Source: an uncultured virus (IMG/VR IMGVR_UViG_3300029305_005079)
Lineage: Duplodnaviria > Heunggongvirae > Uroviricota > Caudoviricetes
Virus record (IMG/VR): IMGVR_UViG_3300029305_005079
Length of the DNA: 64,000 nt
Strand: one strand, 5' to 3'
Part shown: positions 1 to 64,000 of the stretch, in pieces
Layout of the letters: every line of letters starts with the position of its first letter
Position numbering within the stretch: position 1 is the stretch's first letter
Position numbers and translations under genes: made by a program
The notes under the pieces: model-generated
Databases searched by the model: none
What the model was told of the DNA's origin: nothing
Seen by the model: the letters and a program-made list of their open reading frames with translations, nothing else

Positions 1-169
1 TAGCTTCCAATGATGCCTAACCTCTAATTTATCATCACCCCCCCCCCGTGACAGGGTCGCCATTACACAGTGCCCATTTCTCACCAAGGGAATCTCTTGC
101 TGAAAGTCTTATTGTTCCGATCTTAGCCCCGTCACCGGAGTTTGCTCGGCTTAAAATTCCATTTCCCAT
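1..169 (-). CDS. 5' part of a tail-collar/tail-fibre-like gene, frameshifted at a G10 tract (runs off the window if frame is restored)
   Basis: RBS GGAGGT, then ATG at 169: MGNGILSRANSGDGAKIGTIRLSARDSLGEKWALCNGDPVTGGG*. IGTI...WALCNG resembles the tail-collar motif. The stop follows G10 (38-47) directly; G9 or G12 keeps the frame open to the window edge. Confidence 0.55.
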
Positions 170-207
170 TAGAAATACCTCCTAAATAAATTTAAAAAAA
201 AATAATA

Positions 208-234
208 GTGGTATGATATACAATATCATACCAC
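208..234 (-). terminator. intrinsic terminator-like hairpin
   Basis: 12-bp stem GTGGTATGATAT/ATATCATACCAC followed by a U9 tract on the minus strand. Confidence 0.65.
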
Positions 235-322
235 CAACCATTTATCTAAATGTTGAAAAGATATAAATATGTAATTTTATATTAAATTTTGGATTATAAA
301 CATATACCCCCCCCCGATTAAA

Positions 323-334
323 AACATCTTATTA
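323..334 (+). promoter_or_regulatory. late-type promoter AACA-N6-TA, flanked by C9 (307-315) and G10 (343-352)
   Basis: AACATCTTATTA; motif recurs upstream of most structural genes. Confidence 0.6.
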
Positions 335-418
335 ATATATATGGGGGGGGGGCAATTATTGTTGCCCCCTCTTTTTCTTTTCATATACAATAAATATTAA
401 ATGGAGGTTTAAATACTC

Positions 419-1045
419 ATGGTAAATATGTTTGGAAATGTAGCCTTTCTTAATGAAGGAGAACAAGCTGAGGAATATAAAAGAAAGAAAGCGGAAGAGA
501 CTGCTAAGAAAGAGAAGGAAGAGGAAGAGCGAGTTAATAGAAGGTTTGGAAATCATGGATTTAGAGATGGTGGAGGTCGTAAAGGTATTGAAGATAGATA
601 TAATATGGGTACAGAAACAGAGCATGATATAGAAGATAATCATCGGTTTATTAATGCTAATAAGGCTGTAGTAAGAGATGACTATAAACGGGCTGCTAAT
701 TGGAAAAATACGCCTATGCGTTATACAAAGGCCGATTGGCATTATTCTCAAGATGCTATAGATAAACATATGAGACGACATCCAGAACAATGGGATGGCA
801 ATAAATATATCGGTCTTAGGAAAGAGTCTTCTATTTTTGAATCTGTAACATTCTTAAACGATTCCTCTTTCGAAGATATAAAGAAACAAAGAGAACAATT
901 TCAGCGTAATCATGATGATAGAATGAAATCTGTTAAAGACGCATCGGATTCTTTTAATAAAACAAGAGAAGACGATAATGTAAAATCTGATAATGAAGAA
1001 GAGCTCAATTCTATTAGCGCAAAACTTAAAGCTCTTAAGCAATAA
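419..1045 (+). CDS. charged putative internal head protein (paralog of 2065-2502)
   Basis: RBS GGAGGT. Shares FLNEGEQAEEYKxxKAEE, MRRHPxxW and ESSIFESVxF with the 2065-2502 product. Confidence 0.75.
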   Translation: MVNMFGNVAFLNEGEQAEEYKRKKAEETAKKEKEEEERVNRRFGNHGFRDGGGRKGIEDRYNMGTETEHDIEDNHRFINANKAVVRDDYKRAANWKNTPMRYTKADWHYSQDAIDKHMRRHPEQWDGNKYIGLRKESSIFESVTFLNDSSFEDIKKQREQFQRNHDDRMKSVKDASDSFNKTREDDNVKSDNEEELNSISAKLKALKQ

Positions 1046-1050
1046 ATATT

Positions 1051-1080
1051 TAGCACCATACCAAAATAGGTATGGTGCTA
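1051..1080. terminator. bidirectional terminator hairpin
   Basis: TAGCACCATACC/GGTATGGTGCTA between convergent genes. Confidence 0.75.
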
Positions 1081-1083
1081 ATA

Positions 1084-1956
1084 TTAATCTTTATTAAAGA
1101 AATTTTGTACTTTACATTTAATCTTATTATAAGTCTCTTCAAACCAGTTGATGATTTTGCTAAAGAGCTTATAGAAGAAGTCTTTTACTTTATTAGTATC
1201 TTTATTCTTCATATCTTTATCATCTCTAATATCAAGATCGGTAATCCCCCAAACTTCTACAAAAGGATCAAAGAAAGAGTAAACAGCTCTACCGCCATTA
1301 CCCCAGTTTTCACCCCAAGAGTTTTGGATTAACCAACCATCTTTATTCCAGCCATAAACCATTACGCAATGCAATCCAATGCTAGAATTGAATTTGCTCT
1401 TAATTACATGAGTATCTTTATCGACAGTAAAATCGCTATGCCATCTAATAGATACCATAAGAGGCCCATATTCGAGAAGAGCTTTCTTCATATTATACTG
1501 GAGCTCTTCTTTATCGATAGAGAAATAAGTAGTAATCTTATTATTAGAATCGGTAGCCCAAGAAGTTCTAGTATTAAAGAGATTAATAATCGCAGGAACT
1601 TCCTCATTATAAGGGAATTCTCTATGAGTACAAACCCCTCTCTTTTGAAGTGTCTTAAGAGCATCTCTTAGATACATTCCTGGACCGGTATATGTATATC
1701 TGCATCCATAAATGTATCCAACCGATAACAAATCATGATAGTCGCAGTATCTTGCATTAAAATACTCTTCTATTGAAGTTGCTACATGAGCAACACACGA
1801 GTTAATTGTACCCTGATCTTTGATAGACGGAGGAGTAAGGGCGAAACTTTCAGGCAGTTCAATCTGCTTGCCAGTAACCGATGCTGGCGAATATTTATAG
1901 TCTCGCAAATCGACCTTGGGCTCTAAAGCTCCAAAGCCAGGTGTTAAATTGATCAT
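1084..1956 (-). CDS. papain-like C1 cysteine peptidase
   Basis: DQGTINSCVA (Gln/Cys), GLHCVMVYGW (His), QNSWGENWG (Asn). Confidence 0.9.
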   Translation of the reverse strand: MINLTPGFGALEPKVDLRDYKYSPASVTGKQIELPESFALTPPSIKDQGTINSCVAHVATSIEEYFNARYCDYHDLLSVGYIYGCRYTYTGPGMYLRDALKTLQKRGVCTHREFPYNEEVPAIINLFNTRTSWATDSNNKITTYFSIDKEELQYNMKKALLEYGPLMVSIRWHSDFTVDKDTHVIKSKFNSSIGLHCVMVYGWNKDGWLIQNSWGENWGNGGRAVYSFFDPFVEVWGITDLDIRDDKDMKNKDTNKVKDFFYKLFSKIINWFEETYNKIKCKVQNFFNKD

Positions 1957-2027
1957 AATAAGTCCTCCTTATTATAGTGTATTTGTACATTGAGAATGTA
2001 CATTTACTTATAAGTTGAGATAAAAGA

Positions 2028-2061
2028 AAAAGACCTAGATCGAGCAAGATCTAGGTCTTTT
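2028..2061 (-). terminator. intrinsic terminator
   Basis: AAAAGACCTAGATC/GATCTAGGTCTTTT inverted repeat after the 2065 stop. Confidence 0.7.
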
Positions 2062-2064
2062 ATA

Positions 2065-2502
2065 TTAAATAAATTTTACAGATTCGAAAATAGAAGACTC
2101 GCGTTTTGTGCTAATTCTATCAGAGTCGTGTTCTTTCTTCCACCTATCGGGATGGCGACGCATATCTTTATTGATAGTATCAAAATCCCGATTAAAGTTG
2201 CTATTTGGATTGTTTCTATTTTTATTGGCAACATAGGCTGCAGCGCTTGCACGACGCTCATCTTCGCCCATTTTATCTGTATATCTATCTTGTTCAGAAT
2301 CCGACATATCAGAGAATTTCTTATCTGTATGTCTTTGATTTCCTACAAAGCGATGATGTTGATCTTCCTCAAGACCTCCATACCTACGTTCTTCTCTTTC
2401 TTTCTCTTCTTGCTCTTTTTTAGCAGCCTCTTCCGCTTTTCTCTTTTTATATTCTTCAGCCTGTTCGCCTTCATTGAGAAAATTAATATAATTAAATAGC
2501 AT
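2065..2502 (-). CDS. charged putative internal head protein (paralog of 419-1045); start re-called to 2502
   Basis: ATG at 2502 has a GGGGG RBS and late promoter 2530-2541; shares motifs with 419-1045. Confidence 0.75.
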   Translation of the reverse strand: MLFNYINFLNEGEQAEEYKKRKAEEAAKKEQEEKEREERRYGGLEEDQHHRFVGNQRHTDKKFSDMSDSEQDRYTDKMGEDERRASAAAYVANKNRNNPNSNFNRDFDTINKDMRRHPDRWKKEHDSDRISTKRESSIFESVKFI

Positions 2503-2671
2503 TGCATTTATCCCCCTATATGTGAGTATTATTTTTTTGTTATGAGGGGGGGGGTAAATGCATCTAAAAACGAGGTTTTTGAGACGAAAATTATTAAATT
2601 CATGTGAGGGTGCGGGTGCGGGTGATAACAAATTAGTAAATATAAATTTATATTAAAGGAGATGTATACTC

Positions 2672-3328
2672 ATGAGAAATAGAAACATTTTTGAATCTGT
2701 CAACTTTTTAAATGAAACTGCAGAAGAAATTTTTATCGAATTTGATATTGATCTTGCTGAAGACGAAGCTCTTAATGAACAGCAAGTTCTGCTTAAATTT
2801 ATGGATAAAGATCAGATTACTGACGATTTTAAAGAAGAAGCTCTTAAGATCGCTAAATATATGGAAGAGAAGCTTGGTAAGAAAGCTTCTGAAGGTGCTC
2901 TTGCAGCAGGAGTTAAGGCTGGTTTCGGTATTAGAATCAATAATGCTGTAAAGAAGATTGAGAAGAAACCCGTAAAGAAGGTATATACTCTTAATCTTAA
3001 TTATAGAGCTATGACCAAGGCTGCTGGAACAAGTAAGGGCTTTATCGTAGACAGCCTTGTCAATGTATACGATACTATTGCAGATTTCGTAGAAGATACT
3101 GCAAAACATTTTGGATATAAGAAACTTCCTGTAAAGCAGGGTAGAAATACTTTTGCTGTAGATTCTTATGTTAAAGATGGTAAGAATGGTGCTATGTACA
3201 ATATCGATTGTGCTCTTACTGGAAGTAATATCGTAAATATGTATATCAGATGTCTTAAGAATACTGAAGAAAATAAGGCTTGTCTTGTTGGTGGGGTAGA
3301 ATACTACGATAAAGATAAGAAGGACTAA
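2672..3328 (+). CDS. putative virion/internal head protein
   Basis: RBS AAGGAG; late promoter 2627-2638; N-terminal IFESVNFLNE shared with neighbours. Confidence 0.7.
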   Translation: MRNRNIFESVNFLNETAEEIFIEFDIDLAEDEALNEQQVLLKFMDKDQITDDFKEEALKIAKYMEEKLGKKASEGALAAGVKAGFGIRINNAVKKIEKKPVKKVYTLNLNYRAMTKAAGTSKGFIVDSLVNVYDTIADFVEDTAKHFGYKKLPVKQGRNTFAVDSYVKDGKNGAMYNIDCALTGSNIVNMYIRCLKNTEENKACLVGGVEYYDKDKKD

Positions 3329-3337
3329 AAAAAGTAA

Positions 3338-3368
3338 TAACCGAAGAGGATCATCTCCTCTTCGGTTA
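3338..3368. terminator. bidirectional terminator
   Basis: TAACCGAAGAGGA/TCCTCTTCGGTTA between convergent genes. Confidence 0.75.
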
Positions 3369-3374
3369 TATTAT

Positions 3375-4583
3375 TTATTTAAGTAGCATTTCGATATATT
3401 TCTCGATTACAAAAATCGTAATTGCTAGAGCATAGAAACACTCAAGATTATCCATAAAGTCTACAGATTTTACCAAGTTCAATATATTGCCACGAATAAA
3501 GTCTTTATTATTGTTGAAATAAGAAATCCAAAGATTATAAAGCTCTTTATCATTTCCTTTTTCATACAGCTCTCCAGACTTAATATGATCAATAATATCT
3601 GTATTAACAACTTGGAATCTTATAGCCCAAGGATGCTTATCATTATAATTTACGGCATAGTAATATTCCATTCTTGTAGCAAAGAGAGAGTTGATATCAT
3701 CAATCATTTCTGCTGTAGCGAGATTCTTACAATTTATAACCTGTCTACCGGCCTCTTCTAAAGAATAGAAAAAGGTTTTTGTATAATCCATTCCGAAAGT
3801 TTTATTAGTAGCTGTAGCATGAGCTACATGGTAATACTTATCACCATAACTCAGCACCTTATTTCTAATAAAGAACTCTATCATAAATGGGTCATACATA
3901 TTCCAACCATCATGATTATATGTAAACGTTTGCACAGAAGAGTTGAAGAAAAGATTATCAAAACAAATGATAAGATATTCAACCATATCTTCAAGATTCT
4001 TAATAAGATCAAAATCGCAATCCTGAATAACCGTTTTGAAATCTGTACCAATATTATTTACAATAAAATTGAAAGATTTTTCAACCTGTTTATCTAAACT
4101 TTCTTCGGTATAGTTTTCTGGACATATGCTATATTCAACTTTATAAATATTAGCTCCTGAATCAAGCGTATCTGGGGTTACTCCATTAATCTTAAAAAGA
4201 TTCTTTTCTTTAAGATAATTGATCTTAAAATAATCTCCAGGTCTAGGAGTAATTGTATTAGGAAGAATGATAGCATCTCCCGCAATAGCTCCTGCTTCAA
4301 CACCACTATCTCCTACATCATATTCTGTGGAGATTGAGTCAATACCATATATAATAAAATCTTTAATTTTATTAAATTTGAATGGGGAATCATTGCCGAT
4401 ATTAGATCCATTAAGCCCAGAAGCTTCATCGAGAGTAGACTTTTCTATATTTTGTGTATAATAAACAACTCTTGTAGGTTGTTCATTAGAGAATATATAA
4501 TACGGGTTATTGATTTTAGACTTACTAGTGTCTACTAGTTTATCTATAGTGCTTATATATTTAGTATCACTAAACTTTCCCAT
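3375..4583 (-). CDS. conserved jumbo-phage virion structural protein (possibly neck/head-closure); start re-called to 4583
   Basis: RBS GGAGGTG before ATG 4583; late promoter 4610-4621; ILPNTITPRPGDYF motif. Confidence 0.6.
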   Translation of the reverse strand: MGKFSDTKYISTIDKLVDTSKSKINNPYYIFSNEQPTRVVYYTQNIEKSTLDEASGLNGSNIGNDSPFKFNKIKDFIIYGIDSISTEYDVGDSGVEAGAIAGDAIILPNTITPRPGDYFKINYLKEKNLFKINGVTPDTLDSGANIYKVEYSICPENYTEESLDKQVEKSFNFIVNNIGTDFKTVIQDCDFDLIKNLEDMVEYLIICFDNLFFNSSVQTFTYNHDGWNMYDPFMIEFFIRNKVLSYGDKYYHVAHATATNKTFGMDYTKTFFYSLEEAGRQVINCKNLATAEMIDDINSLFATRMEYYYAVNYNDKHPWAIRFQVVNTDIIDHIKSGELYEKGNDKELYNLWISYFNNNKDFIRGNILNLVKSVDFMDNLECFYALAITIFVIEKYIEMLLK

Positions 4584-4681
4584 TATAGACACCTCCATGA
4601 TATTATAATTATTAATAAGTTGAGACAAACTATATATGCAAAAAAAAATAAAAGAGGCTCGCAAATAAGCCTCTTTTATTT

Positions 4682-5140
4682 TTATTTGATATTTATATGG
4701 ATTACATTAAATCTAGTGCTTACTTTTTCGCTATTAGGCTCGATACAATCAAATTTATATTCTACAATTATTGAATCATCATTGAACTGAATGGTTATCC
4801 GTTTAGCATTAGCAGCAATTAATCTATTTAAAAGTTCTCTATCGATAGAATGGTCTAATCTGATCACATTTACCAGATTGGTAGGAGTCATAACTATCTC
4901 TTTTACATGATTTTCTTTAGCATAATCTAAATCGATATTAGATGTAGAATTATCTGCACGTATAGATACGAGGCCTTCCATATCATCTACATAATAATGT
5001 GCTGAGAATTCATTATAGATTGGAATATGCTCGCATTTTAACTCTTTATCAAGGTTTATCATAGTTATAGACTTACGAACTCCATCCATGTCTGTAAAAT
5101 CTATAAGATATTTTACATGGTCAATCAACATCTTAATCAA
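4682..5140 (-). CDS. hypothetical protein
   Basis: ORF overlapping the upstream stop in an operon. Confidence 0.65.
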   Translation of the reverse strand: MIKMLIDHVKYLIDFTDMDGVRKSITMINLDKELKCEHIPIYNEFSAHYYVDDMEGLVSIRADNSTSNIDLDYAKENHVKEIVMTPTNLVNVIRLDHSIDRELLNRLIAANAKRITIQFNDDSIIVEYKFDCIEPNSEKVSTRFNVIHINIK

Positions 5141-5748
5141 CCCTCCCCATCTATAGGATGTTTAAAATAGTCTCCAGTATAAAAATGCTCGACAATATCT
5201 TCATATTTTACAGATAATTGTTCTCCGCTTTTAAGATGCAATACAACACCATCTGCAAAAGAGTCGCATCCAAGAACTGTAGTAAACGGCTGCTTCTCTA
5301 AAAGTCTTGTATGAAGTTCTGTAGCTTGAGCAAACTCGTCATACCCGAAACCTCTATTACCTTTGCACTGGATGAGATGAGTTGTAGGAAGAACGATTTC
5401 ATCATCCACGATAATGTAATTTTCAACCTCGGGATGTTCCTGTATATATTCAGCTACAGCTTTTGATCTTCCTAAGCTTTTGTTCACACATCCCAAAATT
5501 TCAATACCCTCTCTTAAGCCTCCGTTAATAAGGCATTCTTTCCAAGTATCAGTCAATCTAGTCCAAGAGCTCGTAACTACTATTTTATAATCATATTTTT
5601 CACAAAACTCAGAAATCCATTGGCATGCTTGATAGTCATTAACTTTATTATCTTTAGGGGTTCCATAATTAGCTCTTTCCCCATTATGCCCCCATATAAT
5701 ATTATTAACTACGCCATCATAATCTAGAAATAAAATATTCATAGTCAT
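5137..5748 (-). CDS. HAD-superfamily phosphatase-like protein (RNA-repair HAD type)
   Basis: LFLDYDGVVN (DxD), IVVTSSW, YIIVDDE. Confidence 0.8.
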   Translation of the reverse strand: MTMNILFLDYDGVVNNIIWGHNGERANYGTPKDNKVNDYQACQWISEFCEKYDYKIVVTSSWTRLTDTWKECLINGGLREGIEILGCVNKSLGRSKAVAEYIQEHPEVENYIIVDDEIVLPTTHLIQCKGNRGFGYDEFAQATELHTRLLEKQPFTTVLGCDSFADGVVLHLKSGEQLSVKYEDIVEHFYTGDYFKHPIDGEG

Positions 5749-5963
5749 TATCCTTTCTTAATAATTTTAGGACGATTTCCTCCTGATACAATATACATAT
5801 CATCAAGTCTTCGTATGGTCATGTATCTCATTATAGATTTCGTAAGCGTTTCCTCATCGCTAAAGTAAGGACCTCCAGGATCCCCACCATGATCGATAGC
5901 AGCATCTATAATTCTATTCAAAGCTTCTATTTCTTCATTTACCGCAGTTTCTTTATTTTTCAT
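5748..5963 (-). CDS. hypothetical protein
   Basis: coupled ORF with HGGDPGGPY motif. Confidence 0.65.
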   Translation of the reverse strand: MKNKETAVNEEIEALNRIIDAAIDHGGDPGGPYFSDEETLTKSIMRYMTIRRLDDMYIVSGGNRPKIIKKG

Positions 5964-7006
5964 ATTTTTGTCACCCCATCAATTATTTTATCCATAGTAA
6001 CACCATAATCTTTTTCATTAGGAGTCAAATTTCTATGCACATAGCATTGAACTCTAAATGGTGCTACCATATTTTTTATTACTATCATCTCTTTATGCTC
6101 AATATCTAAATCTGGATATAGATGAAGATTAAATCCATTAAATCCATATTGAGATATAAAGAGTTTAACAAGATTTAGATATGATTTTCCTGCAATTGCA
6201 GAATATATCGCATTGCCACCTATAGGAGCTACATGCATATATATCGACAATATATCAAAAGCTCCCTCGGCAATATGAATATCTAAAGGTAATGTGGTAT
6301 TTATAATTCCAGGAATTATATAATTTTTCATACCATCATTTCTACCTAAGATATTATAATTAAGATACCTTGTATCTATCTCTTTAGGTAATTTCTCTTC
6401 TGGGATAAGCCGTCTAAGAATTACATACTTATTATCTGCAGATAAGAATCCTATAAAGAATTTATCTAGAAGGTCCACATGCTCGGGCCTTCTAGTATAC
6501 TTTTCGATTCTATTAATATCTAAAAAGTCCTTCAAATTCAATATAATTTTAAATTTAGCAGCATCATTGCTAGTAAATACATGTCCTAATCTATTAGATA
6601 AATAAGCTAATTTCTTTTGTGCAAATTCATTATTTGATATAGGTATAACGATATTTCTAAGATAGGAAGCTGTACTCAGACTACCGAATTTAGCCGAATT
6701 AGCCTCAGACATCTTTCGATTTTGCTCTGTACATAGATTCATTAACCCTACATCAAAGCACTCCATATCTCTTAAAAACTTACCATCTACCAGTCCAGAT
6801 GAATTACATTTAAAGCAATTATATTTTATAAGTCCATCCTTGAGACCTATATAAAGATGTCGAGCAGAGGGATCTCTAGAATCCCCACAAAAATGACATC
6901 TTTTTACGATTTCTTTTCCACCACTTGCAAGTTTAGCATTGTGTTCATGAATCATATATTCTTTTAAAGCTTCAAAAGCTTCATTGACTTCTTGAGGTCG
7001 ACTCAT
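5960..7006 (-). CDS. DNA primase (Zn-finger + TOPRIM)
   Basis: RCHFCGDS...YNCFKC; IAEGAFD and YPDLD TOPRIM motifs. Confidence 0.85.
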   Translation of the reverse strand: MSRPQEVNEAFEALKEYMIHEHNAKLASGGKEIVKRCHFCGDSRDPSARHLYIGLKDGLIKYNCFKCNSSGLVDGKFLRDMECFDVGLMNLCTEQNRKMSEANSAKFGSLSTASYLRNIVIPISNNEFAQKKLAYLSNRLGHVFTSNDAAKFKIILNLKDFLDINRIEKYTRRPEHVDLLDKFFIGFLSADNKYVILRRLIPEEKLPKEIDTRYLNYNILGRNDGMKNYIIPGIINTTLPLDIHIAEGAFDILSIYMHVAPIGGNAIYSAIAGKSYLNLVKLFISQYGFNGFNLHLYPDLDIEHKEMIVIKNMVAPFRVQCYVHRNLTPNEKDYGVTMDKIIDGVTKI

Positions 7007-7026
7007 ATCGATCCCTCCTTTCTATA

Positions 7027-7287
7027 TTACTTTTCTGTGACTTCGATATTAGGACCGCACCAAATATATACTAAATACTCACCATTATTTTCGAGAGTGA
7101 TGCATACGTTTGGATTATTAGCCACATTTGTTTCAAGAATTTCTGCTAATTCTGTATCTCTAAGATCGACCTTAGAGATGGATCGCCTTACAATTTCTAT
7201 AAGACGATATCCTTCGATAGTTCCTCTGTTGATAATCTCTTTGATAATTATATTATAAGCTTCTTGAATGATATTAGGTCTTGCCAT
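7027..7287 (-). CDS. hypothetical protein
   Basis: coupled ORF with RBS. Confidence 0.6.
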   Translation of the reverse strand: MARPNIIQEAYNIIIKEIINRGTIEGYRLIEIVRRSISKVDLRDTELAEILETNVANNPNVCITLENNGEYLVYIWCGPNIEVTEK

Positions 7288-7721
7288 TAATTAGATCCTC
7301 CTTTATTTACACGTGGCAAACAAAGAGCCCATCTATAAAGAGTTCCCATAGCCTCTAAGATTTGAGTCCATCTATCAGTATGTGTAGTATAAATTCTCCT
7401 AATACAAGCTTTATATAAAGGACTATTATTATCGCATTGATCAAATTTAAAGCCTGCAGGTAATTTAAAACCATTATTTACAAGCGTTATAGCATCATCT
7501 TCAAATGCTATATATGCATTGTTAGGGTCTATAGCTTCTCCATCATACTCCATTTGACAAATATGTCCAGAACAGCATGATACTGGTTTAAAACCCTTTT
7601 CTATAAGAATAGAAATTACAGGTTGCATCATTTCATCTACTTCGATCGCATTAGTCAATTCGTGATCTGATTTAACCATATTTCCATCTTTTAAAATATA
7701 GTATTTGTTAAAAGTTGTCAT
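7287..7721 (-). CDS. hypothetical protein, paralog of 7728-8396
   Basis: EVDEMMQPVISILIEKGFKPVSCCSGH. Confidence 0.7.
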   Translation of the reverse strand: MTTFNKYYILKDGNMVKSDHELTNAIEVDEMMQPVISILIEKGFKPVSCCSGHICQMEYDGEAIDPNNAYIAFEDDAITLVNNGFKLPAGFKFDQCDNNSPLYKACIRRIYTTHTDRWTQILEAMGTLYRWALCLPRVNKGGSN

Positions 7722-7727
7722 ATTTAA

Positions 7728-8396
7728 TTAGCTCTCCTGTTTGTTTATATTAAATATATGCTTTTTTACAACATCGAATACTTGATCTGGTATAAAAATA
7801 TAAGAGCCTTTATTATTGTCTAGTGTGACATGGTATAATATAGAATCGTTATTGATAGAAATATGATCTATTATACCTTCACCTCTAATTGTTAAAACGC
7901 GTTCTCCAATATGATACTTTGCTCCAGCTAGTACAACATTTGGTTTATTTTTCTCATTGTCGATACCCATATGATGTAAATTAGGCAAAGAAATAATCCA
8001 ATCGTAAAGAATACGCATAGTATCTAAAATTTGAATATATCTGTCTTTGTTAGATTTATACCGTTTTATAATACGAAAATTGCATATACCGTTATTTATT
8101 TTTTCTAAATAAAACCCATCCGGTATTTTAAATTTATCATCTTCTATCAAATCTGGTATATTATCTTTAAAATCTATATAGCATTTACCATAATCAAATG
8201 ACTTGTCTATATTAGATCTATCGCATACATGTCCGGAACAAGAAAATCTAGGCGTAAATCCTTTATATATAAGAAGCGAAATTATTGGTTGAATAATTTC
8301 ATCGACTTCTATAAAATCAGATCCTAGTAGACCCATATGATCATCTACTACTGTTCCATCAAATACAGATATGAATCGCTTACATTCATATATCAT
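7728..8396 (-). CDS. hypothetical protein, paralog of 7287-7721 with an extra C-terminal domain
   Basis: EVDEIIQPIISLLIYKGFTPRFSCSGH. Confidence 0.7.
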   Translation of the reverse strand: MIYECKRFISVFDGTVVDDHMGLLGSDFIEVDEIIQPIISLLIYKGFTPRFSCSGHVCDRSNIDKSFDYGKCYIDFKDNIPDLIEDDKFKIPDGFYLEKINNGICNFRIIKRYKSNKDRYIQILDTMRILYDWIISLPNLHHMGIDNEKNKPNVVLAGAKYHIGERVLTIRGEGIIDHISINNDSILYHVTLDNNKGSYIFIPDQVFDVVKKHIFNINKQES

Positions 8397-8405
8397 AAAA
8401 ATACC

Positions 8406-9110
8406 TCAAATCTTTTTAATATGAGCAATTGCAATTTCTGCAGGATGCAATCCAATTCTTTCAGATTCATTCTTCAAATATTCTGTAGTAATACCAATTC
8501 CGGCAATTTCGGAGCTAGTTGTACCAAAACCAATAGTGACTGTATTATCATATCTACCAGTTTCTTGATGTTTGCAAATCTTGCAAACAAATCTATATTG
8601 AGGCGGATTAGATGTAAGAACAACTCCATTGTCTACATACATTAATTCACCACAGATGGGGCATTTCTTGTTTGTAATTACAAGATTAGAAGCAGTTGCT
8701 GTTGTAGAATTAGGAAGCTCAGGCTCGAGATCGATAATCATATTAGGAAATTTAGATCTCAAGTATCTAATAGCTTCGATATAAGCGGGAAGAGAATCAT
8801 CTCTTCCATTCTTTTTAGGCTCTCTATATTCAAATGTGGTATTGTATCTAGCAGGATCATCTGGATTAACAGTGCCTTTGATAATAATACTATTATCGGA
8901 AATGAGTCTTTGAATAGCTGTCTCACAATCACGAACCGTACAATCTGCTACTCGTAGGCCGATTTCAAGTACAAGTCTTGCAAATTCTACATGTTTTTCT
9001 TTTCTAATGTATTGCTTTGCAATATTATAAAGAGTTTCGATTTTATCATTTACAATACCTTCGATTTTAGCATTGCTATGACCATATTCTTTTGCATTAA
9101 GGTTTTCCAT
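8406..9110 (-). CDS. hypothetical protein with Zn-ribbon; start likely MENLN at 9110
   Basis: CPICG...LTSNPPQYRFVCKIC; RBS AAGGAG. Confidence 0.65.
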   Translation of the reverse strand: MENLNAKEYGHSNAKIEGIVNDKIETLYNIAKQYIRKEKHVEFARLVLEIGLRVADCTVRDCETAIQRLISDNSIIIKGTVNPDDPARYNTTFEYREPKKNGRDDSLPAYIEAIRYLRSKFPNMIIDLEPELPNSTTATASNLVITNKKCPICGELMYVDNGVVLTSNPPQYRFVCKICKHQETGRYDNTVTIGFGTTSSEIAGIGITTEYLKNESERIGLHPAEIAIAHIKKI

Positions 9111-9127
9111 TTTTATTCTCCTTTGAA

Positions 9128-9394
9128 TTAAAAAGTTTTCTTTTGGAAACAAATCTCATATCCGAGACAGTCCAAATATTTGATAAGAGATTTGAGAGTA
9201 GGATTGCCACCGCTCTCGTTCTCAATATCTGAAATACACTGGACGGAAAGTCCAGTAATCATAGATAGATCTTTCTGAGTAAGATGTTTAATCTTACGAA
9301 GATCTGCAAGCTGCATTTTAGTAAGCCTAGTAGAAATGTACTGCTCAGTAGGATCGGAGAATACCATAGGCTCAATTAGTTCATTATTTTCCAT
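9128..9394 (-). CDS. XRE-family helix-turn-helix protein
   Basis: LRKIKHLTQKDLSMITGLSVQCISDIEN...NPTLKSL. Confidence 0.9.
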   Translation of the reverse strand: MENNELIEPMVFSDPTEQYISTRLTKMQLADLRKIKHLTQKDLSMITGLSVQCISDIENESGGNPTLKSLIKYLDCLGYEICFQKKTF

Positions 9395-9400
9395 ATTCGT

Positions 9401-9814
9401 TTATACGTCTCTCATTTCTTTGCAAAATTTAATCTTTTCCTTAATAGCCCTAAGTCTATTAATAGATTTTGTGATATTTTCGAATTCTGTTTTGTTAAAA
9501 GAATTCTTAATGTCTGGAGTTTCAACCATAGTTGTTAAAGATACTATAGCAAATTCTAAAGCATCTAAATCCATATCATTAAATGATGGGATGTCTGAAG
9601 GAAATCTAATTCCACACATAGAAGCTGGCTCTAATAACCACTCCTCTGATTTGAAATCTTTTCCATTATCAACGTTTCTTACAAGCCATATACTATGGCC
9701 AAAAGGTTTCCATTTTACCCTTTCCAATACAATTACATGAAGCGGTTGTGAATCGTTTTGTTTCATGTAATTCTTTGGATCGAATGTGCAAAACATTCCT
9801 ATTTTGATATTCAT
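9401..9814 (-). CDS. hypothetical protein
   Basis: coupled ORF. Confidence 0.65.
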   Translation of the reverse strand: MNIKIGMFCTFDPKNYMKQNDSQPLHVIVLERVKWKPFGHSIWLVRNVDNGKDFKSEEWLLEPASMCGIRFPSDIPSFNDMDLDALEFAIVSLTTMVETPDIKNSFNKTEFENITKSINRLRAIKEKIKFCKEMRDV

Positions 9815-10350
9815 TTGTTATATACCCCTTCGGTAAACTTTTTATCTATCTCTTTAAATTTCTTTTTACAATCTTTATATAAAGAAAATACGCTTCCAGA
9901 AATAAGTAATAAGATAAAAGCTTCAATGATTAATATAATAATCATCCACCAAGCACAATTACCAATAGTGCTAAATGCATAAATTCCGAAACATAAACAT
10001 GTGGTAATTGTATTTAATAAATTCCATGTAGATTTATTATTAATCGTCTCATCAAAATCATTAAAATCGAATGACATTTTTCGTCTATTCTCCTGATCTT
10101 CTGCCATAGATATCTTAAGACCAAGATTATATTTATCCATAAATTTCAATTCCGATAGTAAACAGGAAAAGAATATTCCAGTATAAAGTAAAGTTAAGAG
10201 TATCTCTATAGGCAAGAATATATGCCATAGCGATTTATCTTGTATAAAATATTGAGCGGTGTAGAATACAGTAAAGAATGTAAATATTGTACTGTATATT
10301 GTATTTCTTCTTGCTAATGTTTTGTAAGCTTTTCTCATAATAACCTCCAT
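9811..10350 (-). CDS. membrane protein (~4 TM)
   Basis: hydrophobic segments; true start may be 10338. Confidence 0.65.
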   Translation of the reverse strand: MEVIMRKAYKTLARRNTIYSTIFTFFTVFYTAQYFIQDKSLWHIFLPIEILLTLLYTGIFFSCLLSELKFMDKYNLGLKISMAEDQENRRKMSFDFNDFDETINNKSTWNLLNTITTCLCFGIYAFSTIGNCAWWMIIILIIEAFILLLISGSVFSLYKDCKKKFKEIDKKFTEGVYNK

Positions 10351-10458
10351 ATTTTTTTAAATTATTTCATGGTTGATCTAGTATTATAATACTAATAAAA
10401 TAGCTTATATACTAAAAATAATACGGGAATAGCAATCAGCTACTCCCGTATTTTACTT

Positions 10459-10923
10459 TTATTTACTATTCATCATTTTATCTGTAAGATCTGATTTAAT
10501 TCTACTTACTAAAATCTTTCTTCCAATCATATACCTTGCAGCAAACCCTCTAAATATATCTCTATAATCATCAAAATGGGCTCTACCTTCTAAAATATCA
10601 CCAAGCTCTTTTTGATACAATGCGGCAAATCCTGCAGCCAATGGCAAATAGTCTGCGGTTTCTTCTTCTATTTCACATGCACTATTATTTATAAATACTT
10701 CGTATGGTAGATATTTTCCATCATTTCTATATAAAATAGGAACACTTGTCCCATTACTTTTAACCCTATCTCTGCAAATTTTAACTCTAGGGCCATGGTG
10801 GCCAGATTGTTTTTCTACAGAAATATCTATTTTGAATTTATTGCCTCCGAATTTATCTACAGAAATTTCTGTTAAGATTTCTGCATTATCGGACTTTTTC
10901 TGTTTAGTAAAATTAAGCATCAT
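10459..10923 (-). CDS. hypothetical protein (HGPRVK motif)
   Basis: RBS AGGAGG; followed by a terminator. Confidence 0.65.
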   Translation of the reverse strand: MMLNFTKQKKSDNAEILTEISVDKFGGNKFKIDISVEKQSGHHGPRVKICRDRVKSNGTSVPILYRNDGKYLPYEVFINNSACEIEEETADYLPLAAGFAALYQKELGDILEGRAHFDDYRDIFRGFAARYMIGRKILVSRIKSDLTDKMMNSK

Positions 10924-10936
10924 TATATGAATCCTC

Positions 10937-11410
10937 CTAATCGATATAGTTAGTAGACATCAATATATTCGGATTTTTTCCAGATATATCATAGTCATAA
11001 AGCATAGCTTTTGCAAAATCGCAATTTATCGTATTATCTTTACCTTTATATAAATAATGATATTCTACTTGCTGCAGTTTAAAAGCTTTGTCAATATAAA
11101 TATACACAGCTACAGAACTTCCAACTGTAGACCTAAAACGCTCTTTTAAACCATTTTCAGCATACATTAAATCCGCTTTTTCGAGTGGTATAATTCCACC
11201 ATACCCGATAAATGAAATTCTATATCCATCATCTTCTTTACATACAGAATCGTATGTAATGCCATATTTTGGAATAAGAATTTCATAATCACTAATTATC
11301 GGATTTTTGATAGCTCTTAATTCTAATTCTTCTCCATAAAATCCTTTTGTTTTAATTACTCGCTCTTTAAAATTGAGTAGTTTTCTTTTCTTTTTATTAG
11401 TTAAAAACAT
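10937..11410 (-). CDS. hypothetical protein
   Basis: RBS AGGAGGT; early promoter 11437-11448. Confidence 0.65.
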   Translation of the reverse strand: MFLTNKKKRKLLNFKERVIKTKGFYGEELELRAIKNPIISDYEILIPKYGITYDSVCKEDDGYRISFIGYGGIIPLEKADLMYAENGLKERFRSTVGSSVAVYIYIDKAFKLQQVEYHYLYKGKDNTINCDFAKAMLYDYDISGKNPNILMSTNYID

Positions 11411-11500
11411 AGTATTATATACCTCCTTTTCTACATATATAATATGTAATTATAAAAGAAAACATGGAAGACTCTTATGATAAGAGTCTTCCATAAGTCA

Positions 11501-11965
11501 TTATTTATCGTAATTTTTCAGATATGTTATAGCTTTGCTATATTCGTTTTGGTAGAATAAGCAGAATATGATTAATAAGGTTACATTCACTACAAGAGCA
11601 ATAACCCATAAATTCATTCCAGTATTATTAACAAATACACTTCCTACAGATAATAGTCCATGACATATAGATACTGCTAAATTATATACAAACGGATATT
11701 TTGTATATTCCTTAGAATAAGCAATACGCCTGGGGGAGAATCTTAATTTATTTATGCATGTGCCATTTACTACATATATTACATCTACAATCCATGCAAG
11801 AGCAAAGAAAATAATAGACATAATATTGAATTTTTCAACATTTTCTATATTTCCATACAGAATGATGGTAAAGACGTTGATAAAAATAAAAACAACATGC
11901 ATAAGAATTCTTACGATGCTGAATACGTTTATCAGCTTCCAAGGTCTTTCAGAAATATTACTCAT
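11501..11965 (-). CDS. membrane protein (~4 TM)
   Basis: hydrophobic segments; RBS AAGGAG; late-type promoter 11994-12005. Confidence 0.65.
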   Translation of the reverse strand: MSNISERPWKLINVFSIVRILMHVVFIFINVFTIILYGNIENVEKFNIMSIIFFALAWIVDVIYVVNGTCINKLRFSPRRIAYSKEYTKYPFVYNLAVSICHGLLSVGSVFVNNTGMNLWVIALVVNVTLLIIFCLFYQNEYSKAITYLKNYDK

Positions 11966-12046
11966 AATATATCAATCTCCTTTTCTAAAGATTTAATAAT
12001 AAGTTGATATAAGGGTAGGATTTCTCCTACCCTTATATTTTCTTAT

Positions 12047-13117
12047 TTAAATATTGATCTCTGGATCTGATTCAGAATCTTCAAAGATATATAGATGGAC
12101 CTCATTCTGTGTACCATCATTCCTATCTTTGGAACGATTTAAACAGATTCGGCTACCTATATAGTCCTGATTTCCTACAAGCTGATTATGAATTTTGTTT
12201 AGCACTCTGCCTTCCATATCTGGATCTTTTGTTTTAATGATAATTTGTTTTCTTATCATATCTTCAGATTCTGAATTCTTGGGTTCAGTAACGTTAGATG
12301 CTTTGGGTAAACCGAATGCTTCTAGTTTGTATCCGCTTACTTTAATTCTTTCAGCATTATCCATTCCAAAGAGCTTGCATATTGTTTCCCATTGTGCAGC
12401 AGTCCAATCCTCTGGTTCAAGAATTAACGGCTCGTGCGCTACTCCAAAATCATGATACCCGTATTCTGTCAAATATGGTAAAAAGTCTTTATATGTCTTT
12501 CCGGCATTGAATGATGCCTTATAGTTTTTACGCATATATACGCCATTTTCTTTTACCATATTTGCTATAAAATCTATTGCTTCCGAAGGTAATTTTACAA
12601 CACCGCTTCCTATATTTGACGATATGATAATGTCCCCATTGTTTAGGATTGTTATAGATATAATTATGCATTTATATATAAAACACATAATCCCTTGTTC
12701 TGTAGGAAGATTTTCATTCCATGATATCTCATCTTTAAAAACCTCATTCAATTTTGCTCTTATTGAGAGCAAACTTCTGAGCTTTGTGTTCATTTCATTT
12801 TCCATAGTTTTTCTCCTTATCTTTGTTATTATATGATTACATAAGTTGTCATATGATACAATCCCATCAATACCATCTATTACGATATTGACTTTTGTGC
12901 CTGCTTCTCCGTATACGTTGCTTACCACAACATATTCGTCTTGATTTTCTAATACCGGCCCGATCATTAGTGATACTGTATTATGATTCCAATCGATCAG
13001 GAATTCGATATTATTATCTTCCTCCATAGCGCTACTATTAATATTGCGCTCACCAAATTCGTGCATTAAAGCTTCCTTTAATACAGAATATCTCTCTTCA
13101 TGAATTGACTTTTCCAT
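12047..13117 (-). CDS. hypothetical multi-domain protein
   Basis: 356-aa ORF with RBS. Confidence 0.65.
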   Translation of the reverse strand: MEKSIHEERYSVLKEALMHEFGERNINSSAMEEDNNIEFLIDWNHNTVSLMIGPVLENQDEYVVVSNVYGEAGTKVNIVIDGIDGIVSYDNLCNHIITKIRRKTMENEMNTKLRSLLSIRAKLNEVFKDEISWNENLPTEQGIMCFIYKCIIISITILNNGDIIISSNIGSGVVKLPSEAIDFIANMVKENGVYMRKNYKASFNAGKTYKDFLPYLTEYGYHDFGVAHEPLILEPEDWTAAQWETICKLFGMDNAERIKVSGYKLEAFGLPKASNVTEPKNSESEDMIRKQIIIKTKDPDMEGRVLNKIHNQLVGNQDYIGSRICLNRSKDRNDGTQNEVHLYIFEDSESDPEINI

Positions 13118-13868
13118 AATTTAATACCTCCAAAATTAAACCATCAAAATATTTTAAAAAATCTGAAAGATCTTCAAGATTACGACTACCTGTGCTTATA
13201 AATCGGATTGTGCTAAAAGGCGCTTCGCCTATACGTACACTTTTTAAATATATATGCATTTTCATTTCTTTATAATTATCGCTATTATAAGATTCAAACT
13301 TTAAATGCATTATTTCACTTTTAGCATTGTCTTTAATAGTAAGTATATTATTGTATACACCATCCAAATCAAGACTCCAATTTGGATGATATTGCGAAAA
13401 ATATTTATAAATATTATTGACGATTCTGTAATATTTGTATAAGTTAAAAAGGTGGTTCATATTGTATATCACCGTCGTAGACCAGCTTAACTCAAGCCCT
13501 TTACCGAGTGCTTCATCGATACAAATACTAAAGAGTAAAGACTTTGATGATACATCATACTCCATATCGTGATAGGAATAAACCTTCCAACCAGTATCGT
13601 CGATAATCGCTTTTAATTTATCGATTTGGCTACGCATCTCACGATCATCATCAATTGATAAATAATATTGGGTTTTCGGTCTAAATGTACGCCCATCTAT
13701 AATAACTCGTGTATCATAAGGAATCGGTTCAGGCTGATGATTTCCTGTACCATAATTACCTTGGCGGATACTTATAGAATTCTCATTATCGTCATATCTC
13801 GAGATTAGGTCTCGCACTTCTGTACTGCTGAAGTCCAACCCCCAATCATCATATATTGAATTTGGCAT
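13098..13868 (-). CDS. hypothetical protein
   Basis: ORF with RBS. Confidence 0.65.
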   Translation of the reverse strand: MPNSIYDDWGLDFSSTEVRDLISRYDDNENSISIRQGNYGTGNHQPEPIPYDTRVIIDGRTFRPKTQYYLSIDDDREMRSQIDKLKAIIDDTGWKVYSYHDMEYDVSSKSLLFSICIDEALGKGLELSWSTTVIYNMNHLFNLYKYYRIVNNIYKYFSQYHPNWSLDLDGVYNNILTIKDNAKSEIMHLKFESYNSDNYKEMKMHIYLKSVRIGEAPFSTIRFISTGSRNLEDLSDFLKYFDGLILEVLNYGKVNS

Positions 13869-13892
13869 ATCTTCTACATACTCCTTGGAATA

Positions 13893-14327
13893 TTAGTTTT
13901 GCTTATTTTGCTTGAATTTGAACGTCCTATAAACGGGTTCGATTCCAGCTTTCTGCACCAATATATCACTAATTGGATATATTGCGTGGAGCAGTTCGGA
14001 TAGTTCGTCTGGCTTATGACCCATAGAAATAACTTCAAGCAGCTCTTCTTCGATAAGTTTTTCGATGATGAAGTCGGTAGTAAATCCTATAAGATCTTCT
14101 TCTTTCAATCTATCGCAGATCCATTCTACGAGTTCAACCTCATCGATAATTGTATCTCTGTCTTTAAAGTATTCACATGTATCCATACAAATAATCATTG
14201 GAAGATCCTTATCATACCCGAGTTCTTCAACCAAAAACTTTTCATAATCATCGATAGTATAATGTTTAAGTGGATTATTAAGCATTTTCTTTATCCTTTC
14301 ATTTTTTTTAGAAAATTGTTTTTGCAA
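13893..14327 (-). CDS. hypothetical protein
   Basis: ORF in operon; start uncertain. Confidence 0.6.
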   Translation of the reverse strand: MQKQFSKKNERIKKMLNNPLKHYTIDDYEKFLVEELGYDKDLPMIICMDTCEYFKDRDTIIDEVELVEWICDRLKEEDLIGFTTDFIIEKLIEEELLEVISMGHKPDELSELLHAIYPISDILVQKAGIEPVYRTFKFKQNKQN

Positions 14328-14889
14328 TATCTTTATAATTTTCGAGAAGTTTCTCTTTTGTACATACTTTTACTGTAAATCCATCTTTTTCTCGCTCGAA
14401 TTTACAAAAGTACATAGGAAAAGTTATCTTAAGATCTACACCTTCTGTATCTACGCCTGCAAAATTCTCGATATCCTCAGAATCTGTTTTTAAGGTTATA
14501 CGTGCAATACGTTTGGTACAGAAATCCATTTCGCTTTCTATTCCAGCAAGTATAGCTCCAGGATGTGTCTGCGATATTGGATAATCTTCATATCCATCAT
14601 TGCAGAATATATCTGGCTCGATACCATGAATATCGAAACTTGATAACCATATTCCATTATCGTTATAAGTTTCGATACTATCGTAAGTACCCTTTTCTAC
14701 AGGAGCAAATATTTTAGATCCTTCATTGATATCAACTTCAACCCTAATAAATATTTCGATAGAAGATAAACATTCAGATACAATGTCTATCATTTCTTGA
14801 ACATTTACAAAACACGATTTAACTATAGATTTTGGAATACCGTATTCTTCATCTATTCTATTTTTCATTTTAGTTATTCTCCTTTTCAT
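14308..14889 (-). CDS. hypothetical protein
   Basis: ORF in operon; start may be 14868. Confidence 0.6.
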   Translation of the reverse strand: MKRRITKMKNRIDEEYGIPKSIVKSCFVNVQEMIDIVSECLSSIEIFIRVEVDINEGSKIFAPVEKGTYDSIETYNDNGIWLSSFDIHGIEPDIFCNDGYEDYPISQTHPGAILAGIESEMDFCTKRIARITLKTDSEDIENFAGVDTEGVDLKITFPMYFCKFEREKDGFTVKVCTKEKLLENYKDIAKTIF

Positions 14890-15088
14890 CGATCTTATTC
14901 ATAAGAATTGAAAACATATCGCATGTCGAGGTAGCCACATTACCGACTGCCTCGCCTATTATATTAATACCATCTGCAGTATTTGCAGAGGCCTGTTTTT
15001 GATCCTCTCTAGCTCCCATCATAGCTCTAGAGTTCTTTGACTGTGAATTAAGTCTTCTTTGAATAAAGCTATCGTTAATGAAATTCAT
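14870..15088 (-). CDS. hypothetical protein
   Basis: ORF with RBS. Confidence 0.55.
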   Translation of the reverse strand: MNFINDSFIQRRLNSQSKNSRAMMGAREDQKQASANTADGINIIGEAVGNVATSTCDMFSILMNKIDEKENN

Positions 15089-15108
15089 AGTTTTTAATCC
15101 TTTCTTTT

Positions 15109-15327
15109 TTATAAATTTTTGAGATCGGCCAAAAGATTATCAAGCATGCACCCATTTTCTTCGATCATACGATCAATGTCTGCAAGTTCAGCCTCGATAC
15201 CAATTCTACTATTTTCAATAGAAGTAAATGCTTCTTCAATCTGAGCCATTCGTCTTTTATGATTTTCCATAAAAGTTTCGCGAGCTGTATCTACCTCGCT
15301 AAAGTTAAAAGTTCTTGTGATTTCCAT
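15109..15327 (-). CDS. small coiled-coil protein
   Basis: RBS AAGGAG; early promoter 15403-15414. Confidence 0.6.
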   Translation of the reverse strand: MEITRTFNFSEVDTARETFMENHKRRMAQIEEAFTSIENSRIGIEAELADIDRMIEENGCMLDNLLADLKNL

Positions 15328-15480
15328 TTTTTTAAATTCTCCTTTTAATTAAATAAATAAGTTTTTGTCGATAGAAGTTTGTCTGATTTCTTCTATTCAC
15401 TTTTATAATATCTACTCAAAATATACTGAAATTACAAAAAAAAATAAAGCAGAGAGACAAATCTCTCTGCTTTATTATAG

Positions 15481-15759
15481 TTAATGGACATTCCAACGTA
15501 TATTATCATACGCTTTATATATTTTTGCCCATAGAATATCGAATATTGAAACTATAGATCCATATTTATAATGACCATTTCCGATATTATACAACAAAAT
15601 CCGTACTCCTTTATATTTAATTATATGAGCATTATATCCCATATTTGGAGCATGCATTATATGCTTAATTGTATCAAGATCTGGATCCAGAAATGAATTC
15701 TGCTCCAAATAATCTTGAAGTTCTATAGCTCGTTGCCATTTTGATTTCTTTTTATCCAT
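15481..15759 (-). CDS. hypothetical protein
   Basis: RBS GAGGTG. Confidence 0.6.
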   Translation of the reverse strand: MDKKKSKWQRAIELQDYLEQNSFLDPDLDTIKHIMHAPNMGYNAHIIKYKGVRILLYNIGNGHYKYGSIVSIFDILWAKIYKAYDNIRWNVH

Positions 15760-15769
15760 CTATATCACC

Positions 15770-16540
15770 TCAATCATTTAGCCAATTTTTAAGATATCTA
15801 AATATATCTTCAAGTCTGCCATCTCCGATAAAATAATGTTTATCATAAGACTTATGTCCATGTACATAATGAGAAACTTTCATCATAACCGGCATCCATC
15901 TTCGGCTTCTTTCATCTTTAAAGAATGTTACATTTTCGAGTACAATTAGTCTGGATAATCCGAAATCACCCTCAACAGCAAATATCGAATGTTTTGCACC
16001 TTCAAAGGTTAATAATTCGTATCTTAAGTTAAAATATTTAATATTTCCGCTTATCTCTTTAAAAAGAGACGCATCGAAATTAATATTATTAAATTTTTGA
16101 ACTCTTACTAAACCCTTAGCTCTATCGTTTTCATAATAGATTGAATCGGGGTTTGTAGGACCACAAAATTCATATTTTGCTAACTTTGCAAGATGCTGTA
16201 TCTTAAAATATTCTGTTGGACTGGTGCAAGTAATATAGTTTCCAAAATTTGGCCATGCTTTGTTGATAATACCGCTACGCATAATTGTACTCATAATACC
16301 GATATTTCTAAACGCTTCATGTAAATATATATGAAGATCATCATTATCCATATTATAAATAATACCAGCACGTTTACCATTATAAACAATAAGCAAGTAG
16401 TATCCATCAAAATTATCATAACTATAGCTATCAAACTTGAGCAAAACTATGTCATTATCTATACCATAGCACTCTTTATACACATTAATATCTATCTCAT
16501 CAGTTAAACGTGATAAAGATTTATTAGTCATTATTATCAT
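15770..16540 (-). CDS. hypothetical protein with possible N-terminal GNAT-like domain
   Basis: LHIYLHEAFRNIGIMS resembles GNAT motif A. Confidence 0.5.
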   Translation of the reverse strand: MIIMTNKSLSRLTDEIDINVYKECYGIDNDIVLLKFDSYSYDNFDGYYLLIVYNGKRAGIIYNMDNDDLHIYLHEAFRNIGIMSTIMRSGIINKAWPNFGNYITCTSPTEYFKIQHLAKLAKYEFCGPTNPDSIYYENDRAKGLVRVQKFNNINFDASLFKEISGNIKYFNLRYELLTFEGAKHSIFAVEGDFGLSRLIVLENVTFFKDERSRRWMPVMMKVSHYVHGHKSYDKHYFIGDGRLEDIFRYLKNWLND

Positions 16541-17078
16541 CCTTCCTTTCTAATATCACAGCCCTTGAAATTGCTAATTTAAAATCCTGCTCTGAAATAA
16601 ACTGAGATAGATAGTATTTCCCTTTAATTAAATAAAGAGCCAAATATTTTGTAAAACTTTCTAAAATACGCATATTCATTTCTGTATCCGATTTGGTAAA
16701 ATATGCATATTTAGTGAATTGAACAATTTCATCCTTTTTATAAGACATAAGCTGTTTAATATCCATCGTACATACACCAATTCTGTATACATATAGACTT
16801 CCATCATTAAGCCCCATGCAGCGTATTTCAAAAATTTCAAGCATTCTATCCTGCCAGATGATTCTAATATCATAAGTGCCGGAATTATAAAAATCGTTAG
16901 ATGCCGATTGATAATCAATTCTTACATCTTCTGGCAATTTATCCATTAGCATTTTCAAGAATTTCTTTAGCAAAGATTCTGGATACATTAATTGTATCTT
17001 TTCATCTTTGCCCATTGCATGCTCGATTGTAATAGGAGCATGTGCTATAAATTCGCTAGATTCAATATTGTTTTTCAT
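16524..17078 (-). CDS. hypothetical protein, tandem paralog family
   Basis: PITIEHAMGKDE N-terminus similar to the two upstream genes. Confidence 0.65.
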   Translation of the reverse strand: MKNNIESSEFIAHAPITIEHAMGKDEKIQLMYPESLLKKFLKMLMDKLPEDVRIDYQSASNDFYNSGTYDIRIIWQDRMLEIFEIRCMGLNDGSLYVYRIGVCTMDIKQLMSYKKDEIVQFTKYAYFTKSDTEMNMRILESFTKYLALYLIKGKYYLSQFISEQDFKLAISRAVILERKDDNND

Positions 17079-17092
17079 ATGTCTTTATCTCC

Positions 17093-17626
17093 TTACAAGC
17101 CAAGACTTTCGGCAGTTATAATCTCTTCGGAAATATAATTTCCTGTTTGCATATAAATACGTAATGCTTTTACAAAAGTATCTATAAGAGTAATATTTAT
17201 AGAAGGGGTTCCATATGGTTTAAATATTACACAAACTCTATTTGCATTGGCTATATCTACATTATCTTGCATCATACCTTCTGGTTTGGATAGATCATTT
17301 AAATAGCAAGTAATTTGGGTTAAGATATAATAGTCGTTATCTACAGTTTTTGAACATTTTATCGCCCCAAGTCGTATAGCTTTATTGTTATAAGAAATCA
17401 TAAGGGTATAAGAACCGGGCGCGAAAAATACAGATCTTTCACTTAAATCGCCGCTAACGCTTATAGCCCAATCTGGTAACCCATTTAACAGGTTTTCAAG
17501 AAAGTAATTAATTAATTCGCCAGCTTTTTCAAATTCTTTCTTTCCCTTATCTTCTCTTGTAGCTGCACGCTCAAGATCTACAGGAATTGCATTAAAGATT
17601 TCATTGATTTGGACATTGTCTTTCAT
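17093..17626 (-). CDS. hypothetical protein, tandem paralog family
   Basis: IFNAIPVDLERAATRED; early promoter 17666-17677. Confidence 0.65.
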   Translation of the reverse strand: MKDNVQINEIFNAIPVDLERAATREDKGKKEFEKAGELINYFLENLLNGLPDWAISVSGDLSERSVFFAPGSYTLMISYNNKAIRLGAIKCSKTVDNDYYILTQITCYLNDLSKPEGMMQDNVDIANANRVCVIFKPYGTPSINITLIDTFVKALRIYMQTGNYISEEIITAESLGL

Positions 17627-17726
17627 ATTATTCCTCCTAAGAAATAAATTTTATTTTATACATGATTATAATATACACTCAAAAAAAAATAAAAGGAAGA
17701 GCTTTAAAACAGCTCTTCCTTTCTTC

Positions 17727-18206
17727 TCATTCGAGTTCATCTTTTGAAATATAGGTATGGATGACCTCTCCTGTATTTAAAAATGTTTTAAATACTTTTA
17801 CAAGTAGATCTATTAGTTTATTATCGATTATATCGTCAGACTCTATGTCAAATTCTATTTCTCCTTGCTGAGGGAATCCAGCATTATAATCCATATCGCA
17901 GAAATAGAATCCTATATGATGCAATCGTACAATAGGATTATTCGCAAACTTTATACAGTTGAAATTGTTTATAATTATTTCACGTTTATCGCGTCTAATT
18001 ATAGACTTACATATATAAGATTCATGATAACCCGTATATTCAAAACTTCTTAAATCTATATATGCCATAGGGTTTTCTTCTTTTATCTTATCGAAAAGCG
18101 TTTCGATAAGTTTAGCAGCACATTTAAATTCATCCATATTTCTATCTTCTCTTGTTATAGCATGACTAATATTGATAGGAATATTATTAAAAATAGTTTT
18201 ATCCAT
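17727..18206 (-). CDS. hypothetical protein, tandem paralog family
   Basis: IFNNIPINISHAITRED. Confidence 0.65.
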   Translation of the reverse strand: MDKTIFNNIPINISHAITREDRNMDEFKCAAKLIETLFDKIKEENPMAYIDLRSFEYTGYHESYICKSIIRRDKREIIINNFNCIKFANNPIVRLHHIGFYFCDMDYNAGFPQQGEIEFDIESDDIIDNKLIDLLVKVFKTFLNTGEVIHTYISKDELE

Positions 18207-18266
18207 AATTATATCTCCAAAATTATTATATAGAGGAAGAGTATGTATAACTCTTCCTCTATATTT

Positions 18267-21200
18267 TTAAATAAGGCTGATATACATAAGAATTTCTTCG
18301 CATATCAACTCCGGAATTACAGTAATTCGCTGACCGTCTAACTCGCAATCTTCAGGATCAATAATTTCAAATTCACTACTAAGAATGACAGCAATAATAC
18401 CAAGAATATGCTTCTCAATCTTATCATTCCTATACTTGTCTTTGATCTTTTCCCAAAGAGGAGAAGACTCCAGCTTGGTAAGCTCTTTCTTATTCACATT
18501 CTTACGTGTAGCAAGACGCAATACTTTAGAGCTTACGATATGAGGCAGCATAACCATTCCAGAAGCTTCTAGAATTCGCTTTGCTGCAATAATAAGCACA
18601 ATATAATCATCCAGATTGATCATATTTAACGCTGAGGTCATTTATATTCATATAAGGTCGTTAATCTTATACCGTTCTCTTATGAACTGCTATATGTCAC
18701 CATATAGATTAGACTATATCTTTATCCACTTATTTCAGTTGGGATAACTACCATTTCCACTCACTTGAGTGTACGTCTTATTAGACTAGTCGTTGAACCT
18801 TTCTATTATAGAATTGCAATTTTAAGATACATACATCCGTTAGAATCTATATCCGGCTCTATATTATATACTTGCTGTTTCATATATATTTCCGGAATAT
18901 CGTTTATATCTGAATAGATATGATGTATATCGCGATCATTCGCATCAAAACATTCTCGAATAGGTACAATCTTATATTTATAAGAATTTTGCCTAACTCC
19001 AGGATTTTGATGCTCTAAAATATCAGATAATTTTAAAATCATATCTTTAATCCTCCTATACTAGACTTGGCTGCTGATTGTCTCTCTCGAGAGTTCCCAG
19101 CAATTAAATAGTTGTTGTTTTCTCTGTATATTCCTATACAGGGGAACTTTCTCAAATCCCCAAAATACTTGAAAAATAAGTTAAATACTAAATCTCTCTG
19201 GAATGCATTTACGGTACATTTTGCTCCATCTGATAGTCTATGCTTATAATACTGAATCTCATCAGGATCAAAAGGACCGTACATAAGCTTTATTTGATTC
19301 ATAGCATCATCTGACGCTGTCTGTGCTTGTACTAACAGCGCAGTATCAGCTTTGTTGAGAAAACTTTCGAACTTGTCGAATTCACTCGTTTGTGTTCACA
19401 TAGGTCGCTAATCTATGCAGTTCTCTTATGAACTTCTATATATTTCTATACAGACCAGACTATATCATTACCCACTTATTTCAGTTGGGGTACTCTCCAT
19501 TTCGAACTCGCTTGAGCCCTACTCTACTTGATTCATCTATATACTTAAATGTCTTTCGATAGTCGTTGAACCTTCCTATATAGATAGGCTTGGCTGCTGA
19601 TTATCCCTACATGTATGATCAGAGGATTTCCCAGCAATTAAAAGAGTTTATTGTCATAGCATTCCTACTATGCTGAACTAGTTGTAATATTAATTCAGAT
19701 CTTCGTCACGTCTGGACGAGGAGAGCGAAATAAAACTAAATTCGTATTCTATATCCAAAATCTGGAAGCCTGTATTGCGTAAGATTGATTTATAATTAAG
19801 ATGGACAAGGTTGCCATCATAACGATACTTAGGCATAATATTTATCAATACATTCTGTACAGATTGTAGAGTATGAATACTTGTATTTATACCTCTAATA
19901 TCCTGCATATTCCAAATAGTCTGATTTCGTTTAGCAGTTCTCAGAACATTTGAGATTGCAGTTTCGTAGAGTTTGTTATATATGTCTATATCATACTTTC
20001 TGTCATATTGTTCGATAAGTATGTCATAGACACTTAAAATAAATTCCGTGGAATTGGTAATCCCACGGGCATACATAAAATGACACATTAATGGAATCAT
20101 ACAATTCATAATGGTAGATGCTTTCATCATCACCTGACCATGTCTCGTTATTTTCACCTAGACCGCGGCTAGGCAGTTATCAATCAAACTGTTACTAAGA
20201 TTGATATCATCTTTAGGATTTGCCTAAAGACAAGACTATATCTTCACCTTCAGCTCTACCTGTTAAGGTGCTCCCCATTTCGGATCTCGCTTGAGTCCTA
20301 CTCTACTCACTACTTCTATAAACGCCGGTGGTATTTATAGAAATGTTTTCGATAGTCGTTGAACCTTCAAACTGCGCCCTCCCCGGGCTTTATGTACTTC
20401 CGTGCGCCAGGGTTAAAAAGGTAAAAATGTGTTTCGTGGTTTGCCAATAAAAAGAAAAATACGTTCAATAAAAAGTTTCTGGTGCCGATGACAGGACTTG
20501 AACCTGCACGGACTTATCCACTGGTTCCTAAGACCAGCGTGTCTGCCAATTCCACCACATCGGCATATATTTATTAAAGCAAACAAACGAACTTCCAGGG
20601 TTTGGGGCGGCGTAGTGCTTGGCTGCTGATTGTCGATTGTCGATAATACTTAGAGTTTCCTCATATATCATCTTATCTGTTTTTTCTGACTTTCGTCTCT
20701 ATGGGAGCATGACGATAACTTTACGCCTTCTCCTGTAGTGGATAAGCTTTACGACTTCCCAGCAATTAGAGGAGTTTGTTCCGCTATATTTCTATATCGG
20801 AGTGACTAAAATTTTGTTGTAATCACTGTATTGCAAATTCGGATTCTTGAGATTTTTGTACGTCAAATTCAAAGAGTAGTTATCTCTATTCATGTATCCA
20901 ACTTTAAGAGAAATGGATCCATTCATAATATAACGTGTCAAATCGTAGAAGAATGCTTCTCTCGTATATGCAGGCTCATAATCGATAAGATACTTAAGTC
21001 TGCAATATATCATAGGAAGCTCATGCTCTAAGTCATAGAATTTTTCAAAGTAATTTAAATACTGAATTGTATGAGCTCTCATCTCAGGATTATTATAAGA
21101 ACGTTTCGTACTCATTACAAAGGCATCGAGCTGAGGATTCGGCTCCATACCAAAAAAGGAAGAAACGTCTAACATAATTGCCCCTCGGACGGTCTTGAAG

Positions 21201-21301
21201 ACCTCATCCTCAGGACACTCAGGTTGCCACTCATCAATAGCCGGTCGGTCGACTTTGTCGTGGAAAACCATTGGTTCAAATAATTCGTTGTTCAAGCTCA
21301 T
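18267..21301 (-). CDS. sigma-like promoter-specificity subunit of the non-virion RNAP (AR9 gp226/phiKZ gp68-like), 511 aa, 4 exons: 20822-21301, 19693-20145, 19156-19386, 18267-18638
   Basis: Removing three group I introns gives in-frame joins LQYSD|RHGQ, DEDLN|SEFDK and KYFGD|TSALN. Motifs KRSY, NKLY, IMPK, NAFQRDLV and EEILMYISLI match AR9 gp226 as recalled (not aligned). Early promoter at 21334-21345. Confidence 0.8.
18639..19155 (-). mobile_element. group I intron A (IA-like, 517 nt) with internal small ORF
   Basis: P AATTGCTGGG 19096-19105; Q AATCAGCAGC 19070-19079; R TTCAACGACTA 18787-18797; S GATATAGTC 18712-18720; P1 GGGGAU/GUUCCC with U.G; terminal G at 18639. Confidence 0.9.
18806..19042 (-). 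CDS. intron-encoded 78-aa hypothetical protein (P6 loop of intron A)
   Basis: own RBS AGGAGG; no LAGLIDADG, GIY-YIG or HNH motif. Confidence 0.7.
   Translation of the reverse strand: MILKLSDILEHQNPGVRQNSYKYKIVPIRECFDANDRDIHHIYSDINDIPEIYMKQQVYNIEPDIDSNGCMYLKIAIL
19387..19692 (-). mobile_element. group I intron B (306 nt, no cargo)
   Basis: P 19630-19639; Q 19593-19602; R 19560-19570; S 19458-19466; P1 CUGAAU/GUUCAG; terminal G at 19387. Confidence 0.9.
20146..20821 (-). mobile_element. group I intron C (676 nt) containing a tRNA gene
   Basis: P 20758-20767; Q 20622-20631; R 20353-20363; S 20234-20242; P1 AGUGAU/GUCACU; terminal G at 20146. Confidence 0.9.
20480..20564 (-). tRNA. trnL: tRNA-Leu(UAG) with encoded CCA, inside intron C
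   Basis: acceptor GCCGATG/CATCGGC + A-CCA; D loop TGG; anticodon stem CTGGT/ACCAG with loop CT-TAG-GA; long variable arm; GGTTCAAGTCC T arm. Confidence 0.95.
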
Positions 21302-21347
21302 TGTTTCAAAAACCTCCTAATTTATTTTCATCTTTATAATATACAGC

Positions 21348-22142
21348 CTATTTCTTGTTTACCTTCTTTGTCATTTTTACTGTACCGCTCCGCTTTACGG
21401 TATTAGCATTTTTAACATTTCCGGTTGTCTTTGTCATTCTGATATTACCAGAAGGACTGACTACAGTTCTAGACTGAGTATTATCATTTTTAGATGCATT
21501 TTCTTTACGTTCCTTGGCTTCTTGTTTTCTTACTTTTTCTCCAAGTTCTTGACGTCTAGCAATCTTAGTATCAGTATGCTCCACACTATCAACAAGCATT
21601 TTCTTATTATAAGGCATAGCATATGCTGTATAGACCGACTTAGCGAAAAGATTCTTGGATTTCATAAATAAATATGCAAAGTAAAGAATCTTAGAATATC
21701 CGGGAACTTCATAAGGGTTTCGTTCCTTAGGGTCATTTTTCAATGCAAGTCTTGAGGCCTTCGGCTTTAAGTCCTCAAAAAATATGTCGTTCTTTAGAAA
21801 TACTCTTAAATAAGTAAAAACGAACGCTGGATCATTCGAGAAGAATTTGACAGAATAATCCTGTAAGCTGGGTGATGATTTAATAGCCGCATCATTTGAA
21901 TAAAATAGAATGACAGCATCGTAATAGAAGCCCTTTATGGTTTCGGAAGGTACTTTAATATGAGCAACATATCTGTCCTTCTCTTTATCTATATACAATA
22001 CATAATTTATTTTACCAGCTTCTCTTAGGAATACCTTATCAAACTTTTCTGTATACAGCTGTTTAAATAGATCTCTCTGAGAGAATACAGCATTTCGTTT
22101 TCCCATAGGATTATCTATGTATTGTTGAAAACTCATTGTCAT
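21348..22142 (-). CDS. conserved jumbo-phage hypothetical protein
   Basis: 264-aa ORF with FFSNDPAFVFTY motif; late promoter 22169-22180. Confidence 0.7.
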   Translation of the reverse strand: MTMSFQQYIDNPMGKRNAVFSQRDLFKQLYTEKFDKVFLREAGKINYVLYIDKEKDRYVAHIKVPSETIKGFYYDAVILFYSNDAAIKSSPSLQDYSVKFFSNDPAFVFTYLRVFLKNDIFFEDLKPKASRLALKNDPKERNPYEVPGYSKILYFAYLFMKSKNLFAKSVYTAYAMPYNKKMLVDSVEHTDTKIARRQELGEKVRKQEAKERKENASKNDNTQSRTVVSPSGNIRMTKTTGNVKNANTVKRSGTVKMTKKVNKK

Positions 22143-22221
22143 CCTTATTCACCACCTTTTAAATGACTTATTATAAAGTTTTTTATGTTATAAAAAGTAA
22201 AAACTTATTGTAAAAGTTTAC

Positions 22222-22265
22222 AAAAAAAAGAAAAGGTTATTGTACAATAACCTTTTCTTTTTTTT
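22222..22265. repeat. 44-bp perfect palindrome / terminator
   Basis: A8GAAAAGGTTATTGT|ACAATAACCTTTTCT8. Confidence 0.85.
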
Positions 22266-22376
22266 TGTTTCATGATTACAATATGTAATTAAAAAGCAGA
22301 AAGAGTTTTGCAACAAATAATTCGCATTCTGCTGGACCCCTTCCAGGAGTTATTTGATATATCATGTGATACTTCT

Positions 22377-22676
22377 CTATTTGATTATTTTAAAATAGCC
22401 ATAACATGTTTTATTTGATTTCATACCTTCTTTGATTTTAGGATCATCAGGATAAGGCAGTACATCAAATGGACCAGAATAGTCATATAATCCCGAATCT
22501 ATTCTGTCTTTTCCCTGATAAGCCCAATCTATTAAAACACATTCTATAGGTATTAAAGTATCTGGATTATCATACTCGATAGCTGCAAACATATTTTTAT
22601 CTTTTGTAGATTGCATTATTTTCCATCCACTTTTATCATTCTTCATAATTTCTATATAAGGTATTAAATTATTCAT
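22377..22676 (-). CDS. hypothetical protein
   Basis: coupled to the rtcB stop. Confidence 0.6.
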   Translation of the reverse strand: MNNLIPYIEIMKNDKSGWKIMQSTKDKNMFAAIEYDNPDTLIPIECVLIDWAYQGKDRIDSGLYDYSGPFDVLPYPDDPKIKEGMKSNKTCYGYFKIIK

Positions 22677-23818
22677 TTTGTTTCACCATCCGCTTTAAAG
22701 TTATATATTGGTCGGATTATACCATCAATTCTAACTGTATCGCTTATACGTTTAGTAAGATATTCCATCGATTTATAAGCCATGGGAGCTTCATCTATAG
22801 TACTTCTCATAATAGAAGTACTATAAATTCCTTTCATACTCTTTTTAAATTCAGAAAGAGTAATAGCATTTCTAGCTTCCTCTCTAGACATTAATCTTCC
22901 TGCTCCATGCGGTGCAGAATCGTTCCAATCTTCATTTGCTTTTCCTGTTACTATAAGCGATCCATCTCTCATATTAATCGGGACAATAGATCTCATCCCT
23001 CTAGCAGTAGAAATACAGCCTTTTCTCATTCTATATCTATTGCCAGCGTTATCAATAATAAGACGAATATAGTTATGACAGCTGTTAAGTCCATCAAATA
23101 TATCATATTTCCATTTCATTTCAACGCATATTCGTCTTAAAATGGTCAATCTATTTATATGAGCGAATTCTTCAAGCATATCTACATCTTCTACAAAATC
23201 TTCTGCAAACTCACCATCCAGATAAGTAAATGCGTAAGGTTCTTCAGGGTGCTGTTCTTTTGCCTTAGTTTTATAAAACTCTGCAACTTCAGCACCAAGA
23301 TGACGACTTCCGCTATGAACGATAAGCCAATAGTAGTCTTTGTCTCCTACAGTTTCGATACCAAGTTCAATGAAGTGATTTCCTCCACCGAGTGTTCCAA
23401 CACTTCTAAGAGCTTTATCCTTATTAAATACATTACAGTTAAGCAAATCTAGCATATCTCCATCCATAGCTAAATTATTTAAAGGTTTATCATAGATTCT
23501 CATTCCATTTGGAATTTCAAAATCTATAAATTTATCTAACTTTTCTAGATTAATTTTAGGCTTTCCATGAAGCCTAATTCCAGTTATTCCACATCCTATA
23601 TCACCTCCAAGCAATATAGGAGAAACTTTATCTTTTGTATCCATACTGGTACCGATAACACATCCGGCTCCTGCATGAACATCCGGCATAATTCTTATTT
23701 TAGCATCTTTTCCAATTGTACTATTTACAAGAGCATTTATTATACCTAATGAATTTGTATCAATTATATCTGTAAATACTTTGCAGTTTTCAGATATAAT
23801 AGTTTCATAATTTCCCAT
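22673..23818 (-). CDS. rtcB: RtcB-family RNA ligase
   Basis: MPDVHAG, GGDIGCG, GTLGGGNHFIE, VHSGSR, HN, RKG, SAPHGAGR, DEAPMAYK. Confidence 0.95.
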   Translation of the reverse strand: MGNYETIISENCKVFTDIIDTNSLGIINALVNSTIGKDAKIRIMPDVHAGAGCVIGTSMDTKDKVSPILLGGDIGCGITGIRLHGKPKINLEKLDKFIDFEIPNGMRIYDKPLNNLAMDGDMLDLLNCNVFNKDKALRSVGTLGGGNHFIELGIETVGDKDYYWLIVHSGSRHLGAEVAEFYKTKAKEQHPEEPYAFTYLDGEFAEDFVEDVDMLEEFAHINRLTILRRICVEMKWKYDIFDGLNSCHNYIRLIIDNAGNRYRMRKGCISTARGMRSIVPINMRDGSLIVTGKANEDWNDSAPHGAGRLMSREEARNAITLSEFKKSMKGIYSTSIMRSTIDEAPMAYKSMEYLTKRISDTVRIDGIIRPIYNFKADGETK

Positions 23819-23917
23819 TTTTTAATCCCTTTCATAATATAAAAGATTTTGATAATTTGGAACTTTGCACTGAATGATTTACCTTCAGTGCAATCCTTAT
23901 TTATGATTATTTCTCCT

Positions 23918-24256
23918 TTATACCTCTAAAAATATTTCTCCTACTACAAGACAGCCAGACACTCTATCAATATTGCATGGATTACATAAAATATAACCTT
24001 CTTCACTACTGAATGTAAGTATAGAGCCATCCGGTAATTTTGTAGAGAATTTTTGTTTAACTTCTTTTATTGTAGCCATAAGAATATCATCATTGAATTT
24101 CCTTATAGCTACATAAAGTTCTGGTATAGATATACATTCGTGTCTTAATTCTTTGGGCCATGTATCATTATCGGTAGAGAAAAACAGCTTAGCCCTGAAT
24201 TCTTCAGCACCGGCATCTTGTACAAATAGAAACATAAATTCTTGAAGTTTTATCAT
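23918..24256 (-). CDS. hypothetical protein (start likely MIKLQ at 24256)
   Basis: ATGA overlap with the upstream stop; RBS GGAGGT. Confidence 0.6.
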   Translation of the reverse strand: MIKLQEFMFLFVQDAGAEEFRAKLFFSTDNDTWPKELRHECISIPELYVAIRKFNDDILMATIKEVKQKFSTKLPDGSILTFSSEEGYILCNPCNIDRVSGCLVVGEIFLEV

Positions 24257-24906
24257 TGTATACCTCCATGATCCTGGACCCACTTAAGCGGATCTTTTTC
24301 GAATTCTTTTACATCATCGAGATTGATCGCACCGTTCTTATGCCAGTATCTAAGTAATGCAATTCTGCAAGCTAAAGGTCTAGCGCATTCCATAGTAATA
24401 AGCTTACCATCACAACAATTAGCAAAGCTTCCTAAAGAGGCAAGGCAAGCAAGAATTTCAGAAGTAATGTTTTCCATAGTAAGCTCCTCAAACGGAGTCA
24501 CTTTATGAAACATTAGTTTTGGTTCCTCCCTATGTATATCTGGCTTTGCATTAGTTCGTCTGTGATCTTTAAAGATCCATTCAGAATTTTCGTGCAAACT
24601 ACACCAGATATCTCTGAATCCATCTGGTAGGAATTTATATTCTTTTAAATAATCTCTATCGGCTCTTGTATTTCGAGCTTTATCTAAAAGATTTATTAGA
24701 GCTACATATTTCTGATTAAGCTCTAATACACAGGATTTTTGTCCTTCTTTAGACTTCACATTACGAGTTTTCATAAGATTTTCGCATTCTTTGACCATAT
24801 CATACAATACGGATTCGAAGTCTTTAATAAATTCGTCTTCAGTTTCATTATTCATTAATCTAGCGAAATATTCTTTTGCTTTCATATACATATCGTATCC
24901 TTTCAT
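24253..24906 (-). CDS. hypothetical protein
   Basis: 217-aa ORF. Confidence 0.65.
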   Translation of the reverse strand: MKGYDMYMKAKEYFARLMNNETEDEFIKDFESVLYDMVKECENLMKTRNVKSKEGQKSCVLELNQKYVALINLLDKARNTRADRDYLKEYKFLPDGFRDIWCSLHENSEWIFKDHRRTNAKPDIHREEPKLMFHKVTPFEELTMENITSEILACLASLGSFANCCDGKLITMECARPLACRIALLRYWHKNGAINLDDVKEFEKDPLKWVQDHGGIQ

Positions 24907-24956
24907 AAAAAATTAAGGGAGGATGTTTGAGCATCCTCCCTATATGATTTCCCATC

Positions 24957-25313
24957 TTAAGTATTAGGGAGAGTATCTGTAGAAATACTAATAGCTGCGA
25001 TAACTTTACCATCTTGAATGGTGAAAGATTCGATGTCATTAGCATTATAGAATTCAAATCCCATATTGGAAATGATATCTACCCATGCATCTGCTGTAAA
25101 GTAATTTCTTTTAAGTACAAGAGCTTCTGTGGTATCTACATCTACATTGCCCTTTACGAGTTTATGGAGAATTCCATCTGTGAATGCTACCTTATTAGTA
25201 TCATTCTCAAGAGTGAATTCGCTTCCGATAAATCCTCTTGCTTTGGCAATTTTACAGGCGATCTTACCACAGGTTTCCTTGTCATTCATGTCAATTGTTG
25301 CGTTTCTTTTCAT
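24957..25313 (-). CDS. hypothetical protein
   Basis: RBS AAGGAG; early promoter 25378-25389; followed by a terminator. Confidence 0.65.
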   Translation of the reverse strand: MKRNATIDMNDKETCGKIACKIAKARGFIGSEFTLENDTNKVAFTDGILHKLVKGNVDVDTTEALVLKRNYFTADAWVDIISNMGFEFYNANDIESFTIQDGKVIAAISISTDTLPNT

Positions 25314-25395
25314 AACACATTCTCCTTTAAAAAATAATTATTATTTTCGAATCTAACTATCTGTATTAGATTCATAGTAATAATATTTAATTATT

Positions 25396-25854
25396 TTAGA
25401 GATTAACGGGTATGATTCCTTTAGCAATCTCATCTCTAACTTGCATAAGAATTTCCCCCAATTTGTTTCGTCCTCTCAAAGTAGTACGGTCAATACCCCA
25501 GTACATATCTCCCCATGTATTACCTTCGTATAATCCCGCACTTCCTGTATCTAAAAGCATTTTTGCCAATTCAGGATCTGAGAATTTTGCTTTTATTACA
25601 TCATACATAATCTGATCTTTAACATCTTCCCAATCAGGTCTTAATTTAACACGTCTTCCCAATCGTTTAGCCTCGGAAGGATTTAAATCGGAAAATCCTA
25701 GTCTACCATCTTTATTCATGCATTTAGCTGACTGGAAAGCAGCTTCAGAATTTCTATATCTTATCCCATCATAATAAATTGGATATTCATAAAAGTTGCT
25801 AAGAAAGGAATACTCTCCAGTAAAGCTGAGAATAATCTTAATATCATTTTTCAT
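25396..25854 (-). CDS. NADAR (YbiA-like) family protein
   Basis: FLSNFY, SEAAFQSAK, AKRLGR, LRPDWEDVK, EGNTWGDMYWG, GRNKLGEILM. Confidence 0.92.
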   Translation of the reverse strand: MKNDIKIILSFTGEYSFLSNFYEYPIYYDGIRYRNSEAAFQSAKCMNKDGRLGFSDLNPSEAKRLGRRVKLRPDWEDVKDQIMYDVIKAKFSDPELAKMLLDTGSAGLYEGNTWGDMYWGIDRTTLRGRNKLGEILMQVRDEIAKGIIPVNL

Positions 25855-25909
25855 TATAATATCATCTCCTTTGTTACTTTTAATATATAATTAAGAATCG
25901 TATAAAACA

Positions 25910-26228
25910 AAAAAAAGAAAGCACCTTTTATATTTGCTTTCTCAAAACCCAAAGGTTTTGCCTACATATTTCTATGAGGTTTCTACTCGATTATTCCAAA
26001 TGAACCGGTAAATATCATTTGGAGTCTTCCTTCTTCGATCCAAGGATTTGGGATCTTATCATATTGAGAGTAGTAGGCTGTATTTAAACTTGCCATCTGA
26101 TGTTCGCCTTTATAAGGTTTTCTCAGATTATTAGGAAGATTTTCTATCGTATATGAAAAGATTGGAAATTGGCAAAAATCCATAAAGTATACGATAGAGG
26201 GCTATTGAATAAACTTTTGTTTATTCAT
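25910..26228 (-). ncRNA. candidate structured ncRNA (~320 nt)
   Basis: early promoter 26231-26242; terminator 25916-25942 + U tract; many stems and possible pseudoknots; no ORF with an RBS. Confidence 0.55.
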
Positions 26229-26310
26229 AATTATAGTATACATTCAAAAAATAATTTATATTACAAAAATAAATGTCTAGGACTTTGTATCGCCCTAGAC
26301 ATTTATTATT

Positions 26311-29300
26311 TTAAAATACAGGATTTGACATCTTTCCCTTGTCTTCTTCAAGGCAGAGAGTAAGATTGTACAAACTCTGAATGGCTTCTTTATCGGAAGT
26401 TCTAACACCCTTAGAACCAAGATTAAAGTAATGAGATTTAGCTCGTAACTGTTCATCTAATTCAGCATTAGCCTCTTCTGAAAAGACTCCTTTGATCGTA
26501 ACTTGGTCACCATCCTAAATAATTTTATGCTCGCAACGCATTTCCTATCTTTCGATAGTAATTAGACTATATCATATCAAGAATACTCTTGATCTCCCCG
26601 CTTCGAATCGTCATTAGCCTACGATCCTACTCTACTTGATTCATCATATAGATGTCTTTCGATAGTCGTTGAACCTTCTCTTTATATAAAGAGCTTGGCT
26701 GCTGATTGACATAGGATTTATCCCTTAGCTTTCCAGCAATTCAAGGAGTTTAAGGATTACAATCGGTGAAGTTTATAATCCGTATTGGATTTATGATTTA
26801 TACATACTACCTTTATTTTCATAAAGGGCTAGACTATATCTTATCTCTTATAGAGATCTTCCCGTTTCGGATGTCTCCTACTCTACTCGATTCATATTTC
26901 TATGTCTTTCGATAGTCGTTGAACGTTCTCCCTTATTAGAGAGCTTCGCTGCTGATTAGCATATCTTTTGACTTAGCTTTCCAGCAATTAGAGAAGTGTT
27001 TATTTACATCGGAGGCAATTAATGATGGTTTACCACCGATGCCGTCAAGGTATAGATTGGTCAAATTCAAAGTATCAATAAATCTATTTGATGTATTTGA
27101 ACCAATATCGTTTTGACGGATAAGAGGATAATTCTTATAATAAGTACCATTGATAATCATAGGTTCTGTCTTTGTAGTAGACGAGATTCTTACTTTTGTA
27201 GGGAATTGGTTAAAGTAGCTATCGCAATATCTTCATATGGAGTCGTTAATTCCATACCGCTTTTTAAAGCAGCTCTAGCTCACGCTAGAAGTTGAGACTA
27301 TATCTTTACCCTTTCGGGTACTCCCCATTTCCACTCACTTGAGTGTACTCCATTTCTGGATAGTCGTTGAACATTATTCAATACATGTAAAGAATTTCTT
27401 TTCCAAGTGATCTAGCAAATTCTATTTCACTTTTTGTAGATTTTCCAATATAGCCATCTTTATTTATTACATAAATAGCATCAGCCATACGAATTTTTTC
27501 TTTATGCATTCTATCAAGCATTTCTTTATTTGAACCTTCCCAAGCTTCTTCATCGCCTGAATGTCCAAATAAACCCACAGAGATAACTATATTCCCTCTA
27601 AGAGTAAGCTCTTTTTGAGCTTTGATAAAGTCATCTTTAAATTTTGTCGAACCGCATAAAGTAATTATTGGAAATCTGAAATTATTAATGATTGAATCTT
27701 TGCTGCTGATTGTCTCTATAACTGTATTATCTGAAGAGAAATTATAATTTTTCTTTTCGATAAGCCTATTAATATTGATTCGTTTAAGTAGATATATGTG
27801 TTCATCTTGTTTGATTATTTCTTGCAGTTCATCTACTTTGGGAAGAGTAGAAAATCTGTATCTTTCATAATCATTAAAGAAGTCTATATATACCTCTCTA
27901 GCCATATATGGTGATGTATATGCAGGTTGGAATATCCAATTAGATCTTATATCAGATCCGTCTACATATATTTTGAGATATATACATCTATTGTCACCAG
28001 GCACAAAATACTGTCTTGAGTTATTGAATACAGCTGTATAAATTTCTTTAATATTCTGAACTTGATAGGCTGTAAGCGCTATCTTTTCAGGACTAGCTGT
28101 TTTAATAAAATTATCTACAAAATCACTCATATTTATCACTCCTTTATTATATTACTAAAATGATAAGATATGATTATAGTTGTAATAAGAGACGTCCCAG
28201 CAATTAAAGGAGTTTTCACTAGTAGATTTCTCTACTAGGCGACCAATTTGATCGGATATCTAGTTATTAGAACATGCTTATCCTTAGTTGCTTCAACTGC
28301 AGCCATATAAAGAACATCACACCATGTGAGATCTCGCTCCATAATAGGAAGCTGTCCAGGATCGTGCTTAGCATATTCTTCCTCTGTCATACCATATCCC
28401 TTAAATCTAAGAACCACAGTTGGTCCTTCTACAGTAGGAACCCTGATCGGAATAAATCTATTTGAGAATCCGGTACAAAATCTATCGATTTCTTTACGGA
28501 TTCTTTCATCGGAGAATTCAACCTGGTAATCCTTTGGATGCAAATAAGATACTGTTCCATTCTTAACCATAGGGATTACGGAGTCTCCGGAAAATTCATT
28601 TTCAAAGAATCTTCTTACATGATAAACTACAAAAGGTAAGAAGTTTACGCATGCAGATGCTAGAGGAAGCAAGGAATAATCCAAATCAGCCTCAATATCA
28701 TCTAAGCGTTCAACTTTCAATTCAGGAGCGGAAAGAACAAGACGTGAACCATAGTCAGTAGTCTTACTCATAACAGCTCTTCTTAGAATACCTGTCTTAC
28801 CAGGAATTATGTTTGTAGTCTTCTCTCCATTAATAGTAGTACCAGAACCAAACCAGTCGTAAATTTGTACAAGAGTTTCTTGAATTCTACCTCTTGTAGC
28901 AGCATTTAGATTTAGTCCGTATTCTGAAGATTCTTTAAGAGCTTTTACAAAAATAATAAGATTTCTATAAAGCTCATTAATCTCTCCTACAGCAACGTGT
29001 CCGCCTTCAGTGTTAACGTCTCTATAGTATGCAGGACATACTACAAATTTGCGGATAAACATTTCCGGAGTACCCATATATTTTTCAATAAATTGGACTC
29101 TCATATCACGTTGTCTAGAAGAGGTTCTTTTAAGTTTAAATTTGTCTATATTTTTTCTAATGAATCCAATACCATTTTCGCCATTCTCATCAGGAACTAG
29201 TTCTCCATCTTTAATAATGAAAGTATTAGTACCATGAACGCATGCTTTGATATTGGAATCTATTTTGCACCACATTTTATAGATAAGAGGATTCATAAAA

Positions 29301-29521
29301 TACTCTTCAAGATTAATGTATGCAAAAGTATTTGCTCGATCATATTTTGTAATTCCAAAAATCTCATTAGACAAAAGTCCATCTGAAGTTGGAACTGAAT
29401 TTCGAACAAAGAATACTGGATTGGTTACTTCTTGAAGATCATTAACCTTTACCAGCTTTTCAGGATCTATTAGATTGACCCTAAGATGATTTTCTTGAAT
29501 AAAATCTGGCATTTTCATCAC
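26311..29521 (-). CDS. RNA polymerase beta' N-terminal/catalytic subunit (probably virion RNAP), ~557 aa, 4 exons: 28251-29521, 27032-27224, 26775-26780, 26311-26514
   Basis: DGLLSNEIFG, GKTGILRRAVMSKTTDYGSRLVL. Splicing gives ITRYP(AT|C)DSYFNQ and GIGG|DY|DGDQVT (catalytic DxDGD). Late-type promoter variant CACA-N6-TA at 29527-29538. Confidence 0.9.
26515..26774 (-). mobile_element. group I intron F (260 nt)
   Basis: P 26732-26741; Q 26698-26707; R 26663-26673; S 26565-26573; P1 GAUUAU/GUAAUC; terminal G at 26515. Confidence 0.9.
26775..26780 (-). other. 6-nt micro-exon GATTAT (Asp-Tyr of the RNAP DYDGD motif)
   Basis: lies between the terminal G of intron E and P1 of intron F; needed to complete the catalytic motif. 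Confidence 0.88.
26781..27031 (-). mobile_element. group I intron E (251 nt)
   Basis: P 26980-26989; Q 26948-26957; R 26913-26923; S 26832-26840; P1 AUCGGUGGU/GCCUCCGAU; terminal G at 26781. Confidence 0.9.
27225..28250 (-). mobile_element. group I intron D (1026 nt) with an internal ORF spanning the P5 and P6 loops
   Basis: P 28196-28205; Q 27702-27711; R 27361-27371; S 27296-27304; P1 CGAU/GUCG; terminal G at 27225. Confidence 0.87.
27378..28139 (-). CDS. intron-encoded 253-aa protein with C-terminal nucleoside 2-deoxyribosyltransferase-like/DUF4406-like Rossmannoid domain
   Basis: ITLCGSTKF...HKEKIRMADAIYVINKDGYIGKSTKSEIEFARSLGKEILY; RBS AAGGAG; no endonuclease motif. Confidence 0.7.
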   Translation of the reverse strand: MINMSDFVDNFIKTASPEKIALTAYQVQNIKEIYTAVFNNSRQYFVPGDNRCIYLKIYVDGSDIRSNWIFQPAYTSPYMAREVYIDFFNDYERYRFSTLPKVDELQEIIKQDEHIYLLKRININRLIEKKNYNFSSDNTVIETISSKDSIINNFRFPIITLCGSTKFKDDFIKAQKELTLRGNIVISVGLFGHSGDEEAWEGSNKEMLDRMHKEKIRMADAIYVINKDGYIGKSTKSEIEFARSLGKEILYMY

Positions 29522-29545
29522 CTCTTTAATACTATGTGAAGTTTA

Positions 29546-29773
29546 TCACATCACACTAATTGCTATTGAACTTTCCCAATCATTAGCATTTAAGTCTTCA
29601 TTATTCATAAAGTGTGCCATACCAGTTGTTGTATTTCGTCTTAATACTCTTACGTCGTAGTCTTTATACAAATACATCTCTTCATCTATAGGCCAGCTAC
29701 AACGTCTAATAATTAAACCACTCTCTCCAATAAGTAGGCCTAATGCTTGGGAGAATGTCATTCCAGTCATCAT
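29546..29773 (-). CDS. small hypothetical protein (DUF2829-like)
   Basis: MTFSQAL...IRRCSW...EDLNANDW pattern; RBS AGGAGG. Confidence 0.55.
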   Translation of the reverse strand: MMTGMTFSQALGLLIGESGLIIRRCSWPIDEEMYLYKDYDVRVLRRNTTTGMAHFMNNEDLNANDWESSIAISVM

Positions 29774-29816
29774 ATTTTCCTCCTTTCTTTATATCACGAA
29801 AATGAAAGCTGCCTCC

Positions 29817-30122
29817 TCAAGAGGCAGCTTTCGTAATTATTGTAAGGACTGAAGCTCCATTAATTTCCATGTTAATATTGAATTTATCATTATATACACT
29901 GAAAGAAGATGCATTAAAATCTTCATATAGAGCTTTTGCGTCTTCTTCTGTTTCCATCAGCAATCTGAAGGTTACCTGAGACGCTCCATTTTCTGTACAA
30001 ATATCTAAATCCTGTCTATCTCCGACTATATTATATAAAACCATTAACTCATCAAAGCAGTTTATTATCACAGCCGATAGATCATCAGAATTTAGATTAT
30101 GAATAAAATCCGTTGTATTCAT
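29817..30122 (-). CDS. hypothetical protein
   Basis: RBS GGAGG. Confidence 0.65.
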   Translation of the reverse strand: MNTTDFIHNLNSDDLSAVIINCFDELMVLYNIVGDRQDLDICTENGASQVTFRLLMETEEDAKALYEDFNASSFSVYNDKFNINMEINGASVLTIITKAAS

Positions 30123-30124
30123 GG

Positions 30125-30418
30125 CTAAAACGCGCCTCCTTCGACTAAATCTTCCATAGCTTCTTCATACATATCAGCCTCTAGAGACGACATAGGCGGT
30201 GTTTCATCGTTGGCTGTATCAATTCTTTTTGCATCAGGTGGAGCCGCGCGTCTAATCAAAGGCGGCAAACCCTTCTTTCGACGCTCGGCATTTTCTTCCT
30301 CTTCCCTCTGCTTAGCTTCTCTTTCGGCTCGTTCCTTCTCGGCTTTAGCATGGGCTTCGGCACGATCATATACGAGCTTATAATACTCATGCAGTTCTCG
30401 GAAGGGACGATCCATCAA
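30125..30418 (-). CDS. probable frameshift extension of the upstream tail/baseplate chaperone
   Basis: no RBS; frame open upstream to 30517, overlapping the end of 30472-32250. Confidence 0.55.
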   Translation of the reverse strand: MMDRPFRELHEYYKLVYDRAEAHAKAEKERAEREAKQREEEENAERRKKGLPPLIRRAAPPDAKRIDTANDETPPMSSLEADMYEEAMEDLVEGGAF

Positions 30419-30471
30419 TTCGACAATCGATATACGACCTTTTAGGTTTAAAGATATCGATTCGACATATT

Positions 30472-32250
30472 CTACATACTGCCGATAGCTGCCAACTGAT
30501 GCCGTGTAAAAAGCATGTTATCAGGAGACATATCGGTATTTGCAGGAATTTCTGTTGCACATTCGGGGCAGTTACATGCAGGAATCTGATAGCTCATCTT
30601 AGAAGCTTCATCATCGTAAGAACCAACGATAGATCTAAGAGTATAATACTCCTCAGAGCTGAGCTGGCTAATTACATCATAGAATGCTTTAATACGACGA
30701 GCAGACGACTTTGCCTGATCATTGGGATCGGGCTTAGTATCGATAGGAATAAGCTGGCTATTCTCATTATCGATAATATAAATACCTTCGATGTAGGAAA
30801 CGAGATCGATAAGGTCTGCATGCTTTTCAAGGAACTTGTCAGAGAGGCTAGCAGTCTCGATAATAACATTCCATACAGAAGGAGTACGAAGTGCAAATGC
30901 ATAAGAATTAGAGATCTGATAAAGATCAGCCTGATAAGAATCGGTATTAGGCGTTGTAGAATCCATTCTCATAATAGAACGGACCTTTTCACGAGTCTTA
31001 TCATCCTCATATACAACCATATCCTCAAACTTGATATCCTTAAGGAATACCTTACTACAATGAGGACACTGATAGTTTACAAAATTAGAGCCATTAAACG
31101 TTGCCATATAAATAGCAAAGTAAATGTGCTGGAGATCTACGAAACGAGTCTGCTTGAGCCAAGTTTCGAATTCAGGCTTATTAGCATCGAATACATGATC
31201 ATAAAGAACTCTATACATATCCTTGAAAGTATTGAGTCTATTACGAGAAGTATTCTCAGGATTAAGCTTAAGGATCTCAGGACCAGAAAGACCAGTCATA
31301 GAGATCGGGCGACCTTCGCTAAGCATTACCCAGTCAGCAACGCTTTCTCTGCTCTTAGCAGCTAGCTTCATAGCCTTCTGAGCATTAATAGACTTCTTAG
31401 AGAAGGTAAACTTAGAAAGATCGAGCTTGGAATTCTTTACAGGGGTAATCTTTTCATTAAATTCCTTCTTAAGCTCACCGAGGATTTCATCGCTAGTCTT
31501 ACCAGTGCTAGGTTCTGTTTCAGCGAGTTCCTCATCATCGGCAAAAAGATCTTCATCATCGATACCATCGAGAATGGAAACCTTTTCTGTAGTAACAATA
31601 CGAGCCTTAACAGGTTCCTTAGGCTCTTCTGCAATATCTGAAGGCTTTTCTTCAACTTCTTCAGCAGCAGTCTTCTTTACAACAGGTACAGTTTCTGTAA
31701 TTACTTCTTCCTCAGTATCTACAACGATATTTTCAGATACCGTTTCTTCTTCGTGGGTAAATGCAGAAACTCTAGGTCTGATGATATTATCAGTATCAGA
31801 AGAATCGTCATCCTCGTCATAGAGACCAAGATCATCATCTTCATCATCGCTATTTGCAACAGAAGTAGATACGGCTGCAGCATCTGCCTCTTCATTAGCC
31901 TTTTCCTCAATCTCAGTCTGCTGAGCCTGTACTACAGCATCGATTCTATCATCGATGTTTTTACATTCTCTATCTACAGCAGCATCAAGATCTGCAAAAA
32001 GATTATCTTCCATGGTAGGTTCAGCTTTACGCTTAGGAAGAATATCCGTGGCTTCAAGCGTCTTCATACCATCCATATTTACGGGTCCAGTCTGAATAGG
32101 AGTAGCTTTAAACTTCTTCTCTTCAGTAGCGGGAGCTTCCACCCCCTGATCAACGGTAACCTTTCCTCTTGTAAGATCTACAGGTGCTGTAGATCCAGTG
32201 CGAGGAGTACTATCCATCATTTCGTTAAGTGATACATTCTTATCGCTCAT
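30472..32250 (-). CDS. putative baseplate-hub/tail assembly chaperone (T4 gp26-like C-terminus, acidic N-terminus)
   Basis: two CxxC pairs (YQCPHC, CNCPEC); LRTPSV; long D/E-rich N-terminus. Confidence 0.55.
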   Translation of the reverse strand: MSDKNVSLNEMMDSTPRTGSTAPVDLTRGKVTVDQGVEAPATEEKKFKATPIQTGPVNMDGMKTLEATDILPKRKAEPTMEDNLFADLDAAVDRECKNIDDRIDAVVQAQQTEIEEKANEEADAAAVSTSVANSDDEDDDLGLYDEDDDSSDTDNIIRPRVSAFTHEEETVSENIVVDTEEEVITETVPVVKKTAAEEVEEKPSDIAEEPKEPVKARIVTTEKVSILDGIDDEDLFADDEELAETEPSTGKTSDEILGELKKEFNEKITPVKNSKLDLSKFTFSKKSINAQKAMKLAAKSRESVADWVMLSEGRPISMTGLSGPEILKLNPENTSRNRLNTFKDMYRVLYDHVFDANKPEFETWLKQTRFVDLQHIYFAIYMATFNGSNFVNYQCPHCSKVFLKDIKFEDMVVYEDDKTREKVRSIMRMDSTTPNTDSYQADLYQISNSYAFALRTPSVWNVIIETASLSDKFLEKHADLIDLVSYIEGIYIIDNENSQLIPIDTKPDPNDQAKSSARRIKAFYDVISQLSSEEYYTLRSIVGSYDDEASKMSYQIPACNCPECATEIPANTDMSPDNMLFTRHQLAAIGSM

Positions 32251-32275
32251 GATTATATATCCTCCTTAAATTATC

Positions 32276-32656
32276 TTACAAATTAGTCAGACGTGTAAAA
32301 TCTGATTTTATATCATTTGTATTAGAATCGTAGTAAATTCCATACAAAGTATTATCTATTTCAGCTGCAATCATTAACACGCCTTCTTTTTCTCGACATG
32401 AAACTCTTACACCTTGAAATTGCGGTAAATACGCTTCGATTTGTGCTTGAAAATTAGATTGCAATTCTCTAGCAATCCCTTCAACACCAAATCTATATTT
32501 AGACATTAATCCAACACCCATTTCTGGATGGGACTGAAATGTTCCAGGTTCTAGTAATAGAAGCCTGACAAGTAATGTTGCTATGGCTTCAGCATCTTCA
32601 AATACTTTTGGATTCTGAAAGTCATCAACGGAAAATGAAAATTCTTTAATTGCCAT
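32276..32656 (-). CDS. putative baseplate wedge protein (gp25-like)
   Basis: LLLLEPGTFQSHPEMGVGL...QIEAYLP; late promoter 32690-32701. Confidence 0.55.
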   Translation of the reverse strand: MAIKEFSFSVDDFQNPKVFEDAEAIATLLVRLLLLEPGTFQSHPEMGVGLMSKYRFGVEGIARELQSNFQAQIEAYLPQFQGVRVSCREKEGVLMIAAEIDNTLYGIYYDSNTNDIKSDFTRLTNL

Positions 32657-32744
32657 TATCCTATCACCACCAATTTAGGCAAATATTTTTAATAATCTGT
32701 TGTAGTAGTAAAAAAGTACACAAAATTTACTGCGATTTTGCACC

Positions 32745-32756
32745 AACATTAATATA
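32745..32756 (+). promoter_or_regulatory. late-type promoter with no downstream CDS before a terminator
   Basis: AACATTAATATA. Confidence 0.6.
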
Positions 32757-32992
32757 ATAGGATATATACGTTTAGGAGAAGGGATAAGTTGTTTTTCTGT
32801 CATGTTTTGATTTCTCCTTTCTTTGTAATATAAAGTTTTTCTGTCATATGGGTATTACCTCCTGTTTTCATAAATAAATCATACACACAACGCATGAGCC
32901 GTACGTTTTTCATTTTTTCACCTCCTGATTTTATATATCCTTCTTTCTTTTAAGCACAGAGAGCCAGTTAGCTCTCTGTGCATTCGTTTTTT
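32756..32992 (+). ncRNA. candidate sRNA with three tandem anti-start/anti-Shine-Dalgarno modules
   Basis: promoter upstream; closing stem GGATATATA(32760)/TATATATCC(32940); terminator 32954-32981; three CAT-N-CTCCT modules. Confidence 0.55.
32954..32981 (+). terminator. intrinsic terminator
   Basis: GCACAGAGAGC/GCTCTCTGTGC followed by a T-rich tail. Confidence 0.7.
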
Positions 32993-33050
32993 GTTAATTC
33001 TACACCCTCAACATAGTTATAATATTAATTGGCAAGAGAGGAGTACAATA

Positions 33051-34469
33051 ATGAAACCAACGTATAAAACCTCTAGAAAATACAAATGCCCTTATTGTGA
33101 TTTTAAAGCTAGTAGGGCTGAATTAGTTGAGCATGTTGATAAGAAACATGCCGATCTTATTCCCGAAGGATACTCTGCCGCCAGAGCTGTATATGATTCT
33201 ATTAATGGTAAGAATTATGGAATTTGCATGATCTGTAAAAAGCAAGTATATGAATGGAATGATAAAATAAATAGATATAAGAATCTTTGCGATAATCCTA
33301 AATGTAGAGCTAAAGTAAGAGAAAATGCTTTGGAAAGACATATTAAGGTATACAATAAACCCACACTGCTTAATGATGCCGAACAGCAGGAAAAAATGCT
33401 TGCTAATAGAAGGATTTCTGGCAAGTATATTTTTAGTGATGGCACCCCTGTAATTTTTACAGGAAAATATGAAAAGAATGCTCTTGAATTTATTGATAAA
33501 GTGCTTGGTATTCCTGCCAAGGATATTCAGGCCCCTGGACCTGTTCTTGAGTATGAATATAATGGAGAGACTCATAAGTGGATTACAGATATTTATTATA
33601 TTCCTGCTAATCTTCTTATAGAGATTAAAGATGGCGGATCTAATCCTAATACCAGATCGATGCCTTCTTATAGAGAAAAGCAAGTTGCTAAAGAAGTTAT
33701 GGTTACAAGCATAGGCACGTTCAATTACGTACGTCTTACAAATAATAACTTTGCGCAGCTTCTTGAAGTTCTTGCTGATATTAAAAATGGAGTATTATAT
33801 GAAGAGAATCCTAAGATGAAGATTCATATTAATGAAGAAGTCGGTGGAATGCCTCCTCATAGACCTCCTGAGGCATATATTGTACCTTATGGTATGAATA
33901 ATGCATTCTCTGGCGGACCTGGATTAGCATATACAGATTCTGAGATGGATAAGATTATTACTGTAGATGATGATGGTAATATTGTTCCTATGGTAGAATC
34001 TGTATTTAACGAGTTATATCCAGACCAAGGACCAACGTTAATTTATAAAGGTGATAATATTTCTAAAGCAAGAGAGATTATCTCTTCGGCTAAAGCTAAT
34101 CCGCTAGCTTTTGTAGAAGCTCTTATAGGAAGAAAACTTTGTAAATGGGAAGAAATTCTTCTTTCAGAAAATTTTAAATATTATGATAAAGATAGAGAAA
34201 ACAGAATTTGCCACTTTATAGAAAATGCTACCATTATACAGGCTGATGCTAATAATAAGAATGCTAGTAGTATAGTAGATACTGTAGGCAATGTAAAGAT
34301 CTGTCGAGGGATTAAAGGATATTACGCATTTACAGCAGGATCGTTCAATATGGCTAGCGATTATTTTACAGATTTGGAATCGCTTAAAAATTCAGGTATT
34401 ATAAATCTTATGCAAGATATCTATAATTCTAATTCTACCAATGGAGGTGAGATAGATGTCGACGAATAA
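33051..34469 (+). CDS. Zn-finger + TnsA-like PD-(D/E)xK nuclease protein (possible head-completion nuclease); start re-called to 33051
   Basis: YKCPYC...HVDKKH, CMICK, WITDIYY...LLIEIKDG; RBS GAGGAG; late promoter 33010-33021. Confidence 0.65.
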   Translation: MKPTYKTSRKYKCPYCDFKASRAELVEHVDKKHADLIPEGYSAARAVYDSINGKNYGICMICKKQVYEWNDKINRYKNLCDNPKCRAKVRENALERHIKVYNKPTLLNDAEQQEKMLANRRISGKYIFSDGTPVIFTGKYEKNALEFIDKVLGIPAKDIQAPGPVLEYEYNGETHKWITDIYYIPANLLIEIKDGGSNPNTRSMPSYREKQVAKEVMVTSIGTFNYVRLTNNNFAQLLEVLADIKNGVLYEENPKMKIHINEEVGGMPPHRPPEAYIVPYGMNNAFSGGPGLAYTDSEMDKIITVDDDGNIVPMVESVFNELYPDQGPTLIYKGDNISKAREIISSAKANPLAFVEALIGRKLCKWEEILLSENFKYYDKDRENRICHFIENATIIQADANNKNASSIVDTVGNVKICRGIKGYYAFTAGSFNMASDYFTDLESLKNSGIINLMQDIYNSNSTNGGEIDVDE

Positions 34470-37008
34470 TTTTATTACAAACGATGATTTTATGATTTCG
34501 AGTTATCTTCATACTCCTGAAGATCCTAAAGTCATTGACAATAAGAAAGACAAAGATGCTCAATATTGGGCTACCACAGCCAATAGAGTTATCATAACTC
34601 CTACTGAAACTCTTGAGGAGCTAGAAGACCAATGGATCAATTTCAATTCTATGATTAAGAAGCATAGAAGGGAATCGGACTGGGAAAGTCTTTCTCTCTA
34701 TGGTATGACTAATAAAGATCATTATGAAAAGCTTAGAGCTAAGTTTCTCGGGCAGGATATAGATAATGAGATTGACAATATTCAGCAGCAGATTTCCTCT
34801 TCTGATATTCCTGTAACCGAGTCTTATGTAGATATGGCTGATACCTATTATACTCCAGATGCTATTAATTATACATCTGCCGATGTAGATAAAGCAAGAC
34901 TCTGGGCACAAGAGTCTGATAGAGTTATCATTCTTCCTACAAGAACCCTTCAAGAGCTTGAAGAATTGTGGGATGCATATAATGCTATGATCAAGAAGCA
35001 TAGAAGAGAATCAGACTGGTATAGCTTTGAAGTCTTTGGGATCTCCAATCTTACACATTATGAATATCTCAAAAACGAATTTCTAAGAGAAGATATTCGT
35101 CAAGAAGATCAAGAACGATATGGATCTGTGATTGAATCTGTTACTGTAGCAGACAAAAAGAGATATTATAATAAGGCTATTAAAGAATCTCGCATCGATA
35201 CCGCCAAAGTTCTTATCGAATCTGTATCAACCAATGATAATATTTTCGATAGCTCTATAACTCAAAATGTTGTATCTGATGTGCTTGATAAATATGATGC
35301 AGATCTAATTGCACCTTCTGATATTGTAGACAATATTACTTGTGGAGATATGCCTTTCTTCAGCCCAGAAGAAATGATCGATATGGGTGTATTTTCATCA
35401 AATCCTGAGGACAATTTCTATGGAGTTATTGCCGATAATACTCATATAGACGATAATATTTCTGTACAAGAATGGTTTAATATCTATAGAGCTGCAGACA
35501 AAGGTTTTTATACAGAGCTTTGTAATTATACTAATCTTTGGGTTGATAAAGTCAGAAGACTTATGTATGAACTTTCGCTTATAAATCCTATCAATGAAAT
35601 CCGGATCAAATCAAAGAAGCAGTCTATTCTAGAACTCGGTTGGAATCCAGAAATTCCTTTCGATACAAAGTCTAGATTGCTTGCTAGAGAGATGTCTATA
35701 TTTAGACAGAAATCTAATTTTTCTGGTTCTAAATATAGAATGGTAGATCTTAGAGAGTATAAGGTTGGAGATACTTTTGCCCTTACAGAGGGTAATAATG
35801 ATAACAATCTTAGACCTGTATATGTAGTAATGATTGAAGGAAAATCTTATTTCTCTAAAGCTATTAAAGTTCTTACTAAAGACATATATTCTCATATTGC
35901 AATCTCTCTCGATCCAGAACTTCATGAAATGTATAGCTATGGCATACAGACAAATGAAAGATCAAGTCATAAAGGATTTAGAAGAGAAGATATTATAGAT
36001 CTTCCTGTAGGTGGAAGACTTGGAGTATTTGTATTCTTCGTATCTGATAAGGTTTATCATAGAATTGAGGAATTTATCGATACATTTAAAGAAAATATCG
36101 AAAAGACTTCATACTCTTTCATTAATCTTATTACATACTTATTTAATATTCCTTATAATACAGAGTGGAGTCTCGTATGCTCTCAGTTTGTAGATAGATG
36201 TCTTCAGTCTGTTGGAATTAATCTTACTGGTAAGGATTCTTCCCAGGTAGCACCTTCTGATATGAATAAAGCCCTTACAAACGAAAATAGGATTTATAAC
36301 GTTTATGAAGGCCTTGCTTCAAAATATAAAGCTAATGAGATTAAGAAACTCGTAAATGCTCTTAGTAAGAAAGCTATCCCTCTCAAAGAAGCCTATGCAA
36401 GATTCTATGAGAATTCTAAGCGATTTATTATGGGCGTAATTAGCAATATCAATGATATCTCAGCGCTTAATGAAATGAGAAACTATCTTGATATTGTAAA
36501 AGATACGAAAACTAGAAATCTTCTTGAGAGATTAGTATTTGATCCTATCGATATTAGACCTCTAGGAGAAGCAAAAGAATTTCCAATCCAGTTCGATAAA
36601 GAGGGAAATCTTTTGATTAAGAATCTTAAAAAACTTGATTATGAAGGCGAATATGCAAAATCTCATAAATTGCTTCAGCAATATGATAAAACTGGTAATT
36701 ATGAGGGTATGAAATATGAGCTTTCTAAATTATGGATGATGCTTTGTATGATAGAAGAGACTCTGCATTCTAAGAAATTCCAAGAATTACCTTCGTTTGC
36801 TATAGAGACATCTTCTGCTCATAAAGCTAGGGCTAAGATTATAAATGATTTTCGGTATTATTTAACTAAGGTTATGAATAATGAGCCTAAGTTTAATTTT
36901 ACAGAATATTATGAGAATAGCCCATTCAGTTATGCTGTAACAAAGATAAACAATTCTACTCTTGTCTTTATGGGCAAGATGATTAAAAAGTTTATCAAGT
37001 CTATCTAA
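34456..37008 (+). CDS. large virion-associated protein with an internal repeat and a permuted papain-like (YiiX/NlpC-P60) domain
   Basis: two copies of RVIIxPTxTLxELE...MIKKHRRESDW; YSHIAISLD...LVCSQFV (His before Cys). Confidence 0.7.
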   Translation: MSTNNFITNDDFMISSYLHTPEDPKVIDNKKDKDAQYWATTANRVIITPTETLEELEDQWINFNSMIKKHRRESDWESLSLYGMTNKDHYEKLRAKFLGQDIDNEIDNIQQQISSSDIPVTESYVDMADTYYTPDAINYTSADVDKARLWAQESDRVIILPTRTLQELEELWDAYNAMIKKHRRESDWYSFEVFGISNLTHYEYLKNEFLREDIRQEDQERYGSVIESVTVADKKRYYNKAIKESRIDTAKVLIESVSTNDNIFDSSITQNVVSDVLDKYDADLIAPSDIVDNITCGDMPFFSPEEMIDMGVFSSNPEDNFYGVIADNTHIDDNISVQEWFNIYRAADKGFYTELCNYTNLWVDKVRRLMYELSLINPINEIRIKSKKQSILELGWNPEIPFDTKSRLLAREMSIFRQKSNFSGSKYRMVDLREYKVGDTFALTEGNNDNNLRPVYVVMIEGKSYFSKAIKVLTKDIYSHIAISLDPELHEMYSYGIQTNERSSHKGFRREDIIDLPVGGRLGVFVFFVSDKVYHRIEEFIDTFKENIEKTSYSFINLITYLFNIPYNTEWSLVCSQFVDRCLQSVGINLTGKDSSQVAPSDMNKALTNENRIYNVYEGLASKYKANEIKKLVNALSKKAIPLKEAYARFYENSKRFIMGVISNINDISALNEMRNYLDIVKDTKTRNLLERLVFDPIDIRPLGEAKEFPIQFDKEGNLLIKNLKKLDYEGEYAKSHKLLQQYDKTGNYEGMKYELSKLWMMLCMIEETLHSKKFQELPSFAIETSSAHKARAKIINDFRYYLTKVMNNEPKFNFTEYYENSPFSYAVTKINNSTLVFMGKMIKKFIKSI

Positions 37009-37131
37009 ATATAAAAGAGGTATAGAGATTCTCTCTATACCTCTAATATTTTCATAAATTATATACTATATATTTAGAAAGTAGTACATCTTAAACTACT
37101 TATTAAATTTAACCACAAAGGAGAATGAAAA

Positions 37132-38109
37132 ATGTTTAATTTTGGCGGTGGCATGCTTACAGGCCACGAGATTGAACGACAGATCAAGAAGGGTAATATC
37201 GAGATATCTCCCTATGATCCTAAGTTTATAAATCCTAATAGTATTAATTTACGTCTACATCCTTGTCTTAAAGTATATGATAGAGATGCTGACAGAATTA
37301 ATCTTCTTATGAATACAAAATATGAAGCTCCTGTAGAAGATAATCATATACGAATTAAGCCATTTGATATTACTTCCATTGCTAAGCTTAATATGGAAGA
37401 TATCAAGACTGAAGCTATGGAAGTAAAACAGGCAGCTCCTGTAGCTAATGCTGAAAATGCAACTAGCGTTGAAAAAGACAGTGATACCATAACAATAAAA
37501 ACTGGGGGCAAAGAAGCCACAGTGCATATGCTTACCGGACATGCTATAAGTGAAGAAATCGTATCTAAAACAGATGCGATTGTGGAAAAAGTTAATATTG
37601 GATTTGATTGTGCTTTAGATTATGTTGGCAATAGGCATTCTAATGCTATTGAACGAATTAGAGCGCTTGAGAAATATCCGAATAATGAGAGTTATCATCT
37701 AACTCCTCTTGATATGAATAAAGATAATCCTACAATGGATTTATTTATTCCGGAAGAAGGCTTAGTACTTTGGCCTGGAGTTCTGTATATTGGCAGAACC
37801 TTGGAAAGAACTGCTACAGACAAGTTTATCCCTATGATTAATGGAAGATCGTCTGTAGGAAGACTTGGAATTTCAGTACATATTACTGCAGGTTTCGGAG
37901 ATATTGGATTCGATGGAACATGGACTCTGGAAATTACAGTTGCAGAGCCTGTTAGAGTTTATCCTTGCTCCGAAATTGCTCAGGTATGTTTCTTTAAACC
38001 TTGCGGAAAGGTTAAAAAATTATATAAAGGACGTTATCAGAATCAGATAGATGCAACAGCAAGCAGATTCTATAAGTCCAGGGAGGAAGCTTATGGCAGC
38101 GATACCTAA
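37132..38109 (+). CDS. dcd: dCTP deaminase with a large internal insertion
   Basis: INPNSINLRL, GRSSVGRLGI, HITAGFGDIGFDGTWTLEI, IAQVCF, YKGRYQNQ; early promoter 37060-37071. Confidence 0.88.
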   Translation: MFNFGGGMLTGHEIERQIKKGNIEISPYDPKFINPNSINLRLHPCLKVYDRDADRINLLMNTKYEAPVEDNHIRIKPFDITSIAKLNMEDIKTEAMEVKQAAPVANAENATSVEKDSDTITIKTGGKEATVHMLTGHAISEEIVSKTDAIVEKVNIGFDCALDYVGNRHSNAIERIRALEKYPNNESYHLTPLDMNKDNPTMDLFIPEEGLVLWPGVLYIGRTLERTATDKFIPMINGRSSVGRLGISVHITAGFGDIGFDGTWTLEITVAEPVRVYPCSEIAQVCFFKPCGKVKKLYKGRYQNQIDATASRFYKSREEAYGSDT

Positions 38110-39004
38110 AATTTATTCTGGCACAAAATTCTTTAGATATATTGATGGTCAAGATGAACCTGAAATTATTAGAATTTATAATATGCCTAAGGAGAATTCT
38201 AAAACAAATAAACTAAGCTATTTCGATAGTGAAGGAAATAGAAAAAGAATGACGCTTGAGCGTCTTCTTAGAGATTACAAAATGCTTAAGGTTGATGGGT
38301 TTATTATGTTTTCTATAGTATCTATCGGTCTTGTTCCTGATGTAATCGCAGCATTACAGAGAAGTGATGTTGATGATAATCTTCCTTATGTGATTTGCAG
38401 ACAGGGAATTACAGACGTATTCTCTACTTATGCACATCCTGATGAGAAAATTCAATATCTTGGTATCTCTATTAGTAGAGATACATGTCCTGCAAATATT
38501 AAATTTGAAGATTGCATGATGTGTACAGATCTCAAATCTTATAAGTCTATTGCTATATATCTTGATGATACTCTTGATGATATTTTAAAGATGTTTAGTA
38601 ATACAAAATTTGATAATATCCTTGTACAGTTTAAGGCTCTTAATGAGCAGTATAGTGCTGGAGACGGTCTTAAGCATGAAGGATATTGTTTAACGCTTAG
38701 AGAACTTCTCGAAAGTAATAATTTTATGTATGACTTTAGAAAGTGCTTTAAGATTATGGAGCTTCCTTTCCATATCAATGAAGAGATGGAAGGTCTTGAT
38801 ATAAATAATACTCTATTTTTGGAGAATGAGTTAAAGGTTAATATAATGGAAACTTATCTCGTAAAGTATTCTAAAGAGATTAATCTTAAAGAAATTAAAA
38901 GAGATTATATTCTTGCTACTTCTATAGCAGATGGTTGTAAAGATATTTATATAGTCGGTTATGACCCTGCTGATGGAAAATATATACCTAGAACCACGAT
39001 ATAA
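38093..39004 (+). CDS. hypothetical protein (start re-called to 38093)
   Basis: RBS GGAGG before ATGGCAGCG. Confidence 0.65.
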   Translation: MAAIPKIYSGTKFFRYIDGQDEPEIIRIYNMPKENSKTNKLSYFDSEGNRKRMTLERLLRDYKMLKVDGFIMFSIVSIGLVPDVIAALQRSDVDDNLPYVICRQGITDVFSTYAHPDEKIQYLGISISRDTCPANIKFEDCMMCTDLKSYKSIAIYLDDTLDDILKMFSNTKFDNILVQFKALNEQYSAGDGLKHEGYCLTLRELLESNNFMYDFRKCFKIMELPFHINEEMEGLDINNTLFLENELKVNIMETYLVKYSKEINLKEIKRDYILATSIADGCKDIYIVGYDPADGKYIPRTTI

Positions 39005-39124
39005 TTTGATTTATCAAACAAAATAATAGGTATATACTATAATTGTGATTAAAGTAGCGCGGATGTGTAATTTTACCATATCTGCAACATTTTAATTAAA
39101 CCAAAATATTTTTAATCTGAAAGG

Positions 39125-39877
39125 ATGGAACAAACTATGGCTGAACTTAAAGTCACAAACGCAGAAGTCAAGAAGGCTACAATTGAGGTAGCCGCACATG
39201 CAGAGTTCGAAGGAGATATGAAGACCAATATCGTATCTAGTATCGAAATGGCCGAGATCGTATCTTCTCTCTTTGCTCCCGCATTTTCTGATTACTATGG
39301 TTGTAATGTCCGCATCAACGACGGTCGTGCAAACCCTGTAATCGCAAACAGCATGCCTCTCGGTGCAATCTATGTTGATCTCTTCTTTAAGGATCAGGGT
39401 AAGGCTGCAGAAGGCACTTGGAAGAACATCAATCTCAGAGGTTCTAATGATGAGGGCAAGTCTGACCTCGGTTCTCGTTTCGCACGTGTAAACGGTACTA
39501 TTAATACCGGTCGTGCATATGAAGTTACCAAGGAAACTTATGAAGCTCTCGAAGAGTTCACTTTCAACGGCGGACGTGTACGTTGGAATGAGCATACTCA
39601 GGAGATCGTTACTCCTATGACTGCTTATGGTAAGGAAGAAGTAGTTGTTTGCATCTCTGGCCTCAGCCTCAACAAGATTATCACCAAGATCTATGGTGAG
39701 AAGACTGAAGAGGGTCGTTATGAGTACATTGCAAATCCCTCTACTATTATTCCTAACAAGGCAAATGAGTTTATTATGCAGGTTTCTCAGCTTGATCTCG
39801 CAGCTGTTCGTGACCTTCAGAAGACTCTTGGAATTTATAGCGGCAACGCTCCTCAGTTCCACCAGTATCATCGCTAA
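39125..39877 (+). CDS. conserved hypothetical protein, probably highly expressed
   Basis: strong codon bias; early promoter 39031-39042; terminator at about 39957-39990. Confidence 0.75.
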   Translation: MEQTMAELKVTNAEVKKATIEVAAHAEFEGDMKTNIVSSIEMAEIVSSLFAPAFSDYYGCNVRINDGRANPVIANSMPLGAIYVDLFFKDQGKAAEGTWKNINLRGSNDEGKSDLGSRFARVNGTINTGRAYEVTKETYEALEEFTFNGGRVRWNEHTQEIVTPMTAYGKEEVVVCISGLSLNKIITKIYGEKTEEGRYEYIANPSTIIPNKANEFIMQVSQLDLAAVRDLQKTLGIYSGNAPQFHQYHR

Positions 39878-40020
39878 TTAAGAATATATCTGATATATGA
39901 TTAATATTGGTTGCAACCCATATTAACGGATATTTCTAAATAACGATAGATATACAGAAAAGCATGAAGATTTCCTTCATGCTTTTCTTTTTTAGTAAAA
40001 ACCTTTAGGAGGTAATTATT

Positions 40021-40431
40021 ATGGCATATGGAAATAAAGAATTTAAACTTGAGATCGATAATGAGGTAGATGAAGTTATCGATGAAGTCCCTGGAAGTAG
40101 TTTTATTGCTTTAAGAAAGCTCAGATGGTCAGACTCTGGTTCTTTTAAGCTTGATATTAGAAAGTGGTATACCAATTCTGAGGGAGAAGAAATTGCTGGT
40201 AAAGGTGTATCCTTTATGACAGAAGAAGGTCCTGATAATCTTATTGAGGCTCTTCTTAAACATGGATATGGAGATACCAGAAAAACTCTTAACGGTATTA
40301 AGGATAGAGAAGATTTTCTTCCTGCTGTTAAAGAGATTATTACAGAAAAAGGAGTAGACTTTGATTCTATTGAAGTTCCTTCACTCGATTCATTGAGCGA
40401 AGATTTCTATGATCCTAAGTCTATTCTTTAA
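40021..40431 (+). CDS. PC4/YdbC-like ssDNA-binding protein
   Basis: LRW...KLDIRKW...GKGVSF. Confidence 0.75.
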   Translation: MAYGNKEFKLEIDNEVDEVIDEVPGSSFIALRKLRWSDSGSFKLDIRKWYTNSEGEEIAGKGVSFMTEEGPDNLIEALLKHGYGDTRKTLNGIKDREDFLPAVKEIITEKGVDFDSIEVPSLDSLSEDFYDPKSIL

Positions 40432-40458
40432 AATACTTATCGTATAGGAGGAAGCTTT

Positions 40459-41571
40459 ATGTACGATAATATTCAAAGACAAGATATGGCTGATATCCTA
40501 TACGGAAGCTATATCAGATATGATAGAATGTATGAGATGACAAAATTTGCTTTATATGGAGCAAATGACGTCGATCATGTAAATATCTATATCGATTGCT
40601 ATTCTATTTTAAGATCTTTATATACAAGAGGCGGTGAAGTTAATAGAAAAGATTCTTATGCTATCGCTTCTTGTTTGATTAATCTTGCTATTCATATTAG
40701 AGCTTATTTTGAAACTCGCCATAATATAATGAGTAAGGTTTATCTTGTTTATGGCAGAGCAAGGCCTAGACAGGCTATTGTGAATTACTATAACTATAAT
40801 CAGAAGAATATATTTATGGAAGACTCAAATAGTTTACTAACTTCTCTTATTTTTGATAATCTTGAGGTTATGAAGATACTATGTCCATACTTACATGACA
40901 TCTTCTGTATTGTAGATATGGAGAATGAATTTTCTGTAATAACTTCAGCCATTATAGATAATTTATCTATTACTAGTAAAGCCCCAAATATAGTCTATAG
41001 CAAAGACGTCATATCTTATCAACTTGTAGCATACAAGCCGAGAACATGTTTATTTAGGCCCAAGAAGTCTAATAAAAATAATACTCGAGAAGATAATTCC
41101 TGGGTAGTTACTAAAAGCACTTTATATAATGCTTATAGATATGGAGAGCTAGGTCTTAAGAAAGAACGAGTTACAACTTTAGATGTAAAAATGTTTAGCA
41201 TATTCCAAGCCATTTCTGGAGTAAAGACTAGAAGCATGAATAGTATAGCAAATGCAAATACAACTCTTGCTATACTGGAAGAAGCTACTGGTGTGAATAC
41301 TTTTGCAAACGGGTATAATGCTAATTCAATATTTTATCTAGAGCCTAATCCCTTTACACTTATTTCAAGATTTCAAGATGAAGCTAAAGCTGCAGAAATA
41401 ACAAATAGATTTGCAGCGATAGATTTGCCTTATCAAACATCTCTATATAAAGCATCTATTAATTATATGGAACTTGAGAAGAGCATAATTAATCTATATA
41501 ATCCTCAAGAAATAAGAAATATAAATGATAGATATTTTACGGAGTATCCTCTTGATCTCAATAGAGTGTAA
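40459..41571 (+). CDS. conserved jumbo-phage protein, possibly a degenerate PIN/flap-nuclease fold
   Basis: NIYIDCYS...VYLVY...IVYSKD pattern. Confidence 0.45.
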   Translation: MYDNIQRQDMADILYGSYIRYDRMYEMTKFALYGANDVDHVNIYIDCYSILRSLYTRGGEVNRKDSYAIASCLINLAIHIRAYFETRHNIMSKVYLVYGRARPRQAIVNYYNYNQKNIFMEDSNSLLTSLIFDNLEVMKILCPYLHDIFCIVDMENEFSVITSAIIDNLSITSKAPNIVYSKDVISYQLVAYKPRTCLFRPKKSNKNNTREDNSWVVTKSTLYNAYRYGELGLKKERVTTLDVKMFSIFQAISGVKTRSMNSIANANTTLAILEEATGVNTFANGYNANSIFYLEPNPFTLISRFQDEAKAAEITNRFAAIDLPYQTSLYKASINYMELEKSIINLYNPQEIRNINDRYFTEYPLDLNRV

Positions 41572-41636
41572 AAAATCCGACCCTGAACATAAAGGTAGTA
41601 TGAGAATACTACCTTTATTTTTTTGGAGGTGAAAGT

Positions 41637-42896
41637 ATGGCTGTAAATGTAAATAGAATTGATAAAGAGTTTTATAGCTCTGACACAAATATATACAAAT
41701 ACTCTGCTAATCTTAAATATATACTCGGTGAGCAAATAATCGAGATCGAGCAAATGAATATTAAAAGTATAGCCATAGATAGCGATTACAAAAATATGAA
41801 GATGCCAATGATTATGCTAACTTGTTCTGTTCATAGAGATTATGTAGATCTTATGCAAGAAAATCAGAATAAGAGTATCTTCATTTTATCTATTAAGCGC
41901 GCTGTGGCAAACTCTGATATGCCAGATCTATATATGGATTTTATCGAAGATAAATTCATATATTTTATTTCTAGAAGTAATGAAGCCGTGCAAGAGCATA
42001 GTCAGGAAGGAAATCCTGATTCTGACGAGATTATAGATGATCCCGGAAGAAAGGATGTTTTTGAAGTTATTTCTCTTGGTTTGCTTAGTCTGGATCATTT
42101 AAATAAGAATAAGAAAATGATTAATGGGATAGTGTCTGGAAGTTTAAGTTCAATAATGTATTATGCAACTAGCCATCTTCCTATATTAATAGAGCCGCCA
42201 AAGAATAATGTAAATATTCAAAATCAGGTTATTCCTCCACTTAATAGTGTAGCAAAGACTCTCGAATATTTGAATTCTTTGTCAGTTTTCTATGATACTG
42301 CTTATAGATTCTTTATAGATTTCGATTGTTCTTATCTTATATCCTCTTCAGGAAAGTATGTTCCTAAAAAGGGAGAAACCATTGGAACTGTATTCATGAC
42401 TCTTAGAAACGCAGAAGATCCTGGAAGTAAAATTCAAGGTATGGTTGTAGATAAAGAAAATTCGATGTATAAATTCGATATAGATGACTCAGACTGCGAA
42501 ATCGTAGATAATCACATTTCAGGAAAATCATTTTCTAAACTTACCGCTACAGGCACGTCTGGGAATGCCTTTAGCAAAGAAGTTACAGATCTATCAGAAT
42601 CTGAATTGATTGCAAAGACGAAGACTATTAGAGTTTACAATGATAATACTGGTTTGGTAGATAATATGGTCTCTTCTATCAATACATCTTCTATACAGCT
42701 TATGATTCAGAAGGCAGATATCGATTCTTCTGTAATTACTATAAATAAAGAATATATCTTAAAAGCTGATGATGTATATGATAAAGAGAAATATAATGGT
42801 AGATATCTACTTATACAAAAACGCGAGCTATATATAAAAGTAGATGAAAGTTTCACCATGGATACAATGCTTATATTTGAAAAAATACCCGAATAA
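41637..42896 (+). CDS. putative virion structural (baseplate-hub-like) protein
   Basis: late promoter 41586-41597; IPPLN...YRFFIDFD. Confidence 0.5.
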   Translation: MAVNVNRIDKEFYSSDTNIYKYSANLKYILGEQIIEIEQMNIKSIAIDSDYKNMKMPMIMLTCSVHRDYVDLMQENQNKSIFILSIKRAVANSDMPDLYMDFIEDKFIYFISRSNEAVQEHSQEGNPDSDEIIDDPGRKDVFEVISLGLLSLDHLNKNKKMINGIVSGSLSSIMYYATSHLPILIEPPKNNVNIQNQVIPPLNSVAKTLEYLNSLSVFYDTAYRFFIDFDCSYLISSSGKYVPKKGETIGTVFMTLRNAEDPGSKIQGMVVDKENSMYKFDIDDSDCEIVDNHISGKSFSKLTATGTSGNAFSKEVTDLSESELIAKTKTIRVYNDNTGLVDNMVSSINTSSIQLMIQKADIDSSVITINKEYILKADDVYDKEKYNGRYLLIQKRELYIKVDESFTMDTMLIFEKIPE

Positions 42897-42942
42897 GAAA
42901 AAGCACACAAGGGAAATAAATCCCTTGTGTGTTTATTTTTTT

Positions 42943-45177
42943 TTAATTAGCAGGCTGGCCTTCACCAGTCTGACCCCGCTGCTGTTCTTTGGAAGCGGTA
43001 GCTTTTCCATTAGGAGCTTCATTTTTACTCTTAATTACTCTCTTAGGAGCTCCATTAACCTGAGCATGATACGTAATAATCTGCATAAGTTCAGATCTTA
43101 CGAATGCAGCTCCGGTGAGTTTTGCAAGAAGAACGTTCTTATATGCATTAATATAAGATTTGAATCCATCCTTCTCACTCTTCTTAGCAGTCTCTTGAGC
43201 GGTTTCACCACCATTAACCTCTGCCTCAGTAAACCATCTCTGATAAAGTTCGGAATAATACATGGATTCCTGCTTTGCTTCACCTTCGGCATTTTCCGCA
43301 GGAGCCTGGATTTGGGCATTCTGATTGGCAGAATCATCCTTCTTATCTGTGCCAGTCTTGATCTTATCCGCAGGGTTTTCGGAAGGCTTTTCACCAACTT
43401 TTGTACTAGCCTTTTTAGCTTCCTGCTCAAGCTTTCTTACATCATCTCTGATTTTAGCAAGCTGATTGTTAGGAGCCTGAAGGAAGGTCATAATATTAGC
43501 TCTTGCACCTTCTAGTTCTTTATTACCGATAACAACTTCAGGATATCTATCTTTAGGCATTGAAGCACCGTAATATGCTTTGCAGAATTCTGCTGGAGAA
43601 ATATCGCTACCTTCAGAACCGCTTCTAGCAGCTCCGAGAGAAGGTCTAATATATTTGATAAAGAATGCCTTCTCATCCTCGAGATCATTCTGCATGCTAG
43701 CATAGTCATAAGGCTTTATAGCAGGTTTGGAAGAATCAAGAATTCTAGTCAAACCATTAATAACATCTCCGGTAGATTTAAGTTCTTGGAAGTTAAACGG
43801 TTTCTGAATATACTGAAGATTTTTCTTAATATATGTAGCATCAAGACTAAGCTTGTCTCTAAGGTTAGCAAAGAACTTGTCAATAGCAGCCATGATATTC
43901 TTAATAATTTCCATGAATCTATCGCCAAGTTTCTTCTCTTCGGCTTCTCTCATAGCAACAAGCTTCTTGAAAGTATCATATCCAAAGCCCTCTGCAAAGA
44001 TAGCAGCCTCGTTAGCTGCGATTCTACGTCTAGATTCTCTAGCTTCTGCAGAGAATGCATAGCATTCTGCAGTCAATTCAAGATCGAGCCATTCTGTACG
44101 ATTAAAGTCTCTATAGTCTTCATTATCGAAGAGAGTATTACCATCGAACATTTCTCCATGAATAGTAGAAGTTTCGAAAAAGCTCTTAGTAGCCTTTCTG
44201 AATACGCTATTAGCATAATTGCCAGCAGCTGTATTAATAGAAATAAGTTTAGCGAAATACCACTCTACATCAGCTACAACATTATGAATTACTTGAACAA
44301 GCTCTTTAGCATAATCTCTAGCTTCAGGAGATATGGAACCAGATCTTGTTTTTAGTTTCTCATCATAATTTTTAAGAATCTGTCTGATAGCTGCCATTTT
44401 ATCTTCAGCATCTTTTGTTATATCCTCAGCTTTTCTCTGTCTTTCAAGCTCTTTATTAATATAATCAAATGCACTCATTTCCACATTATCAGTATACATC
44501 GTATCAGCTGAAATAGCAGATCTGAAACTTTCTGTGTCTGTAATTTTATTTGTATAACTAGGATTTTCTCTTACTTTAACAGCAATCTTGCCAAGAACTT
44601 TATATACAGTATTTTTATCCTTATCTATATTATCCTTAGACAAGTTATCTGTTGCCCCTGATAAAGCTCTATCGATACTAGATGTTACATTATTAAGACT
44701 TGGTGCGATATAACCATCGTTAATATCGGAAATAGCTGGCCTGTTAAAAGTTTTAAATTTCTTTACTTTTGCAAGATTTGATTTAGGGTTGATGCCTCCA
44801 TGGGTAGCTGCATGAAAATCTCTTTCGAGTTTTCTCATATCGGCTGCTGTTTTCTTAAAAGCACCAGTTCTTAAGAAATTAATGAATTTATCAATAAGAT
44901 CTATAATAGCCTGAATCGCTTTAGATAAAAATGCATGAATACCTGTTACGATTCCTTCTGTCATAACAGCTTCTGTACAAGTACCATTTGCGTATTCTGA
45001 TAGATATCTATAATATCCAATATTTTCTTCAGTATCAATTTGATGCAGAATATCATTTGATTCGAGAATATCATAGATAAATGATTCTGTCGAAGGTTCC
45101 TGCATCTGCCTCAAAGATAAAGAAGAGATATTATTAGATTTATTTTGTTCATTTAAGATATTAGAACTAAAAAACAT
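42943..45177 (-). CDS. putative internal head protein (two-module)
   Basis: acidic N-terminus with xxE motifs, then amphipathic helices; late promoter 45203-45214. Confidence 0.6.
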   Translation of the reverse strand: MFFSSNILNEQNKSNNISSLSLRQMQEPSTESFIYDILESNDILHQIDTEENIGYYRYLSEYANGTCTEAVMTEGIVTGIHAFLSKAIQAIIDLIDKFINFLRTGAFKKTAADMRKLERDFHAATHGGINPKSNLAKVKKFKTFNRPAISDINDGYIAPSLNNVTSSIDRALSGATDNLSKDNIDKDKNTVYKVLGKIAVKVRENPSYTNKITDTESFRSAISADTMYTDNVEMSAFDYINKELERQRKAEDITKDAEDKMAAIRQILKNYDEKLKTRSGSISPEARDYAKELVQVIHNVVADVEWYFAKLISINTAAGNYANSVFRKATKSFFETSTIHGEMFDGNTLFDNEDYRDFNRTEWLDLELTAECYAFSAEARESRRRIAANEAAIFAEGFGYDTFKKLVAMREAEEKKLGDRFMEIIKNIMAAIDKFFANLRDKLSLDATYIKKNLQYIQKPFNFQELKSTGDVINGLTRILDSSKPAIKPYDYASMQNDLEDEKAFFIKYIRPSLGAARSGSEGSDISPAEFCKAYYGASMPKDRYPEVVIGNKELEGARANIMTFLQAPNNQLAKIRDDVRKLEQEAKKASTKVGEKPSENPADKIKTGTDKKDDSANQNAQIQAPAENAEGEAKQESMYYSELYQRWFTEAEVNGGETAQETAKKSEKDGFKSYINAYKNVLLAKLTGAAFVRSELMQIITYHAQVNGAPKRVIKSKNEAPNGKATASKEQQRGQTGEGQPAN

Positions 45178-45285
45178 AAGATTTCTCCTCCTTTTATAGT
45201 CTTACTAATAAGTTAAATCTTATAAAAGAATATGGGATTAGACCGAAGTCTAATCCCATAAATATATTTCGAAAGATTATAGATA

Positions 45286-46401
45286 TTAGAGCATGGAAAT
45301 TCCATTGAAGAGAGTGGACTCGCCAACAGCAGTTTCCTTCTTCTTATCATCCTTCTTGCCCTTACCAGCCCAGAAATGAGCAAGCATTCTATACTGAGAT
45401 CTCTTAGCCTTTGCAACGCTAAGGTAAACGCCGCAAGCAACATGGCTAACGTTGATAGCAGTCTTGATAGCGGTAGTACCCATCTGGCAGACGTTCATAT
45501 AAGCTGCAGAGTTTTCGCCCTCTACACCCTTCTTCTCCCAGTCCTTGATAGTAGCAAGCTGCTTCTTATATTCGCCTTTAAGAGTATTGTAAGCTTTACG
45601 GATTGCAGCAGTTTCTCTATCACCCTTAAGAGTATTGATAACATCATCTACCTTAGCAACGCCCTTAAGTGCAACCTTTTCTGCCTTAACACCGATCTTA
45701 TCTTCACGAAGCTGCTTCTTGAAGTTCTCGTTATTATCTGCAGAATCTGCTCCAAAATACTTATACATAGCCTTCGCCTGAGCATCAGCCTTATAAGTGC
45801 CCGCAAGAGTAGCTAGCTGATCCTTATCGATCTTACCATTCTTAGCATCATCAAGATGCTTGGTAATTTCTTCATAGGTTCCTACAGGAGTAGTAGGATA
45901 CTCGAGATTAGCTTTAGAGAAGTCGATACCTTCCTTAGACCAGTCAGTATTGAAACCTTCCTTGATAGCATTTTCATGCTTAGCTACGAACTTCTTATCG
46001 ATCTTTGCGGCAAAATCAAGCTTTGCAAGAAGTTCCTTAAAGGCCTTAGTAAGCTTCTCGAAGTTGGTAACGATAAACTTCTTAACCTCTTCGAAGAAAG
46101 ACTTAATAGTCATAGCCTCATAGATCATGTCGCGGCCCATAGCTGCCTCATTGAGCTCAGCTACACCGATAGCCTGCATAATCTGATTAAAGTTGTACTC
46201 GCTCTCATATACGATTTCAGCAAACTCTTCAACAGGCTCGCCAATCATACCCTCCTGAGCATCTTCAACTTCATCCTGATGAGCGGCAATACCATTCTCA
46301 CCAGCAATATCCTTTTCAACCTGGTCGAGATCAACCCCGATATCATCAGGAGTCTGGATAGCACCCTCAACCGCGGATTCCTTGATTCTAGTGTAAATCA
46401 T
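45286..46401 (-). CDS. putative internal head protein
   Basis: acidic propeptide, MIYE-AMTIKSFFEEVKKFI; high codon bias. Confidence 0.65.
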   Translation of the reverse strand: MIYTRIKESAVEGAIQTPDDIGVDLDQVEKDIAGENGIAAHQDEVEDAQEGMIGEPVEEFAEIVYESEYNFNQIMQAIGVAELNEAAMGRDMIYEAMTIKSFFEEVKKFIVTNFEKLTKAFKELLAKLDFAAKIDKKFVAKHENAIKEGFNTDWSKEGIDFSKANLEYPTTPVGTYEEITKHLDDAKNGKIDKDQLATLAGTYKADAQAKAMYKYFGADSADNNENFKKQLREDKIGVKAEKVALKGVAKVDDVINTLKGDRETAAIRKAYNTLKGEYKKQLATIKDWEKKGVEGENSAAYMNVCQMGTTAIKTAINVSHVACGVYLSVAKAKRSQYRMLAHFWAGKGKKDDKKKETAVGESTLFNGISML

Positions 46402-46421
46402 TGCTGTATCTCCTTTCTTGA

Positions 46422-47555
46422 TTATTCTGCATCATCAATCTCAACAGCATCAACTTCAGCCTCAATAGCAGACTGGGTTTCAGCAGGGAGATCCTTGATA
46501 TCAGTATCGAGAGCAACATCTACTTCATCCTCAGCTACGATAGGAGCAGACTCAGCAACAGTATTATCTACACCCTTTCTAGCGATAGCGAGAATTTCAT
46601 TAAGACCAGAATATGCAATTCTGATATTAAGCTTATAGCATCTGATATAAGCATTAACGATGTTTGCAGTTACAGTTTCAAAAGCGCTTACCATAGTAGC
46701 GATATTGGAAACTGAAAGATCAGACTTCTTCTTATCTTCCTTAGAAGAGTCCTTAGTAATGAGGTCCTTCTCAGCCTTAGTAAGCTCAGCTTTAACCTCA
46801 CCAAGTTTCTTTTCGATTGCAGCCTGGGTTTCTTTAAGTCCCTTGATACAACCCTTGTTGTTTGCAAGAGCATCCTTAGCGAATTCTACAAACTTCTTTA
46901 CATCCTTGGTTTCAGTAGCAAGGTTGTTCATAACCGACTGCTGATAGTCCTTAGGAGCAATAACAGTACCGCTAGTAGCATTCAACTGCTTACCAAGAGC
47001 GGCAGCGATAAGCTCGGATTTATTCATTCTATCGCTATCTTTTGCTTTAGCGATAGTCTTCTTATAAAACTCTGCATCAGGAATAGCTTTTACCTTTTCG
47101 GCAAGCTTTACCTGATCGATATGTTTACGACCCTTAAATTCCTTGCCCTTTTCCTTTGCGCCTGCTACATAGTTTTCATACTTATATTCCTTCTCGAAAG
47201 CCTTAAGAAACTTAGAAGCATCTCCAGTAAGGAAATAAACCATCTTAGCGATAGCAGACTTGAATACAGCCTTGATCTTGGCCCAGAACTTCATAAGGCG
47301 ATCCTTCATCTGTGCGAAGAATTCCTTTGTAGTCATCTCATTAAGAGCCTGCACTTCAGACTCAAGAAGAGTACCTTCGCGAAGACCCTGAATTTCAGCA
47401 AAATCAGAAGCAAGAACTGCTTCAAAAATAGCCTGATCGTTGACCTGAGTCTCATACAGGATACGACCAATATCATTAGCACCGTAGCTCTCATTTGCAA
47501 CGACAGTTGCGTCAGAAGCACGACCCATTCTATTATTTGCAGCATAAATAGACAT
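46422..47555 (-). CDS. putative internal head protein
   Basis: ALNE-MTTKEFFAQMKDRLMKFWAKIK; late promoter 47634-47645. Confidence 0.65.
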   Translation of the reverse strand: MSIYAANNRMGRASDATVVANESYGANDIGRILYETQVNDQAIFEAVLASDFAEIQGLREGTLLESEVQALNEMTTKEFFAQMKDRLMKFWAKIKAVFKSAIAKMVYFLTGDASKFLKAFEKEYKYENYVAGAKEKGKEFKGRKHIDQVKLAEKVKAIPDAEFYKKTIAKAKDSDRMNKSELIAAALGKQLNATSGTVIAPKDYQQSVMNNLATETKDVKKFVEFAKDALANNKGCIKGLKETQAAIEKKLGEVKAELTKAEKDLITKDSSKEDKKKSDLSVSNIATMVSAFETVTANIVNAYIRCYKLNIRIAYSGLNEILAIARKGVDNTVAESAPIVAEDEVDVALDTDIKDLPAETQSAIEAEVDAVEIDDAE

Positions 47556-47680
47556 AAGTCTTTTCCTCCTTAATTATTTATAATTTGTAATTTAGATTTC
47601 AATCTATAAGAGATATAATCATTCTACAGATTTTACTATGATGTTTGGTATTGGTAGACTTTACAGTTGTCCTAAATCAA

Positions 47681-48916
47681 TTAAAACAAAGCAGATACGC
47701 TATCCGGAATCTCATCAGTAACATCTCCAAGCTTCATCTTCTTGTTATTGCTTGTAATTTCTTTAGAACTTTCAACTTCAGCCTTCTTACCATTGATTGC
47801 AATTTTATTTGCAATCTTTCTGAAGAGCTCAACGATCTTGAGCTGCTTAGAAATAATCTTCTCTTTCTGTTCATCATCTTTAGTAGAATTATTTTCTACA
47901 TTATATGCATTCATCTGGAGAAGGTCTGCCTGAATATCAAAGAAATCAGATACTCTCATTCTAGTATAATAGAAGAAGAATACGATCTCTCTAAGAATCG
48001 GGATAATATTGAGAATAAGTGCGATCACAGCACCAGCGGTAACAGCGATGGCTACAGCGCCACCGATAGCTCCCTCACTGAGCTTTGTAATTCTATTCTG
48101 AATAAGATGCTCCATAGCCTTATCAAAGTCACCAGATTTGCAAACCTTATTAAACTTCTTAAGGCTAGTATAAAGCATATTACTCTTAGTCTTAGAATAT
48201 GCAACTTTATCAAGAGTAATTTGGAAAGAATCTCTGTTAGGAGTTTTAATAAACTCGATAGAAGTTGCGATCATATAAGAAATGGCATCAATAATAGCGA
48301 GTACCATGTTATTGTACATGACCATAGGAAGCTCTACCTTGAGTCTAAAAGCTCTCTCGAAGAGATCCTTACGAGTTTCGATATTAGAGACAGCTTCAGC
48401 AATCTCATCAACAGGAGTGGTATCCTGCTTAAACTCTTTAAGAATACCACGAAGAAGTTCAGTACATTCACGAATTTTTTCGTAGTTAGGAAGCTTTGTA
48501 ATATCGCCTTTAGTGTTGGGGATATCTCCATAATCGATATCATCAATCTTGACAACGATATTATCATAAAGCTTAGAAGTGAGAGCAGTCAAAACAGAAG
48601 TCTGATCTGCTTCATTCATATATTTAACGGCTTTACGAGTCAAAGAATCAGAAAGATCAAGATGCTCTGTAAATGCAGACATGATCTTAGGATCTTTAAA
48701 GAATTCGCTATAACCAGGTTCTCCAGCCAACTCCTCAGAGCGAGCCAATCCAAGTTCAGGATTGAAACCGTAAAGCTCCTCAGGAGTGCAACCTTCAAAA
48801 CCATTAACTCTAGCACTATCCTTTTCAGTTCCAGTAGTATGGTCGTCATGATTTACTACACTTGCAGCGCTTTCTTTAACAACTTTAACTCTATTCTTAG
48901 GATTAGAGACAATCAT
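47681..48916 (-). CDS. putative virion structural protein
   Basis: 411-aa ORF with RBS AGGAGG in a late operon. Confidence 0.6.
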   Translation of the reverse strand: MIVSNPKNRVKVVKESAASVVNHDDHTTGTEKDSARVNGFEGCTPEELYGFNPELGLARSEELAGEPGYSEFFKDPKIMSAFTEHLDLSDSLTRKAVKYMNEADQTSVLTALTSKLYDNIVVKIDDIDYGDIPNTKGDITKLPNYEKIRECTELLRGILKEFKQDTTPVDEIAEAVSNIETRKDLFERAFRLKVELPMVMYNNMVLAIIDAISYMIATSIEFIKTPNRDSFQITLDKVAYSKTKSNMLYTSLKKFNKVCKSGDFDKAMEHLIQNRITKLSEGAIGGAVAIAVTAGAVIALILNIIPILREIVFFFYYTRMRVSDFFDIQADLLQMNAYNVENNSTKDDEQKEKIISKQLKIVELFRKIANKIAINGKKAEVESSKEITSNNKKMKLGDVTDEIPDSVSALF

Positions 48917-48942
48917 TTCAATTCATCCTCCTTTCCTTAATA

Positions 48943-50286
48943 TTAGCGAGCAACCTTAGTCATAAGGTTAACAACACGCTTATATGTGTTATCGGAAGAC
49001 TCTCTTTCAAGATGAGTGAAAGAAATAGTTTCCCACATAGGCTCCTGTTCATCATAAATGAACTTAGCAACCTCAAGAGACTCATCTACAATACAGATGC
49101 ACATGAGGTTAAGAGAATCAAAGAGACCAAGAACTGTTGCAATTTTTTCGAGATCTACATTGTGATTCTTTCTGAGATATTCAACCTCTTCCTGAGAAAC
49201 ACAAAGAGTTGTAATTGCAGCAGCATTATTATTCTGTCTAAGAGCTTTCTTAAGACGAGAAACAGTAGCTCTACGCTCAAGAACTTTCCACATTCTATCG
49301 GAAGTGCTCTTACGGGTAGATAAAGACATGGCATCAATCTTTGCTTTATCAAGTGCAAGAACAAAATCCTTCATAAAAGAAATTTCTCTAGTAGTAGCTC
49401 TGAAGAAATTGGTAAGCCAGTTTCTATCAGTATTCTTTTCAGCAATATGCTTAACGATATCATCAGATCCAATAGGATAAAGCTTGGCCTTAACACCAAT
49501 TACTCCATTTTCATAATTGTATGTGCCGCCATTCTTAGCTTCAACCTGGAAGTTAACGATCATTGTTGTAGGCATAAGCTCGTTGGCTTTCTTAAAATCA
49601 CTATCGGCAACCTGGTTCTTGAAGTAGTCTGTAGTATTCTTCTTCATTCCAAGCTCATCTGCTTTGTCTTTTGCCATAGAGCGAGGTTTACCCGCTTCAG
49701 GGCTACCTGCTTTACCATCTACATCTCCTTCGACAGAGACAGCTCCTTCTTTTACAGAGAACTGCATAAGAGAGCTTTCATTAATAGACGTGGGGAGGTA
49801 GTGATTAATGTTTTTCAAATCTTCTTTGATAGCGCCTTCATAAAATCTGCTTGCCGAAGGACGATTTGTATCAGCGAGTCCAGAAGCGCGACCAGCTAAA
49901 TCAAACAAGTCATCTAGGCTTGCAGCACTAGACGAAAGATTTGAATGAAATTTGCGAATATAATCTTCAACGCTAGATACATCATCGCTAGCTATCTGCC
50001 AGCTTGCAAATAGACGCTGAAGCATAGTCACAGCATTTTTCTCTACTGCTTTACTAATCATAGAAGCGTTTTCGATACTAATACCGCGACTACAAATAAC
50101 AGGGAAAACCAGATTAAGATTAGACGATGCTTTCGAGATCGAAGTTGCACCAAGCATGGGTTTAGAAGCAGTTTTCTTAGCCTTGAAGTCGATGTCTTCA
50201 TCTTTGAGCTGCTTAATACCATCCCATACATCCATTATATCTTTAAGAACCGTCTCATGAATCATTCTAGGGTTCGTATTATTCAT
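48943..50286 (-). CDS. putative virion structural protein
   Basis: KKANELMPT, IGVKAKLYP; late promoter 50315-50326. Confidence 0.6.
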   Translation of the reverse strand: MNNTNPRMIHETVLKDIMDVWDGIKQLKDEDIDFKAKKTASKPMLGATSISKASSNLNLVFPVICSRGISIENASMISKAVEKNAVTMLQRLFASWQIASDDVSSVEDYIRKFHSNLSSSAASLDDLFDLAGRASGLADTNRPSASRFYEGAIKEDLKNINHYLPTSINESSLMQFSVKEGAVSVEGDVDGKAGSPEAGKPRSMAKDKADELGMKKNTTDYFKNQVADSDFKKANELMPTTMIVNFQVEAKNGGTYNYENGVIGVKAKLYPIGSDDIVKHIAEKNTDRNWLTNFFRATTREISFMKDFVLALDKAKIDAMSLSTRKSTSDRMWKVLERRATVSRLKKALRQNNNAAAITTLCVSQEEVEYLRKNHNVDLEKIATVLGLFDSLNLMCICIVDESLEVAKFIYDEQEPMWETISFTHLERESSDNTYKRVVNLMTKVAR

Positions 50287-50374
50287 AGAGATTGGACCTC
50301 CTTCTTTATAAATTTATTTGTATGTTCAAGGTAAAAAATAAAAATAAAGGGCCTAGATTTAACCCCAGTAGGGG

Positions 50375-50662
50375 TTATTTTGTTGTTATAGGCTCTAATA
50401 CATTTGATACAATCTGTTTCATTTCTTCAACAGGAGTGTTACCAGCATAAATATTTATAACAGGGCAGTTTCGTGTAGAGTTCGCCATAGCATATGCTAA
50501 TTGTAGAATAGCATTAGATAAATTATCCATAGATTGTAGCTTCTTATTGAGCATCCTTTCTTGAAATTGTTCCTCGCGTTCTACAAATATCATTTTTGTT
50601 TCTATTTCTTTTTGGCGTTCCCACTCTTCAGCTTCTGCATAAACTTCAGATTCTTTTTTCAT
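50375..50662 (-). CDS. small early protein flanked by imperfect inverted repeats
   Basis: RBS AAGGAG; early promoter 50780-50791; IRs 50341-50361 and 50751-50774. Confidence 0.6.
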   Translation of the reverse strand: MKKESEVYAEAEEWERQKEIETKMIFVEREEQFQERMLNKKLQSMDNLSNAILQLAYAMANSTRNCPVINIYAGNTPVEEMKQIVSNVLEPITTK

Positions 50663-50850
50663 CGTTATCGTTGTGTCTCCTTTGTCCGTTTAAAAGTTGT
50701 TTTTATTTCCCGAATTTGTGACACGGCAAAGAGACCTAAGTGATCTTAAATAAAATCTAAGCCCTCTTTATTTTCATTATTATATTATATATCCACGGCC
50801 AATTTTAACCCTCCAACATTATTATAATTACAATACGAAGGAGGATAAAT

Positions 50851-51888
50851 ATGGCTAACGGTATTTCTCCTACGCTATCTAATAATACTAGTTTAAACTT
50901 CTCTACAGAGTCTTCTGATATGAAGAAACTTATGAGAGCTCAGGGTATTTATGATAGATATGAAATGAACTGGCATAAAAAATTTGCCAGATTTGGAGTT
51001 CTTGATCCTTATAATACACTTACTAGAACGAGAGAATACGTCTTCATTACCAAACCAGATCTATGTATCTTAGATTCATCTGGCAAACTTCAAAGCGTTC
51101 TCTCTCAGAGTGCATTTTTTAATGATGTCGTAAAAAGATATAAACAGGGAGCGGCACAGTTGTGCTCCTCCTATAGTTCTGGCGATGGTCCATTTATGAC
51201 CATTCTATCAAATGCATTAACTTCCCATTTAGATATTCCTGGTATTTCTGCTCAGATGATAGAGACTGCCGGAAATGTTTATGGAACAAAAATTTCTTAC
51301 AGAGGAACATCGATCCAATCAGATCAAGATCATGATTTTTCTCTTGAGTTTGAAGAAACAAAACATCTCGATATTTATATGCTTTTCAGAATGTATGATG
51401 AGTATGAAAAGCTTAAATGGAGAGGAGCTATCGACTTTACAAAAGAGGCTACAGGTAGATGGCAGAATTATATTGTGAGTAAAGTACTCCATGATCAGGT
51501 TACAATGTATAAATTTGTTGTAGCTGATGATGGATATAGAATAGTATATTGGGCTAGAGTTACTGGATGCACACCCACATCTATTCCTAGAGATGCATTT
51601 AGTAATTTTGATGATCCTGTACAGCAGAAGATTACTGTTGGATGGAAGGGACATTTTGTAAGAGATATGGATCCTGTTATAATTCATCAGTTTAATAAGC
51701 TTGTGTTGCCTTATGTGACTACAAATAACGGTAATACTATGAAACCAGATTTGCCTTTATTTGATATGGATACTCATACTATAAATGGAGAATGGGCTAG
51801 TATGCCTTATATTGACGTAAGAAACGTAAACGATTCTCGTCGTGGAGAATCTGATAGACGTGAATACTATCTTAGGTGGACAAAATAA
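50851..51888 (+). CDS. putative tail-tube-fold/baseplate protein
   Basis: late promoter 50815-50826; EYVFITKPDL, GCTPTSIP; precedes the wedge gene. Confidence 0.55.
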   Translation: MANGISPTLSNNTSLNFSTESSDMKKLMRAQGIYDRYEMNWHKKFARFGVLDPYNTLTRTREYVFITKPDLCILDSSGKLQSVLSQSAFFNDVVKRYKQGAAQLCSSYSSGDGPFMTILSNALTSHLDIPGISAQMIETAGNVYGTKISYRGTSIQSDQDHDFSLEFEETKHLDIYMLFRMYDEYEKLKWRGAIDFTKEATGRWQNYIVSKVLHDQVTMYKFVVADDGYRIVYWARVTGCTPTSIPRDAFSNFDDPVQQKITVGWKGHFVRDMDPVIIHQFNKLVLPYVTTNNGNTMKPDLPLFDMDTHTINGEWASMPYIDVRNVNDSRRGESDRREYYLRWTK

Positions 51889-51906
51889 AGAAAGGAGGAA
51901 ATTATT

Positions 51907-54681
51907 ATGCCTGGAATAATTGATAAAAGTAAAAATCTTACCTCTGACGTGTATGGCATAAATAAATACGTAAATGAGATTAAGAAAGACTTTACTCCTG
52001 GAGTAAATGATGATACTCTTATGCTTGGAATCTTTGGATATACTGGACAAATCTTTTCAGATATGCTTCAGAATACTATTGTAATGGCATCTGAGTTTTC
52101 TAATGAATCTATTCCTACTAGAGCTAAATTTGAGAAAAATATTATTGCTCATGCTTTAGGGCTTGGAATTACAGATATTAATGCTGTTCCCGCAACTATG
52201 GATATTCTTTTAACCTTTGTCGAAAGAGATATCGAAAACCATGGTAATGTAGTGGACAAAGGTGATGGATGGACTTTTACATTTGATAAAGATATCCCTA
52301 TCTATATTGGAGATTTCGAATTCCATACAGATTATGATATCGAGATTAGTAAAGTAGAATACATTAACTCTGGTAAGCTCGATTCCTTTGCATATACCGC
52401 AAGATACAATATCGACATAGACAATCCTGTTTCAGATGTAACAAATCCTTACCTTAGCCCTCCTGTAAAGATTAATGTACGCGGAACTGATATTATCTTT
52501 ACCAAGTGCACAATCAGACAGGTTGAAAAGCAGACTATTCATAAGAAGGTTCTTAGCGATAACTCTATCGCTTCCAAAACAGTAACATTTGAATTCGAAG
52601 GTCAGCTTTCCGCATTTACAATTGATGTAACAGAGGGATCTAATACAACCCATCTTATTCCTGTATATGAAGGTCTTGCTGTAGAAGATAGAAAATATCC
52701 TCATTTCTATTACAGCTATCTTGACTCTCATACAATAAGAATTAAGTTTGATAGATCTTCTTATCAGCCTAGAATTAATAGCGACGTCCAGATTAATATT
52801 CAGACTACACAGGGAGAAAAAGGTAACTTCACATATGATCCAAACTATTATCCTATTGGGAATGCTGAATCTGAAAAGTTTGGATATGCAAACGTCGCTT
52901 TTGAAATCAGACCTGTAACAGGAGAAGCTGCTAATGGTACAGACAAGAAGTCTATCGAAACGCTTAAGCAGCTTATTCCTAAAGAAGCAGTTTCGAGAGG
53001 TAGTATTACAAACATTTCAGACTTGGAAAACTTCTTTAATATGCTTAATACTGATAATTCTATTCTCTATTTCTATAAAAAGAGAGATAATGCATTGGAA
53101 AGATTATATCACTCTTTCATTATTATGAGAGATGCATATAATGTGATCATTCCTACAAATACTATTGATCTCAAGATTCCCAAGGGAGAGGTCGATGAAT
53201 CTCTTAAACAGATTATCAAGAAAGACCAATGTTTTAAGCTTGTAAATGATATTGGAATTCCTGCGGACATTGCTACTGTATCTGAAGAATACGATGCGAA
53301 TAGCTTTACCTATGTAATTCCTTATAATCTTATTATCAACGACCAACCGCTTTATACGATGTATACACTTACCGTAATCGATTTGAAGAAATTCTTAGAC
53401 TTCTCGTATATTAATGGAAATTGTATATATCAGTATATTGCTACAAGTATTAGCCTTAATAGAGGATACAGACAAGATCCTAATAAATATTCAATTTCAA
53501 TTAATTTTGAGCAGAATATTGATGATAGAGGTATTTCTGAAACTCAAGAGGCTAATCCTATCAGAGTTATCGCTGTATTCTATAATGTAGAGAATGGTAC
53601 CGAGACTCCTCTAAGATGGGCAGAAGCAAAGCCTATCGGAGATCCTAATGAGGCCAATATCTATAATTATAGATTTGAATTCACAACAGATGACTATATT
53701 GATATAAATAACAGAATCAGAATTACTGAAGGTATGTATGATTTTAATCTTTCTGGAAATTTTATTCCTAGTAGTACAAAATACGGTACTCAGGTAGATG
53801 AAGAAACCGGAGAGACAAGCTTTGTATGGCCAGAAGGTAAAGACGGTGATTGTGTTAATATCGAAGGTACAACTTATAGATTCGCAGATGGTGAATGGAA
53901 ACCTTATTATAGCTATGCTCATATGCAAGCTAATACTAAGTGCGTAATCCATATTCTTTCTAAACAGGATGGAAAAGATTTTGGTCTTAACGGACTAGAC
54001 CAACTTATTCCTAATATTGGAGGATATAGCTTATCCAATAGCTATACTGTACTTGATGGTGTGGACTTCTTCTATGACTATTCTAACGTCATTAGTTCTA
54101 CTGTAACTGTAGATAAGGATAAAGAAACTGGAGAAGAGTTCTACACAATTGAAAAGGTTCCTGTAGTTAAGTATGATTATTTTACCGAAGAAGGAAAAGC
54201 TATCGACTTCTGTAAAGAGCTTATGCAGCGTAAGACTTATATAGATTATGCCATTCAAGTTCTTGAAGATGCTTTCGAAATGAACTTTAAATTCTTCAAT
54301 ACTTATGGACCTTCTAAACTCTTTACTATTGATACTGAAGGTACACTTCTTAATAGAACGAATCTTAGTCTTACATTTAGACTTAAGCTTCGCGCTAATT
54401 ATGATACGAATATCACTAATATGATCATCGATGATATCAAGACATATATAGAGGATATTAATAGTATCAATACTATTCACATGCCCAATCTCGTGTCAGA
54501 GATTATCAATAAATATTCAGAGTCTATAGAGTATTTTGAATTCATAGATCTCAATGGTTATGGATACAATGTACAGCATCTGTACTCTCTTGATATGCCC
54601 GATGAGGTTATTGTCCCCGAGTTTGTTAATATCTCTGCTCTAGATGATGGAATTCCCGATATAACCTTGATTTTGATGTAA
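51907..54681 (+). CDS. baseplate wedge protein (T4 gp6-like)
   Basis: SNESIPTRAK...IIAHA, TTQGEKGN, GTDKKSIETLK...SRGSITNISDL. Confidence 0.75.
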   Translation: MPGIIDKSKNLTSDVYGINKYVNEIKKDFTPGVNDDTLMLGIFGYTGQIFSDMLQNTIVMASEFSNESIPTRAKFEKNIIAHALGLGITDINAVPATMDILLTFVERDIENHGNVVDKGDGWTFTFDKDIPIYIGDFEFHTDYDIEISKVEYINSGKLDSFAYTARYNIDIDNPVSDVTNPYLSPPVKINVRGTDIIFTKCTIRQVEKQTIHKKVLSDNSIASKTVTFEFEGQLSAFTIDVTEGSNTTHLIPVYEGLAVEDRKYPHFYYSYLDSHTIRIKFDRSSYQPRINSDVQINIQTTQGEKGNFTYDPNYYPIGNAESEKFGYANVAFEIRPVTGEAANGTDKKSIETLKQLIPKEAVSRGSITNISDLENFFNMLNTDNSILYFYKKRDNALERLYHSFIIMRDAYNVIIPTNTIDLKIPKGEVDESLKQIIKKDQCFKLVNDIGIPADIATVSEEYDANSFTYVIPYNLIINDQPLYTMYTLTVIDLKKFLDFSYINGNCIYQYIATSISLNRGYRQDPNKYSISINFEQNIDDRGISETQEANPIRVIAVFYNVENGTETPLRWAEAKPIGDPNEANIYNYRFEFTTDDYIDINNRIRITEGMYDFNLSGNFIPSSTKYGTQVDEETGETSFVWPEGKDGDCVNIEGTTYRFADGEWKPYYSYAHMQANTKCVIHILSKQDGKDFGLNGLDQLIPNIGGYSLSNSYTVLDGVDFFYDYSNVISSTVTVDKDKETGEEFYTIEKVPVVKYDYFTEEGKAIDFCKELMQRKTYIDYAIQVLEDAFEMNFKFFNTYGPSKLFTIDTEGTLLNRTNLSLTFRLKLRANYDTNITNMIIDDIKTYIEDINSINTIHMPNLVSEIINKYSESIEYFEFIDLNGYGYNVQHLYSLDMPDEVIVPEFVNISALDDGIPDITLILM

Positions 54682-54720
54682 TAGCAACATTATAATAAAT
54701 TATTAAGGAGGTAAGCTATC

Positions 54721-55662
54721 ATGTATACTAACGATTACAAGCTTTCCGACAAACAGATTAGAGCAAATAAGGCTTTTGTCGAAGCTGCAATTGATACTTA
54801 TAATGAAAGTAATAAAGTCGCAAAGACTATATATGAAACCAAATTCCAGCAGGATGCTGCTGTAGTACTTGAGCATACTATGAGTAGAGAAGGTCGTCTT
54901 AATAGATATAGATCTTTCATTGAGACAGTAAGATCTTCTCTTGTAGTAGAATGCATGTACAATATTCTCGAAAATGCACTCGAGCCTAATAAGAGAGATC
55001 TTACGAATACTTCCATTCTTCGAGCTATGTGCAGCCAGTATGTAATGGAAAATGGTTATGATAATATTCTCAATAGAATGAGAACTGCATCTGTAACCAC
55101 TTCTGAAATGTATAAGCTTATTATGGAGACTGCCGATAGAATGGTTGAAGCTGCAAATCCTGATGAGCCTGATACGTTTGTTGTACAGCCCGAGATGAAG
55201 GATGACTTCTTTAAGTCTCTTAATTATAGCGATTCCCAGGAGATTTCCGATGCTATCAAGGATCGCGTATCTGCTGCTATGGATGATTTTGTAACGGCAA
55301 ATACTAAGGATCATGAAGATATCGAAACAGCTCTTCAGCAAGCTCAGGAGAAGATTCAGGCTACCCCTGACGATCAGGAAGGTCTTAAGGAATCTTATGA
55401 TCATTTTGCTAAACAGAAGATTTCTAAGATTAGAAATGCTCCTAAGGGCGTTCTTCATAGCATGGTTTCTGCAATGTGTGAAAGTGTTCTTAAGAACCCT
55501 GATGTGCATGCTGAATTTATGAATGAAGGTCACCTTGATGTGGCTAAGATCGTAGACAGAGTTTCTCTTATGTATACATTTATGGAAATGCTCAATACTT
55601 CTAGACTTGAGAAGGTTGATACAGCATTTGTAGAAAATGTAATTTCCGATCTTAAGAAATAA
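54721..55662 (+). CDS. putative virion structural protein
   Basis: late promoter 54686-54697; RBS AGGAGGT. Confidence 0.6.
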   Translation: MYTNDYKLSDKQIRANKAFVEAAIDTYNESNKVAKTIYETKFQQDAAVVLEHTMSREGRLNRYRSFIETVRSSLVVECMYNILENALEPNKRDLTNTSILRAMCSQYVMENGYDNILNRMRTASVTTSEMYKLIMETADRMVEAANPDEPDTFVVQPEMKDDFFKSLNYSDSQEISDAIKDRVSAAMDDFVTANTKDHEDIETALQQAQEKIQATPDDQEGLKESYDHFAKQKISKIRNAPKGVLHSMVSAMCESVLKNPDVHAEFMNEGHLDVAKIVDRVSLMYTFMEMLNTSRLEKVDTAFVENVISDLKK

Positions 55663-55702
55663 AAATAAGGATCCAGATACCATGATTGGTATCTGGATCT
55701 TT

Positions 55703-56182
55703 TTATAGTTTAATAAGTAAAATATTATCTCCCAAGCAAGAGATTCCACAGATATTATTGAGACAATAAATATCTGAATATAAATTATTAATATATTGAG
55801 AAATTGCAACCTCATCATTACCTACGCGCTCTTTGAGGTATTGTCTGATGGGCACAATATTTGCATCTACAAATTCCTTAAAAATTCCAGGAATTAGATG
55901 ATAGTAAAACATTGAATCGTGATTAAATCCACGAATCTTTCTCATTGAAGTCTTTTTAATTTTTATAGTAAAAGTATATGCAAGATTATCGTATTCTACG
56001 CTTAGACAATCGATATTTCTATTAATGATTTGATTAAGCTGTTCTATATATACAGGATTGCTATAAAAATATTTAAAAAGAATGTAACGAATATGATGCA
56101 CGATATTCATATTATCGTGATGAATAGCATGTGTTGCATTCATGAAAATCATCCTCCAATCATTTAAAATACTGTAAATCAA
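55703..56182 (-). CDS. hypothetical protein
   Basis: ORF; start likely about 56143-56152. Confidence 0.6.
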   Translation of the reverse strand: MIYSILNDWRMIFMNATHAIHHDNMNIVHHIRYILFKYFYSNPVYIEQLNQIINRNIDCLSVEYDNLAYTFTIKIKKTSMRKIRGFNHDSMFYYHLIPGIFKEFVDANIVPIRQYLKERVGNDEVAISQYINNLYSDIYCLNNICGISCLGDNILLIKL

Positions 56183-56873
56183 AGTCAGTATTATAATCAG
56201 TACGATTAGTAATACTAGCGTATTGATGTTTGTTGTAAACCATATTCAAATACTTTATACGAATCTCCACTCTTGGAAGAACCGAATAAAATCTATGAAT
56301 AGAACCATCAACTACTAATGTATCGTCAAGCCAAACATTGGCATTAAACATATCTGAATATTTCTTTCCGATATTATCCCAGTCTGGTTTCGATATAGGT
56401 CGATGTAATCCAATTTCTGCCAGTATTGTATCTTCTCTATTATAATAAGAAGGAGTTTTCATAAATGCATAGATATCAATAATGCATGGTGTACATATCA
56501 TTTTATCTAAAGCATCGAAATCTTCTTGGCTCATCAATCTCTTCATAAATACGTTATCTTCATGTCCTGTAAGTGAATATACATGGACAAAATTTGGATT
56601 GGCTAATGCCATATTAGAAAGATTAGACCTATTTACAATTCTAAATCGTGGACGAGGTGATCCTTCAGGAACCTCGAATAGAATAATTTCAGTATCTATA
56701 TAATTTAAACTCGATATCATCATATCTCTTTTGTGAAGAATCTCAAACGCTTGTCGTTCTGAAATCTTTAATTTATCATATAACCACGCAAGACGTTCTT
56801 TATAGTCTATAGGAATTTCTCCATACTTATTAACGTAGTCATCATGTTTTTGATTTCGAGTTTTACGTTTCAT
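56160..56873 (-). CDS. rusA: RusA-like Holliday junction resolvase
   Basis: PEGSPRPR; KPDWDNIGKKYSDMFN...WLDDTLV. Confidence 0.85.
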   Translation of the reverse strand: MKRKTRNQKHDDYVNKYGEIPIDYKERLAWLYDKLKISERQAFEILHKRDMMISSLNYIDTEIILFEVPEGSPRPRFRIVNRSNLSNMALANPNFVHVYSLTGHEDNVFMKRLMSQEDFDALDKMICTPCIIDIYAFMKTPSYYNREDTILAEIGLHRPISKPDWDNIGKKYSDMFNANVWLDDTLVVDGSIHRFYSVLPRVEIRIKYLNMVYNKHQYASITNRTDYNTDFDLQYFK

Positions 56874-56965
56874 ACCTTGTTATCACCACTCTTTAAACAA
56901 ATAAGGATACGGGATCTCTCCCGTATCCTTTATTCTTTTGTTTCAGATCTTGTAAAATCTTAAAA

Positions 56966-58969
56966 CTATCTGTAAATTCCCATAATGAGATTTTGAATTT
57001 TCTGTTGTATACCACCCCAAATATTAACTTCGAAGAAGTCTGCAACTCTATTTTCAAAGTTGTTGGTATACCACATGTCAATCAAACGAGTAATTTCTGG
57101 TTTAAAGATATTGATACCACAAAGATTCGCAATATAATCCATAAGGACTGTATTATTTAACGTATCATACTTAAGACCATCAGTACTATTTGTTTCAGTA
57201 ATACTTAGCATATTATAAAGATCCTTAATACCAATATCGACCTCTATAGATGTAGGCACACCTTCAGGAGTCCATTGACATTCTGCACCTTTATTAACAC
57301 TCATAGATTCGATAATACCCATGTCTATATTAAAGAATCCTTTATAGACAGCTCTAACAAGGAATGGGTTCGTATATCCATTAGGATTGGCCACTTTATC
57401 TATATAAGACATTTGCGGTGCTACAAGACCAAGCAAATGGAATAGTGGTACAAGCACATTTAAGAATACGCTTAAGTTAGAGCAATCTGGAGATATAAAT
57501 TTGAATCTTACATTAAAACTTCTTGAATAAGAAGAGTCAGACCAAATTTCGGGGAATACGAGTTTACCTCCAGAAGCTACTGTTACCAGATGGCTACCAA
57601 GATTGGAGAAGAATCCACCACTACCAACAAGTTTGGTGGCCAAATCTGTTACATTATTAAGACTTTCTGCTATACTGGTATCACTCATTATAGTATCGAT
57701 ACTCTTACTTCCAGCTCCATACCCAAGAAGGAAATTCAATTCTTTAGCCATATCGGACACACCATTAACGGTGGAGGCTAACTGAGACTGAGTTGTAGAG
57801 TTTCCAAAACTTTCTGAAATGGAAGTATCCGTATCTACATAAAAAGGAATAGCTAAATAATTACCAAAATCGGCTATGGAAGAAATACCGCTTTTAGTCA
57901 TTGTCTCCCAGTTAAAATTATCTAGCTTAGTTCCATTTATTTTTACATTTTGTATGTTTAAATACCTTGCAGCAATACGACACATAGGATTTACGAACTT
58001 ATAATACCTTGTCTGATCATATTCAAATGTATAATAACGTCCATCGGAATTTAATAAATCGCTAAGCGATGCTGATTCCTGATCAGATCCCATTTGAATA
58101 AGTTTTTCCATTATATTCTGCTTTTCAGCATTAGAATACTTGGTCATAAAAGAAGCTTTGCCGGGTGATAAAAATAGAAGTGGAATTCTTTCTATAATCT
58201 TTTCCGCATATTCATAACCGATGTTTTCTGTTTTTTCCGAACCATCAAGTCTTAAATCCGCGGTAGGTAAAAATTGATATGGGAGCCCGAATACTCCAGA
58301 AACATTAGAGATTTTTACAAATTCAGAATCTGATACGTTATGATTTGACTCCGAAAGTATATCTCCAGTAGAAGGTCTATAACCAGATCCATCACCCTGA
58401 GTTTGAGCATTACTTGTATACTGCGTAGTATTCATTGTAGCCTGTGTTACAAGCGATGGATCTACACCTTTAGATGTAATCTGTTTCATTGGATCTGTTA
58501 AATATGGGAGTGGATCTACAGTACCAGTTCTCGTTCCATTGTTGTAAATGTCTATTTGGAAATGCAAATGATTACCTGTAGAATATCCTGTGGTTCCCAT
58601 TATACCTATTGCAAATCCTTTTGTAACAACATCTCCAACTTTTAGATGTTTATTAGAACCGTAAGCTAGATGAAAATATCTAGATACCATTCCATTACCA
58701 TGATCTATGTCAACTCGATTACCCGCTGTCTGATTAACAGTGTCAAGACCCGGGCAATCAGTATAAATACTTTTTATCGTTCCATCGGCTATCGCTACTA
58801 TTGTAGGACTAGCCATATTTGGATGCACAAGATCTACACCCTTATGAAATGATGCAGCTCCAGAAATAGGATCACTTCTATTGCCATAATGAGAGGTTAC
58901 TCTTACGACACTAGTGGATTCTTTGAAAACCGCACAATAATTATTTATAGCTTTATAATCTGTTGCCAT
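56966..58969 (-). CDS. virion protein: N-terminal M23 peptidase fused to a tail-tube-initiator/baseplate-like domain
   Basis: HKGVD, YFHL, MGTTGYSTGNHLHF, VDPLPYL; C-terminal FPEIWSDSSYSRSF...PFLV...GII. Confidence 0.8.
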   Translation of the reverse strand: MATDYKAINNYCAVFKESTSVVRVTSHYGNRSDPISGAASFHKGVDLVHPNMASPTIVAIADGTIKSIYTDCPGLDTVNQTAGNRVDIDHGNGMVSRYFHLAYGSNKHLKVGDVVTKGFAIGIMGTTGYSTGNHLHFQIDIYNNGTRTGTVDPLPYLTDPMKQITSKGVDPSLVTQATMNTTQYTSNAQTQGDGSGYRPSTGDILSESNHNVSDSEFVKISNVSGVFGLPYQFLPTADLRLDGSEKTENIGYEYAEKIIERIPLLFLSPGKASFMTKYSNAEKQNIMEKLIQMGSDQESASLSDLLNSDGRYYTFEYDQTRYYKFVNPMCRIAARYLNIQNVKINGTKLDNFNWETMTKSGISSIADFGNYLAIPFYVDTDTSISESFGNSTTQSQLASTVNGVSDMAKELNFLLGYGAGSKSIDTIMSDTSIAESLNNVTDLATKLVGSGGFFSNLGSHLVTVASGGKLVFPEIWSDSSYSRSFNVRFKFISPDCSNLSVFLNVLVPLFHLLGLVAPQMSYIDKVANPNGYTNPFLVRAVYKGFFNIDMGIIESMSVNKGAECQWTPEGVPTSIEVDIGIKDLYNMLSITETNSTDGLKYDTLNNTVLMDYIANLCGINIFKPEITRLIDMWYTNNFENRVADFFEVNIWGGIQQKIQNLIMGIYR

Positions 58970-58995
58970 TGTTAGAGCACCTCCTTTTTACAAAA

Positions 58996-59997
58996 TTAGA
59001 ACTTGTTATGATCGCAACCGCAGTTACAATCAGGTTCATGAGTAAATGAAGGGTCCTGATAAATTACATCATTAGGCAACGGCGCTTGAACTAGAGTACA
59101 ATCTCTAATTTGGTCAAGCATAATAATTTCAAGATTACCATCGAACGTCTCAGAGGTATCTACAGTAATCTCTACCTTTCTTACAGGTGGCTCTTTCATA
59201 AAGTCCGTCTTATCATGTTTATTATAGTCATCATAGTATACATCATTATTCATACCCACATTTTCTCTAACGATATGAGGATTACGATCATGATGTGGAT
59301 GATGGTGATCATCGAGTTCACGAATACCTACAACCTTGACTCTACTCTCATAAATAGTCTTATGAGCTTCGTAAGCAAGATCATAGATACCGCCGACTTC
59401 AAGATCTACATATTTTACAGCTTCATCGAAATTATCATCGAAAATTTCAAGTCTAATAATAATGGCTCTTACAATAGTAGCCGAAATTCCAAGAATCATA
59501 ACTTTAGTTCCTCCTTTACGTTTATCATCTTCTGGTTTCTTGTCCGGATTATTTCCCTGAATATATAATACATCCATAATATTTGCGATAGGAATAAAAT
59601 AAATTTCAGGGTCATCATATTTAGACGTATCCGGAGGATTTAAAATACAATTACAAGTAGGCATAGGAGCAGCATTTTGTTGAGGCTTATTGTATTTCTC
59701 GCAAGTATTTTTCTTATCACAAGATTTACAATCTACAACAGTTTTCTGCTCTACAACCTTTAATTTAATTTGGTCTTCATATACATTCATAACAAGACCG
59801 GTTAATATTTTTCTCACCCCATATATAGCATCATAGAAAGAGATCTGATATTCCATTCCTGGAAATATCATGATCTCTTTCGTATTAGTGCCTTGGAGTG
59901 ATAGGTTTAAGTACTCTTTAATCTCACTTCTTGCCACCACGGGCTGAACGAGACTTCTTTGCTGACTTGGATTTGACCAAATGAGGGTTTTGTGCAT
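58996..59997 (-). CDS. hypothetical late protein (Cys/His-rich)
   Basis: 333-aa ORF overlapping the upstream gene; RBS GGAGG. Confidence 0.65.
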   Translation of the reverse strand: MHKTLIWSNPSQQRSLVQPVVARSEIKEYLNLSLQGTNTKEIMIFPGMEYQISFYDAIYGVRKILTGLVMNVYEDQIKLKVVEQKTVVDCKSCDKKNTCEKYNKPQQNAAPMPTCNCILNPPDTSKYDDPEIYFIPIANIMDVLYIQGNNPDKKPEDDKRKGGTKVMILGISATIVRAIIIRLEIFDDNFDEAVKYVDLEVGGIYDLAYEAHKTIYESRVKVVGIRELDDHHHPHHDRNPHIVRENVGMNNDVYYDDYNKHDKTDFMKEPPVRKVEITVDTSETFDGNLEIIMLDQIRDCTLVQAPLPNDVIYQDPSFTHEPDCNCGCDHNKF

Positions 59998-61210
59998 AGA
60001 ATACAGCCTCCTTATCTCTAATCAAGGCGATAATATCGCAGATATTATTAATAAGTTCGGCAGCGAAAGATGTTTTGGCTTCCTGGGTATGCTTAAGCAT
60101 AATGATATTCTTGGTCAGATAATACATATATGCAGCATGAATTACATTGTTTCCATCCATGCCAAAAGCACTATGAGTAAGCAGAATAGAGAACTTTTCG
60201 ATATCGGTCTTGGTGATCTTCATATCTACAAGTCTCTGTACAAGTTCAGGAACCTCTACCCCAGTTCCAATATAATAATTTATTTGTTCTGCAGGATCTG
60301 CGATAAGAACCTTCTCAAGAACTATAGGAAGGTCTCTTACATCATACATCTTAAACTTACTATCCACATTGATTCTATTAAATGAATCAAGTGATCTCTT
60401 ATATTCGGTTTCATTTCTACGAACAGCCTTAAATACATGATTATTTTCAAAAGAATAAATAGCTCTAAGACGTTCAAGAGTATAAGCTTTAGTGAATTCA
60501 TCCTTAACCTGAGCAAGCATTTCTGCCTTTTCAGGATGTTCATCCTTGATCTTTTCGATCATTTCAGGAATATTCTTTTCCATAGTATCTCTAGTATGCT
60601 CTGTATAGAGGTCTACGATACTAGGCATATTTAAAGCTTCATTAAGTGCCTTCTCAAAATCTACAAATACAGCATTAACTTCAGCGGTATTCATAAACTC
60701 TCCAAGGATCATTCTAGCGACAGCATTTCTATTGCTTACACCGATACCAGCTTCAAGCATAAGTTTATCGATCGTATCTCTAAACTTCTTAGGAAGTGCA
60801 GAATATACATCAAGAGAAGGATCATTCTTGTAAGAAGTAGCAAGTCTAATAAACTCATATGCTTCCTCATCGGAAATCTCGTCTCCCTTTTCATTAGCTT
60901 TCATAGAAGCTTTAATAGAGTTTACCAGCTTTTCCTGCTTGGCTTCTTCATACTTCTCTGGATCCATCGTATCGAATAGATCCATTTCATAATTCTCCAC
61001 CTGTTTTGCGATTACATCGATTTCATCCTCAACAGGAGCAGTTTCAAGAGCAGCTTCTTCATCTACTTTAACTTCATCCTTAAGATCGAGCATGGTATTT
61101 GCCCCCTCTACTTCAGATGCTGTTACGGCAATCTCTTCAATCTGCTCATCTGTAAGTTTCTTCTCGTTATCCATCTTGTCATTCTCCTTTATTATTAATT
61201 GTATTGTCAC
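59924..61210 (-). CDS. hypothetical late protein (start likely MDNEK at 61174)
   Basis: long ORF with acidic N-terminus. Confidence 0.7.
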   Translation of the reverse strand: MTIQLIIKENDKMDNEKKLTDEQIEEIAVTASEVEGANTMLDLKDEVKVDEEAALETAPVEDEIDVIAKQVENYEMDLFDTMDPEKYEEAKQEKLVNSIKASMKANEKGDEISDEEAYEFIRLATSYKNDPSLDVYSALPKKFRDTIDKLMLEAGIGVSNRNAVARMILGEFMNTAEVNAVFVDFEKALNEALNMPSIVDLYTEHTRDTMEKNIPEMIEKIKDEHPEKAEMLAQVKDEFTKAYTLERLRAIYSFENNHVFKAVRRNETEYKRSLDSFNRINVDSKFKMYDVRDLPIVLEKVLIADPAEQINYYIGTGVEVPELVQRLVDMKITKTDIEKFSILLTHSAFGMDGNNVIHAAYMYYLTKNIIMLKHTQEAKTSFAAELINNICDIIALIRDKEAVFYAQNPHLVKSKSAKKSRSARGGKK

Positions 61211-62009
61211 TGTTCATGAGCTTATCCATGTCATCTCCAGAAATGGTCTGATCATGAGCAATTGCAATTTCCTGCAATTTAAAACGAATAGCTGTGATTA
61301 CATCAGACCTGATATCGCTATTCAACACTCTTAGGTATGCATGCTGGAAGAAATCCTGCTGTGCAGATACAATAGTTAGATAGTATTTACACAACTCGGA
61401 GTTGCTTCCATAAATCATAGCAATGATTGTATGGAATGGAATATCCATTTGAGCGATTTCGGTTACCACCTGATCGATATTTGCATTAATAACAGCAAGT
61501 TTAATATCTTTATAGATCTTCTTTCCATAGATAGTAGAGCTATCTTTATTCTTCTTCATCTCAGAAAGATTAAGTGTATCGTAAATAGTTCCTCTTTCTT
61601 TGTAAATAAAATTAGCAAAGAAAGAAGTCATATTTGCAGTAAAGTTACAAACCATTAAATCATATAAATGGAATGCAGCAGAATATAGATCTACAGTATC
61701 ATCGATAGTAAAGTTGAGTTGGAATTCTCTACAAATAGTATCGATAATTTCTCTATAAGTATCATTACGAACTCTAAGAACTTCAGCATGACTATCAGAT
61801 CCATAATATTCTTCAATAGATTTAAAGTTTTGCTCCCAAGCTCCTACAACATTAGGCATTGCTGCAATCGGCACTCTAAGAAATCTAGCTTTGAGAGCTT
61901 CATCTACAATACTATATACAAACTCAGAGCTATAATGTGATAGCACTTCTGCTAGTTCATTCTCAGTTGTAACGTTATACATCTGAGAATTTGCGTTAAA
62001 ACTACTCAT
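61179..62009 (-). CDS. conserved hypothetical late protein
   Basis: RBS AAGGAG; late promoter 62038-62049. Confidence 0.7.
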   Translation of the reverse strand: MSSFNANSQMYNVTTENELAEVLSHYSSEFVYSIVDEALKARFLRVPIAAMPNVVGAWEQNFKSIEEYYGSDSHAEVLRVRNDTYREIIDTICREFQLNFTIDDTVDLYSAAFHLYDLMVCNFTANMTSFFANFIYKERGTIYDTLNLSEMKKNKDSSTIYGKKIYKDIKLAVINANIDQVVTEIAQMDIPFHTIIAMIYGSNSELCKYYLTIVSAQQDFFQHAYLRVLNSDIRSDVITAIRFKLQEIAIAHDQTISGDDMDKLMNSDNTINNKGE

Positions 62010-62122
62010 ATTTGATTCTCCTTTTATTATTGTATTTTAATCAAAAGTTCTAAGTGATATAAACATGGAAAATTTATAAAAAAAATAAAGAGAGGAGCAC
62101 CTTTGCTCCTCTCTTATATTAA

Positions 62123-64000
62123 TTACTCATTATCTGAGTCGTCCGGAGCTTCTAGCGGTGCAGTGATCTTATCAGGATCTTCGAAGAAGATCATAGGCTC
62201 ATAATACTCGCCAGGAGTCGGTTTGAATTCTTCATCCTTGGGCTCTTCAAGACCATTAATAGCAAACTGAGGTCTTTCCATGAAGAATAAATCCATAAAT
62301 GAAGCTCCTCTCTTTCTGAATGTAAGAGGATTATAAAGCAGTTTATCCACCTTCTGATAACTCATAGAGATGGTAACACTAGGGTTGTCTGTAAGAGATC
62401 TATTAAGAGATAAAATCTCATAATCTGGATCATACATAAACCACTTGGGTTTTTTAAGAATATCGTGAGCATCTCTGATCTGGTTAGAGATAATAATCTC
62501 AAGATGTGTAGATGCTATATTAAGTCCACCTTCTATAACTGTATCAATCACAGCCTGCAAAAGCTGATGGATATCGAGACCTTTAATGGTGCTATTTTTA
62601 TTCAATAAATCTTCAAGATGCTCAAGAGTTTTAGACAACTCATTATTTTCAATAGGAATAATAAAGAGAGTAATATTCTTGAGATCAGGAAGATCTATAG
62701 AAATTTTTCCATCAAGAGGTTCTCCTTTCTTACGGATAATACTATTCAATTCATTTGAAATATATAGTTTAACGCCTTTATCATTTGTAATATGATGAAG
62801 CTCATTACCCTGCAAAATATCGAATTCTGTAATATATTCATTATAGATAGGAGCTGTATTGTCATCATCACCAAATCCAAGATCATCATCTTCTTCATTT
62901 ACGAGTTCGATATTTTCAGGATCTAGAATGAACTTGCAATCTTTAAACTCTCCATCGTCTACAAGACGAATCATATTACCTTCGATTTCAAAGAATTCAT
63001 TAAACTTCTTAACCCATACAACTTTTTCAGCAAATGTCTCGAGAAGATGTTTTGCAGAAAGAAGTTTCTGAGTAAGGCTAGACGAAAGTGTTTCGCTTGC
63101 TATACGTCCGATATTTACGCCAAAATGGATTCCGGCATCATATACTGTATAAGCAAGATCTCCATAGCACTTATAACAAACTCCATGACCTCTAGCGGCT
63201 GAAGCGCAAGTGATAGGAGATCTAAGATAAATTTTCTGACCTATAAGATGTGTATCATTTCTAGATATCTGCATGTCTACCCCTCTAGGATTAAGACGAT
63301 AATATCTATTACAAAGCATCTTAAGAGTTTTCTTATCTTTAATAATGACTTCTACAAAATTAGGTGTACAACAATCGTAATTCTTATCTTCATGAAGGAA
63401 AGAATCCATATTGTTAAGACCGAGAAGTCGTGCAAAATGACCAGAAGATCCTACGTTATTATATTTAATAATCTGAGCTGTTCTTCCAGTAGATGATTCG
63501 ATAAAGTAATCAAGAGGTGTTACAACACCACCATTGATAAACGAGTTATAGATCGGTATCGGGAAAATACCGCCCCTACCGTCAGGTTTGGTTCCGATAT
63601 TGATAGTAAACTCTTTAAACTGCTTCGGATTAATACCTTCAGAAGCTCTACATGCATCTGCAAGGCAGTGGTCATATCCGAGATAGCCCTTGGCATCTTT
63701 CATAATATCGATTGCTTTATTTGCAAATTTCATACCTACCGATTTTACATCTTCGATAGGCACATTTCTTAAATCTGCATGCATGCAATCTCTAAATTCT
63801 CCACACTTGTTCATGAGGAAAACATTGTCTTCAAGATTTACCGTATTCGCCAAATACATTGCAAATTCATCAACGTCATGAAAATGACAAAGAGTATCAT
63901 CAATAATATTATTAAGCTCTTTATTAGTAAATCTTTTTCTATTCGCATCGATAAAGAATTTATCAATATAATCTTTGATTGTATCTTTCTTAATCTCTGT
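62123..64000 (-). CDS. RNA polymerase beta' C-terminal subunit (probably non-virion RNAP), 5'-truncated by the window
   Basis: SGHFARLL, YDC, LRSPITC...VCYKCYG, NIG...TQKLLSAKH, HLEIII; frame open to 64000. Confidence 0.9.
   Translation of the reverse strand, partial: TEIKKDTIKDYIDKFFIDANRKRFTNKELNNIIDDTLCHFHDVDEFAMYLANTVNLEDNVFLMNKCGEFRDCMHADLRNVPIEDVKSVGMKFANKAIDIMKDAKGYLGYDHCLADACRASEGINPKQFKEFTINIGTKPDGRGGIFPIPIYNSFINGGVVTPLDYFIESSTGRTAQIIKYNNVGSSGHFARLLGLNNMDSFLHEDKNYDCCTPNFVEVIIKDKKTLKMLCNRYYRLNPRGVDMQISRNDTHLIGQKIYLRSPITCASAARGHGVCYKCYGDLAYTVYDAGIHFGVNIGRIASETLSSSLTQKLLSAKHLLETFAEKVVWVKKFNEFFEIEGNMIRLVDDGEFKDCKFILDPENIELVNEEDDDLGFGDDDNTAPIYNEYITEFDILQGNELHHITNDKGVKLYISNELNSIIRKKGEPLDGKISIDLPDLKNITLFIIPIENNELSKTLEHLEDLLNKNSTIKGLDIHQLLQAVIDTVIEGGLNIASTHLEIIISNQIRDAHDILKKPKWFMYDPDYEILSLNRSLTDNPSVTISMSYQKVDKLLYNPLTFRKRGASFMDLFFMERPQFAINGLEEPKDEEFKPTPGEYYEPMIFFEDPDKITAPLEAPDDSDNE

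Follow-up and report, generated by a model that had tools for sequence, protein, structure and literature searches.

Six group I introns without recognised endonuclease genes in two RNA polymerase genes of an uncultured jumbo phage

Phage genes, the polymerase genes of jumbo phages among them, are well known to contain group I introns. In phage AR9, gene g145 is annotated as a join of three pieces, with two endonuclease genes (g146 and g147) lying inside. The accounts that follow are taken from excerpts of the papers cited. In Staphylococcus phage Twort, Orf142 is split by three group I introns, one of its exons measures 23 nt and exon skipping is reported (PMC10136302); the shortest natural phage or bacterial exons given as examples in that excerpt measure 23 and 34 nt. 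An RNAP-gene intron of phage PhiPA3 carries an HNH endonuclease and is used in phage competition (PMC11878797, PMC12908238). In placozoan cox1, two group IB introns flank an exon of 1 nt (PMC5436844), and trnI is encoded within an intron of a fungal mitochondrion (PMC12308204).

The window analysed here is a stretch of 64,000 nt from an uncultured jumbo phage related to AR9/PBS1. A search with the Rfam model RF00028, combined with a search for core elements, revealed six group I introns on the minus strand in two essential RNAP genes, three per gene. They are probably self-splicing mobile introns that reached conserved sites by homing and are now devoid of endonuclease genes. The first gene and its introns, with their RF00028 matches, are as follows.

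18267..21301, minus strand: gene 1, homologue of AR9 gp226 (non-virion RNAP subunit), 511 aa after splicing
21301-20822, 20145-19693, 19386-19156 and 18638-18267 (including the stop codon), minus strand: exons of gene 1
20146..20821, minus strand: intron I1, 676 nt, tRNA-Leu in the P6 loop; match at 20211-20831, 55.3 bits
19387..19692, minus strand: intron I2, 306 nt, no ORF; match at 19436-19702, 91.1 bits
18639..19155, minus strand: intron I3, 517 nt, 78-aa ORF in the P6 loop; match at 18690-19165, 44.5 bits, E 9e-9

Exon 2 of gene 1 matched phrog_25005 ('RNA polymerase', 3.6e-9) and AR9 g226 (E 5.3e-7, 20% identity over this exon). A promoter-recognition role of gene 1 is presumed, given the annotation in AR9 and the literature, and the homology to the gp226-like promoter-specificity subunit agrees with the original prediction, which had named a late-transcription (sigma-like) subunit as one host gene. 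Spliced gene 1 is collinear with the intron-less homologues P0130, P0135, P0136, P0138 and P0145, as well as with the loci L022 and L024 of relatives. The second gene is organised as follows.

26311..29521, minus strand: gene 2, N-terminal part of the virion RNAP beta' subunit, homologue of AR9 g145, 557 aa after splicing
29521-28251, 27224-27032, 26780-26775 and 26514-26311 (including the stop codon), minus strand: exons of gene 2
27225..28250, minus strand: intron I4, 1026 nt, with a 250-aa ORF; match to the 3' half at 27273-27501, 39.8 bits, E 2e-7
26781..27031, minus strand: intron I5, 251 nt, no ORF, between the codons for G-G and D-Y; match at 26810-27041, 95.4 bits
26775..26780, minus strand: micro-exon GATTAT, 6 nt, coding for D-Y of DYDGD
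26515..26774, minus strand: intron I6, 260 nt, no ORF, between the codons for D-Y and D-G-D; match at 26543-26787, 78.9 bits

Exon 1 of gene 2 matched phrog_2986 (7e-57), and its best place in AR9 was g145 (30% identity over this exon), which carries the annotation 'virion RNAP subunit'. At the junctions, the spliced product aligned gap-free with rpoC1 of Listeria phage LPJP1 and with the intron-less L017, L018 and L020. The prediction of the catalytic beta' subunit as the other host gene thus holds in that the catalytic DYDGD is present, but it needs correction in that the gene comprises the N-terminal part only and belongs to the virion RNAP.

Over the six introns, E values ranged from 2e-7 to 5e-24. 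Four of them reached the RF00028 gathering score of 50 bits, with I3 and I4 scoring below because of large ORF insertions of 239 nt and more; in I3, the Rfam alignment places a 239-nt insertion in P6. P5 of I1 is enlarged by an additional insert of roughly 100 nt. As predicted, a complete P/Q/R/S-type core is recognisable in every intron, with AATTGCTGG[GA]A (P4), AATCAGCAGC (P4'), GTTCAACGACTA (J6/7-P7) and GATATAGTCT (P7') following each other in this order. Folding of the exon/intron boundaries with RNAfold placed the last exon U opposite G in the P1 hairpin of all six, which likewise all end in G. The splice-site U of I3 stands opposite U in the Rfam register; only a register moved by one base, as in the RNAfold structure, gives U·G. 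The Rfam model ends at P9, 28-66 nt short of the true 3' splice sites, which were set from the reading frame, from a tail (UGAA...G at the splice site) shared by four introns, and from collinearity with intron-less homologues. Every Rfam alignment showed a post-P7 insertion of 30-60 nt, presumably of P7.1/P7.2 type, and the introns may belong to subgroup IA2 (phage T4/Twort type). The closest DNA matches were intron-like sequences of Staphylococcus Twort-like phages (81% over 158 nt), and by sequence the introns appear to be of a type common in Gram-positive phages.

Removal of the introns left two open reading frames of the expected 511 aa and 557 aa with one terminal stop each, and all six junctions were bridged gap-free by intron-less relatives, each by at least one. 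A clean exon-exon joint was not found in the contigs examined, and no listed sequencing run was recorded as RNA. All six introns are predicted to splice.

The catalytic metal-binding motif of gene 2 (DxDGD) arises as DYDGD solely once both I5 and I6 have been removed. The resulting GIGGDYDGDQ is collinear with GADYDGDT of LPJP1 and GIGGDYDGDQ of L017. In P1 of I6, GGAUUAU pairs with GUAAUCC, and exon and guide differ in concert between the window (GAUUAU/GUAAUC) and L015 (GACUAU/GUAGUC). By hand pairing, a 5-bp P10 with GAUUA is possible in I5, and a convincing P10 is absent from I1. I5 and I6 are similar to each other (126 nt at 82%). The micro-exon would pair first with the guide sequence of one intron and then with that of the other; since it would serve both in turn, I5 and I6 would have to splice successively, an order that we infer from the pairings. 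The micro-exon is a natural test case for two ribozymes with a very short exon in common, and for whether a polymerase made after exon skipping is dead. Across the phage group, three distinct insertion sites lie within 9 nt of the DYDGD codons, making this a good system for studying intron competition.

Among seven relatives' loci with the beta' gene (the window's own phage being left out of eight), three have no intron at all, namely L017 and L018, whose beta' is 77% identical, and L020. An intron occupies the I5 site in one locus and the I6 site in three; the I4 site is contiguous in all seven. The intron at the nucleotide-identical position to I5, in L016, has 1152 nt and a 274-aa ORF without a Pfam match, and its 5' end is homologous to that of I5. 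At the exact I6 position, L015, L019 and L021 have an 891-nt intron, in which a 208-aa HNH/NUMOD4 ORF was read in L015 only. For gene 1, five loci were retrieved, three of them identical, leaving three distinct relatives: one has I1 alone, in another the I2 site alone is occupied by an insertion, and the third has five insertions. Orthologues of I1 occupy the identical site in L022 and L026, and the I1 junction is contiguous in L024. The I2 site is contiguous in L022 (87% identity) and occupied in L024 and L026 by roughly 1-kb introns that contain HNH ORFs; the I3 site is contiguous in L022 and L024. Every one of the six sites is empty in at least one relative.

The relatives' introns at the I2, I5 and I6 sites hold long ORFs, three out of four being HNH_3/NUMOD4 endonucleases by Pfam; over all long ORFs in relatives' introns, four of five match HNH_3 and/or NUMOD4. 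These ORFs served as a positive control for the endonuclease profiles (HNH, GIY-YIG, LAGLIDADG, VSR/EDxHD), with which a Pfam scan of the 64-kb window gave no match to a homing endonuclease family in any of 68 ORFs (12 + 56). For the 78-aa and 250-aa ORFs, PHROGs, NCBIfam and Pfam, the last down to E 10, gave no endonuclease family. The scan covered this stretch of the genome, beyond which free-standing endonuclease genes may exist. This bears out the prediction that no intron encodes a recognisable homing endonuclease.

The sporadic intron pattern, together with the relatives' endonucleases, fits the homing cycle of selfish introns and not a required regulatory device. Judged from the relatives, the introns of the window would have lost their endonuclease genes in the past. 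ORF-less introns could also be ancestral and have gained endonuclease genes later, as in the collaborative-homing model covered in an excerpt of the review PMC3984707. The mRNA would be translatable only after every intron has removed itself by two guanosine-initiated transesterifications, the 5' site being selected by P1 through the U·G pair and the 3' site being marked by the terminal G. Loops that normally house endonuclease genes here house a tRNA-Leu, a 78-aa protein and a two-domain 250-aa protein, all of which are presumably expressed.

20480-20564, minus strand: tRNA-Leu, anticodon UAG, nested in I1 (ARAGORN; RF00005, 58 bits)
18806-19042, minus strand: 78-aa ORF in I3, with a strong Shine-Dalgarno sequence upstream

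In the tRNA-Leu(UAG), the variable arm is long and CCA is encoded. When it is set against the copy in L022, all 23 stem pairs prove to be standard in either tRNA, with nine pairs changed on both sides in a compensatory manner; none of 500 shuffles reached the observed value, and slid controls gave 0-2. The tRNA looks functional from its sequence, and its nesting raises the question of how splicing and tRNA processing spare each other. It has been lost from the orthologous intron of L026. The 78-aa ORF has six homologous protein clusters (44-97% identity); it was without a match in Pfam, PHROGs and NCBIfam, and the Atlas returned unnamed viral clusters only.

27378-28130, minus strand: 250-aa ORF in I4, coding for a two-domain protein
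28215-28195, minus strand: P3-P4 of I4
27716-27691, minus strand: P5'-P4'-P6 of I4
27382-27361, minus strand: P6'-J6/7-P7 of I4
27329-27316, minus strand: P3' of I4
27304-27295, minus strand: P7' of I4

The 3' splice site of I4 was chosen by a 4-bp P10 and the LPJP1 alignment. Its ORF threads the ribozyme core, running through P5', P4' and P6. The N-terminal domain (about residues 1-125) is encoded in L5, the linker by P5'-P4'-P6 and the C-terminal domain (about 150-250), which has an NDT/DNPH1 fold, in L6. The original prediction of three introns with other cargo (tRNA, 78-aa ORF, NDT-like protein) was accurate in this respect, but not in confining the 250-aa ORF to one peripheral loop. An AF2 model of the protein had a pLDDT of 73, with linker residues 122-151 disordered. 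Best Foldseek matches were DNPH1 and NDT (E 5e-4), DNPH1 8rpt_B giving E 5.1e-4 and a TM score by target of 0.47. Residues 143-250 gave Z 10-12 against NDTs in VIA (Z 12.0 to 1t1j_B and 11.3 to NDT 6evs_B; 96-105 residues, rmsd 3.0-3.2), and the same domain gave Z 8-9 against TIR and ThsB folds (VIA). Pfam DUF4406 scored 16.4 bits, under its cut-off of 22.

Full-length homologues of the 250-aa protein are P0001-P0006. P0002-P0004 retain ISSKDS, corresponding to the core sequence AUCAGCAGCAAAGAUUC in one frame, and P0005 and P0006 have DNQQQRF, which is the core sequence of the window read in another frame. Threading would impose protein- and RNA-level constraint on identical bases, in one family and in two frames. 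It is unlikely, though conceivable, that one of the two protein cargos, or each of them, is a homing endonuclease or another mobility protein that escaped recognition. These frame-shifted motifs make the family appear tied to its intron, the N-terminal domain has no match (model pLDDT 57), and hhalign weakly relates its profile to that of the 78-aa family (probability 49%, E 1.7e-4, 31 columns). However, the profile searches above found no homing endonuclease family, and no invariant acidic/histidine motif stands out in the N-terminal alignment of the 250-aa family. Furthermore, the C-terminal domain is enzyme-like and widespread, with 2582 proteins at E<=0.001 and varied fusion partners, and 78 aa is short compared with known endonucleases.

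With only a slim chance of being right, the 250-aa protein may be a new kind of intron mobility or maintenance factor and not a passenger. The N-terminal domain would then aim an N-glycosidase of NDT/DNPH1 fold at the intron-less allele, possibly at uracil-containing DNA, and repair of the resulting lesion would copy the intron. This would explain why, in two frames, the family apparently runs through one and the same ribozyme core.

Equally improbable is that the introns are kept as a timing or GTP-sensing checkpoint that gates the making of polymerase and, at the same time, as purposeful vehicles for useful genes. Both host genes belong to the transcription machinery, with three introns apiece, and group I splicing requires guanosine. 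The compensatory changes in the nested tRNA and the two cargo ORFs being conserved families imply that the cargo is probably useful. Against this stand the sites being empty in relatives, one of which is intron-free in beta' at 77% identity, and the HNH endonucleases in relatives' introns at some of the same sites, pointing to selfish spread; moreover, the tRNA was dispensed with in the L026 intron, and no feature specific to sensing was found. The checkpoint put forward originally is therefore not upheld, and the accompanying description of the introns as safe-harbour vehicles is fair for the cargo seen, any benefit being hypothetical.

That some introns are decayed, non-splicing relics, with one or both polymerase genes being pseudogenes, is very unlikely: two introns fall under the Rfam cut-off, a 6-nt exon seems hard to process and the contigs examined showed no clean exon-exon joint, but all exons are open and 77-91% identical to the relatives' genes, the core elements are all intact with insertions accounting for the low scores, and the I6 guide co-varies with its exon.

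Overall, the six introns present an ordinary picture. The AR9/PBS1 gene g145 is orthologous to gene 2 and, like it, is interrupted near TRYP and within DYDGD; both of its two introns contain an endonuclease gene, whereas gene 2 has three group I introns and no recognised endonuclease. The AR9 group I intron at DYD|GD lies 3 nt downstream of the I6 site, and gene 2 has two introns 6 nt apart. As far as the excerpt describes it, Twort Orf142 shares with gene 2 the number of three introns and a similar neighbouring pair around a very short exon, but that exon has 23 nt compared with 6 nt here, and the 6-nt exon codes for part of a catalytic motif. PhiPA3, in the excerpts cited, is another jumbo phage whose RNAP gene contains a group I intron; its HNH endonuclease has counterparts in introns that relatives carry at the window's intron sites, but not in the window's own. 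The placozoan cox1 micro-exon and the fungal trnI intron, as excerpted, resemble features found here but are mitochondrial, and a literature search found no phage counterpart of an organellar micro-exon or intron-borne gene. Out of the ordinary in this phage are the 6-nt micro-exon in DYDGD, the nested tRNA and the ORF threaded through a ribozyme core.

Exon 1 of the virion RNA polymerase (RNAP) β′ gene (gene 2) matched phrog_2986 at 7e-57, its sole AR9 match being g145, which the annotation gives as the N-terminal portion of the β′ subunit of virion RNAP. Exon 2 of gene 1 matched phrog_25005 and, with an E-value of 5.3e-7, AR9 g226, a non-virion RNAP subunit by annotation; statements on AR9 rest on its GenBank annotation and PMC12350094. 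The closest named phage was Listeria phage LPJP1 (35% identity). By these matches, the window stems from an uncultured phage distantly related to the AR9/PBS1 group. This kinship, together with a dCTP deaminase-like protein encoded on the plus strand at 37132-38109 (4e-34), hints that the DNA may contain uracil.

When the window was scanned in full with Rfam, four group I introns reached the gathering score; all lie on the minus strand, and one of them contains a nested tRNA. A permissive scan of 17500-30500 added two introns below that score, one with 44.5 bits (E 9e-9) and the other with 39.8 bits (E 2e-7), values lowered because both introns hold large insertions. The core elements AATTGCTGG[GA]A, AATCAGCAGC, GTTCAACGACTA and GATATAGTCT were found via regular expression in identical order in all six introns (I1-I3 in gene 1, I4-I6 in gene 2). 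RNAfold placed a P1 hairpin at every 5' boundary, in which the final U of the exon pairs with a G, and the terminal base was G throughout; in I3, the U·G pair requires a register shifted by one base from the Rfam alignment.

The Rfam model terminates at P9, and cutting the introns there leaves the reading frames closed. I1-I4 extend past P9 via P9.1/P9.2-like hairpins to a common tail, UGAA...G. Reading frame and collinearity with homologues lacking the introns determined each 3' splice site, with a hand-worked P10 as an additional guide for I4 and I5.

Exons of the two genes according to the predicted splice sites
21301-20822, minus strand, gene 1 exon 1
20145-19693, minus strand, gene 1 exon 2
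19386-19156, minus strand, gene 1 exon 3
18638-18267, minus strand, gene 1 exon 4
29521-28251, minus strand, gene 2 exon 1
27224-27032, minus strand, gene 2 exon 2
26780-26775, minus strand, gene 2 exon 3
26514-26311, minus strand, gene 2 exon 4

The predicted spliced products have 511 aa (gene 1) and 557 aa (gene 2), with one terminal stop each. The intron anatomy of the original prediction, comprising six cores, the U·G P1, the terminal G and the two restored ORFs, was correct in nearly all details. Alternative 3' sites were discarded: for I1, an exon 2 start at 20157 adds VKIT, which is absent from AR9, LPJP1 and metagenomic homologues; for I4, neither 27233 nor 27230 as a start gives a P10, and both add residues that are missing in LPJP1. 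In contigs of two sequencing runs, which were probably of DNA, joints linked similar intron cores from separate places and no clean exon-exon junction was seen.

The spliced gene 2 product aligned without gaps at its junctions with the intron-less rpoC1 of LPJP1 (TRYPIDSYFNQFP versus TRYPVDNYQSIFP; GIGGDYDGDQ versus LGADYDGDT). A scan of viral contigs yielded eight gene 2 loci, one from the window's own phage, leaving seven for comparison. The β′ gene is uninterrupted in L017 and L018 (77% identical) and in L020 (50%); an insertion falls exactly on the I5 site in L016 and exactly on the I6 site in L015, L019 and L021, and none of the seven has an interruption at the I4 site. G001 and L010/L014 correspond to a 44-kb piece of what is in essence the window's own phage and were therefore taken neither as independent support nor for a genome-wide count of introns or endonucleases.

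For gene 1 exon 2, an exhaustive HMMER search returned 147 proteins at E ≤ 0.001. Twelve of these were read; the full-length ones (500-552 aa) are continuous across all three junctions, namely LQYSD/RHGQVMMK versus LIYNNKHGKLLMK, RDEDLN/SEFDKFES versus RDEDNNSEFDKFES and KYFGD/TSALNMINLDDY versus KYFGDSTSINAINRDDY. Five viral loci carry the gene, three of them identical, which gives three distinct relatives: L022 has I1 only; in L024 the sole insertion, of about 1 kb, occupies the I2 site; L026 is interrupted five times, three of the insertions falling at the I1, I2 and I3 sites and the other two elsewhere in the gene. Across both genes, at least one relative therefore reads through each of the six junctions. 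The idea in the prediction of a timing or GTP-sensing checkpoint in transcription has the location of the introns as the only point in its favour, and the intron-free relatives speak against a required role.

The gp226-like gene of L026 (3396-8317) has exons down to 20 and 27 codons; four of its five insertions match RF00028, the Rfam group I intron model, and two hold HNH ORFs. In the window, a perfect 15-bp hairpin with T-runs on both strands (18228-18264) follows the stop codon of gene 1 after 3 nt and resembles a terminator acting in both directions. Directly downstream of gene 1, three adjoining minus-strand ORFs of 159-184 aa (16524-18206) without family match have similar-looking N-terminal sequences and may be paralogues.

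Regarding the cargo, the gene nested in I1 was identified by ARAGORN as tRNA-Leu with anticodon UAG, the sole tRNA of the 64-kb window. It occupies the P6 loop, has an encoded CCA end and recurs in the orthologous intron of L022; in the L026 intron it is largely deleted. Between the window and L022, 26 of 85 positions differ and 59 columns are invariant; all 23 stem pairs are standard in both copies, and in nine of them both partners have changed. The observed values were reached in 0 of 500 shuffles, and slid partners gave 0-2 such pairs. The tRNA-Leu is under selection. A search for promoters and terminators around it was uninformative, given 18 promoter-like sites versus 14.5 expected. L022 also has a free-standing tRNA-Met (6966-7042), which lies downstream of the gp226-like gene at a distance of about 1.4 kb; the window lacks such a second tRNA.

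The 78-aa ORF, preceded by a strong ribosome-binding site, likewise lies in a P6 loop, that of I3. Six homologous clusters (44-97% identity) share 26 invariant columns; the ORF has no known-family match, and the Atlas returned only unnamed viral clusters with a score of 0.86.

The 250-aa ORF of I4 starts at 28130 after AAGGAG and is not confined to one loop. In P5 of I4, GUCUC (28193-28189) pairs with GAGAC at 27716; AAUCAGCAGCAAAGAUUC, following GAGAC, forms P4' and P6, and this stretch is translated in the ORF as ETISSKDS. Full-length homologues with 66-68% identity (P0002-P0004) keep ISSKDS between variable flanks, and two with about 50% identity (P0005, P0006) have DNQQQRF in its place, which is the window core GAC AAU CAG CAG CAA AGA UUC read one frame over. 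This frame pattern suggests that the RNA, rather than the peptide, may be the conserved entity there, and the ORFs of P0002-P0006 probably lie in introns as well. Scanning viral contigs with P0004 and P0005 retrieved only relatives of the C-terminal domain.

An AF2 model of the 250-aa protein shows two domains with a disordered linker at residues 122-151. The C-terminal domain has an NDT/DNPH1 fold (Foldseek E 5e-4; VIA Z 10-12) and shares about 70% identity with a domain that occurs in 2582 proteins, joined to a variety of partners. The N-terminal domain folded alone gave a low-confidence model (pLDDT 57) without match (best Z 4.3); the Atlas had no usable hit, and a PDB sequence search found nothing below E 0.48. 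The NDT-fold domain of about 100 aa (27378-27680) recurs in thousands of metagenomic proteins (among them P0007-P0120), many labelled Bacteroidales, fused to DUF4298, HIT, GNAT or HTH domains; for a phage and a bacterium, an identity of about 70% is unusually high. Overall, cargo carrier is a fair description of the introns.

Concerning endonucleases, a Pfam search of 68 window ORFs (12 at E ≤ 0.01, 56 at E ≤ 0.001) gave no match to a homing endonuclease family, in line with the claim of introns without a recognisable endonuclease. Among the long intron ORFs of relatives, four of five matched HNH_3 and/or NUMOD4.

Intron ORFs of relatives with Pfam matches
L026, 5280-6059, HNH_3, 34.3 bits
L024, 5182-5790, HNH_3, 25.4 bits
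L026, 6451-7140, HNH_3, 24.6 bits, slightly below the cut-off of 24.8
L015, 7592-8218, NUMOD4, 31.6 bits

The L016 intron ORF had no Pfam match; by eye, it shows an HNH-like HRLVA...NHK...NLEW pattern, and the 5' part of this intron is homologous to the 5' part of I5. According to PMC3984707, ORF-less introns may also gain endonuclease genes later, in which case the ORF-less introns would have come first and the relatives acquired the genes afterwards. The simplest reading is that the window introns are the endonuclease-less state of the known homing cycle. The insertion at the I2 site of L024 (4954-5989), which holds an HNH/NUMOD4 ORF, is homologous over about 1 kb to the intron at that site in L026. 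RF00028 did not match this insertion at E ≤ 0.01, perhaps because it is an intron too diverged for the model.

The region separating gene 1 from gene 2 encodes an RtcB RNA ligase (Pfam 8.9e-49) and a protein with a NADAR domain; a HAD domain classed as 'Swiss Army Knife RNA repair' is encoded at greater distance. Together, the three look like an RNA-repair set.

22673-23818, minus strand, RtcB
25396-25854, minus strand, NADAR
5137-5748, minus strand, HAD

Directly upstream of the β′ gene, a 75-aa minus-strand ORF (29546-29773) has a weak match to Tad2-like Thoeris anti-defence proteins (E 2.3e-4; 22.1 bits versus a cut-off of 25).

I5 ends at 26781 and I6 starts at 26774, the intervening 6 nt, GATTAT, coding for D-Y of the catalytic motif DYDGD; intron-less L017 reads GGT GGA GAT TAT GAT GGT GAC at this position. 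In P1 of I6, GGAUUAU pairs with GUAAUCC, and L015 combines exon GACUAU with guide GUAGUC, a compensatory change. The seventh pair of this P1 involves the terminal G of I5 and becomes a U·C mismatch once I5 is removed, which hints, if only faintly, at an adaptation of I6 to the presence of I5. Hand pairing allows a 5-bp P10 between I5 and GAUUA; because both introns use the same six bases, they would have to act in turn. I5 and I6 are similar at 82% over 126 nt.

AR9 differs in having its group I intron at DYD/GD, 3 nt downstream of the I6 site, so that, with the I5 and I6 sites, three insertion sites fall inside 9 nt. Exons of 1 nt between group I introns are described for placozoan mitochondria in PMC5436844. 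The similar I5/I6 pair around a tiny exon resembles the introns of Twort Orf142, where, according to PMC10136302, two introns flank a 23-nt exon and exon skipping was shown.

Follow-up and report, generated by a model that had tools for sequence, protein, structure and literature searches.

The window, the whole 64-kb stretch of phage DNA analysed here, carries on its minus strand a gene whose four exons are separated by the group I introns I1, I2, and I3; a complete tRNA-Leu gene lies within the first of these (Table 1). The source is a giant gut phage of roughly 220 kb. By homology, the product of the split gene is a predicted promoter-recognition subunit of the phage non-virion (late) RNA polymerase, similar to AR9 gp226. 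The intron-less homolog at L016 (3878-5551) matches PDB 7s01_A ("DNA-directed RNA polymerase subunit," 464 aa), which we take to be AR9 gp226, over residues 67-477 (E 7.3e-12), that is, with gp226-type homology over most of the protein. It also matches phrog_25005 (E 3e-20), and both results back the initial annotation's description of the host gene as encoding a late sigma-like factor. The AR9 literature assigns gp226 to RNA polymerase core binding and promoter recognition (PMC7598289, PMC13282480), and the subunit in the window is predicted to be its counterpart in these roles. Among cultured phages, megablast of the host gene returned only patches of 43-86 nt, all within the intron core; tblastn found no match to exon 1, and the sole match to exon 2 was g245 of Yersinia phage phiR1-37, at 21% identity.

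Table 1. Features of the split polymerase-subunit gene and its introns, in order of transcription.
Feature	Position	Strand	Evidence
TATATTAT-N6-G motif, 35 nt upstream of start codon; candidate host-gene promoter	21336..21343	minus	likeness to AR9 early-promoter consensus
Exon 1 (160 aa, ending ...NLQYSD)	20822..21301	minus	65 IMG/VR relatives
Group I intron I1 (676 nt, P7.1/P7.2-type insert), 3' terminal G at 20146	20146..20821	minus	RF00028, 55.3 bits
I1: P5 loop insertion of ~100 nt (P5 extension)	20642..20740	minus	Rfam alignment and four-intron alignment
I1: extended P6, 5' arm (CCAAGCACUACGCCGCCCCAAACCCUGG)	20595..20621	minus	Rfam structure line; arm-arm duplex -21.8 kcal/mol
I1: AU-rich 5' spacer (leader) ahead of tRNA, without TATATTAT motif	20565..20594	minus	sequence and motif scan
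I1: tRNA-Leu(UAG), 85 nt, long variable arm, A73, encoded CCA	20480..20564	minus	ARAGORN; RF00005
I1: U-rich 3' spacer (trailer), without terminator-like hairpin	20413..20479	minus	sequence and hairpin scan
I1: extended P6, 3' arm, with local hairpin ACGG-AGU-ACAUAA	20368..20412	minus	four-intron alignment
I1: ribozyme core, 3' half (P7, P7.1/7.2, P3', P8, P7', P9)	20211..20367	minus	Rfam alignment
I1: 3' extension past P9, two hairpins, ending ...GUGAAAAUAACG	20146..20210	minus	sequence
Exon 2 (151 aa, RHGQ...EDLN)	19693..20145	minus	phrog_25005, E 3.2e-9 for exon 2 alone
Group I intron I2 (306 nt, no cargo)	19387..19692	minus	RF00028, 91.1 bits
Exon 3 (77 aa)	19156..19386	minus	exon comparison with relatives
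Group I intron I3 (517 nt)	18639..19155	minus	RF00028, 44.5 bits, below gathering score
I3: 78-aa ORF in P6 loop, with AGGAGG ribosome-binding site ahead	19042..18806	minus	ORF list
Exon 4 (123 aa and stop)	18267..18638	minus	exon comparison with relatives
15-bp hairpin directly past stop codon; candidate terminator of host gene	18228..18264	minus	hairpin scan

A search of the window with the Rfam model Intron_gpI (RF00028) returned a full-length match for I1 (model positions 1-253) at 20211-20831 on the minus strand, with a score above the 50-bit gathering threshold (E 2.7e-11). Of the orthologous copies, L010 (50.5) and L011 (51.0) also exceed it, and L007 (38.9) falls below the cut-off. The bounds proposed in the initial annotation, 20146-20821, proved exact when read from the splice sites. 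Exon 1 ends in ...CAGUGAU at 20822, its final U paired with a G in P1, where AGUGAU/U (splice site at the slash) pairs with AGUCACU; the intron ends in ...AACG, and exon 2 opens at 20145 with AGA CAU GGU CAG (RHGQ). The resulting QYSD/RHGQ junction, also part of that annotation, is confirmed by the relatives of exon 1 in IMG/VR: the two exons are contiguous in 56 of the 65 loci (51 with zero residual gap), are separated by 621-662 nt in six, and in three exon 2 is absent. Removal of I1 leaves a continuous reading frame conserved in these 56 relatives, and the insertion site falls within a conserved motif that reads LQYTNKHG in the intron-less L016. The sister introns of the host gene end in a similar manner (...GUGAACACAAACG and ...AUGAAUAUAAAUG, compared with ...GUGAAAAUAACG in I1). 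I2 is missing from one DNA allele in run X5, in which 309 nt are skipped and 3 other letters stand in their place. The ORF within I3 has no family match in Pfam or PHROG. I1 itself contains no homing endonuclease ORF of the kind that marks a mobile intron; just two of its sense-strand ORFs reach 40 aa or more (57 and 47 aa), and both overlap the tRNA.

ARAGORN identified a single tRNA in the 64-kb window, a tRNA-Leu with anticodon tag at 20480-20564 on the minus strand, and the Rfam tRNA model RF00005 scores the same interval at 58 bits (gathering score 29). In the RF00028 alignment this interval is part of 220 nt inserted at the P6 terminal loop. The combination of a tRNA gene caller and covariance models, which the initial annotation had suggested as a check, calls both the tRNA and the intron, and, as had been claimed, the P6 loop contains a CCA-bearing tRNA-Leu(UAG) that shares the strand of the intron. 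I1 carries a tRNA-Leu gene in its P6 loop. The gene has the class II tRNA-Leu fold (7-nt anticodon loop, long variable arm, and T-loop); a leucine anticodon, A73, and CCA are present in all four tRNA-bearing lineages, and A73 is the discriminator base that serves as an identity element for LeuRS. Also found were the AT-rich spacers and GC-rich arms previously proposed to be able to close P6, the arms forming a duplex of -21.8 kcal/mol. The P6 arms pair in all five I1 variants despite their different sequences (-13.8 to -21.8 kcal/mol), although these duplexes are only moderately better than shuffles (equalled by 1-23 of 300), and the free-energy fold of the whole P6 insert is no better than that of shuffled sequence (z 0.05). 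Among aligned copies, the P5 insertion is kept in every full-length I1 of the four-intron alignment, and the ACGG-AGU-ACAUAA hairpin motif of the P6 3' arm appears again in L007 and L010.

CUN codons account for 75% of the leucine codons in the window. An argument from codon supply is nevertheless weak, because CUA makes up only 7.4% of leucine codons in the window and the phage has no host assignment. The tRNA is the only one in the window, and a 90%-complete 224-kb relative has two. Querying phages with the P6 insert (blastn) recovered only generic tRNA-Leu likeness, and a search of genome contigs using the tRNA's 3' half gave 19 matches in scattered phyla, which therefore provide no clue to the host.

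Excision of I1 as RNA in vivo is recorded on contigs of one RNA run, the metatranscriptome X19. Contig record 18 of this run (179 nt, 0-1 differences) follows the window from 20265 to 20146 and then continues from 20817 to 20760, joining the 3'-terminal G of I1 (20146) to the fourth base of the intron (20818/20817). This junction is that of the excised, circularised intron and fixes its 3' end. Records 19 and 20 of the same run have the same permuted order, in a variant. This evidence is drawn from assembled contigs, which do not resolve RNA ends, and X19 covers the exon bins and the greater part of the P6 insert slightly or not at all; no ligated exons were seen. Run X18, labelled as RNA and probably DNA, was left out of the RNA evidence.

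The I1 intron was found in five related phage lineages. In three more sequence types, found on five other IMG/VR contigs (L007/8/9, L010, L011/12), exon 1 is likewise followed by the intron's 5' half, the tRNA, the intron's 3' half, and exon 2; L006 represents the window's own sequence type and ends inside the intron past the tRNA, and on L083, an unrelated metagenome contig, the tRNA is present together with the 3' intron half and exon 2. The initial annotation had called for a search of related phages for the same intron with and without the tRNA, and this yielded four lineages with a tRNA-Leu at the same spot (UAG in the window and L006, in L007/8/9, and in L083; UAA in L011/12) and one with a stump. 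In the latter, L010, an acceptor/T-arm remnant with CCA persists, the anticodon and variable arms have been lost, and the intron is retained, which indicates that the tRNA is dispensable for the intron and can decay. Across the four tRNA-bearing lineages, all 92 stem cells are paired (23 pairs in five helices), and 15 of the 23 pairs have changed on both sides, a count reached by none of 500 shuffles; this includes all five pairs of the anticodon stem. Identity between lineages is lowest in the spacers of the tRNA (39-60%) and amounts to 66-80% in the tRNA itself and 57-78% in the ribozyme core; exon 2 of the tRNA-retaining lineages is 76-91% identical to that of the window. The tRNA cloverleaf has been maintained by compensatory changes in four diverged lineages.

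A pattern search of viral contigs (CAGCAGCCAAG-N95-125-T-loop) produced 12 matches, six of which belong to the known I1 clade. Candidates for further tRNA-in-intron cases were rejected: L071 and L074 are chance matches, with coding sequence beside a free tRNA; L073 and L079 have neither tRNA nor intron; and L075 and L080 each have a compact intron that lacks a tRNA.

It is hardly credible that the locus is an assembly chimera in which a bacterial tRNA-Leu was joined into a phage contig. Contigs of the DNA runs do break inside the tRNA, and the bin that contains the tRNA has very high depth (2944 in X1), a result of the many similar tRNA genes in the samples. However, the same arrangement recurs in independent assemblies and diverged sequence types, DNA contigs of X5 (records 26 and 24) overlap inside the tRNA at 20519-20547, and the intron halves flanking the tRNA make one Rfam match; misassembly, named in advance as a possible refutation, was not borne out. 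The truncated copy in L010 would also fit a neutral passenger that arrived by chance in a tolerant loop and is now decaying, without function for phage or intron, and P6 loops do accept large inserts, such as the 78-aa ORF in I3. This is nonetheless very unlikely given the fully paired stems with most pairs changed on both sides, the conservation of the tRNA at a level like that of the ribozyme core while the spacers drift, and its retention in four lineages despite exon 2 identities of only 76-91% to the window. Alternatively, the cloverleaf may mainly serve the ribozyme as a structural or protein-recruiting module and not be set free as a decoding tRNA: it could be a domain at the periphery that comes ready-folded, or it could aid folding of the intron by giving LeuRS or some other tRNA-binding protein a place to hold. 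The insert is located on P4-P6, the domain bound by tRNA-synthetase splicing cofactors (CYT-18/mtTyrRS; yeast mitochondrial LeuRS), and the acceptor/T-arm minihelix with CCA that L010 keeps after loss of the anticodon arm is consistent with such a role. Yet features needless for a scaffold persist in all four full copies, namely a canonical 7-nt loop with a leucine anticodon, the anticodon stem, A73, and CCA; the AU-rich, single-stranded spacers of 44-128 nt between the tRNA and the P6 arms would make a poor rigid connection; and compact intron relatives at other sites have no such module. We therefore regard this role as improbable.

The tRNA could also be an independent gene, transcribed from an unrecognised phage promoter of its own in the P6 loop, in which case its supply would not be tied to the host gene. 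In AR9, an intron of the late gene g189 holds g190 together with an early promoter of the latter (PMC5312081), and the leader in I1 is AT-rich, with an AUAUAU-like run just ahead of the tRNA in four of five variants. The consensus of the AR9 early promoters, AAATATATATTAT-(6N)-G (PMC5312081), is resembled by the TATATTAT-N6-G motif upstream of exon 1; the motif also precedes the RtcB gene (at 23834-23841) and the ORF starting at 17626 (at 17668-17675), though window-wide it is not enriched (17 found vs about 20 expected). The 5' spacer of the tRNA contains no TATATTAT motif, which as an AR9-type consensus may not be this phage's own, and partial matches in the spacers of L011 and L083 imply a start inside the tRNA. 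Matches to sigma-70-like promoters in the window are at chance level (20 vs 19.6 expected), and the C(TANC)G hairpin-promoter type occurs as two weak examples in the window, neither of them near the tRNA. No terminator-like site was found between the tRNA and exon 2, in contrast to the free-standing tRNA-Met of L007, which has TATATTAT 19 nt upstream and a hairpin with a T-run downstream. Separate transcription of the tRNA thus seems unlikely, and with neither a promoter-like motif nor a terminator beside it, tRNA supply would appear to be coupled to transcription of the host gene.

The reading we prefer, with a probability of about 0.7, is that the P6-loop slot, the site of the endonuclease gene in the T4 td intron, here holds a working tRNA-Leu gene, so that one transcript gives both an mRNA and a tRNA. 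The tRNA, having no promoter or terminator of its own, would be co-transcribed with the host gene from a TATATTAT-type promoter ahead of exon 1. The ribozyme would be clamped by the GC-rich P6 arms and the tRNA would fold independently as a side domain, to be cut out by host RNase P at its 5' end and by 3' nucleases, either from the pre-mRNA or from the excised intron. Were RNase P to cut before splicing, the nicked ribozyme would still be assembled via the P6 arms, and the exons would still be ligated. Following this release by RNase P and 3' trimming, the tRNA would presumably be charged and could serve phage translation of CUN codons; its benefit would then be the selective reason for keeping an endonuclease-free intron.

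A stricter version is possible, though doubtful. Here, the tRNA would be cut out during or before ribozyme action and the exons ligated by a nicked, two-piece ribozyme, a natural switch from cis to trans, with one tRNA-Leu produced per sigma-like-factor transcript. The tRNA would replace the endonuclease and pay for the intron, and, as the anticodon is not read by LeuRS, it could be switched (UAG or UAA).

With a selected tRNA as cargo in place of a homing endonuclease, the host genome can benefit from a gene on a "selfish" intron, and a cargo kept by selection would give an endonuclease-free intron a reason to persist. The phage has just one or two tRNAs, and the arrangement would link one of them to the gene responsible for turning on late transcription. 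RNase P/tRNA maturation and a self-splicing ribozyme, both ancient, share one 676-nt RNA, providing a natural system for their order of action, which would also show whether a ribozyme nicked in P6 still splices. For engineering, group I introns are already used for circular RNAs, and the P6 of I1 tolerates a full tRNA, making I1 a ready design for small-RNA release from intron scaffolds.

Several known systems share elements of this arrangement. The group I intron of tRNA-Leu(UAA) in cyanobacteria and plastids lies within the anticodon loop of the tRNA; the same pairing of group I intron and leucine tRNA is seen in I1, with the topology reversed. RNAs are freed from longer transcripts by RNase P and 3' nucleases in mitochondrial tRNA punctuation and in MALAT1 mascRNA, and small RNAs are matured from excised spliceosomal introns. 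These cases resemble I1 in how release would work, whether as an embedded tRNA fold that is freed or as an RNA derived from an intron, but in none of them is a helix of a self-splicing ribozyme interrupted by the tRNA.

Among phage introns, the T4 td intron is similar: it interrupts a protein gene, its group I core is of the P7.1/P7.2 type, and its cargo, in that case the I-TevI ORF, is looped from P6 (PMC3073962). The cargo of td, as of other phage introns with homing-endonuclease ORFs, is a protein gene that gives the intron mobility, whereas that of I1 is a tRNA. The td intron in two pieces is described as trans-splicing in vitro (PMC1920258). AR9 g189/g190 offers the likeness of an AR9-type jumbo phage with an RNA-polymerase subunit gene and an intron with a nested gene; unlike the tRNA in I1, however, g190 is protein-coding and is described with its own early promoter (PMC5312081).

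The statement in the initial annotation that no such case had been described was too strong, as the corallimorpharian ND5-717 group I intron has a P8 insert of 16 genes, one of them a tRNA gene (PMC6545197). For phage or bacterial group I introns, no report of a tRNA as cargo was found in full-text searches of largely open literature; a phage intron with tRNA cargo thus appears new, and the closest published case is the coral mitochondrial ND5-717 intron. Like I1, the ND5-717 intron of hexacorals (sea anemones and corallimorpharians) is a group I intron in a protein gene that holds ordinary genome genes in a peripheral loop on the same strand (PMC6545197). Its insert is in P8, and its content ranges from the two genes of sea anemones up to the 16 of corallimorpharians (about 18-19 kb), unlike the single tRNA in P6 of I1. 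ND5-717 is described as a mitochondrial intron removed by back-splicing from a permuted transcript, whereas I1 is a compact phage intron of 676 nt.

All features of the tRNA, intron 1 and the host gene lie on the minus strand (table below). ARAGORN found a sole tRNA in the 64-kb window, a tRNA-Leu(UAG), and the Rfam group I intron model gave a single full-length match across it; together, these tools confirm the arrangement proposed in the initial annotation, a tRNA-Leu nested in a group I intron. The Rfam alignment places the tRNA within a 220-nt insertion in the P6 terminal loop, and another insertion of ~100 nt is found in P5. As read from the sequence, exon 1 ends in ...CAGUGAU, with its last U paired to G in P1, and the final base of the intron is G; the intron coordinates and QYSD/RHGQ junction of the initial annotation are both exact by these splice sites.

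Features of the window by coordinates and score
Feature	Coordinates	Strand	Score or match
Exon 1	21301..20822	minus	
Intron 1 (group I)	20821..20146	minus	
Rfam group I match to intron 1	20211-20831	minus	55.3 bits (threshold 50)
tRNA-Leu(UAG)	20480-20564	minus	58 bits (Rfam gathering score 29)
Exon 2	20145..19693	minus	
Intron 2 (group I)	19692..19387	minus	91 bits
Exon 3	19386..19156	minus	
Intron 3 (group I)	19155..18639	minus	44.5 bits, under gathering score
78-aa ORF in intron 3	18806-19042	minus	
Exon 4	18638..18267	minus	
RtcB RNA ligase gene	22673-23818	minus	PF01139 (Pfam), E 8.9e-49
NADAR-domain gene	25396-25854	minus	PF08719, E 3.8e-24
Group I intron match	27273-27501	minus	39.8 bits, under cut-off
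Group I intron match	26810-27041	minus	95.4 bits
Group I intron match	26543-26787	minus	78.9 bits

A search of IMG/VR with exon 1 returned 65 loci. Exons 1 and 2 are contiguous in 56 of these (residual gap zero in 51), exon 2 is absent from three, and a gap of 621-662 nt separates the exons in the remaining six. These six (L007/8/9, L010 and L011/12; exon 2 identity to the window 81-91%) are the nearest relatives, and each gap holds a group I intron homologous to intron 1 (71% column identity in an alignment of four orthologous copies); in the next lineage (L013, 71%), the site lacks an intron. A pattern scan of a metagenome collection added a fifth lineage, L083, with a tRNA-Leu(UAG) and an exon 2 that is 76% identical. 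Across 70 loci scanned for tRNAs, these occur at two places only, the intron 1 position and, in the L007 group, the site of a free-standing tRNA-Met. The initial annotation had suggested searching related phages for the same intron with and without the tRNA. It carries tRNA-Leu(UAG) in L006 (the window's own type), L007/8/9 (in the scans, L001, L002 and L004 cover the contigs of L006 and L007/8/9) and L083, and tRNA-Leu(UAA) in L011/12; L010 (4475-5105) retains a stump comprising the 7-bp acceptor stem, T-arm and CCA, lacking the anticodon and variable arms. The stump could represent a gene in decay, or else a minimal substrate that tRNA-processing enzymes still recognise. Other phages have, at other sites, compact introns that have the P3'-P8 block in common with intron 1 but no tRNA.

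The P6 arms are paired in all five intron variants despite differing sequences (by eye, CGCC/GGCG, AUGCC/GGCAU, GCGUC/GGCGC, CUGUC/GGCAG and GCUACGC/GCGUAGC), with duplex energies of -13.8 to -21.8 kcal/mol that were matched by 1-23 of 300 shuffles. At 20381-20412, the 3' P6 arm contains a hairpin that bears the motif ACGG-AGU-(U)UACAUAAG, common to three of the five variants (window, L007, L010) and absent from L011 and L083. Within the tRNA, all 92 stem cells (23 pairs in four full copies) are paired, and both sides have changed in 15 of the 23 pairs, including all five of the anticodon stem. This level of covariation was not reached in any of 500 shuffles, and slid controls paired in 30-46% of cells. 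Identity between lineages is 66-80% for the tRNA, 39-60% for its flanking spacers and 57-78% for the ribozyme core; A73 and CCA do not vary among full copies. The tRNA is under structural selection.

Across 14 studies, 20 public runs contain the stretch; all except two are labelled as animal gut or faeces, and X19 is the single clear metatranscriptome. Read as RNA, one X19 contig (record 18; 179 nt, 0-1 differences) covers 20265 down to 20146 and resumes at 20817. Because one A can be assigned to either side, the joint is G20146 to A20818, linking the 3'-terminal G to base 4 of intron 1; this is the expected junction of an excised group I intron, circularised minus three bases. Two contigs of a sequence variant (records 19 and 20) have the identical permuted order. 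The circle junction places the 3' splice site independently, in agreement with the protein alignment, and intron 1 is real and excised as RNA. This RNA evidence consists of contigs from one run and is silent on whether the tRNA is present within the circle; no ligated exons were seen among the X19 contigs. In the chicken-gut DNA run X5, one contig (record 26, 25.6 kb) joins exon 1 to the 5' intron half and another (record 24) joins the 3' half to exon 2, the two overlapping inside the tRNA. Intron 2 is missing from the X5 allele, precisely at the inferred site, and ~1.35 kb of extra DNA lies within its exon 2 (at 19830/19831), so that intron content varies between very close strains. In DNA runs X1, X5 and X18, the tRNA (20447-20553) is covered 10 to 700 times as deeply as its flanks, and tRNA-Leu genes at least 88% alike must thus be abundant in the same gut samples. 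These could be a clue to a donor or host, for which one genome scan gave no answer.

The host gene comprises four exons and three group I introns. Window exon 2 matches phrog_25005 ("RNA polymerase"), as does a 558-aa intron-less homolog (L016; E 3e-20), which also matches PDB 7s01_A (E 7.3e-12), presumably AR9 gp226. In the AR9 non-virion RNA polymerase, gp226 is the fifth subunit; late-promoter initiation depends on it, and it is the formal equivalent of a sigma factor (PMC7598289, PMC13282480); for this reason, calling the host gene a late sigma-like factor, as initially done, is reasonable. Among the 65 loci, an intron-sized gap occurs at the exon 2/exon 3 site in 17, and an intron at the exon 3/exon 4 site in the window only. 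The P6 loop of this last intron, the slot equivalent to that of the tRNA in intron 1, is filled by an ORF with an AGGAGG ribosome-binding site and no match in Pfam or PHROG. Three further group I intron matches lie elsewhere in the window, and the 22-nt spacing between the last two suggests a micro-exon.

A TATATTAT-N6-G motif, resembling the AR9 early-promoter consensus as presented in PMC5312081, precedes exon 1, the RtcB gene and the ORF starting at 17626. The motif is absent from the tRNA leader, and no terminator-like site was found between the tRNA and exon 2. The free-standing tRNA-Met(CAU) of L007 (7540-7720), the only other tRNA of this 90%-complete, 224-kb relative, has TATATTAT 19 nt upstream and a hairpin with a T-run downstream. 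We infer that the tRNA is co-transcribed with the host gene, after which RNase P and 3' nucleases would release it. RNase P acting first would leave the ribozyme in two pieces, but splicing need not be blocked, since trans-splicing ribozymes made from two pieces of the related T4 td intron are in routine use (PMC1920258). The tRNA is presumably matured and used. tRNA counts in these phages are low (one in the window, two in the 224-kb relative, none in two other relatives); CUN makes up 75% of leucine codons in 57 window ORFs, CUU 47% and CUA 7.4%. An RtcB gene lies 1.4 kb upstream of the host gene, and a NADAR-domain gene is also found upstream of it. RtcB could indicate that tRNAs are repaired during infection and, as an association only, fits a phage investing in tRNA upkeep.

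Among published cases, the hexacoral mitochondrial ND5-717 group I intron comes closest: in corallimorpharians, its P8 insert holds two rRNA, one tRNA and 12 OxPhos genes (PMC6545197); there the tRNA is one of many inserted genes, whereas here it is alone and in P6. The initial annotation knew of no described case, a statement that the coral insert qualifies; a literature search of incomplete coverage found no paper on a tRNA as cargo of a phage or bacterial group I intron. T4 td likewise carries cargo in its P6 loop, there the I-TevI ORF rather than a tRNA (PMC3073962), and an intron of an AR9 RNA polymerase gene houses a gene with its own promoter (PMC5312081). Group I introns with peripheral-loop cargo are already known; a lone tRNA as that cargo is the new part.

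Follow-up and report, generated by a model that had tools for sequence, protein, structure and literature searches.

A predicted six-nucleotide exon between two group I introns in the catalytic motif of an AR9-like phage RNA polymerase gene

Introduction

Group I introns are well known in phage genes, those of RNA polymerases (RNAPs) included, and so are phage genes that contain several introns. The locus considered here lies on the minus strand of a 64,000-nt stretch of DNA (referred to as the window) from an uncultured virus of the Caudoviricetes (IMG/VR record IMGVR_UViG_3300029305_005079), a jumbo phage of the gut, and it raises the question of how a gene can specify the Mg-binding motif D-x-D-G-D of an RNAP when, as a reading of the sequence confirms, this motif is not present at the locus as a contiguous coding string. 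A preliminary description had proposed that the motif is assembled from three exons, the middle one of which is six nucleotides long and codes for D-Y. This proposal is borne out by intronless relatives and by the spliced model of the gene, all of which read GG-DY-DGD.

At the level of sequence, the structure formed by two introns and a six-base exon is a confirmed observation. The explanation that we favor, with a probability of about 85%, is that an AR9-like RNAP beta-prime gene carries two group I introns within its catalytic motif, that the endonuclease genes of both have since been lost, and that splicing of the two introns yields GG-DY-DGD. The evidence consists of the ribozyme cores, the compliance of the splice sites with the group I rules, the pairings with the covariation that they show, the uninterrupted frame of the spliced model, and the existence of single-intron and intronless alleles in related phages. 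It is presented below together with the alternatives that it bears upon, i.e., an assembly chimera, a decaying gene, and a predominant skipping of the six-base exon.

Gene identity and exon structure

The gene codes for an N-terminal RNAP beta-prime subunit like that of the jumbo phage AR9, and is divided into four exons by three introns (D, E, and F), all of them on the minus strand. A tblastn search with the beta-prime query returned 255 phage records, the best of which are annotated as RNAP beta-prime, and exon 1 matches AR9 g145 as well as the beta-prime genes of Staphylococcus and Listeria jumbo phages. When the intronless relative L008 is aligned with 8x6f_D, a beta-prime chain from a solved bacterial structure (E 3.7e-05 for the sequence as a whole), GGDYDGDQ falls on NADFDGDQ of the catalytic loop, the motif stretch by itself scoring only 3.4 bits. 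The assignment to the multisubunit RNAP beta-prime proteins with a catalytic D-x-D-G-D motif of the NADFDGD type is based on tblastn matches to annotated phage genes and on this weak PDB match, the beta-prime protein having no match in Pfam.

Exon 1 (28251..29521) was located by the list of open reading frames and by tblastn; it begins with a GTG at 29521, with alternative ATG codons at 29518 and 29512, and ends in ...AGA TAT CCG AT, its 3′ limit at 28251 being the end of the DNA alignment to L008. Intron D (27225..28250; about 1026 nt) is a predicted group I intron with boundaries set by homology to within 1 nt on either side, and relatives are contiguous across its site. Core motifs are recognizable at 27360-27372 (GTTCAACGACTAT) and 27296-27304 (GATATAGTC), and the list of reading frames contains a 253-aa ORF within the intron (27378..28139). 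Rfam did not call intron D at the gathering score, and its ORF found no match in Pfam at E <= 0.01 nor in PHROG at E <= 0.001. Exon 2 (27032..27224; 193 nt) was delimited by tblastn with the Listeria phage LPJP1, by DNA alignment with L007 and L008, and by the spliced model, and its 3′ end ...GGC ATC GGT GGT completes the residues L-D-G-I-G-G.

From this point onward, the minus strand reads CTT GAC GGC ATC GGT GGT (ending at 27032), the 251 nt of intron E (26781..27031), GAT TAT (26780-26775), the 260 nt of intron F (26515..26774), and GAT GGT GAC CAA (from 26514). The micro-exon GAT TAT (26775..26780) codes for Asp-Tyr and thereby for the first Asp of the Mg-binding D-x-D-G-D; it was identified from intronless homologues and as the sole suitable hexamer. 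The last exon (26311..26514; 204 nt including the TAA stop codon), which opens with D-G-D-Q, is supported by tblastn with LPJP1 (E 5e-08), by DNA alignment with L008, and by the spliced model. Joined accordingly, the four exons give 1674 nt coding for 557 aa without internal stop, and this product is 77.6% identical to that of intronless L008 over 554 aligned positions, with no gap at any of the three junctions. The mechanical list of reading frames has no entry for the micro-exon or for the frame of the last exon, in agreement with the earlier remark that ORF listing misses both. More generally, gene callers will truncate such genes, and the catalytic residues will be lost from their annotation.

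Introns E and F as predicted group I ribozymes

Both introns match the Rfam family RF00028 over the entire model (positions 1-253) and above its gathering score of 50 bits: E at 27041-26810 (95.4 bits, E 2.5e-23) and F at 26787-26543 (78.9 bits, E 2.2e-18). Neither of these full-length matches overlaps the core of the other, and E and F are separately bounded introns on either side of a coding exon rather than nested ones; two complete group I introns do stand back to back, as had been proposed. The site of E is shared with L007 and that of F is occupied in several relatives. The two introns are 71% identical to each other over 241 aligned positions and have an identical core run of 23 nt in common. 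With lengths of 251 and 260 nt, they leave no room for an ORF, and neither encodes a homing endonuclease.

Group I introns follow a U at the 5′ splice site and end with a G at the 3′ splice site. Both E and F display these features: their 5′ exons end with a U that forms a U.G wobble with the guide sequence in P1 (GGTGGT with GCCTCC for E, GATTAT with GTAATC for F), and each terminates in a G (the omega G, at 26781 for E and 26515 for F) and has a P10 pairing with its 3′ exon. The splice sites originally chosen are those that the group I rules, the P1 and P10 pairings, and the intronless relatives demand. Exon 2 and the last exon are separated by 517 nt, in which there are three hexamers of the form GAYTWY, two of which are GACTAT located in the conserved ribozyme core and preceded by C. 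The GATTAT at 26780-26775 is the only one that lies between the ribozymes, with a G before it and the intron start AAAC after it; of the four further introns that were read at these two sites, three begin with AAAC as well. When the intronless LPJP1 gene is used as a tblastn query, exactly two residues, D-Y, stay unaligned between the matches to the flanking exons. Comparison with relatives thus excludes a chance origin of the arrangement.

Intron alleles in related phages

Among 80 IMG/VR relatives, E and F occur together in one, which is the window's own contig. The sequence GG-DY-DGD is uninterrupted in the intronless relatives L008 and L009 (78% identity) and L011 (51%). A single intron with the same guide sequence as that of E occupies site E in L007, a single intron occupies site F in L006, L010, and L012, and further site-F introns were found in L101, L143, L146, L179, L185, and L199. 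The intron of L101 (83 bits) is present at site F only and is ORF-less, and the introns of L007 (site E) and L006 (site F) each contain an ORF for an HNH endonuclease (phrog_59; E 7e-23 and E 5e-33, respectively). The identity between these ORFs is 33%, and that of L006 matches NUMOD4 and, below the threshold, HNH_3 in Pfam. In this group of phages, the 15 bases that encode the motif contain at least four distinct intron insertion sites.

Rfam called no intron at the gathering score in the seven relatives L006-L012; at E <= 0.001, it returned two sub-threshold pieces (28.6 and 26.7 bits) in the region of L007 (L014) and nothing in the L006 intron. The motif introns of L006, L007, L010, and L012 are taken as group I on the basis of their site, guide sequence, and core motifs as read from the sequence. 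Global MAFFT alignments of E with the L007 intron and of F with the L006 intron misplaced the large gaps caused by the ORFs and were left out. Scanning with a site-E pattern retrieved only the contigs of the window and of L007. A strict site-F pattern retrieved only the window's own contig from the viral contigs because it demanded one loop base too many, and a looser one, applied to metagenome contigs, yielded a single real site-F intron (that of L101) among the at least 120 loci listed; as most of its matches arose by chance, this latter scan says little about the frequency of the arrangement.

Related phages offer a natural allelic series: genes that lack introns in the motif, genes with an intron at site E alone, genes with an intron at site F alone (in which an endonuclease gene may be present or absent), and the gene with introns at both sites. 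The favored explanation would account for the last of these states by a double invasion followed by gene loss: mobile group I introns would have entered the DNA of the catalytic motif at two homing sites located six bp apart, with GG preceding site E and DY preceding site F, and E and F would each have lost its own homing-endonuclease gene later on. The existence of this series makes it possible to test how short an exon shared by two ribozymes can be, in which order they act, and how skipping is avoided.

The tandem arrangement in separate assemblies

Both single-intron alleles are present in similar samples, and a variant from a chicken-gut run (X16) has 26518..26978 replaced by 1089 other bases, consistent with one large site-E intron. 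Such a mixture could in principle have led an assembler to fuse an E-bearing strain with an F-bearing strain. The alleles involved would have had only six or seven exon bases in common at the join, far fewer than the word sizes of assemblers, and the join recurs in three assemblies, namely the window, the IMG/VR contig (L005, L140), and the Logan contigs of runs X1 and X11, of which X1 may be the source sample. The X1 contig (180 nt) extends across 26663-26842. The X11 contig (547 nt), from a bovine-gut run of a different study, extends across 26360-26892 and retains introns E and F together with the micro-exon and the two junctions; it differs from the window at 2 positions, each of which lies in the last exon. 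We regard a chimera as scarcely credible.

The conservation of the introns, the micro-exon, and the junctions in X11 also bears on whether the gene is still functional. E and F are both without endonuclease genes and are found together in one lineage only among the 80 IMG/VR relatives, a situation that may reflect decay: one or both of the introns would no longer splice, or would depend on an absent host factor, and the locus would not yield the subunit. Yet the cores of E and F exceed the family threshold by a wide margin across the whole model, the four exons are open and retain 77.6% identity to the intronless relative, and the X11 differences spare everything but the last exon. Decay accordingly receives little credence, and we retain the view that E and F probably splice in vivo.

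A search of sequencing runs found no RNA run that contains the locus. In the contigs of run X20, which is labelled transcriptomic and is "probably DNA," and in those of three DNA runs, many joints derive from repeats of the intron family and none links one exon to another, an outcome that carries no information on expression.

Pairings of the six-base exon with both introns

The internal guide sequence of intron F (26754..26768) is composed of a P1 strand, GTAATCC (26760-26754), and a P10 strand, CACC..ATT (26768-26761). The former pairs with the terminal G of E and the entire micro-exon (G+GATTAT) through seven pairs, including the U.G at the splice site. The six exon bases hence make up the complete 5′ strand of F's P1 helix, and the exon is no longer than a group I recognition helix. 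The predicted hairpin has a free energy of -8.3 kcal/mol (z -5.25), which none of 200 shuffled sequences equaled. In an alignment of eight site-F introns (those of the window, L006, L101, L143, L146, L179, L185, and L199), all 56 cells of the helix are paired, the U.G is present in 8/8, and three pairs have changed on both sides; the covariation score was reached by none of 500 shuffles, and controls slid along the alignment had 30-57% of their cells paired. This P1 was derived by comparison; the one that Rfam aligns for F is of poor quality, with many non-standard pairs. The P10 strand of F can pair with the start of the last exon (GAT GGTG) through 3+4 pairs separated by one bulge.

In intron E, the guide sequence (27011..27021) consists of the P10 strand TAATT (27021-27017) directly 5′ of the P1 strand GCCTCC (27016-27011). 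Pairing of GCCTCC with the GGTGGT end of exon 2, for which the Rfam alignment of P1 also speaks, includes the U.G at the splice site and an internal U-U mismatch, and this hairpin is only marginally more stable than shuffled sequences (-6.5 kcal/mol, z -1.96, 7/200 shuffles as good). TAATT forms five pairs with GATTA of the micro-exon vs. three with the last exon, this partial pairing with either one being due to the fact that both exons start with GAT.

On the favored explanation, each intron would act as an independent self-splicing ribozyme. E would recognize exon 2 via its own P1 and position the micro-exon via P10, F would recognize the micro-exon by using it as the 5′ strand in P1, and excision of both would link the three exons and restore the Mg-binding motif as GG-DY-DGD. 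The same six bases would thereby function both as 3′ exon of E and as the whole of the 5′ exon used by F, in addition to encoding an indispensable residue.

Since the pairings of the micro-exon with E (P10) and with F (P1) draw on the same bases, they are mutually exclusive. In addition, the seventh pair of P1, between F's guide sequence and the terminal G of E, is a standard pair in all eight site-F introns, and in the window it can form only as long as E has not been excised, removal of E leaving a U-C mismatch. A speculative and on balance doubtful extension of the favored explanation is that the two ribozymes are coupled by having the six-base exon as a common substrate, which would also determine the order of their reactions: F would be the first to react, or the terminal G of E would be retained by F until F's P1 is released, after which the freed exon would serve E for P10. 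Were this the case, the balance between the ordered route and skipping could set the relative amounts of active and Asp-less subunit.

Inclusion versus skipping of the micro-exon

As the preliminary description had pointed out, omission of the micro-exon would preserve the frame and delete the first Asp; the corresponding model is 555 aa long and its junction reads GG-DGD. E and F might then act mainly as one unit, the 5′ site of E being joined to the 3′ site of F either by a composite ribozyme to which both introns contribute or through use of a distal 5′ site. The product would be a beta-prime that is still in frame but devoid of the first catalytic Asp, and it would be inactive or regulatory. 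Skipping between similar neighboring introns is documented, in PMC10136302, for a 23-nt exon between the similar IA2 introns 2 and 3 of Twort orf142 (Landthaler and Shub, 1999, via PMC10136302) and for engineered pairs of tandem Tetrahymena introns around a 24-nt exon. The resemblance of E to F and the partial pairing of E's P10 with either GAT-starting exon would be compatible with the same outcome. However, the six bases correspond precisely to the two codons that intronless relatives have at this position and, preceded by G, they form the perfect seven-pair P1 that covaries over eight site-F introns; E's P10 favors the micro-exon over the last exon. Furthermore, the guide sequences of E and F are wholly different (GCCTCC vs. 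GTAATC), a condition that favored inclusion in the engineered system (PMC10136302). Predominant skipping is consequently judged very unlikely, and inclusion of the micro-exon is preferred.

Comparison with known systems

In the literature searched, organelle cases were the only published micro-exons between group I introns, none having been found in phages, and the shortest phage example found is the 23-nt exon of Twort, as given in PMC10136302. The two-codon exon had been described as extreme for a prokaryotic virus, which is upheld against the published phage exons found and does not extend to organelles, where an exon of 1 nt is described (PMC5436844). The window thus appears to contain a new and extreme form of a known phage habit, its geometry being the unusual part.

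Staphylococcus phage Twort orf142 resembles the window in that similar adjoining IA-type group I introns flank a short exon that may be included or skipped. It differs by the length of this exon (23 nt vs. 6 nt, the latter consumed entirely by the P1 of the downstream intron), by the catalytic residue that the exon of the window carries, and by the status of splicing, which is shown for Twort and predicted for the window (PMC10136302). The 23S rRNA gene of Coxiella burnetii is likewise a prokaryotic gene with neighboring group I introns around a short exon, and skipping was observed; the same text indicates, in contrast to the window, an rRNA gene, a 34-nt exon, and introns of different subgroups (PMC10136302).

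In the mitochondrial cox1 gene of placozoans, a 1-nt exon between two group IB introns also preserves an essential residue, and it was explained by insertion of a second intron beside a resident one and supported by RNA-seq intermediates (PMC5436844). That exon belongs to an animal organelle and is supported by RNA, whereas that of the window belongs to a bacteriophage, measures 6 nt, and is predicted from DNA.

Two jumbo-phage genes are interrupted at comparable places. In PhiPA3 gp210, from a phiKZ-like Pseudomonas phage, the DNA of the conserved catalytic aspartates of an RNAP subunit is interrupted, as in the window, by a group I intron, which here encodes an HNH endonuclease; unlike the gene in the window, gp210 is described as having a single intron and an active endonuclease, with no micro-exon (PMC11620839). 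Bacillus phage AR9 g145 (KU878088), which codes for the N-terminal beta-prime subunit of the virion RNAP, is homologous to the gene in the window (29.6% identity, E 1e-52) and is annotated as a join of three pieces around two group I introns. The first AR9 intron is located near the site of intron D, and the second lies within the same catalytic motif, after D-Y-D and 3 nt downstream of site F, without a micro-exon; both AR9 introns contain endonuclease genes, whereas E and F contain none.

Structure of the interrupted gene

The catalytic motif of a phage RNA polymerase subunit is encoded in the window by three separate stretches of DNA, the middle one being only six bases long. The gene begins with a 428-aa ORF from the ORF list (exon 1, 29521-28251, minus strand), which matched 255 phage records by tblastn. 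The top annotated matches are N-terminal β′ subunits of multisubunit RNA polymerases from jumbo phages; Listeria phage LPJP1 aligns with 34.7% identity (E 6e-67), Bacillus phage AR9 g145, annotated as “virion RNAP subunit,” with 29.6% (E 1e-52), and Staphylococcus jumbo phages are also among the best matches. The β′ protein has no Pfam match. Reading the sequence further along the minus strand, exon 2 ends with ...GGC ATC GGT GGT at 27032, the micro-exon GAT TAT follows after 251 nt (26780-26775), and 260 nt past it the frame resumes at 26514 in the last exon, which opens with GAT GGT GAC CAA and is closed by a TAA stop at 26313-26311. Joined by coordinates, the four exons give 1674 nt and 557 aa with zero internal stops, and the product aligns with that of the intronless relative L008 (77.6% identity, 554 aligned positions) without gaps at any of the three junctions.

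The preliminary description held that the motif GG-DY-DGD is built from three exons through a 6-nt micro-exon, and both the spliced frame and the intronless relatives bear this out. Its claim that skipping the micro-exon would keep the frame at the cost of an aspartate also holds in the spliced model, in which skipping leaves 555 aa and the motif G-G-D-G-D, with the first of three aspartates lost. The aspartates of the β′ catalytic motif bind the catalytic Mg2+. The motif was aligned to a solved bacterial chain, the motif stretch scoring weakly when taken alone.

Splice sites predicted from relatives

The intronless rpoC1 of LPJP1 gives three separate alignments to the window, and of its residues exactly two, D-Y, fall in the gap from exon 2 to the last exon without a match. 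The search with exon 1 returned eight IMG/VR loci, one of which (L005) is the window's own contig. Three of them are intronless (L008 and L009, 78% identical; L011, 51%) and encode G-G-D-Y-D-G-D-Q uninterrupted, so the six bases between the two sites are ordinary coding sequence there. Three others (L006, L010, and L012; 83% identical, and the same as one another here) have one 891-nt intron after D-Y, hereafter site F, while L007 (83%) has one 1152-nt intron after G-G, or site E; each site of the window is thus occupied alone in a close relative. Within the 517 nt separating exon 2 from the last exon, three hexamers could encode D-Y or D-F. Two belong to the ribozyme core and are preceded by C, and only that at 26780-26775 is preceded by G and located between the ribozymes. 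The last base is U in both 5′ exons and G in both introns, E and F.

Introns E and F

As judged by the Rfam model, both stretches flanking the micro-exon are group I introns. Intron E (27031-26781, minus) matches RF00028 at 27041-26810 (95.4 bits, E 2.5e-23) and intron F (26774-26515, minus) at 26787-26543 (78.9 bits, E 2.2e-18), both matches spanning model positions 1-253 and exceeding the gathering score of 50; their earlier designation as back-to-back introns of a self-splicing type agrees with these scores. The model ends at the P9 hairpin, beyond which each intron has a tail of 28-29 nt and then the G abutting the next exon. The tail of intron F is almost the same in L101, a metagenome contig with an ORF-less site-F intron (83 bits) and no intron E. 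The two introns share 71% identity across 241 aligned positions. A search of sequencing runs turned up none of RNA that contains the locus, so splicing here, the order of its steps and how often the exon is skipped are predictions from the DNA.

An assembly artefact is ruled out by contigs from two sequencing runs that cross the arrangement: a 547-nt Logan contig from a bovine-gut run of a different study (X11) spans 26360-26892 and differs from the window at two positions, both of them within the last exon, and a 180-nt contig from run X1, which may be the source sample, spans 26663-26842 with zero differences. In a chicken-gut run (X16), a 25.6-kb contig matches the window on either side, with 26518-26978 swapped for 1089 other bases, a replacement that fits one large site-E intron like that of L007. 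The X16 variant shows that close strains from different animal guts vary in intron content. The micro-exon is confirmed as an observation, and at the sequence and comparative level its interpretation finds support.

Guide pairings at the six-base exon

The guide of intron E is TAATT-GCCTCC. P1, the pairing with the 5′ exon, is formed by GCCTCC with the exon-2 end GGTGGT and includes one U-U mismatch and, at the splice site, a U.G; P10, the pairing with the 3′ exon, consists of five pairs between TAATT and the micro-exon bases GATTA. In intron F, the P1 guide GTAATCC forms seven pairs with G+GATTAT, i.e., the terminal G of E and the entire micro-exon, including a U.G at the splice site, as in E; the hairpin has a folding energy of -8.3 kcal/mol (z -5.25; none of 200 shuffles as good). 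This helix was derived here by comparison, Rfam's own placement of P1 in F being poor. Across eight site-F introns (window, L006, L101, L143, L146, L179, L185, and L199), standard pairs fill 56 of 56 cells, vs. 30-57% with the partner strand slid, and the splice-site U.G is retained in all eight. Three pairs have changes on both sides, the outermost occurring as four standard types (UA three times, AU and GC twice each, CG once), and the covariation score was reached by none of 500 shuffles. There is thus strong comparative support for the D-Y codons as the predicted 5′ exon of intron F.

The micro-exon bases that pair with E are those that pair with F, and the two helices are mutually exclusive. 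In the window, the outermost P1 pair of F uses the terminal G of E; once E is removed, the U of exon 2 faces C, so the full P1 helix of F exists only in the precursor. Intron F may act first, or its guide may hold the terminal G of E, an order offered as a hypothesis because in L143 an identical guide faces an exonic G at the outermost P1 position, and the guide C may be merely inherited.

Distribution and origin of the introns

A profile of four intronless proteins retrieved 80 IMG/VR loci, not de-duplicated and including several identical copies, whose motif state was sorted by tblastn with the L008 protein. The motif is contiguous in 62 of the 80, split after D-Y in eight, after G-G in five (exact junctions uncertain in L147 and L197) and after D-Y-D-G in two (L182 and L196); two loci (L174 and L200) end before it. 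Both sites are filled in one locus, L140, the window's own contig, and hence in one lineage only among the 80. The second intron of AR9 lies after D-Y-D, which brings the insertion sites to at least four within 15 motif-encoding bases, every one preceded by U. The site of intron D, a further intron of this gene (residue 424/425), is filled in 10 of the 80 loci. In L147, a 55%-identical relative, an intron lies at or near site E (5716-6136), with tblastn-suggested boundaries that lack the usual 5′ U and 3′ G.

Endonuclease genes are found in introns of relatives at both sites. The 208-aa ORF of the site-F intron in L006 is an HNH endonuclease (phrog_59, E 5e-33; in Pfam, NUMOD4 over the cut-off and HNH_3 at 21.2 bits, slightly below the cut-off of 24.8), as is the 274-aa ORF of the site-E intron in L007 (phrog_59, E 7e-23), and the two are 33% identical. 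In the simplest history, as we infer it, related mobile introns would have homed twice, into sites 6 bp apart, and both endonuclease genes would then have been lost from E and F.

Relation to known tandem introns

Short exons between group I introns are described for Twort orf142, in which a 23-nt exon lies between two similar IA2 introns and is both included and skipped, for Coxiella 23S rRNA, with a 34-nt exon, and for engineered tandem Tetrahymena introns, in which a 24-nt exon is likewise included and skipped and inclusion is favored by differing splice-site recognition elements (PMC10136302). Placozoan mitochondria have two group IB introns around a 1-nt exon with RNA-seq support (PMC5436844), and very short “pseudo-exons” are described in mitochondrial tandem introns (PMC12308204). 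In jumbo phages, intron-split RNAP genes are reported as frequent (preprint 10.1101/2020.12.14.422802), 2513 group I introns are reported from 136 of 139 curated gut genomes (PMC12880540), and one RNAP gene has an HNH intron at the DNA encoding the catalytic aspartates (PMC11620839). In the literature searched, no phage was described with so short an exon flanked by group I introns. The present case takes to an extreme a known arrangement, in which mobile group I introns stand in tandem at the conserved catalytic motif of a phage gene, and is a natural test case of how two ribozymes share one exon of recognition length.

Other group I introns in the window

Each of the core motifs GTTCAACGACTAT and GATATAGTC is present six times in the window and solely on the minus strand, vs. 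dinucleotide-shuffle means of 0.05 and 1.07, respectively, in keeping with the six introns labeled A to F earlier. One core belongs to intron D (about 28250-27225, minus), larger and in the same gene as E and F. In contrast to the HNH ORFs in introns of relatives, its 253-aa ORF (27378-28139, minus) has no Pfam (E ≤ 0.01) or PHROG (E ≤ 0.001) match, and may be a non-endonuclease passenger of the intron. Core regions located by core motifs or Rfam lie at 18712-18798, 19436-19702, 20211-20831, and 27296-27372 (minus); of the six cores in 64 kb, the Rfam gathering score calls four and misses the intron D core and the one near 18.7 kb. The call at 20211-20831 (minus; RF00028, 55.3 bits) encloses a tRNA-Leu gene with anticodon TAG (20480-20564, minus; Rfam tRNA, 58 bits), which occupies a 220-nt insertion in the region aligned as P6 by the Rfam model, so placed that an intron loop would carry the tRNA gene. 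A few kb from this intron-rich, tRNA-bearing region lies a 381-aa ORF (22673-23818, minus) that by eye we take to be a candidate RtcB-type RNA ligase.

Follow-up and report, generated by a model that had tools for sequence, protein, structure and literature searches.

In the 64,000-nucleotide stretch of DNA from an uncultured tailed virus analysed here (the window; IMG/VR record IMGVR_UViG_3300029305_005079), one group I intron, intron D, very probably encodes a single 250-residue protein that joins domains located in two peripheral loops of the ribozyme, L5 and L6a, by a reading frame running through the ribozyme core. L5 contains the ribosome-binding site and the AUG codon and encodes an orphan domain about 120 residues long; L6a encodes a domain of about 100 residues with a predicted resemblance to nucleoside 2-deoxyribosyltransferases (NDT) and DNPH1. 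Between the two, the frame crosses 27 nt belonging to P5-3', P4-3' (the Q element), P6-5' and P6a-5', before ending in P6a-3'. Overlap between open reading frames (ORFs) and intron cores is known as 'core creep'; here it takes a form that bridges two domains.

Intron D interrupts a gene for the β' subunit of a phage RNA polymerase. Exon 1 matches PHROG 2986 (E 7e-57) and displays 30% identity to gp212 of Bacillus phage BpSp up to residue 385 of the latter (...TRYP). The spliced junction, TRYP-I-DSYFNQFP, aligns without a gap to residues 385, 386 and 387 of gp212, which is an intron-less homologue. P1 consists of CGAU paired to GUCG and places a U.G pair at the 5' splice site; CGAU paired to AUUG makes up P10, and the terminal G is at position 27225. 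A joint skipping positions 28250-27225, which would mark an intron-less allele, was not found in metagenome contigs among 15 of the 21 joints listed. Exact removal of intron D is required since the RNA polymerase subunit is interrupted within a conserved block. These features of the sequence mark intron D as a complete, working-type group I intron located in an essential gene of a jumbo phage.

Table 1. Features of intron D and its flanking exons, in the order of the minus strand.
Feature	Position	Strand	Remarks
Exon 1, phage RNA polymerase beta' gene	28251..29521	-	Ends ...ITRYP + AT (split Ile codon)
Intron D, group I, 1026 nt	27225..28250	-	Ungapped homology junction, P1/P10, terminal G
P2 hairpin CTAGTAGA-GAAA-TCTACTAG	28219..28238	-	Read from the sequence; model R1 rank 2 as GNRA hairpin
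In-frame TAG	28235..28237	-	Halts exon-1 translation 4 codons inside intron D; ORF 28235..29521
P element (J3/4 + P4 5' strand) AATTGCTGGG	28196..28205	-	Exact family motif, 6 intron copies
P5 5' strand GTCTCT	28188..28193	-	Pairs with 27717-27712; register as in other family introns
Hairpin in L5	28127..28173	-	Pairs Shine-Dalgarno (28145-28139) and AUG (28130-28128)
ORF, 250 codons + stop	27378..28130	-	Starts in L5, reads through core, ends in P6a 3' strand
N-domain, residues 1-120, encoded in L5	27771..28130	-	Orphan alpha+beta domain
Linker, residues 121-152	27675..27770	-	Length-variable, predicted disordered, includes core-encoded residues
P5 3' strand AGAGAC	27712..27717	-	Codons I-E-T
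Q element (P4 3' strand + first P6 pair) AATCAGCAGC	27702..27711	-	Codons (T)-I-S-S; exact motif
P6a 5' strand ATTCAAT	27691..27697	-	Codons D-S-I; 7 bp with 27382-27376
C-domain, residues 153-250, encoded in P6a loop	27381..27674	-	Predicted NDT/DNPH1-like fold
P6a 3' strand ATTGAAT	27376..27382	-	Holds ORF stop TGA 27380-27378
R element (P6 3', J6/7, P7 5') GTTCAACGACTA	27361..27372	-	Exact motif; Rfam and R1 alignments
Ribozyme 3' remainder: P3 3', P8, P7 3' (S GATATAGTC, 27304-27296), P9	27273..27360	-	
Exon 2	27032..27224	-	C finishes Ile codon, then DSYFNQFPTKVRISS...LYLDGIGG; matches gp212 from residue 387

Each of the motifs P, Q, R and S is present in six exact copies, collinear and on the minus strand, revealing six introns in the window, and on these motifs intron D is assigned to one family with the five others. 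P, Q, R and S follow each other in this order in intron D, with the P4, P5, P6 and P7 pairings of a group I intron. The two P5 strands (28193-28188 and 27717-27712) form six Watson-Crick pairs out of six and enclose the start codon (ATG 28130, in L5) and the N-terminal half of the ORF, as an earlier note on this DNA had proposed. P6a was found in the same register, with differing stem letters, in 10 of 13 distinct introns among the family introns listed, intron D included. The Rfam model RF00028 assigned 39.8 bits to intron D (E 2e-8), under the gathering score of 50, and correctly aligned its 3' half alone, versus 55-95 bits for the other introns. This sub-threshold score is explained by the loop inserts of 470 nt and 300 nt. 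The family covariance model R1, built from six compact family introns and searched with filters off, matched the 3' half with 70.8 bits (E 2e-18).

The starts of P (28205-28196) and Q (27711-27702) are separated by 494 nt, in agreement with the spacing of about 490 nt given previously. The earlier note had named an alternative Q nearer to P as grounds for abandoning its reading; 27702-27711 is the single site with at most two mismatches inside intron D. Over the whole window, the same pattern is not enriched (57 matches versus 58.6 expected), so that the weight falls on the six exact collinear copies. Among 794 windows, the best duplex partner of UUGCUGGGACGUCUCU, the 5' side of P4 and P5, was 27721-27699 (-16.4 kcal/mol), versus -11.3 kcal/mol for the best unrelated site (mean -5.4, sd 2.5). 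The hexamer AGAGAC also precedes Q in sister intron A, where AGAGAC AATCAGCAGC flanks a tetraloop, and in an ORF-less metagenomic relative. A 21-mer scan retrieved the 21 core letters in two ORF-less metagenome introns, L048 and L049. Covariance modelling, proposed earlier as a check on Q, succeeded for the 3' half and left the 5' half and Q unbridged: neither the Rfam model nor R1 could align them over the 470-nt and 300-nt loops, and both are therefore neutral with respect to Q. This failure, together with the great size of the P5 and P6a loops, is what would be expected if the true partner of P4 were elsewhere, or if the ribozyme were dead or dependent on other factors, the core letters being a remnant. 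We regard this alternative as very improbable, since the next duplex is weaker by 5 kcal/mol and the RNA polymerase subunit is split where exact removal is needed. In addition, the core letters 27691-27717 are free of variants among those listed in four metagenome runs, amid 12 variant sites in the ORF (seven synonymous and five non-synonymous), and what the linkers of the relatives conserve is the RNA sequence, not the peptide.

The likely start of the ORF, ATG 28130, is preceded at a distance of 8 nt by the Shine-Dalgarno sequence AAAGGAG (28145-28139), a type of site found at 34 of the 56 ORFs of the window. The GTG start at 28139 listed by the program overlaps this Shine-Dalgarno sequence. 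The translation, which includes ...DNTVIETISSKDSIINNFRFPIITLCGS..., verified on the minus strand that a single ORF reads the P5-3' strand and Q as IETISSK; codons 138-147 (27717-27691) read P5-3', Q, P6 and P6a-5' as I-E-T-I-S-S-K-D-S-I. The stop codon TGA (27380-27378) lies within the P6a 3' strand, 5 nt ahead of R, and the two halves of the ORF occupy separate peripheral loops, L5 and L6a, both as anticipated. The core helices are thus built in part from codons of a conserved ORF. The stretch from Q to the C-domain contains no in-frame ATG, GTG or TTG.

The hairpin predicted in L5 has a folding energy of -11.3 kcal/mol (z -2.74), equalled by one of 200 shuffled sequences, with one sequence as the basis of the estimate; in a 111-nt context the same fold was no better than shuffles (z -0.49). 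By analogy with T4 td/I-TevI, this hairpin may have a regulatory role in masking the Shine-Dalgarno sequence and the AUG codon. An early-promoter match previously reported in L5 is not supported. The string, ACAACTATAATC, is located at 28183-28172 rather than 28185-28174, and 12-mers with up to three mismatches to it occur at chance level in the window (123 found versus 127.9 expected). A sigma-70 scan detected 10 sites versus 14.3 in shuffled sequences and none at this string. We know of no promoter consensus for the phage of the window.

The C-domain is predicted to have a nucleoside 2-deoxyribosyltransferase/DNPH1-like fold and has no start codon of its own. Sequence signals are weak: the C-half matches Pfam DUF4406 (PF14359) with 18.8 bits (E 0.002), below the gathering cut-off of 22, and the whole protein with 16.4 bits. 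The C-half matches PHROG 355 at E 0.004. DUF4406 is matched at E<=0.01 by seven of 16 relatives (best 5.8e-4). Searches of the C-domain against PDB sequences, with the sequence and with a profile, returned no significant match (best E 0.16 and 0.6). Structural comparison used a weak model (pLDDT 51 for the full-length protein, 55-70 for the C-half). The best VIA match was to the NDT 6evs_B (Z 10.0, rmsd 3.0, 92 residues, 23% identity). Scores to NDTs were 10.0, 10.0, 9.0, 8.9 and 8.7, followed by generic Rossmann-like folds at Z 7-8, and all of the top eight rows were NDT/DNPH1 superfamily members or structural-genomics relatives. Foldseek ranked DNPH1 and NDT proteins first (DNPH1, E 2.5e-3, probability 1.00). 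The NDT/DUF4406-like nature attributed to this half in the earlier note is thus borne out mainly at the level of predicted fold. Glu235, within G-x-S-T-x-x-E, is invariant in all 16 sequences, and this motif may resemble that of the NDT nucleophile. In predicted fold, and perhaps in its invariant Glu235, the C-domain is akin to the NDT/DNPH1 (Rcl)/MilB superfamily and to DUF4406; it differs in falling below the Pfam cut-off and in forming a tight group of its own, in which more than 2,500 proteins with many fusion partners are about 70% identical. Elsewhere the domain is free-standing, 79 of 80 IMG/VR loci having no intron-family motifs adjacent to it.

The N-domain was modelled by AlphaFold2 with a pLDDT of 77 for the domain as a whole, rising to about 90 in residues 20-120. 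No match was found in Pfam or PHROG, no usable match in the Atlas, and no fold match by structural search (best E 0.16 and Z 3.2). A profile of the domain retrieved six sequences among 1.84 billion representatives, of which five are relatives of the intron D ORF. The sixth, the 1,685-residue repeat protein P0125 (E 2.6e-8), matched through six short stretches and was discarded as spurious repeat similarity. A 78-residue ORF in L6 of intron A was likewise discarded as a relative of the N-domain, the similarity being confined to 10 residues (E 0.047). The N-domain thus appears to exist only in this intron setting. This restriction, the lack of a fold match and the large loops, which might need help in folding, raise the possibility that the protein, or the N-domain within it, works for the intron, as a maturase clamping P4-P6 or as a new type of homing nuclease. 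We consider such a function unlikely. The core of the N-domain is acidic in all eight sequences (pI 4.5-6.1) and K53 is their sole invariant polar residue, unlike a nuclease or an RNA binder; the compact sister introns have the same core and manage without such a protein. Endonuclease families (GIY-YIG, HNH, LAGLIDADG, His-Cys and PD-(D/E)xK) were not detected with the whole protein or with either half in Pfam (E<=1) or PHROG (E<=0.1). We favour the view that the protein is an accessory cargo of nucleotide metabolism rather than a homing endonuclease.

Seven full-length sequences, including that of the window, align end to end with 49-98% identity. P0001 is 98% identical to the ORF of the window and starts at the same Met, the other full-length relatives being 49-72% identical. 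With the further full-length members P0126, P0127 and P0129, ten distinct sequences hold both halves in one frame. The linker (pLDDT 25-40) differs by up to 18 residues in length around ISSKDSI. P0001-P0004, P0124 and the window share the peptide (I/T)ISSKDSI unchanged, and P0126 has TISSKYSI instead. At the same place, P0005, P0006 and P0127 contain DNQQQRF(N/D), and translation of window positions 27714-27691 in an alternative frame gives DNQQQRFN, matching these peptides. The comparison was made between the peptides of P0002-P0006 and P0126-P0127 and translations of the window letters, the relatives being known from peptides alone. A single 90% cluster contains both readings side by side, in P0126 and in P0123, its frameshift twin. 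The decisive evidence is that relatives translate what are, to judge from their peptides, the same core letters in two frames, as ISSKDSI and as DNQQQRF. The core letters are constrained as RNA, and their spelling is tolerated by the protein because they fall in a disordered linker of variable length; four of the five non-synonymous variants listed are in linker codons 122-151.

DNA of the relatives was sought in several collections. The IMG/VR search retrieved only the near-identical contig L001, the JGI metagenome scan and the GTDB genomes yielded none, and GenBank phages gave matches to the C-domain alone (nine records). A 17-mer scan of IMG/VR identified 45 loci, of which six, including L015 from the near-identical contig, had any P, R or S motif of the family; the remaining loci, devoid of these motifs, look like chance matches and were set aside.

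Truncated or frameshifted forms are present among the assemblies (P0121, P0122, P0123 and P0128) and reflect an ORF that is at times interrupted or wrongly assembled. Together with P0124, which has 135 residues and ends in ...IISSKDSI, the forms P0121, P0122 and P0123 could indicate that the long ORF does not specify one protein: ribosomes would drop off at the folded core, leaving the N-half alone, or the frame would be a relic open by chance. This interpretation is improbable for several reasons. The C-domain, although startless, remains highly conserved in the intron, the three variants listed over its 98 positions (codons 154, 179 and 185) all being synonymous. Both halves are in one frame in the ten full-length sequences, and P0123 has a full-length twin. 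The other two frames across the core are open over 13 and 16 codons (L015), and a frame of 250 codons is not expected by chance. We therefore retain the reading of one protein spanning both loops.

How the two halves came together is constrained by the core itself. Its strands between the halves are ancestral, since the same 21 letters are present in ORF-less introns and AGAGAC with Q in intron A; thus, no single insertion delivered both halves. The identical domain order in every two-domain relative might suggest capture of an entire gene that already had two domains, the intron-like linker being secondary. This is the least probable of the alternatives, because the linker letters are those of the core of ORF-less introns, one insertion cannot flank an existing core on both sides, and the N-domain was never seen beyond the intron setting. 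The fusion of two loop insertions into one gene, as put forward in the earlier note, is plausible, although no intron in a state preceding the fusion was found at the DNA level. The loops may have been acquired separately and joined later by loss of the intervening barrier, in a bridging form of core creep. More tentatively, and on balance doubtfully, the core may have acted as a frame-neutral splice point joining two loop genes, so that two lineages read identical letters in two frames.

Translation of the protein would begin at the Shine-Dalgarno sequence and AUG codon of the ORF itself, which the local hairpin would mask. A ribosome over codons 136-147 or over the stop codon would have to unwind P5, P4, P6 and P6a. 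If so, splicing and translation could not coincide on one molecule. On this geometry and the precedent of I-TevI, we infer, as did the earlier note, that translation would melt P4/P5 and block splicing. Translation would then most likely follow splicing and use the excised intron RNA, or be kept rare.

The closest precedent is the T4 td intron. There, the final 20 nt of the I-TevI ORF contribute to P6a, P6.0 and P7, a hairpin holds the ribosome-binding site, and ribosomes on the core impair splicing (PMC3073962, citing Gibb and Edgell 2010). Intron D resembles td in that both are phage group I introns, an ORF in a loop extends into core helices, and the ribosome-binding site lies in a hairpin, which is predicted for intron D. 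It differs in the place of the overlap: core strands occupy an internal part of the ORF, between domains from two loops, rather than its end. The overlap also differs, comprising 27 nt over P5-3', P4-3', P6 and P6a-5' with the stop in P6a-3', and the protein, unlike I-TevI, has no recognisable GIY-YIG endonuclease domain. Core creep is described for the LAGLIDADG ORF of the Synechococcus lividus LSU intron, which covers 81 nt of P6/P7/P3/P8/P9.0/P9 (PMC3073962), and for ORFs of fungal mitochondrial introns that have become continuous with the upstream exon (PMC3073962 Table 1; PMC8393795). These cases share with intron D a frame extended over core strands, the letters serving both RNA and protein. 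They involve a single endonuclease gene extended toward its start or stop, whereas the frame of intron D bridges two folded domains. Known overlaps sit at ORF ends, and part of them are suspected to arise from mis-called gene ends (PMC3073962). The overlap in intron D cannot be an annotation error of this kind, since the core is an internal linker between conserved domains and is read in two frames by relatives. In the literature searched, we found no account of relatives reading one core in two frames, nor of dual-coding group I introns. With respect to its host gene, intron D is comparable to the intron of PhiPA3 gp210, also an ORF-bearing group I intron in a conserved block of a jumbo-phage gene for a multisubunit RNA polymerase. 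The gp210 intron encodes an HNH homing endonuclease with a demonstrated role in phage competition (PMC11620839). The ORF of intron D differs in having no endonuclease signature and in threading the core.

The reading of the same letters in two frames separates constraint at the RNA level from constraint at the protein level, and intron D thus offers a natural system for a ribosome and a ribozyme sharing one RNA. It also provides an example of a putative non-endonuclease cargo in a phage intron, together with an orphan domain. If the core did act as a frame-neutral splice point, the genes of L5 and L6a would have been joined either in two independent events or by way of a frameshifted intermediate that was tolerated, such as P0123. 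In that case, the loops of group I introns could build new multi-domain proteins, and synthesis of the fused protein would be gated by prior splicing.

The minus strand of the window contains six group I introns, all members of the same family, and on it the four core motifs (P AATTGCYGG, Q AATCAGCAGC, R GTTCAACGACTA, and S GATATAGTC) each occurred in six exact copies in collinear order. Four of these introns scored above the Rfam threshold; introns A and D were missed. The boundaries of intron D were deduced from its host gene, which encodes the RNA polymerase β′ subunit. Exon 1 displayed 30% identity to gp212, the intron-less β′ homologue of Bacillus phage BpSp, as far as ...TRYP (residue 385), the alignment of the downstream frame (DSYFNQFPTKVRISS) began at residue 387, and the single residue between the two alignments was an Ile codon split AT/C. 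Intron D therefore comprises 1026 nt. Its ends also agree with a P1 helix (CGAU/GUCG) whose U.G pair falls on the splice site, with a P10 helix (CGAU/AUUG), and with a G as the last nucleotide of the intron.

Coordinates of the features of intron D and of neighboring loci (window positions unless a locus is named)
Feature	Position	Detail
Exon 1 of β′ gene	29521-28251	
Intron D	28250-27225	minus strand
Shine-Dalgarno hairpin	28173-28127	
ORF of intron D	28130-27378	minus strand, 250 codons, start ATG
ORF residues 1-120		L5 (loop of P5)
ORF residues 138-147		encoded by P5-3', Q, P6, P6a-5'
ORF residues 153-250		L6a (loop of P6a)
ORF stop TGA		P6a-3'
Best partner of P4/P5 5' strand	27721-27699	
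Segment read in two frames	27714-27691	
Intron A	18712-19105	
ORF of intron A	19042-18806	78 aa, in P6 loop
Intron C	20211-20831	
tRNA gene	20483-20564	58 bits, inside P6 loop of intron C
RtcB-type RNA ligase gene	22673-23818	near intron C
Intron E	27031-26781	
Apparent micro-exon	26780-26775	GATTAT, 6 nt
Intron F	26774-26515	
Segment replaced in run X4	26518-26978	
Skipping-rope RNA RF02924	L034:2570-2653	59.3 bits

The P, P5, Q, and R elements that the earlier note had assigned to intron D, and the peptide IETISSK that it had read across them, were recovered at the same places from sequence and translation. Q was the sole site of the intron within two mismatches of the motif. A 20-nt window was slid from P5 to R (794 positions; mean −5.4 and standard deviation 2.5 kcal/mol), and the best duplex partner of the P4/P5 5' strand reached −16.4 kcal/mol, the next unrelated site −11.3 kcal/mol. 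P5 (GTCTCT/AGAGAC) and P6a (ATTCAAT/ATTGAAT) had the same register as in other family introns of the window and IMG/VR, in which pairing was kept with different sequences (e.g. CCTTAG/CTAAGG, ATTGGG/CCCAAT, and ATTTATTTAG/CTAAATAAAT). Sister intron A contains the same ...AGAGAC AATCAGCAGC around a 4-nt loop, and an ORF-less metagenome relative has ...CATAAGAGAC ahead of Q. The core strands of intron D are therefore ancestral. The loops gained approximately 470 nt in L5 and 300 nt in L6a; covariance alignment did not span them and was limited to the 3' half of the intron (39.8 bits with Rfam, 70.8 bits with R1, a model built from six compact family introns).

A stretch of 8 nt separates the start codon of the ORF from an upstream AAAGGAG, a type of strong Shine-Dalgarno site present before 34 of the 56 window ORFs of at least 120 aa. 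No in-frame ATG, GTG, or TTG was present between Q and the C-domain, which can thus be made only by read-through of the core. Full-length relatives displayed 98% (P0001), 69-72% (P0002-4), and 49-50% (P0005/6) identity, and P0126, P0127, and P0129 were further full-length members. In the covering contigs of four metagenome runs, the variants listed included no indel in the ORF and, among 12 sites, none at 27691-27717; seven of the 12 were synonymous, and four of the five others were located in linker codons 122-151.

Linker length around the core varies among relatives, with differences of as many as 18 residues. Despite this, [I/T]ISSKDSI did not vary between the window, P0001-4, and P0124. 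At the exact place of ISSKDSI, P0005, P0127, and P0006 have DNQQQRF(N/D), and translation of the window segment in that other frame gave DNQQQRFN. Judged from these relatives, known here as peptides, the same 24 RNA letters (GAC, Q, AAAG, and ATTCAAT) are translated in two different frames to give homologous proteins, which now share 26-29% identity in the N-domain. Both readings occurred within one 90% cluster (...KKDNQQQIF... and ...KKTISSKYSI... in P0123 and P0126). A protein-level reason for keeping ISSKDSI is thereby excluded, and the peptide comparison indicates that the constraint on these letters acts on the RNA.

The C-domain (100 residues) is a common free-standing gene; over 2,500 proteins, most of them of Bacteroidales origin, are about 70% identical to it and occur by themselves or in fusions with HIT, DUF4298, GNAT, UPF0158, or HTH domains. 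None of the motifs of the intron D family was found beside the gene in 79 of the 80 IMG/VR loci encoding it. The NDT/DUF4406-like assignment proposed for this half of the ORF stood at the level of structure, nucleoside 2-deoxyribosyltransferases (Z 10.0, rmsd 3.0 over 92 residues) and DNPH1 being the best neighbours of the model, but both sequence signals were sub-threshold. The domain combines high conservation with promiscuous fusion, occurring at either end of very different partners (P0007-P0120), also including HTH plus RNA polymerase alpha-CTD-like and Cys-rich domains.

The N-domain, acidic in all eight sequences, was modeled from them by AlphaFold2 with a pLDDT of about 90 over residues 20-120, residues 121-140 being left disordered in the model. 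It had no Pfam or PHROG family, no Atlas hit, and no fold match (best E 0.16 with Foldseek, best Z 3.2 with VIA). A search of 1.84 billion representatives returned six hits, five of which were relatives of the ORF; the sixth, repeat protein P0125, was judged spurious. Intron A, the closest relative of intron D in P5' and the 3' tail, contains an ORF with its own AGGAGG, of marginal similarity to the N-domain (E 0.047).

With an ancestral core separating its two halves, the ORF requires a minimum of two acquisitions; to account for both frames across Q, the halves must have been joined twice independently, or a frameshift must have been compensated. 'Core creep', the overlap of ORF and core, is documented for ORF ends in PMC3073962 and, there and in PMC8393795, for mitochondrial ORFs that are joined to the exon upstream. 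In intron D, by contrast, the core serves as an internal inter-domain linker, and across the relatives it is read in two frames; we found no description of either situation in the literature searched, most subscription journals lying outside it.

The window comes from a jumbo phage whose multisubunit RNA polymerase genes are split (PHROGs 2986, 3015, and 25005). Near-identical DNA was present in runs of animal-gut metagenomes belonging to 15 studies. Jumbo-phage polymerase genes interrupted by introns that contain HNH genes are described in PMC11620839. The nearest relatives of the polymerase were from Staphylococcus, Bacillus, and Fusobacterium jumbo phages, whereas the C-domain was closest to Bacteroidales proteins. 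Introns E and F flank an apparent micro-exon; the exons would read ...LYLDGIGG / DY / DGDQVTIKGVF (gp212 match ...LQALGGDYDGDTVSLRGVF), with GAUUAU/GUAAUC as P1 of intron F, including a U.G pair. Two introns separated by 6 nt would accordingly appear to interrupt the catalytic aspartate motif of β′. In one 25.6-kb contig of metagenome run X4, 1,089 other letters replace part of the E/F region, and intron D is retained together with its ORF; strains therefore differ in intron content at the E/F site. Intron C has an insert of about 100 nt in L5, and on an IMG/VR contig the skipping-rope RNA and a related intron are about 1 kb apart.

The early-promoter motif noted previously in L5 was not supported. 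The Shine-Dalgarno sequence and AUG of the ORF are paired in a local hairpin (−11.3 kcal/mol, z −2.74), an arrangement recalling I-TevI; the larger 111-nt context folded no better than shuffles. Ribosomes coming off exon 1 meet a TAG four codons into the intron. A ribosome crossing codons 136-147, or ending at the stop codon, would have to open P5, P4, P6, and P6a, which would therefore make translation and catalysis mutually exclusive on one molecule. A functional polymerase would require exact splicing of intron D. By analogy with td/I-TevI, as described in PMC3073962, translation of the ORF on the precursor would be expected to be delayed or rare, most of it taking place on the excised intron.
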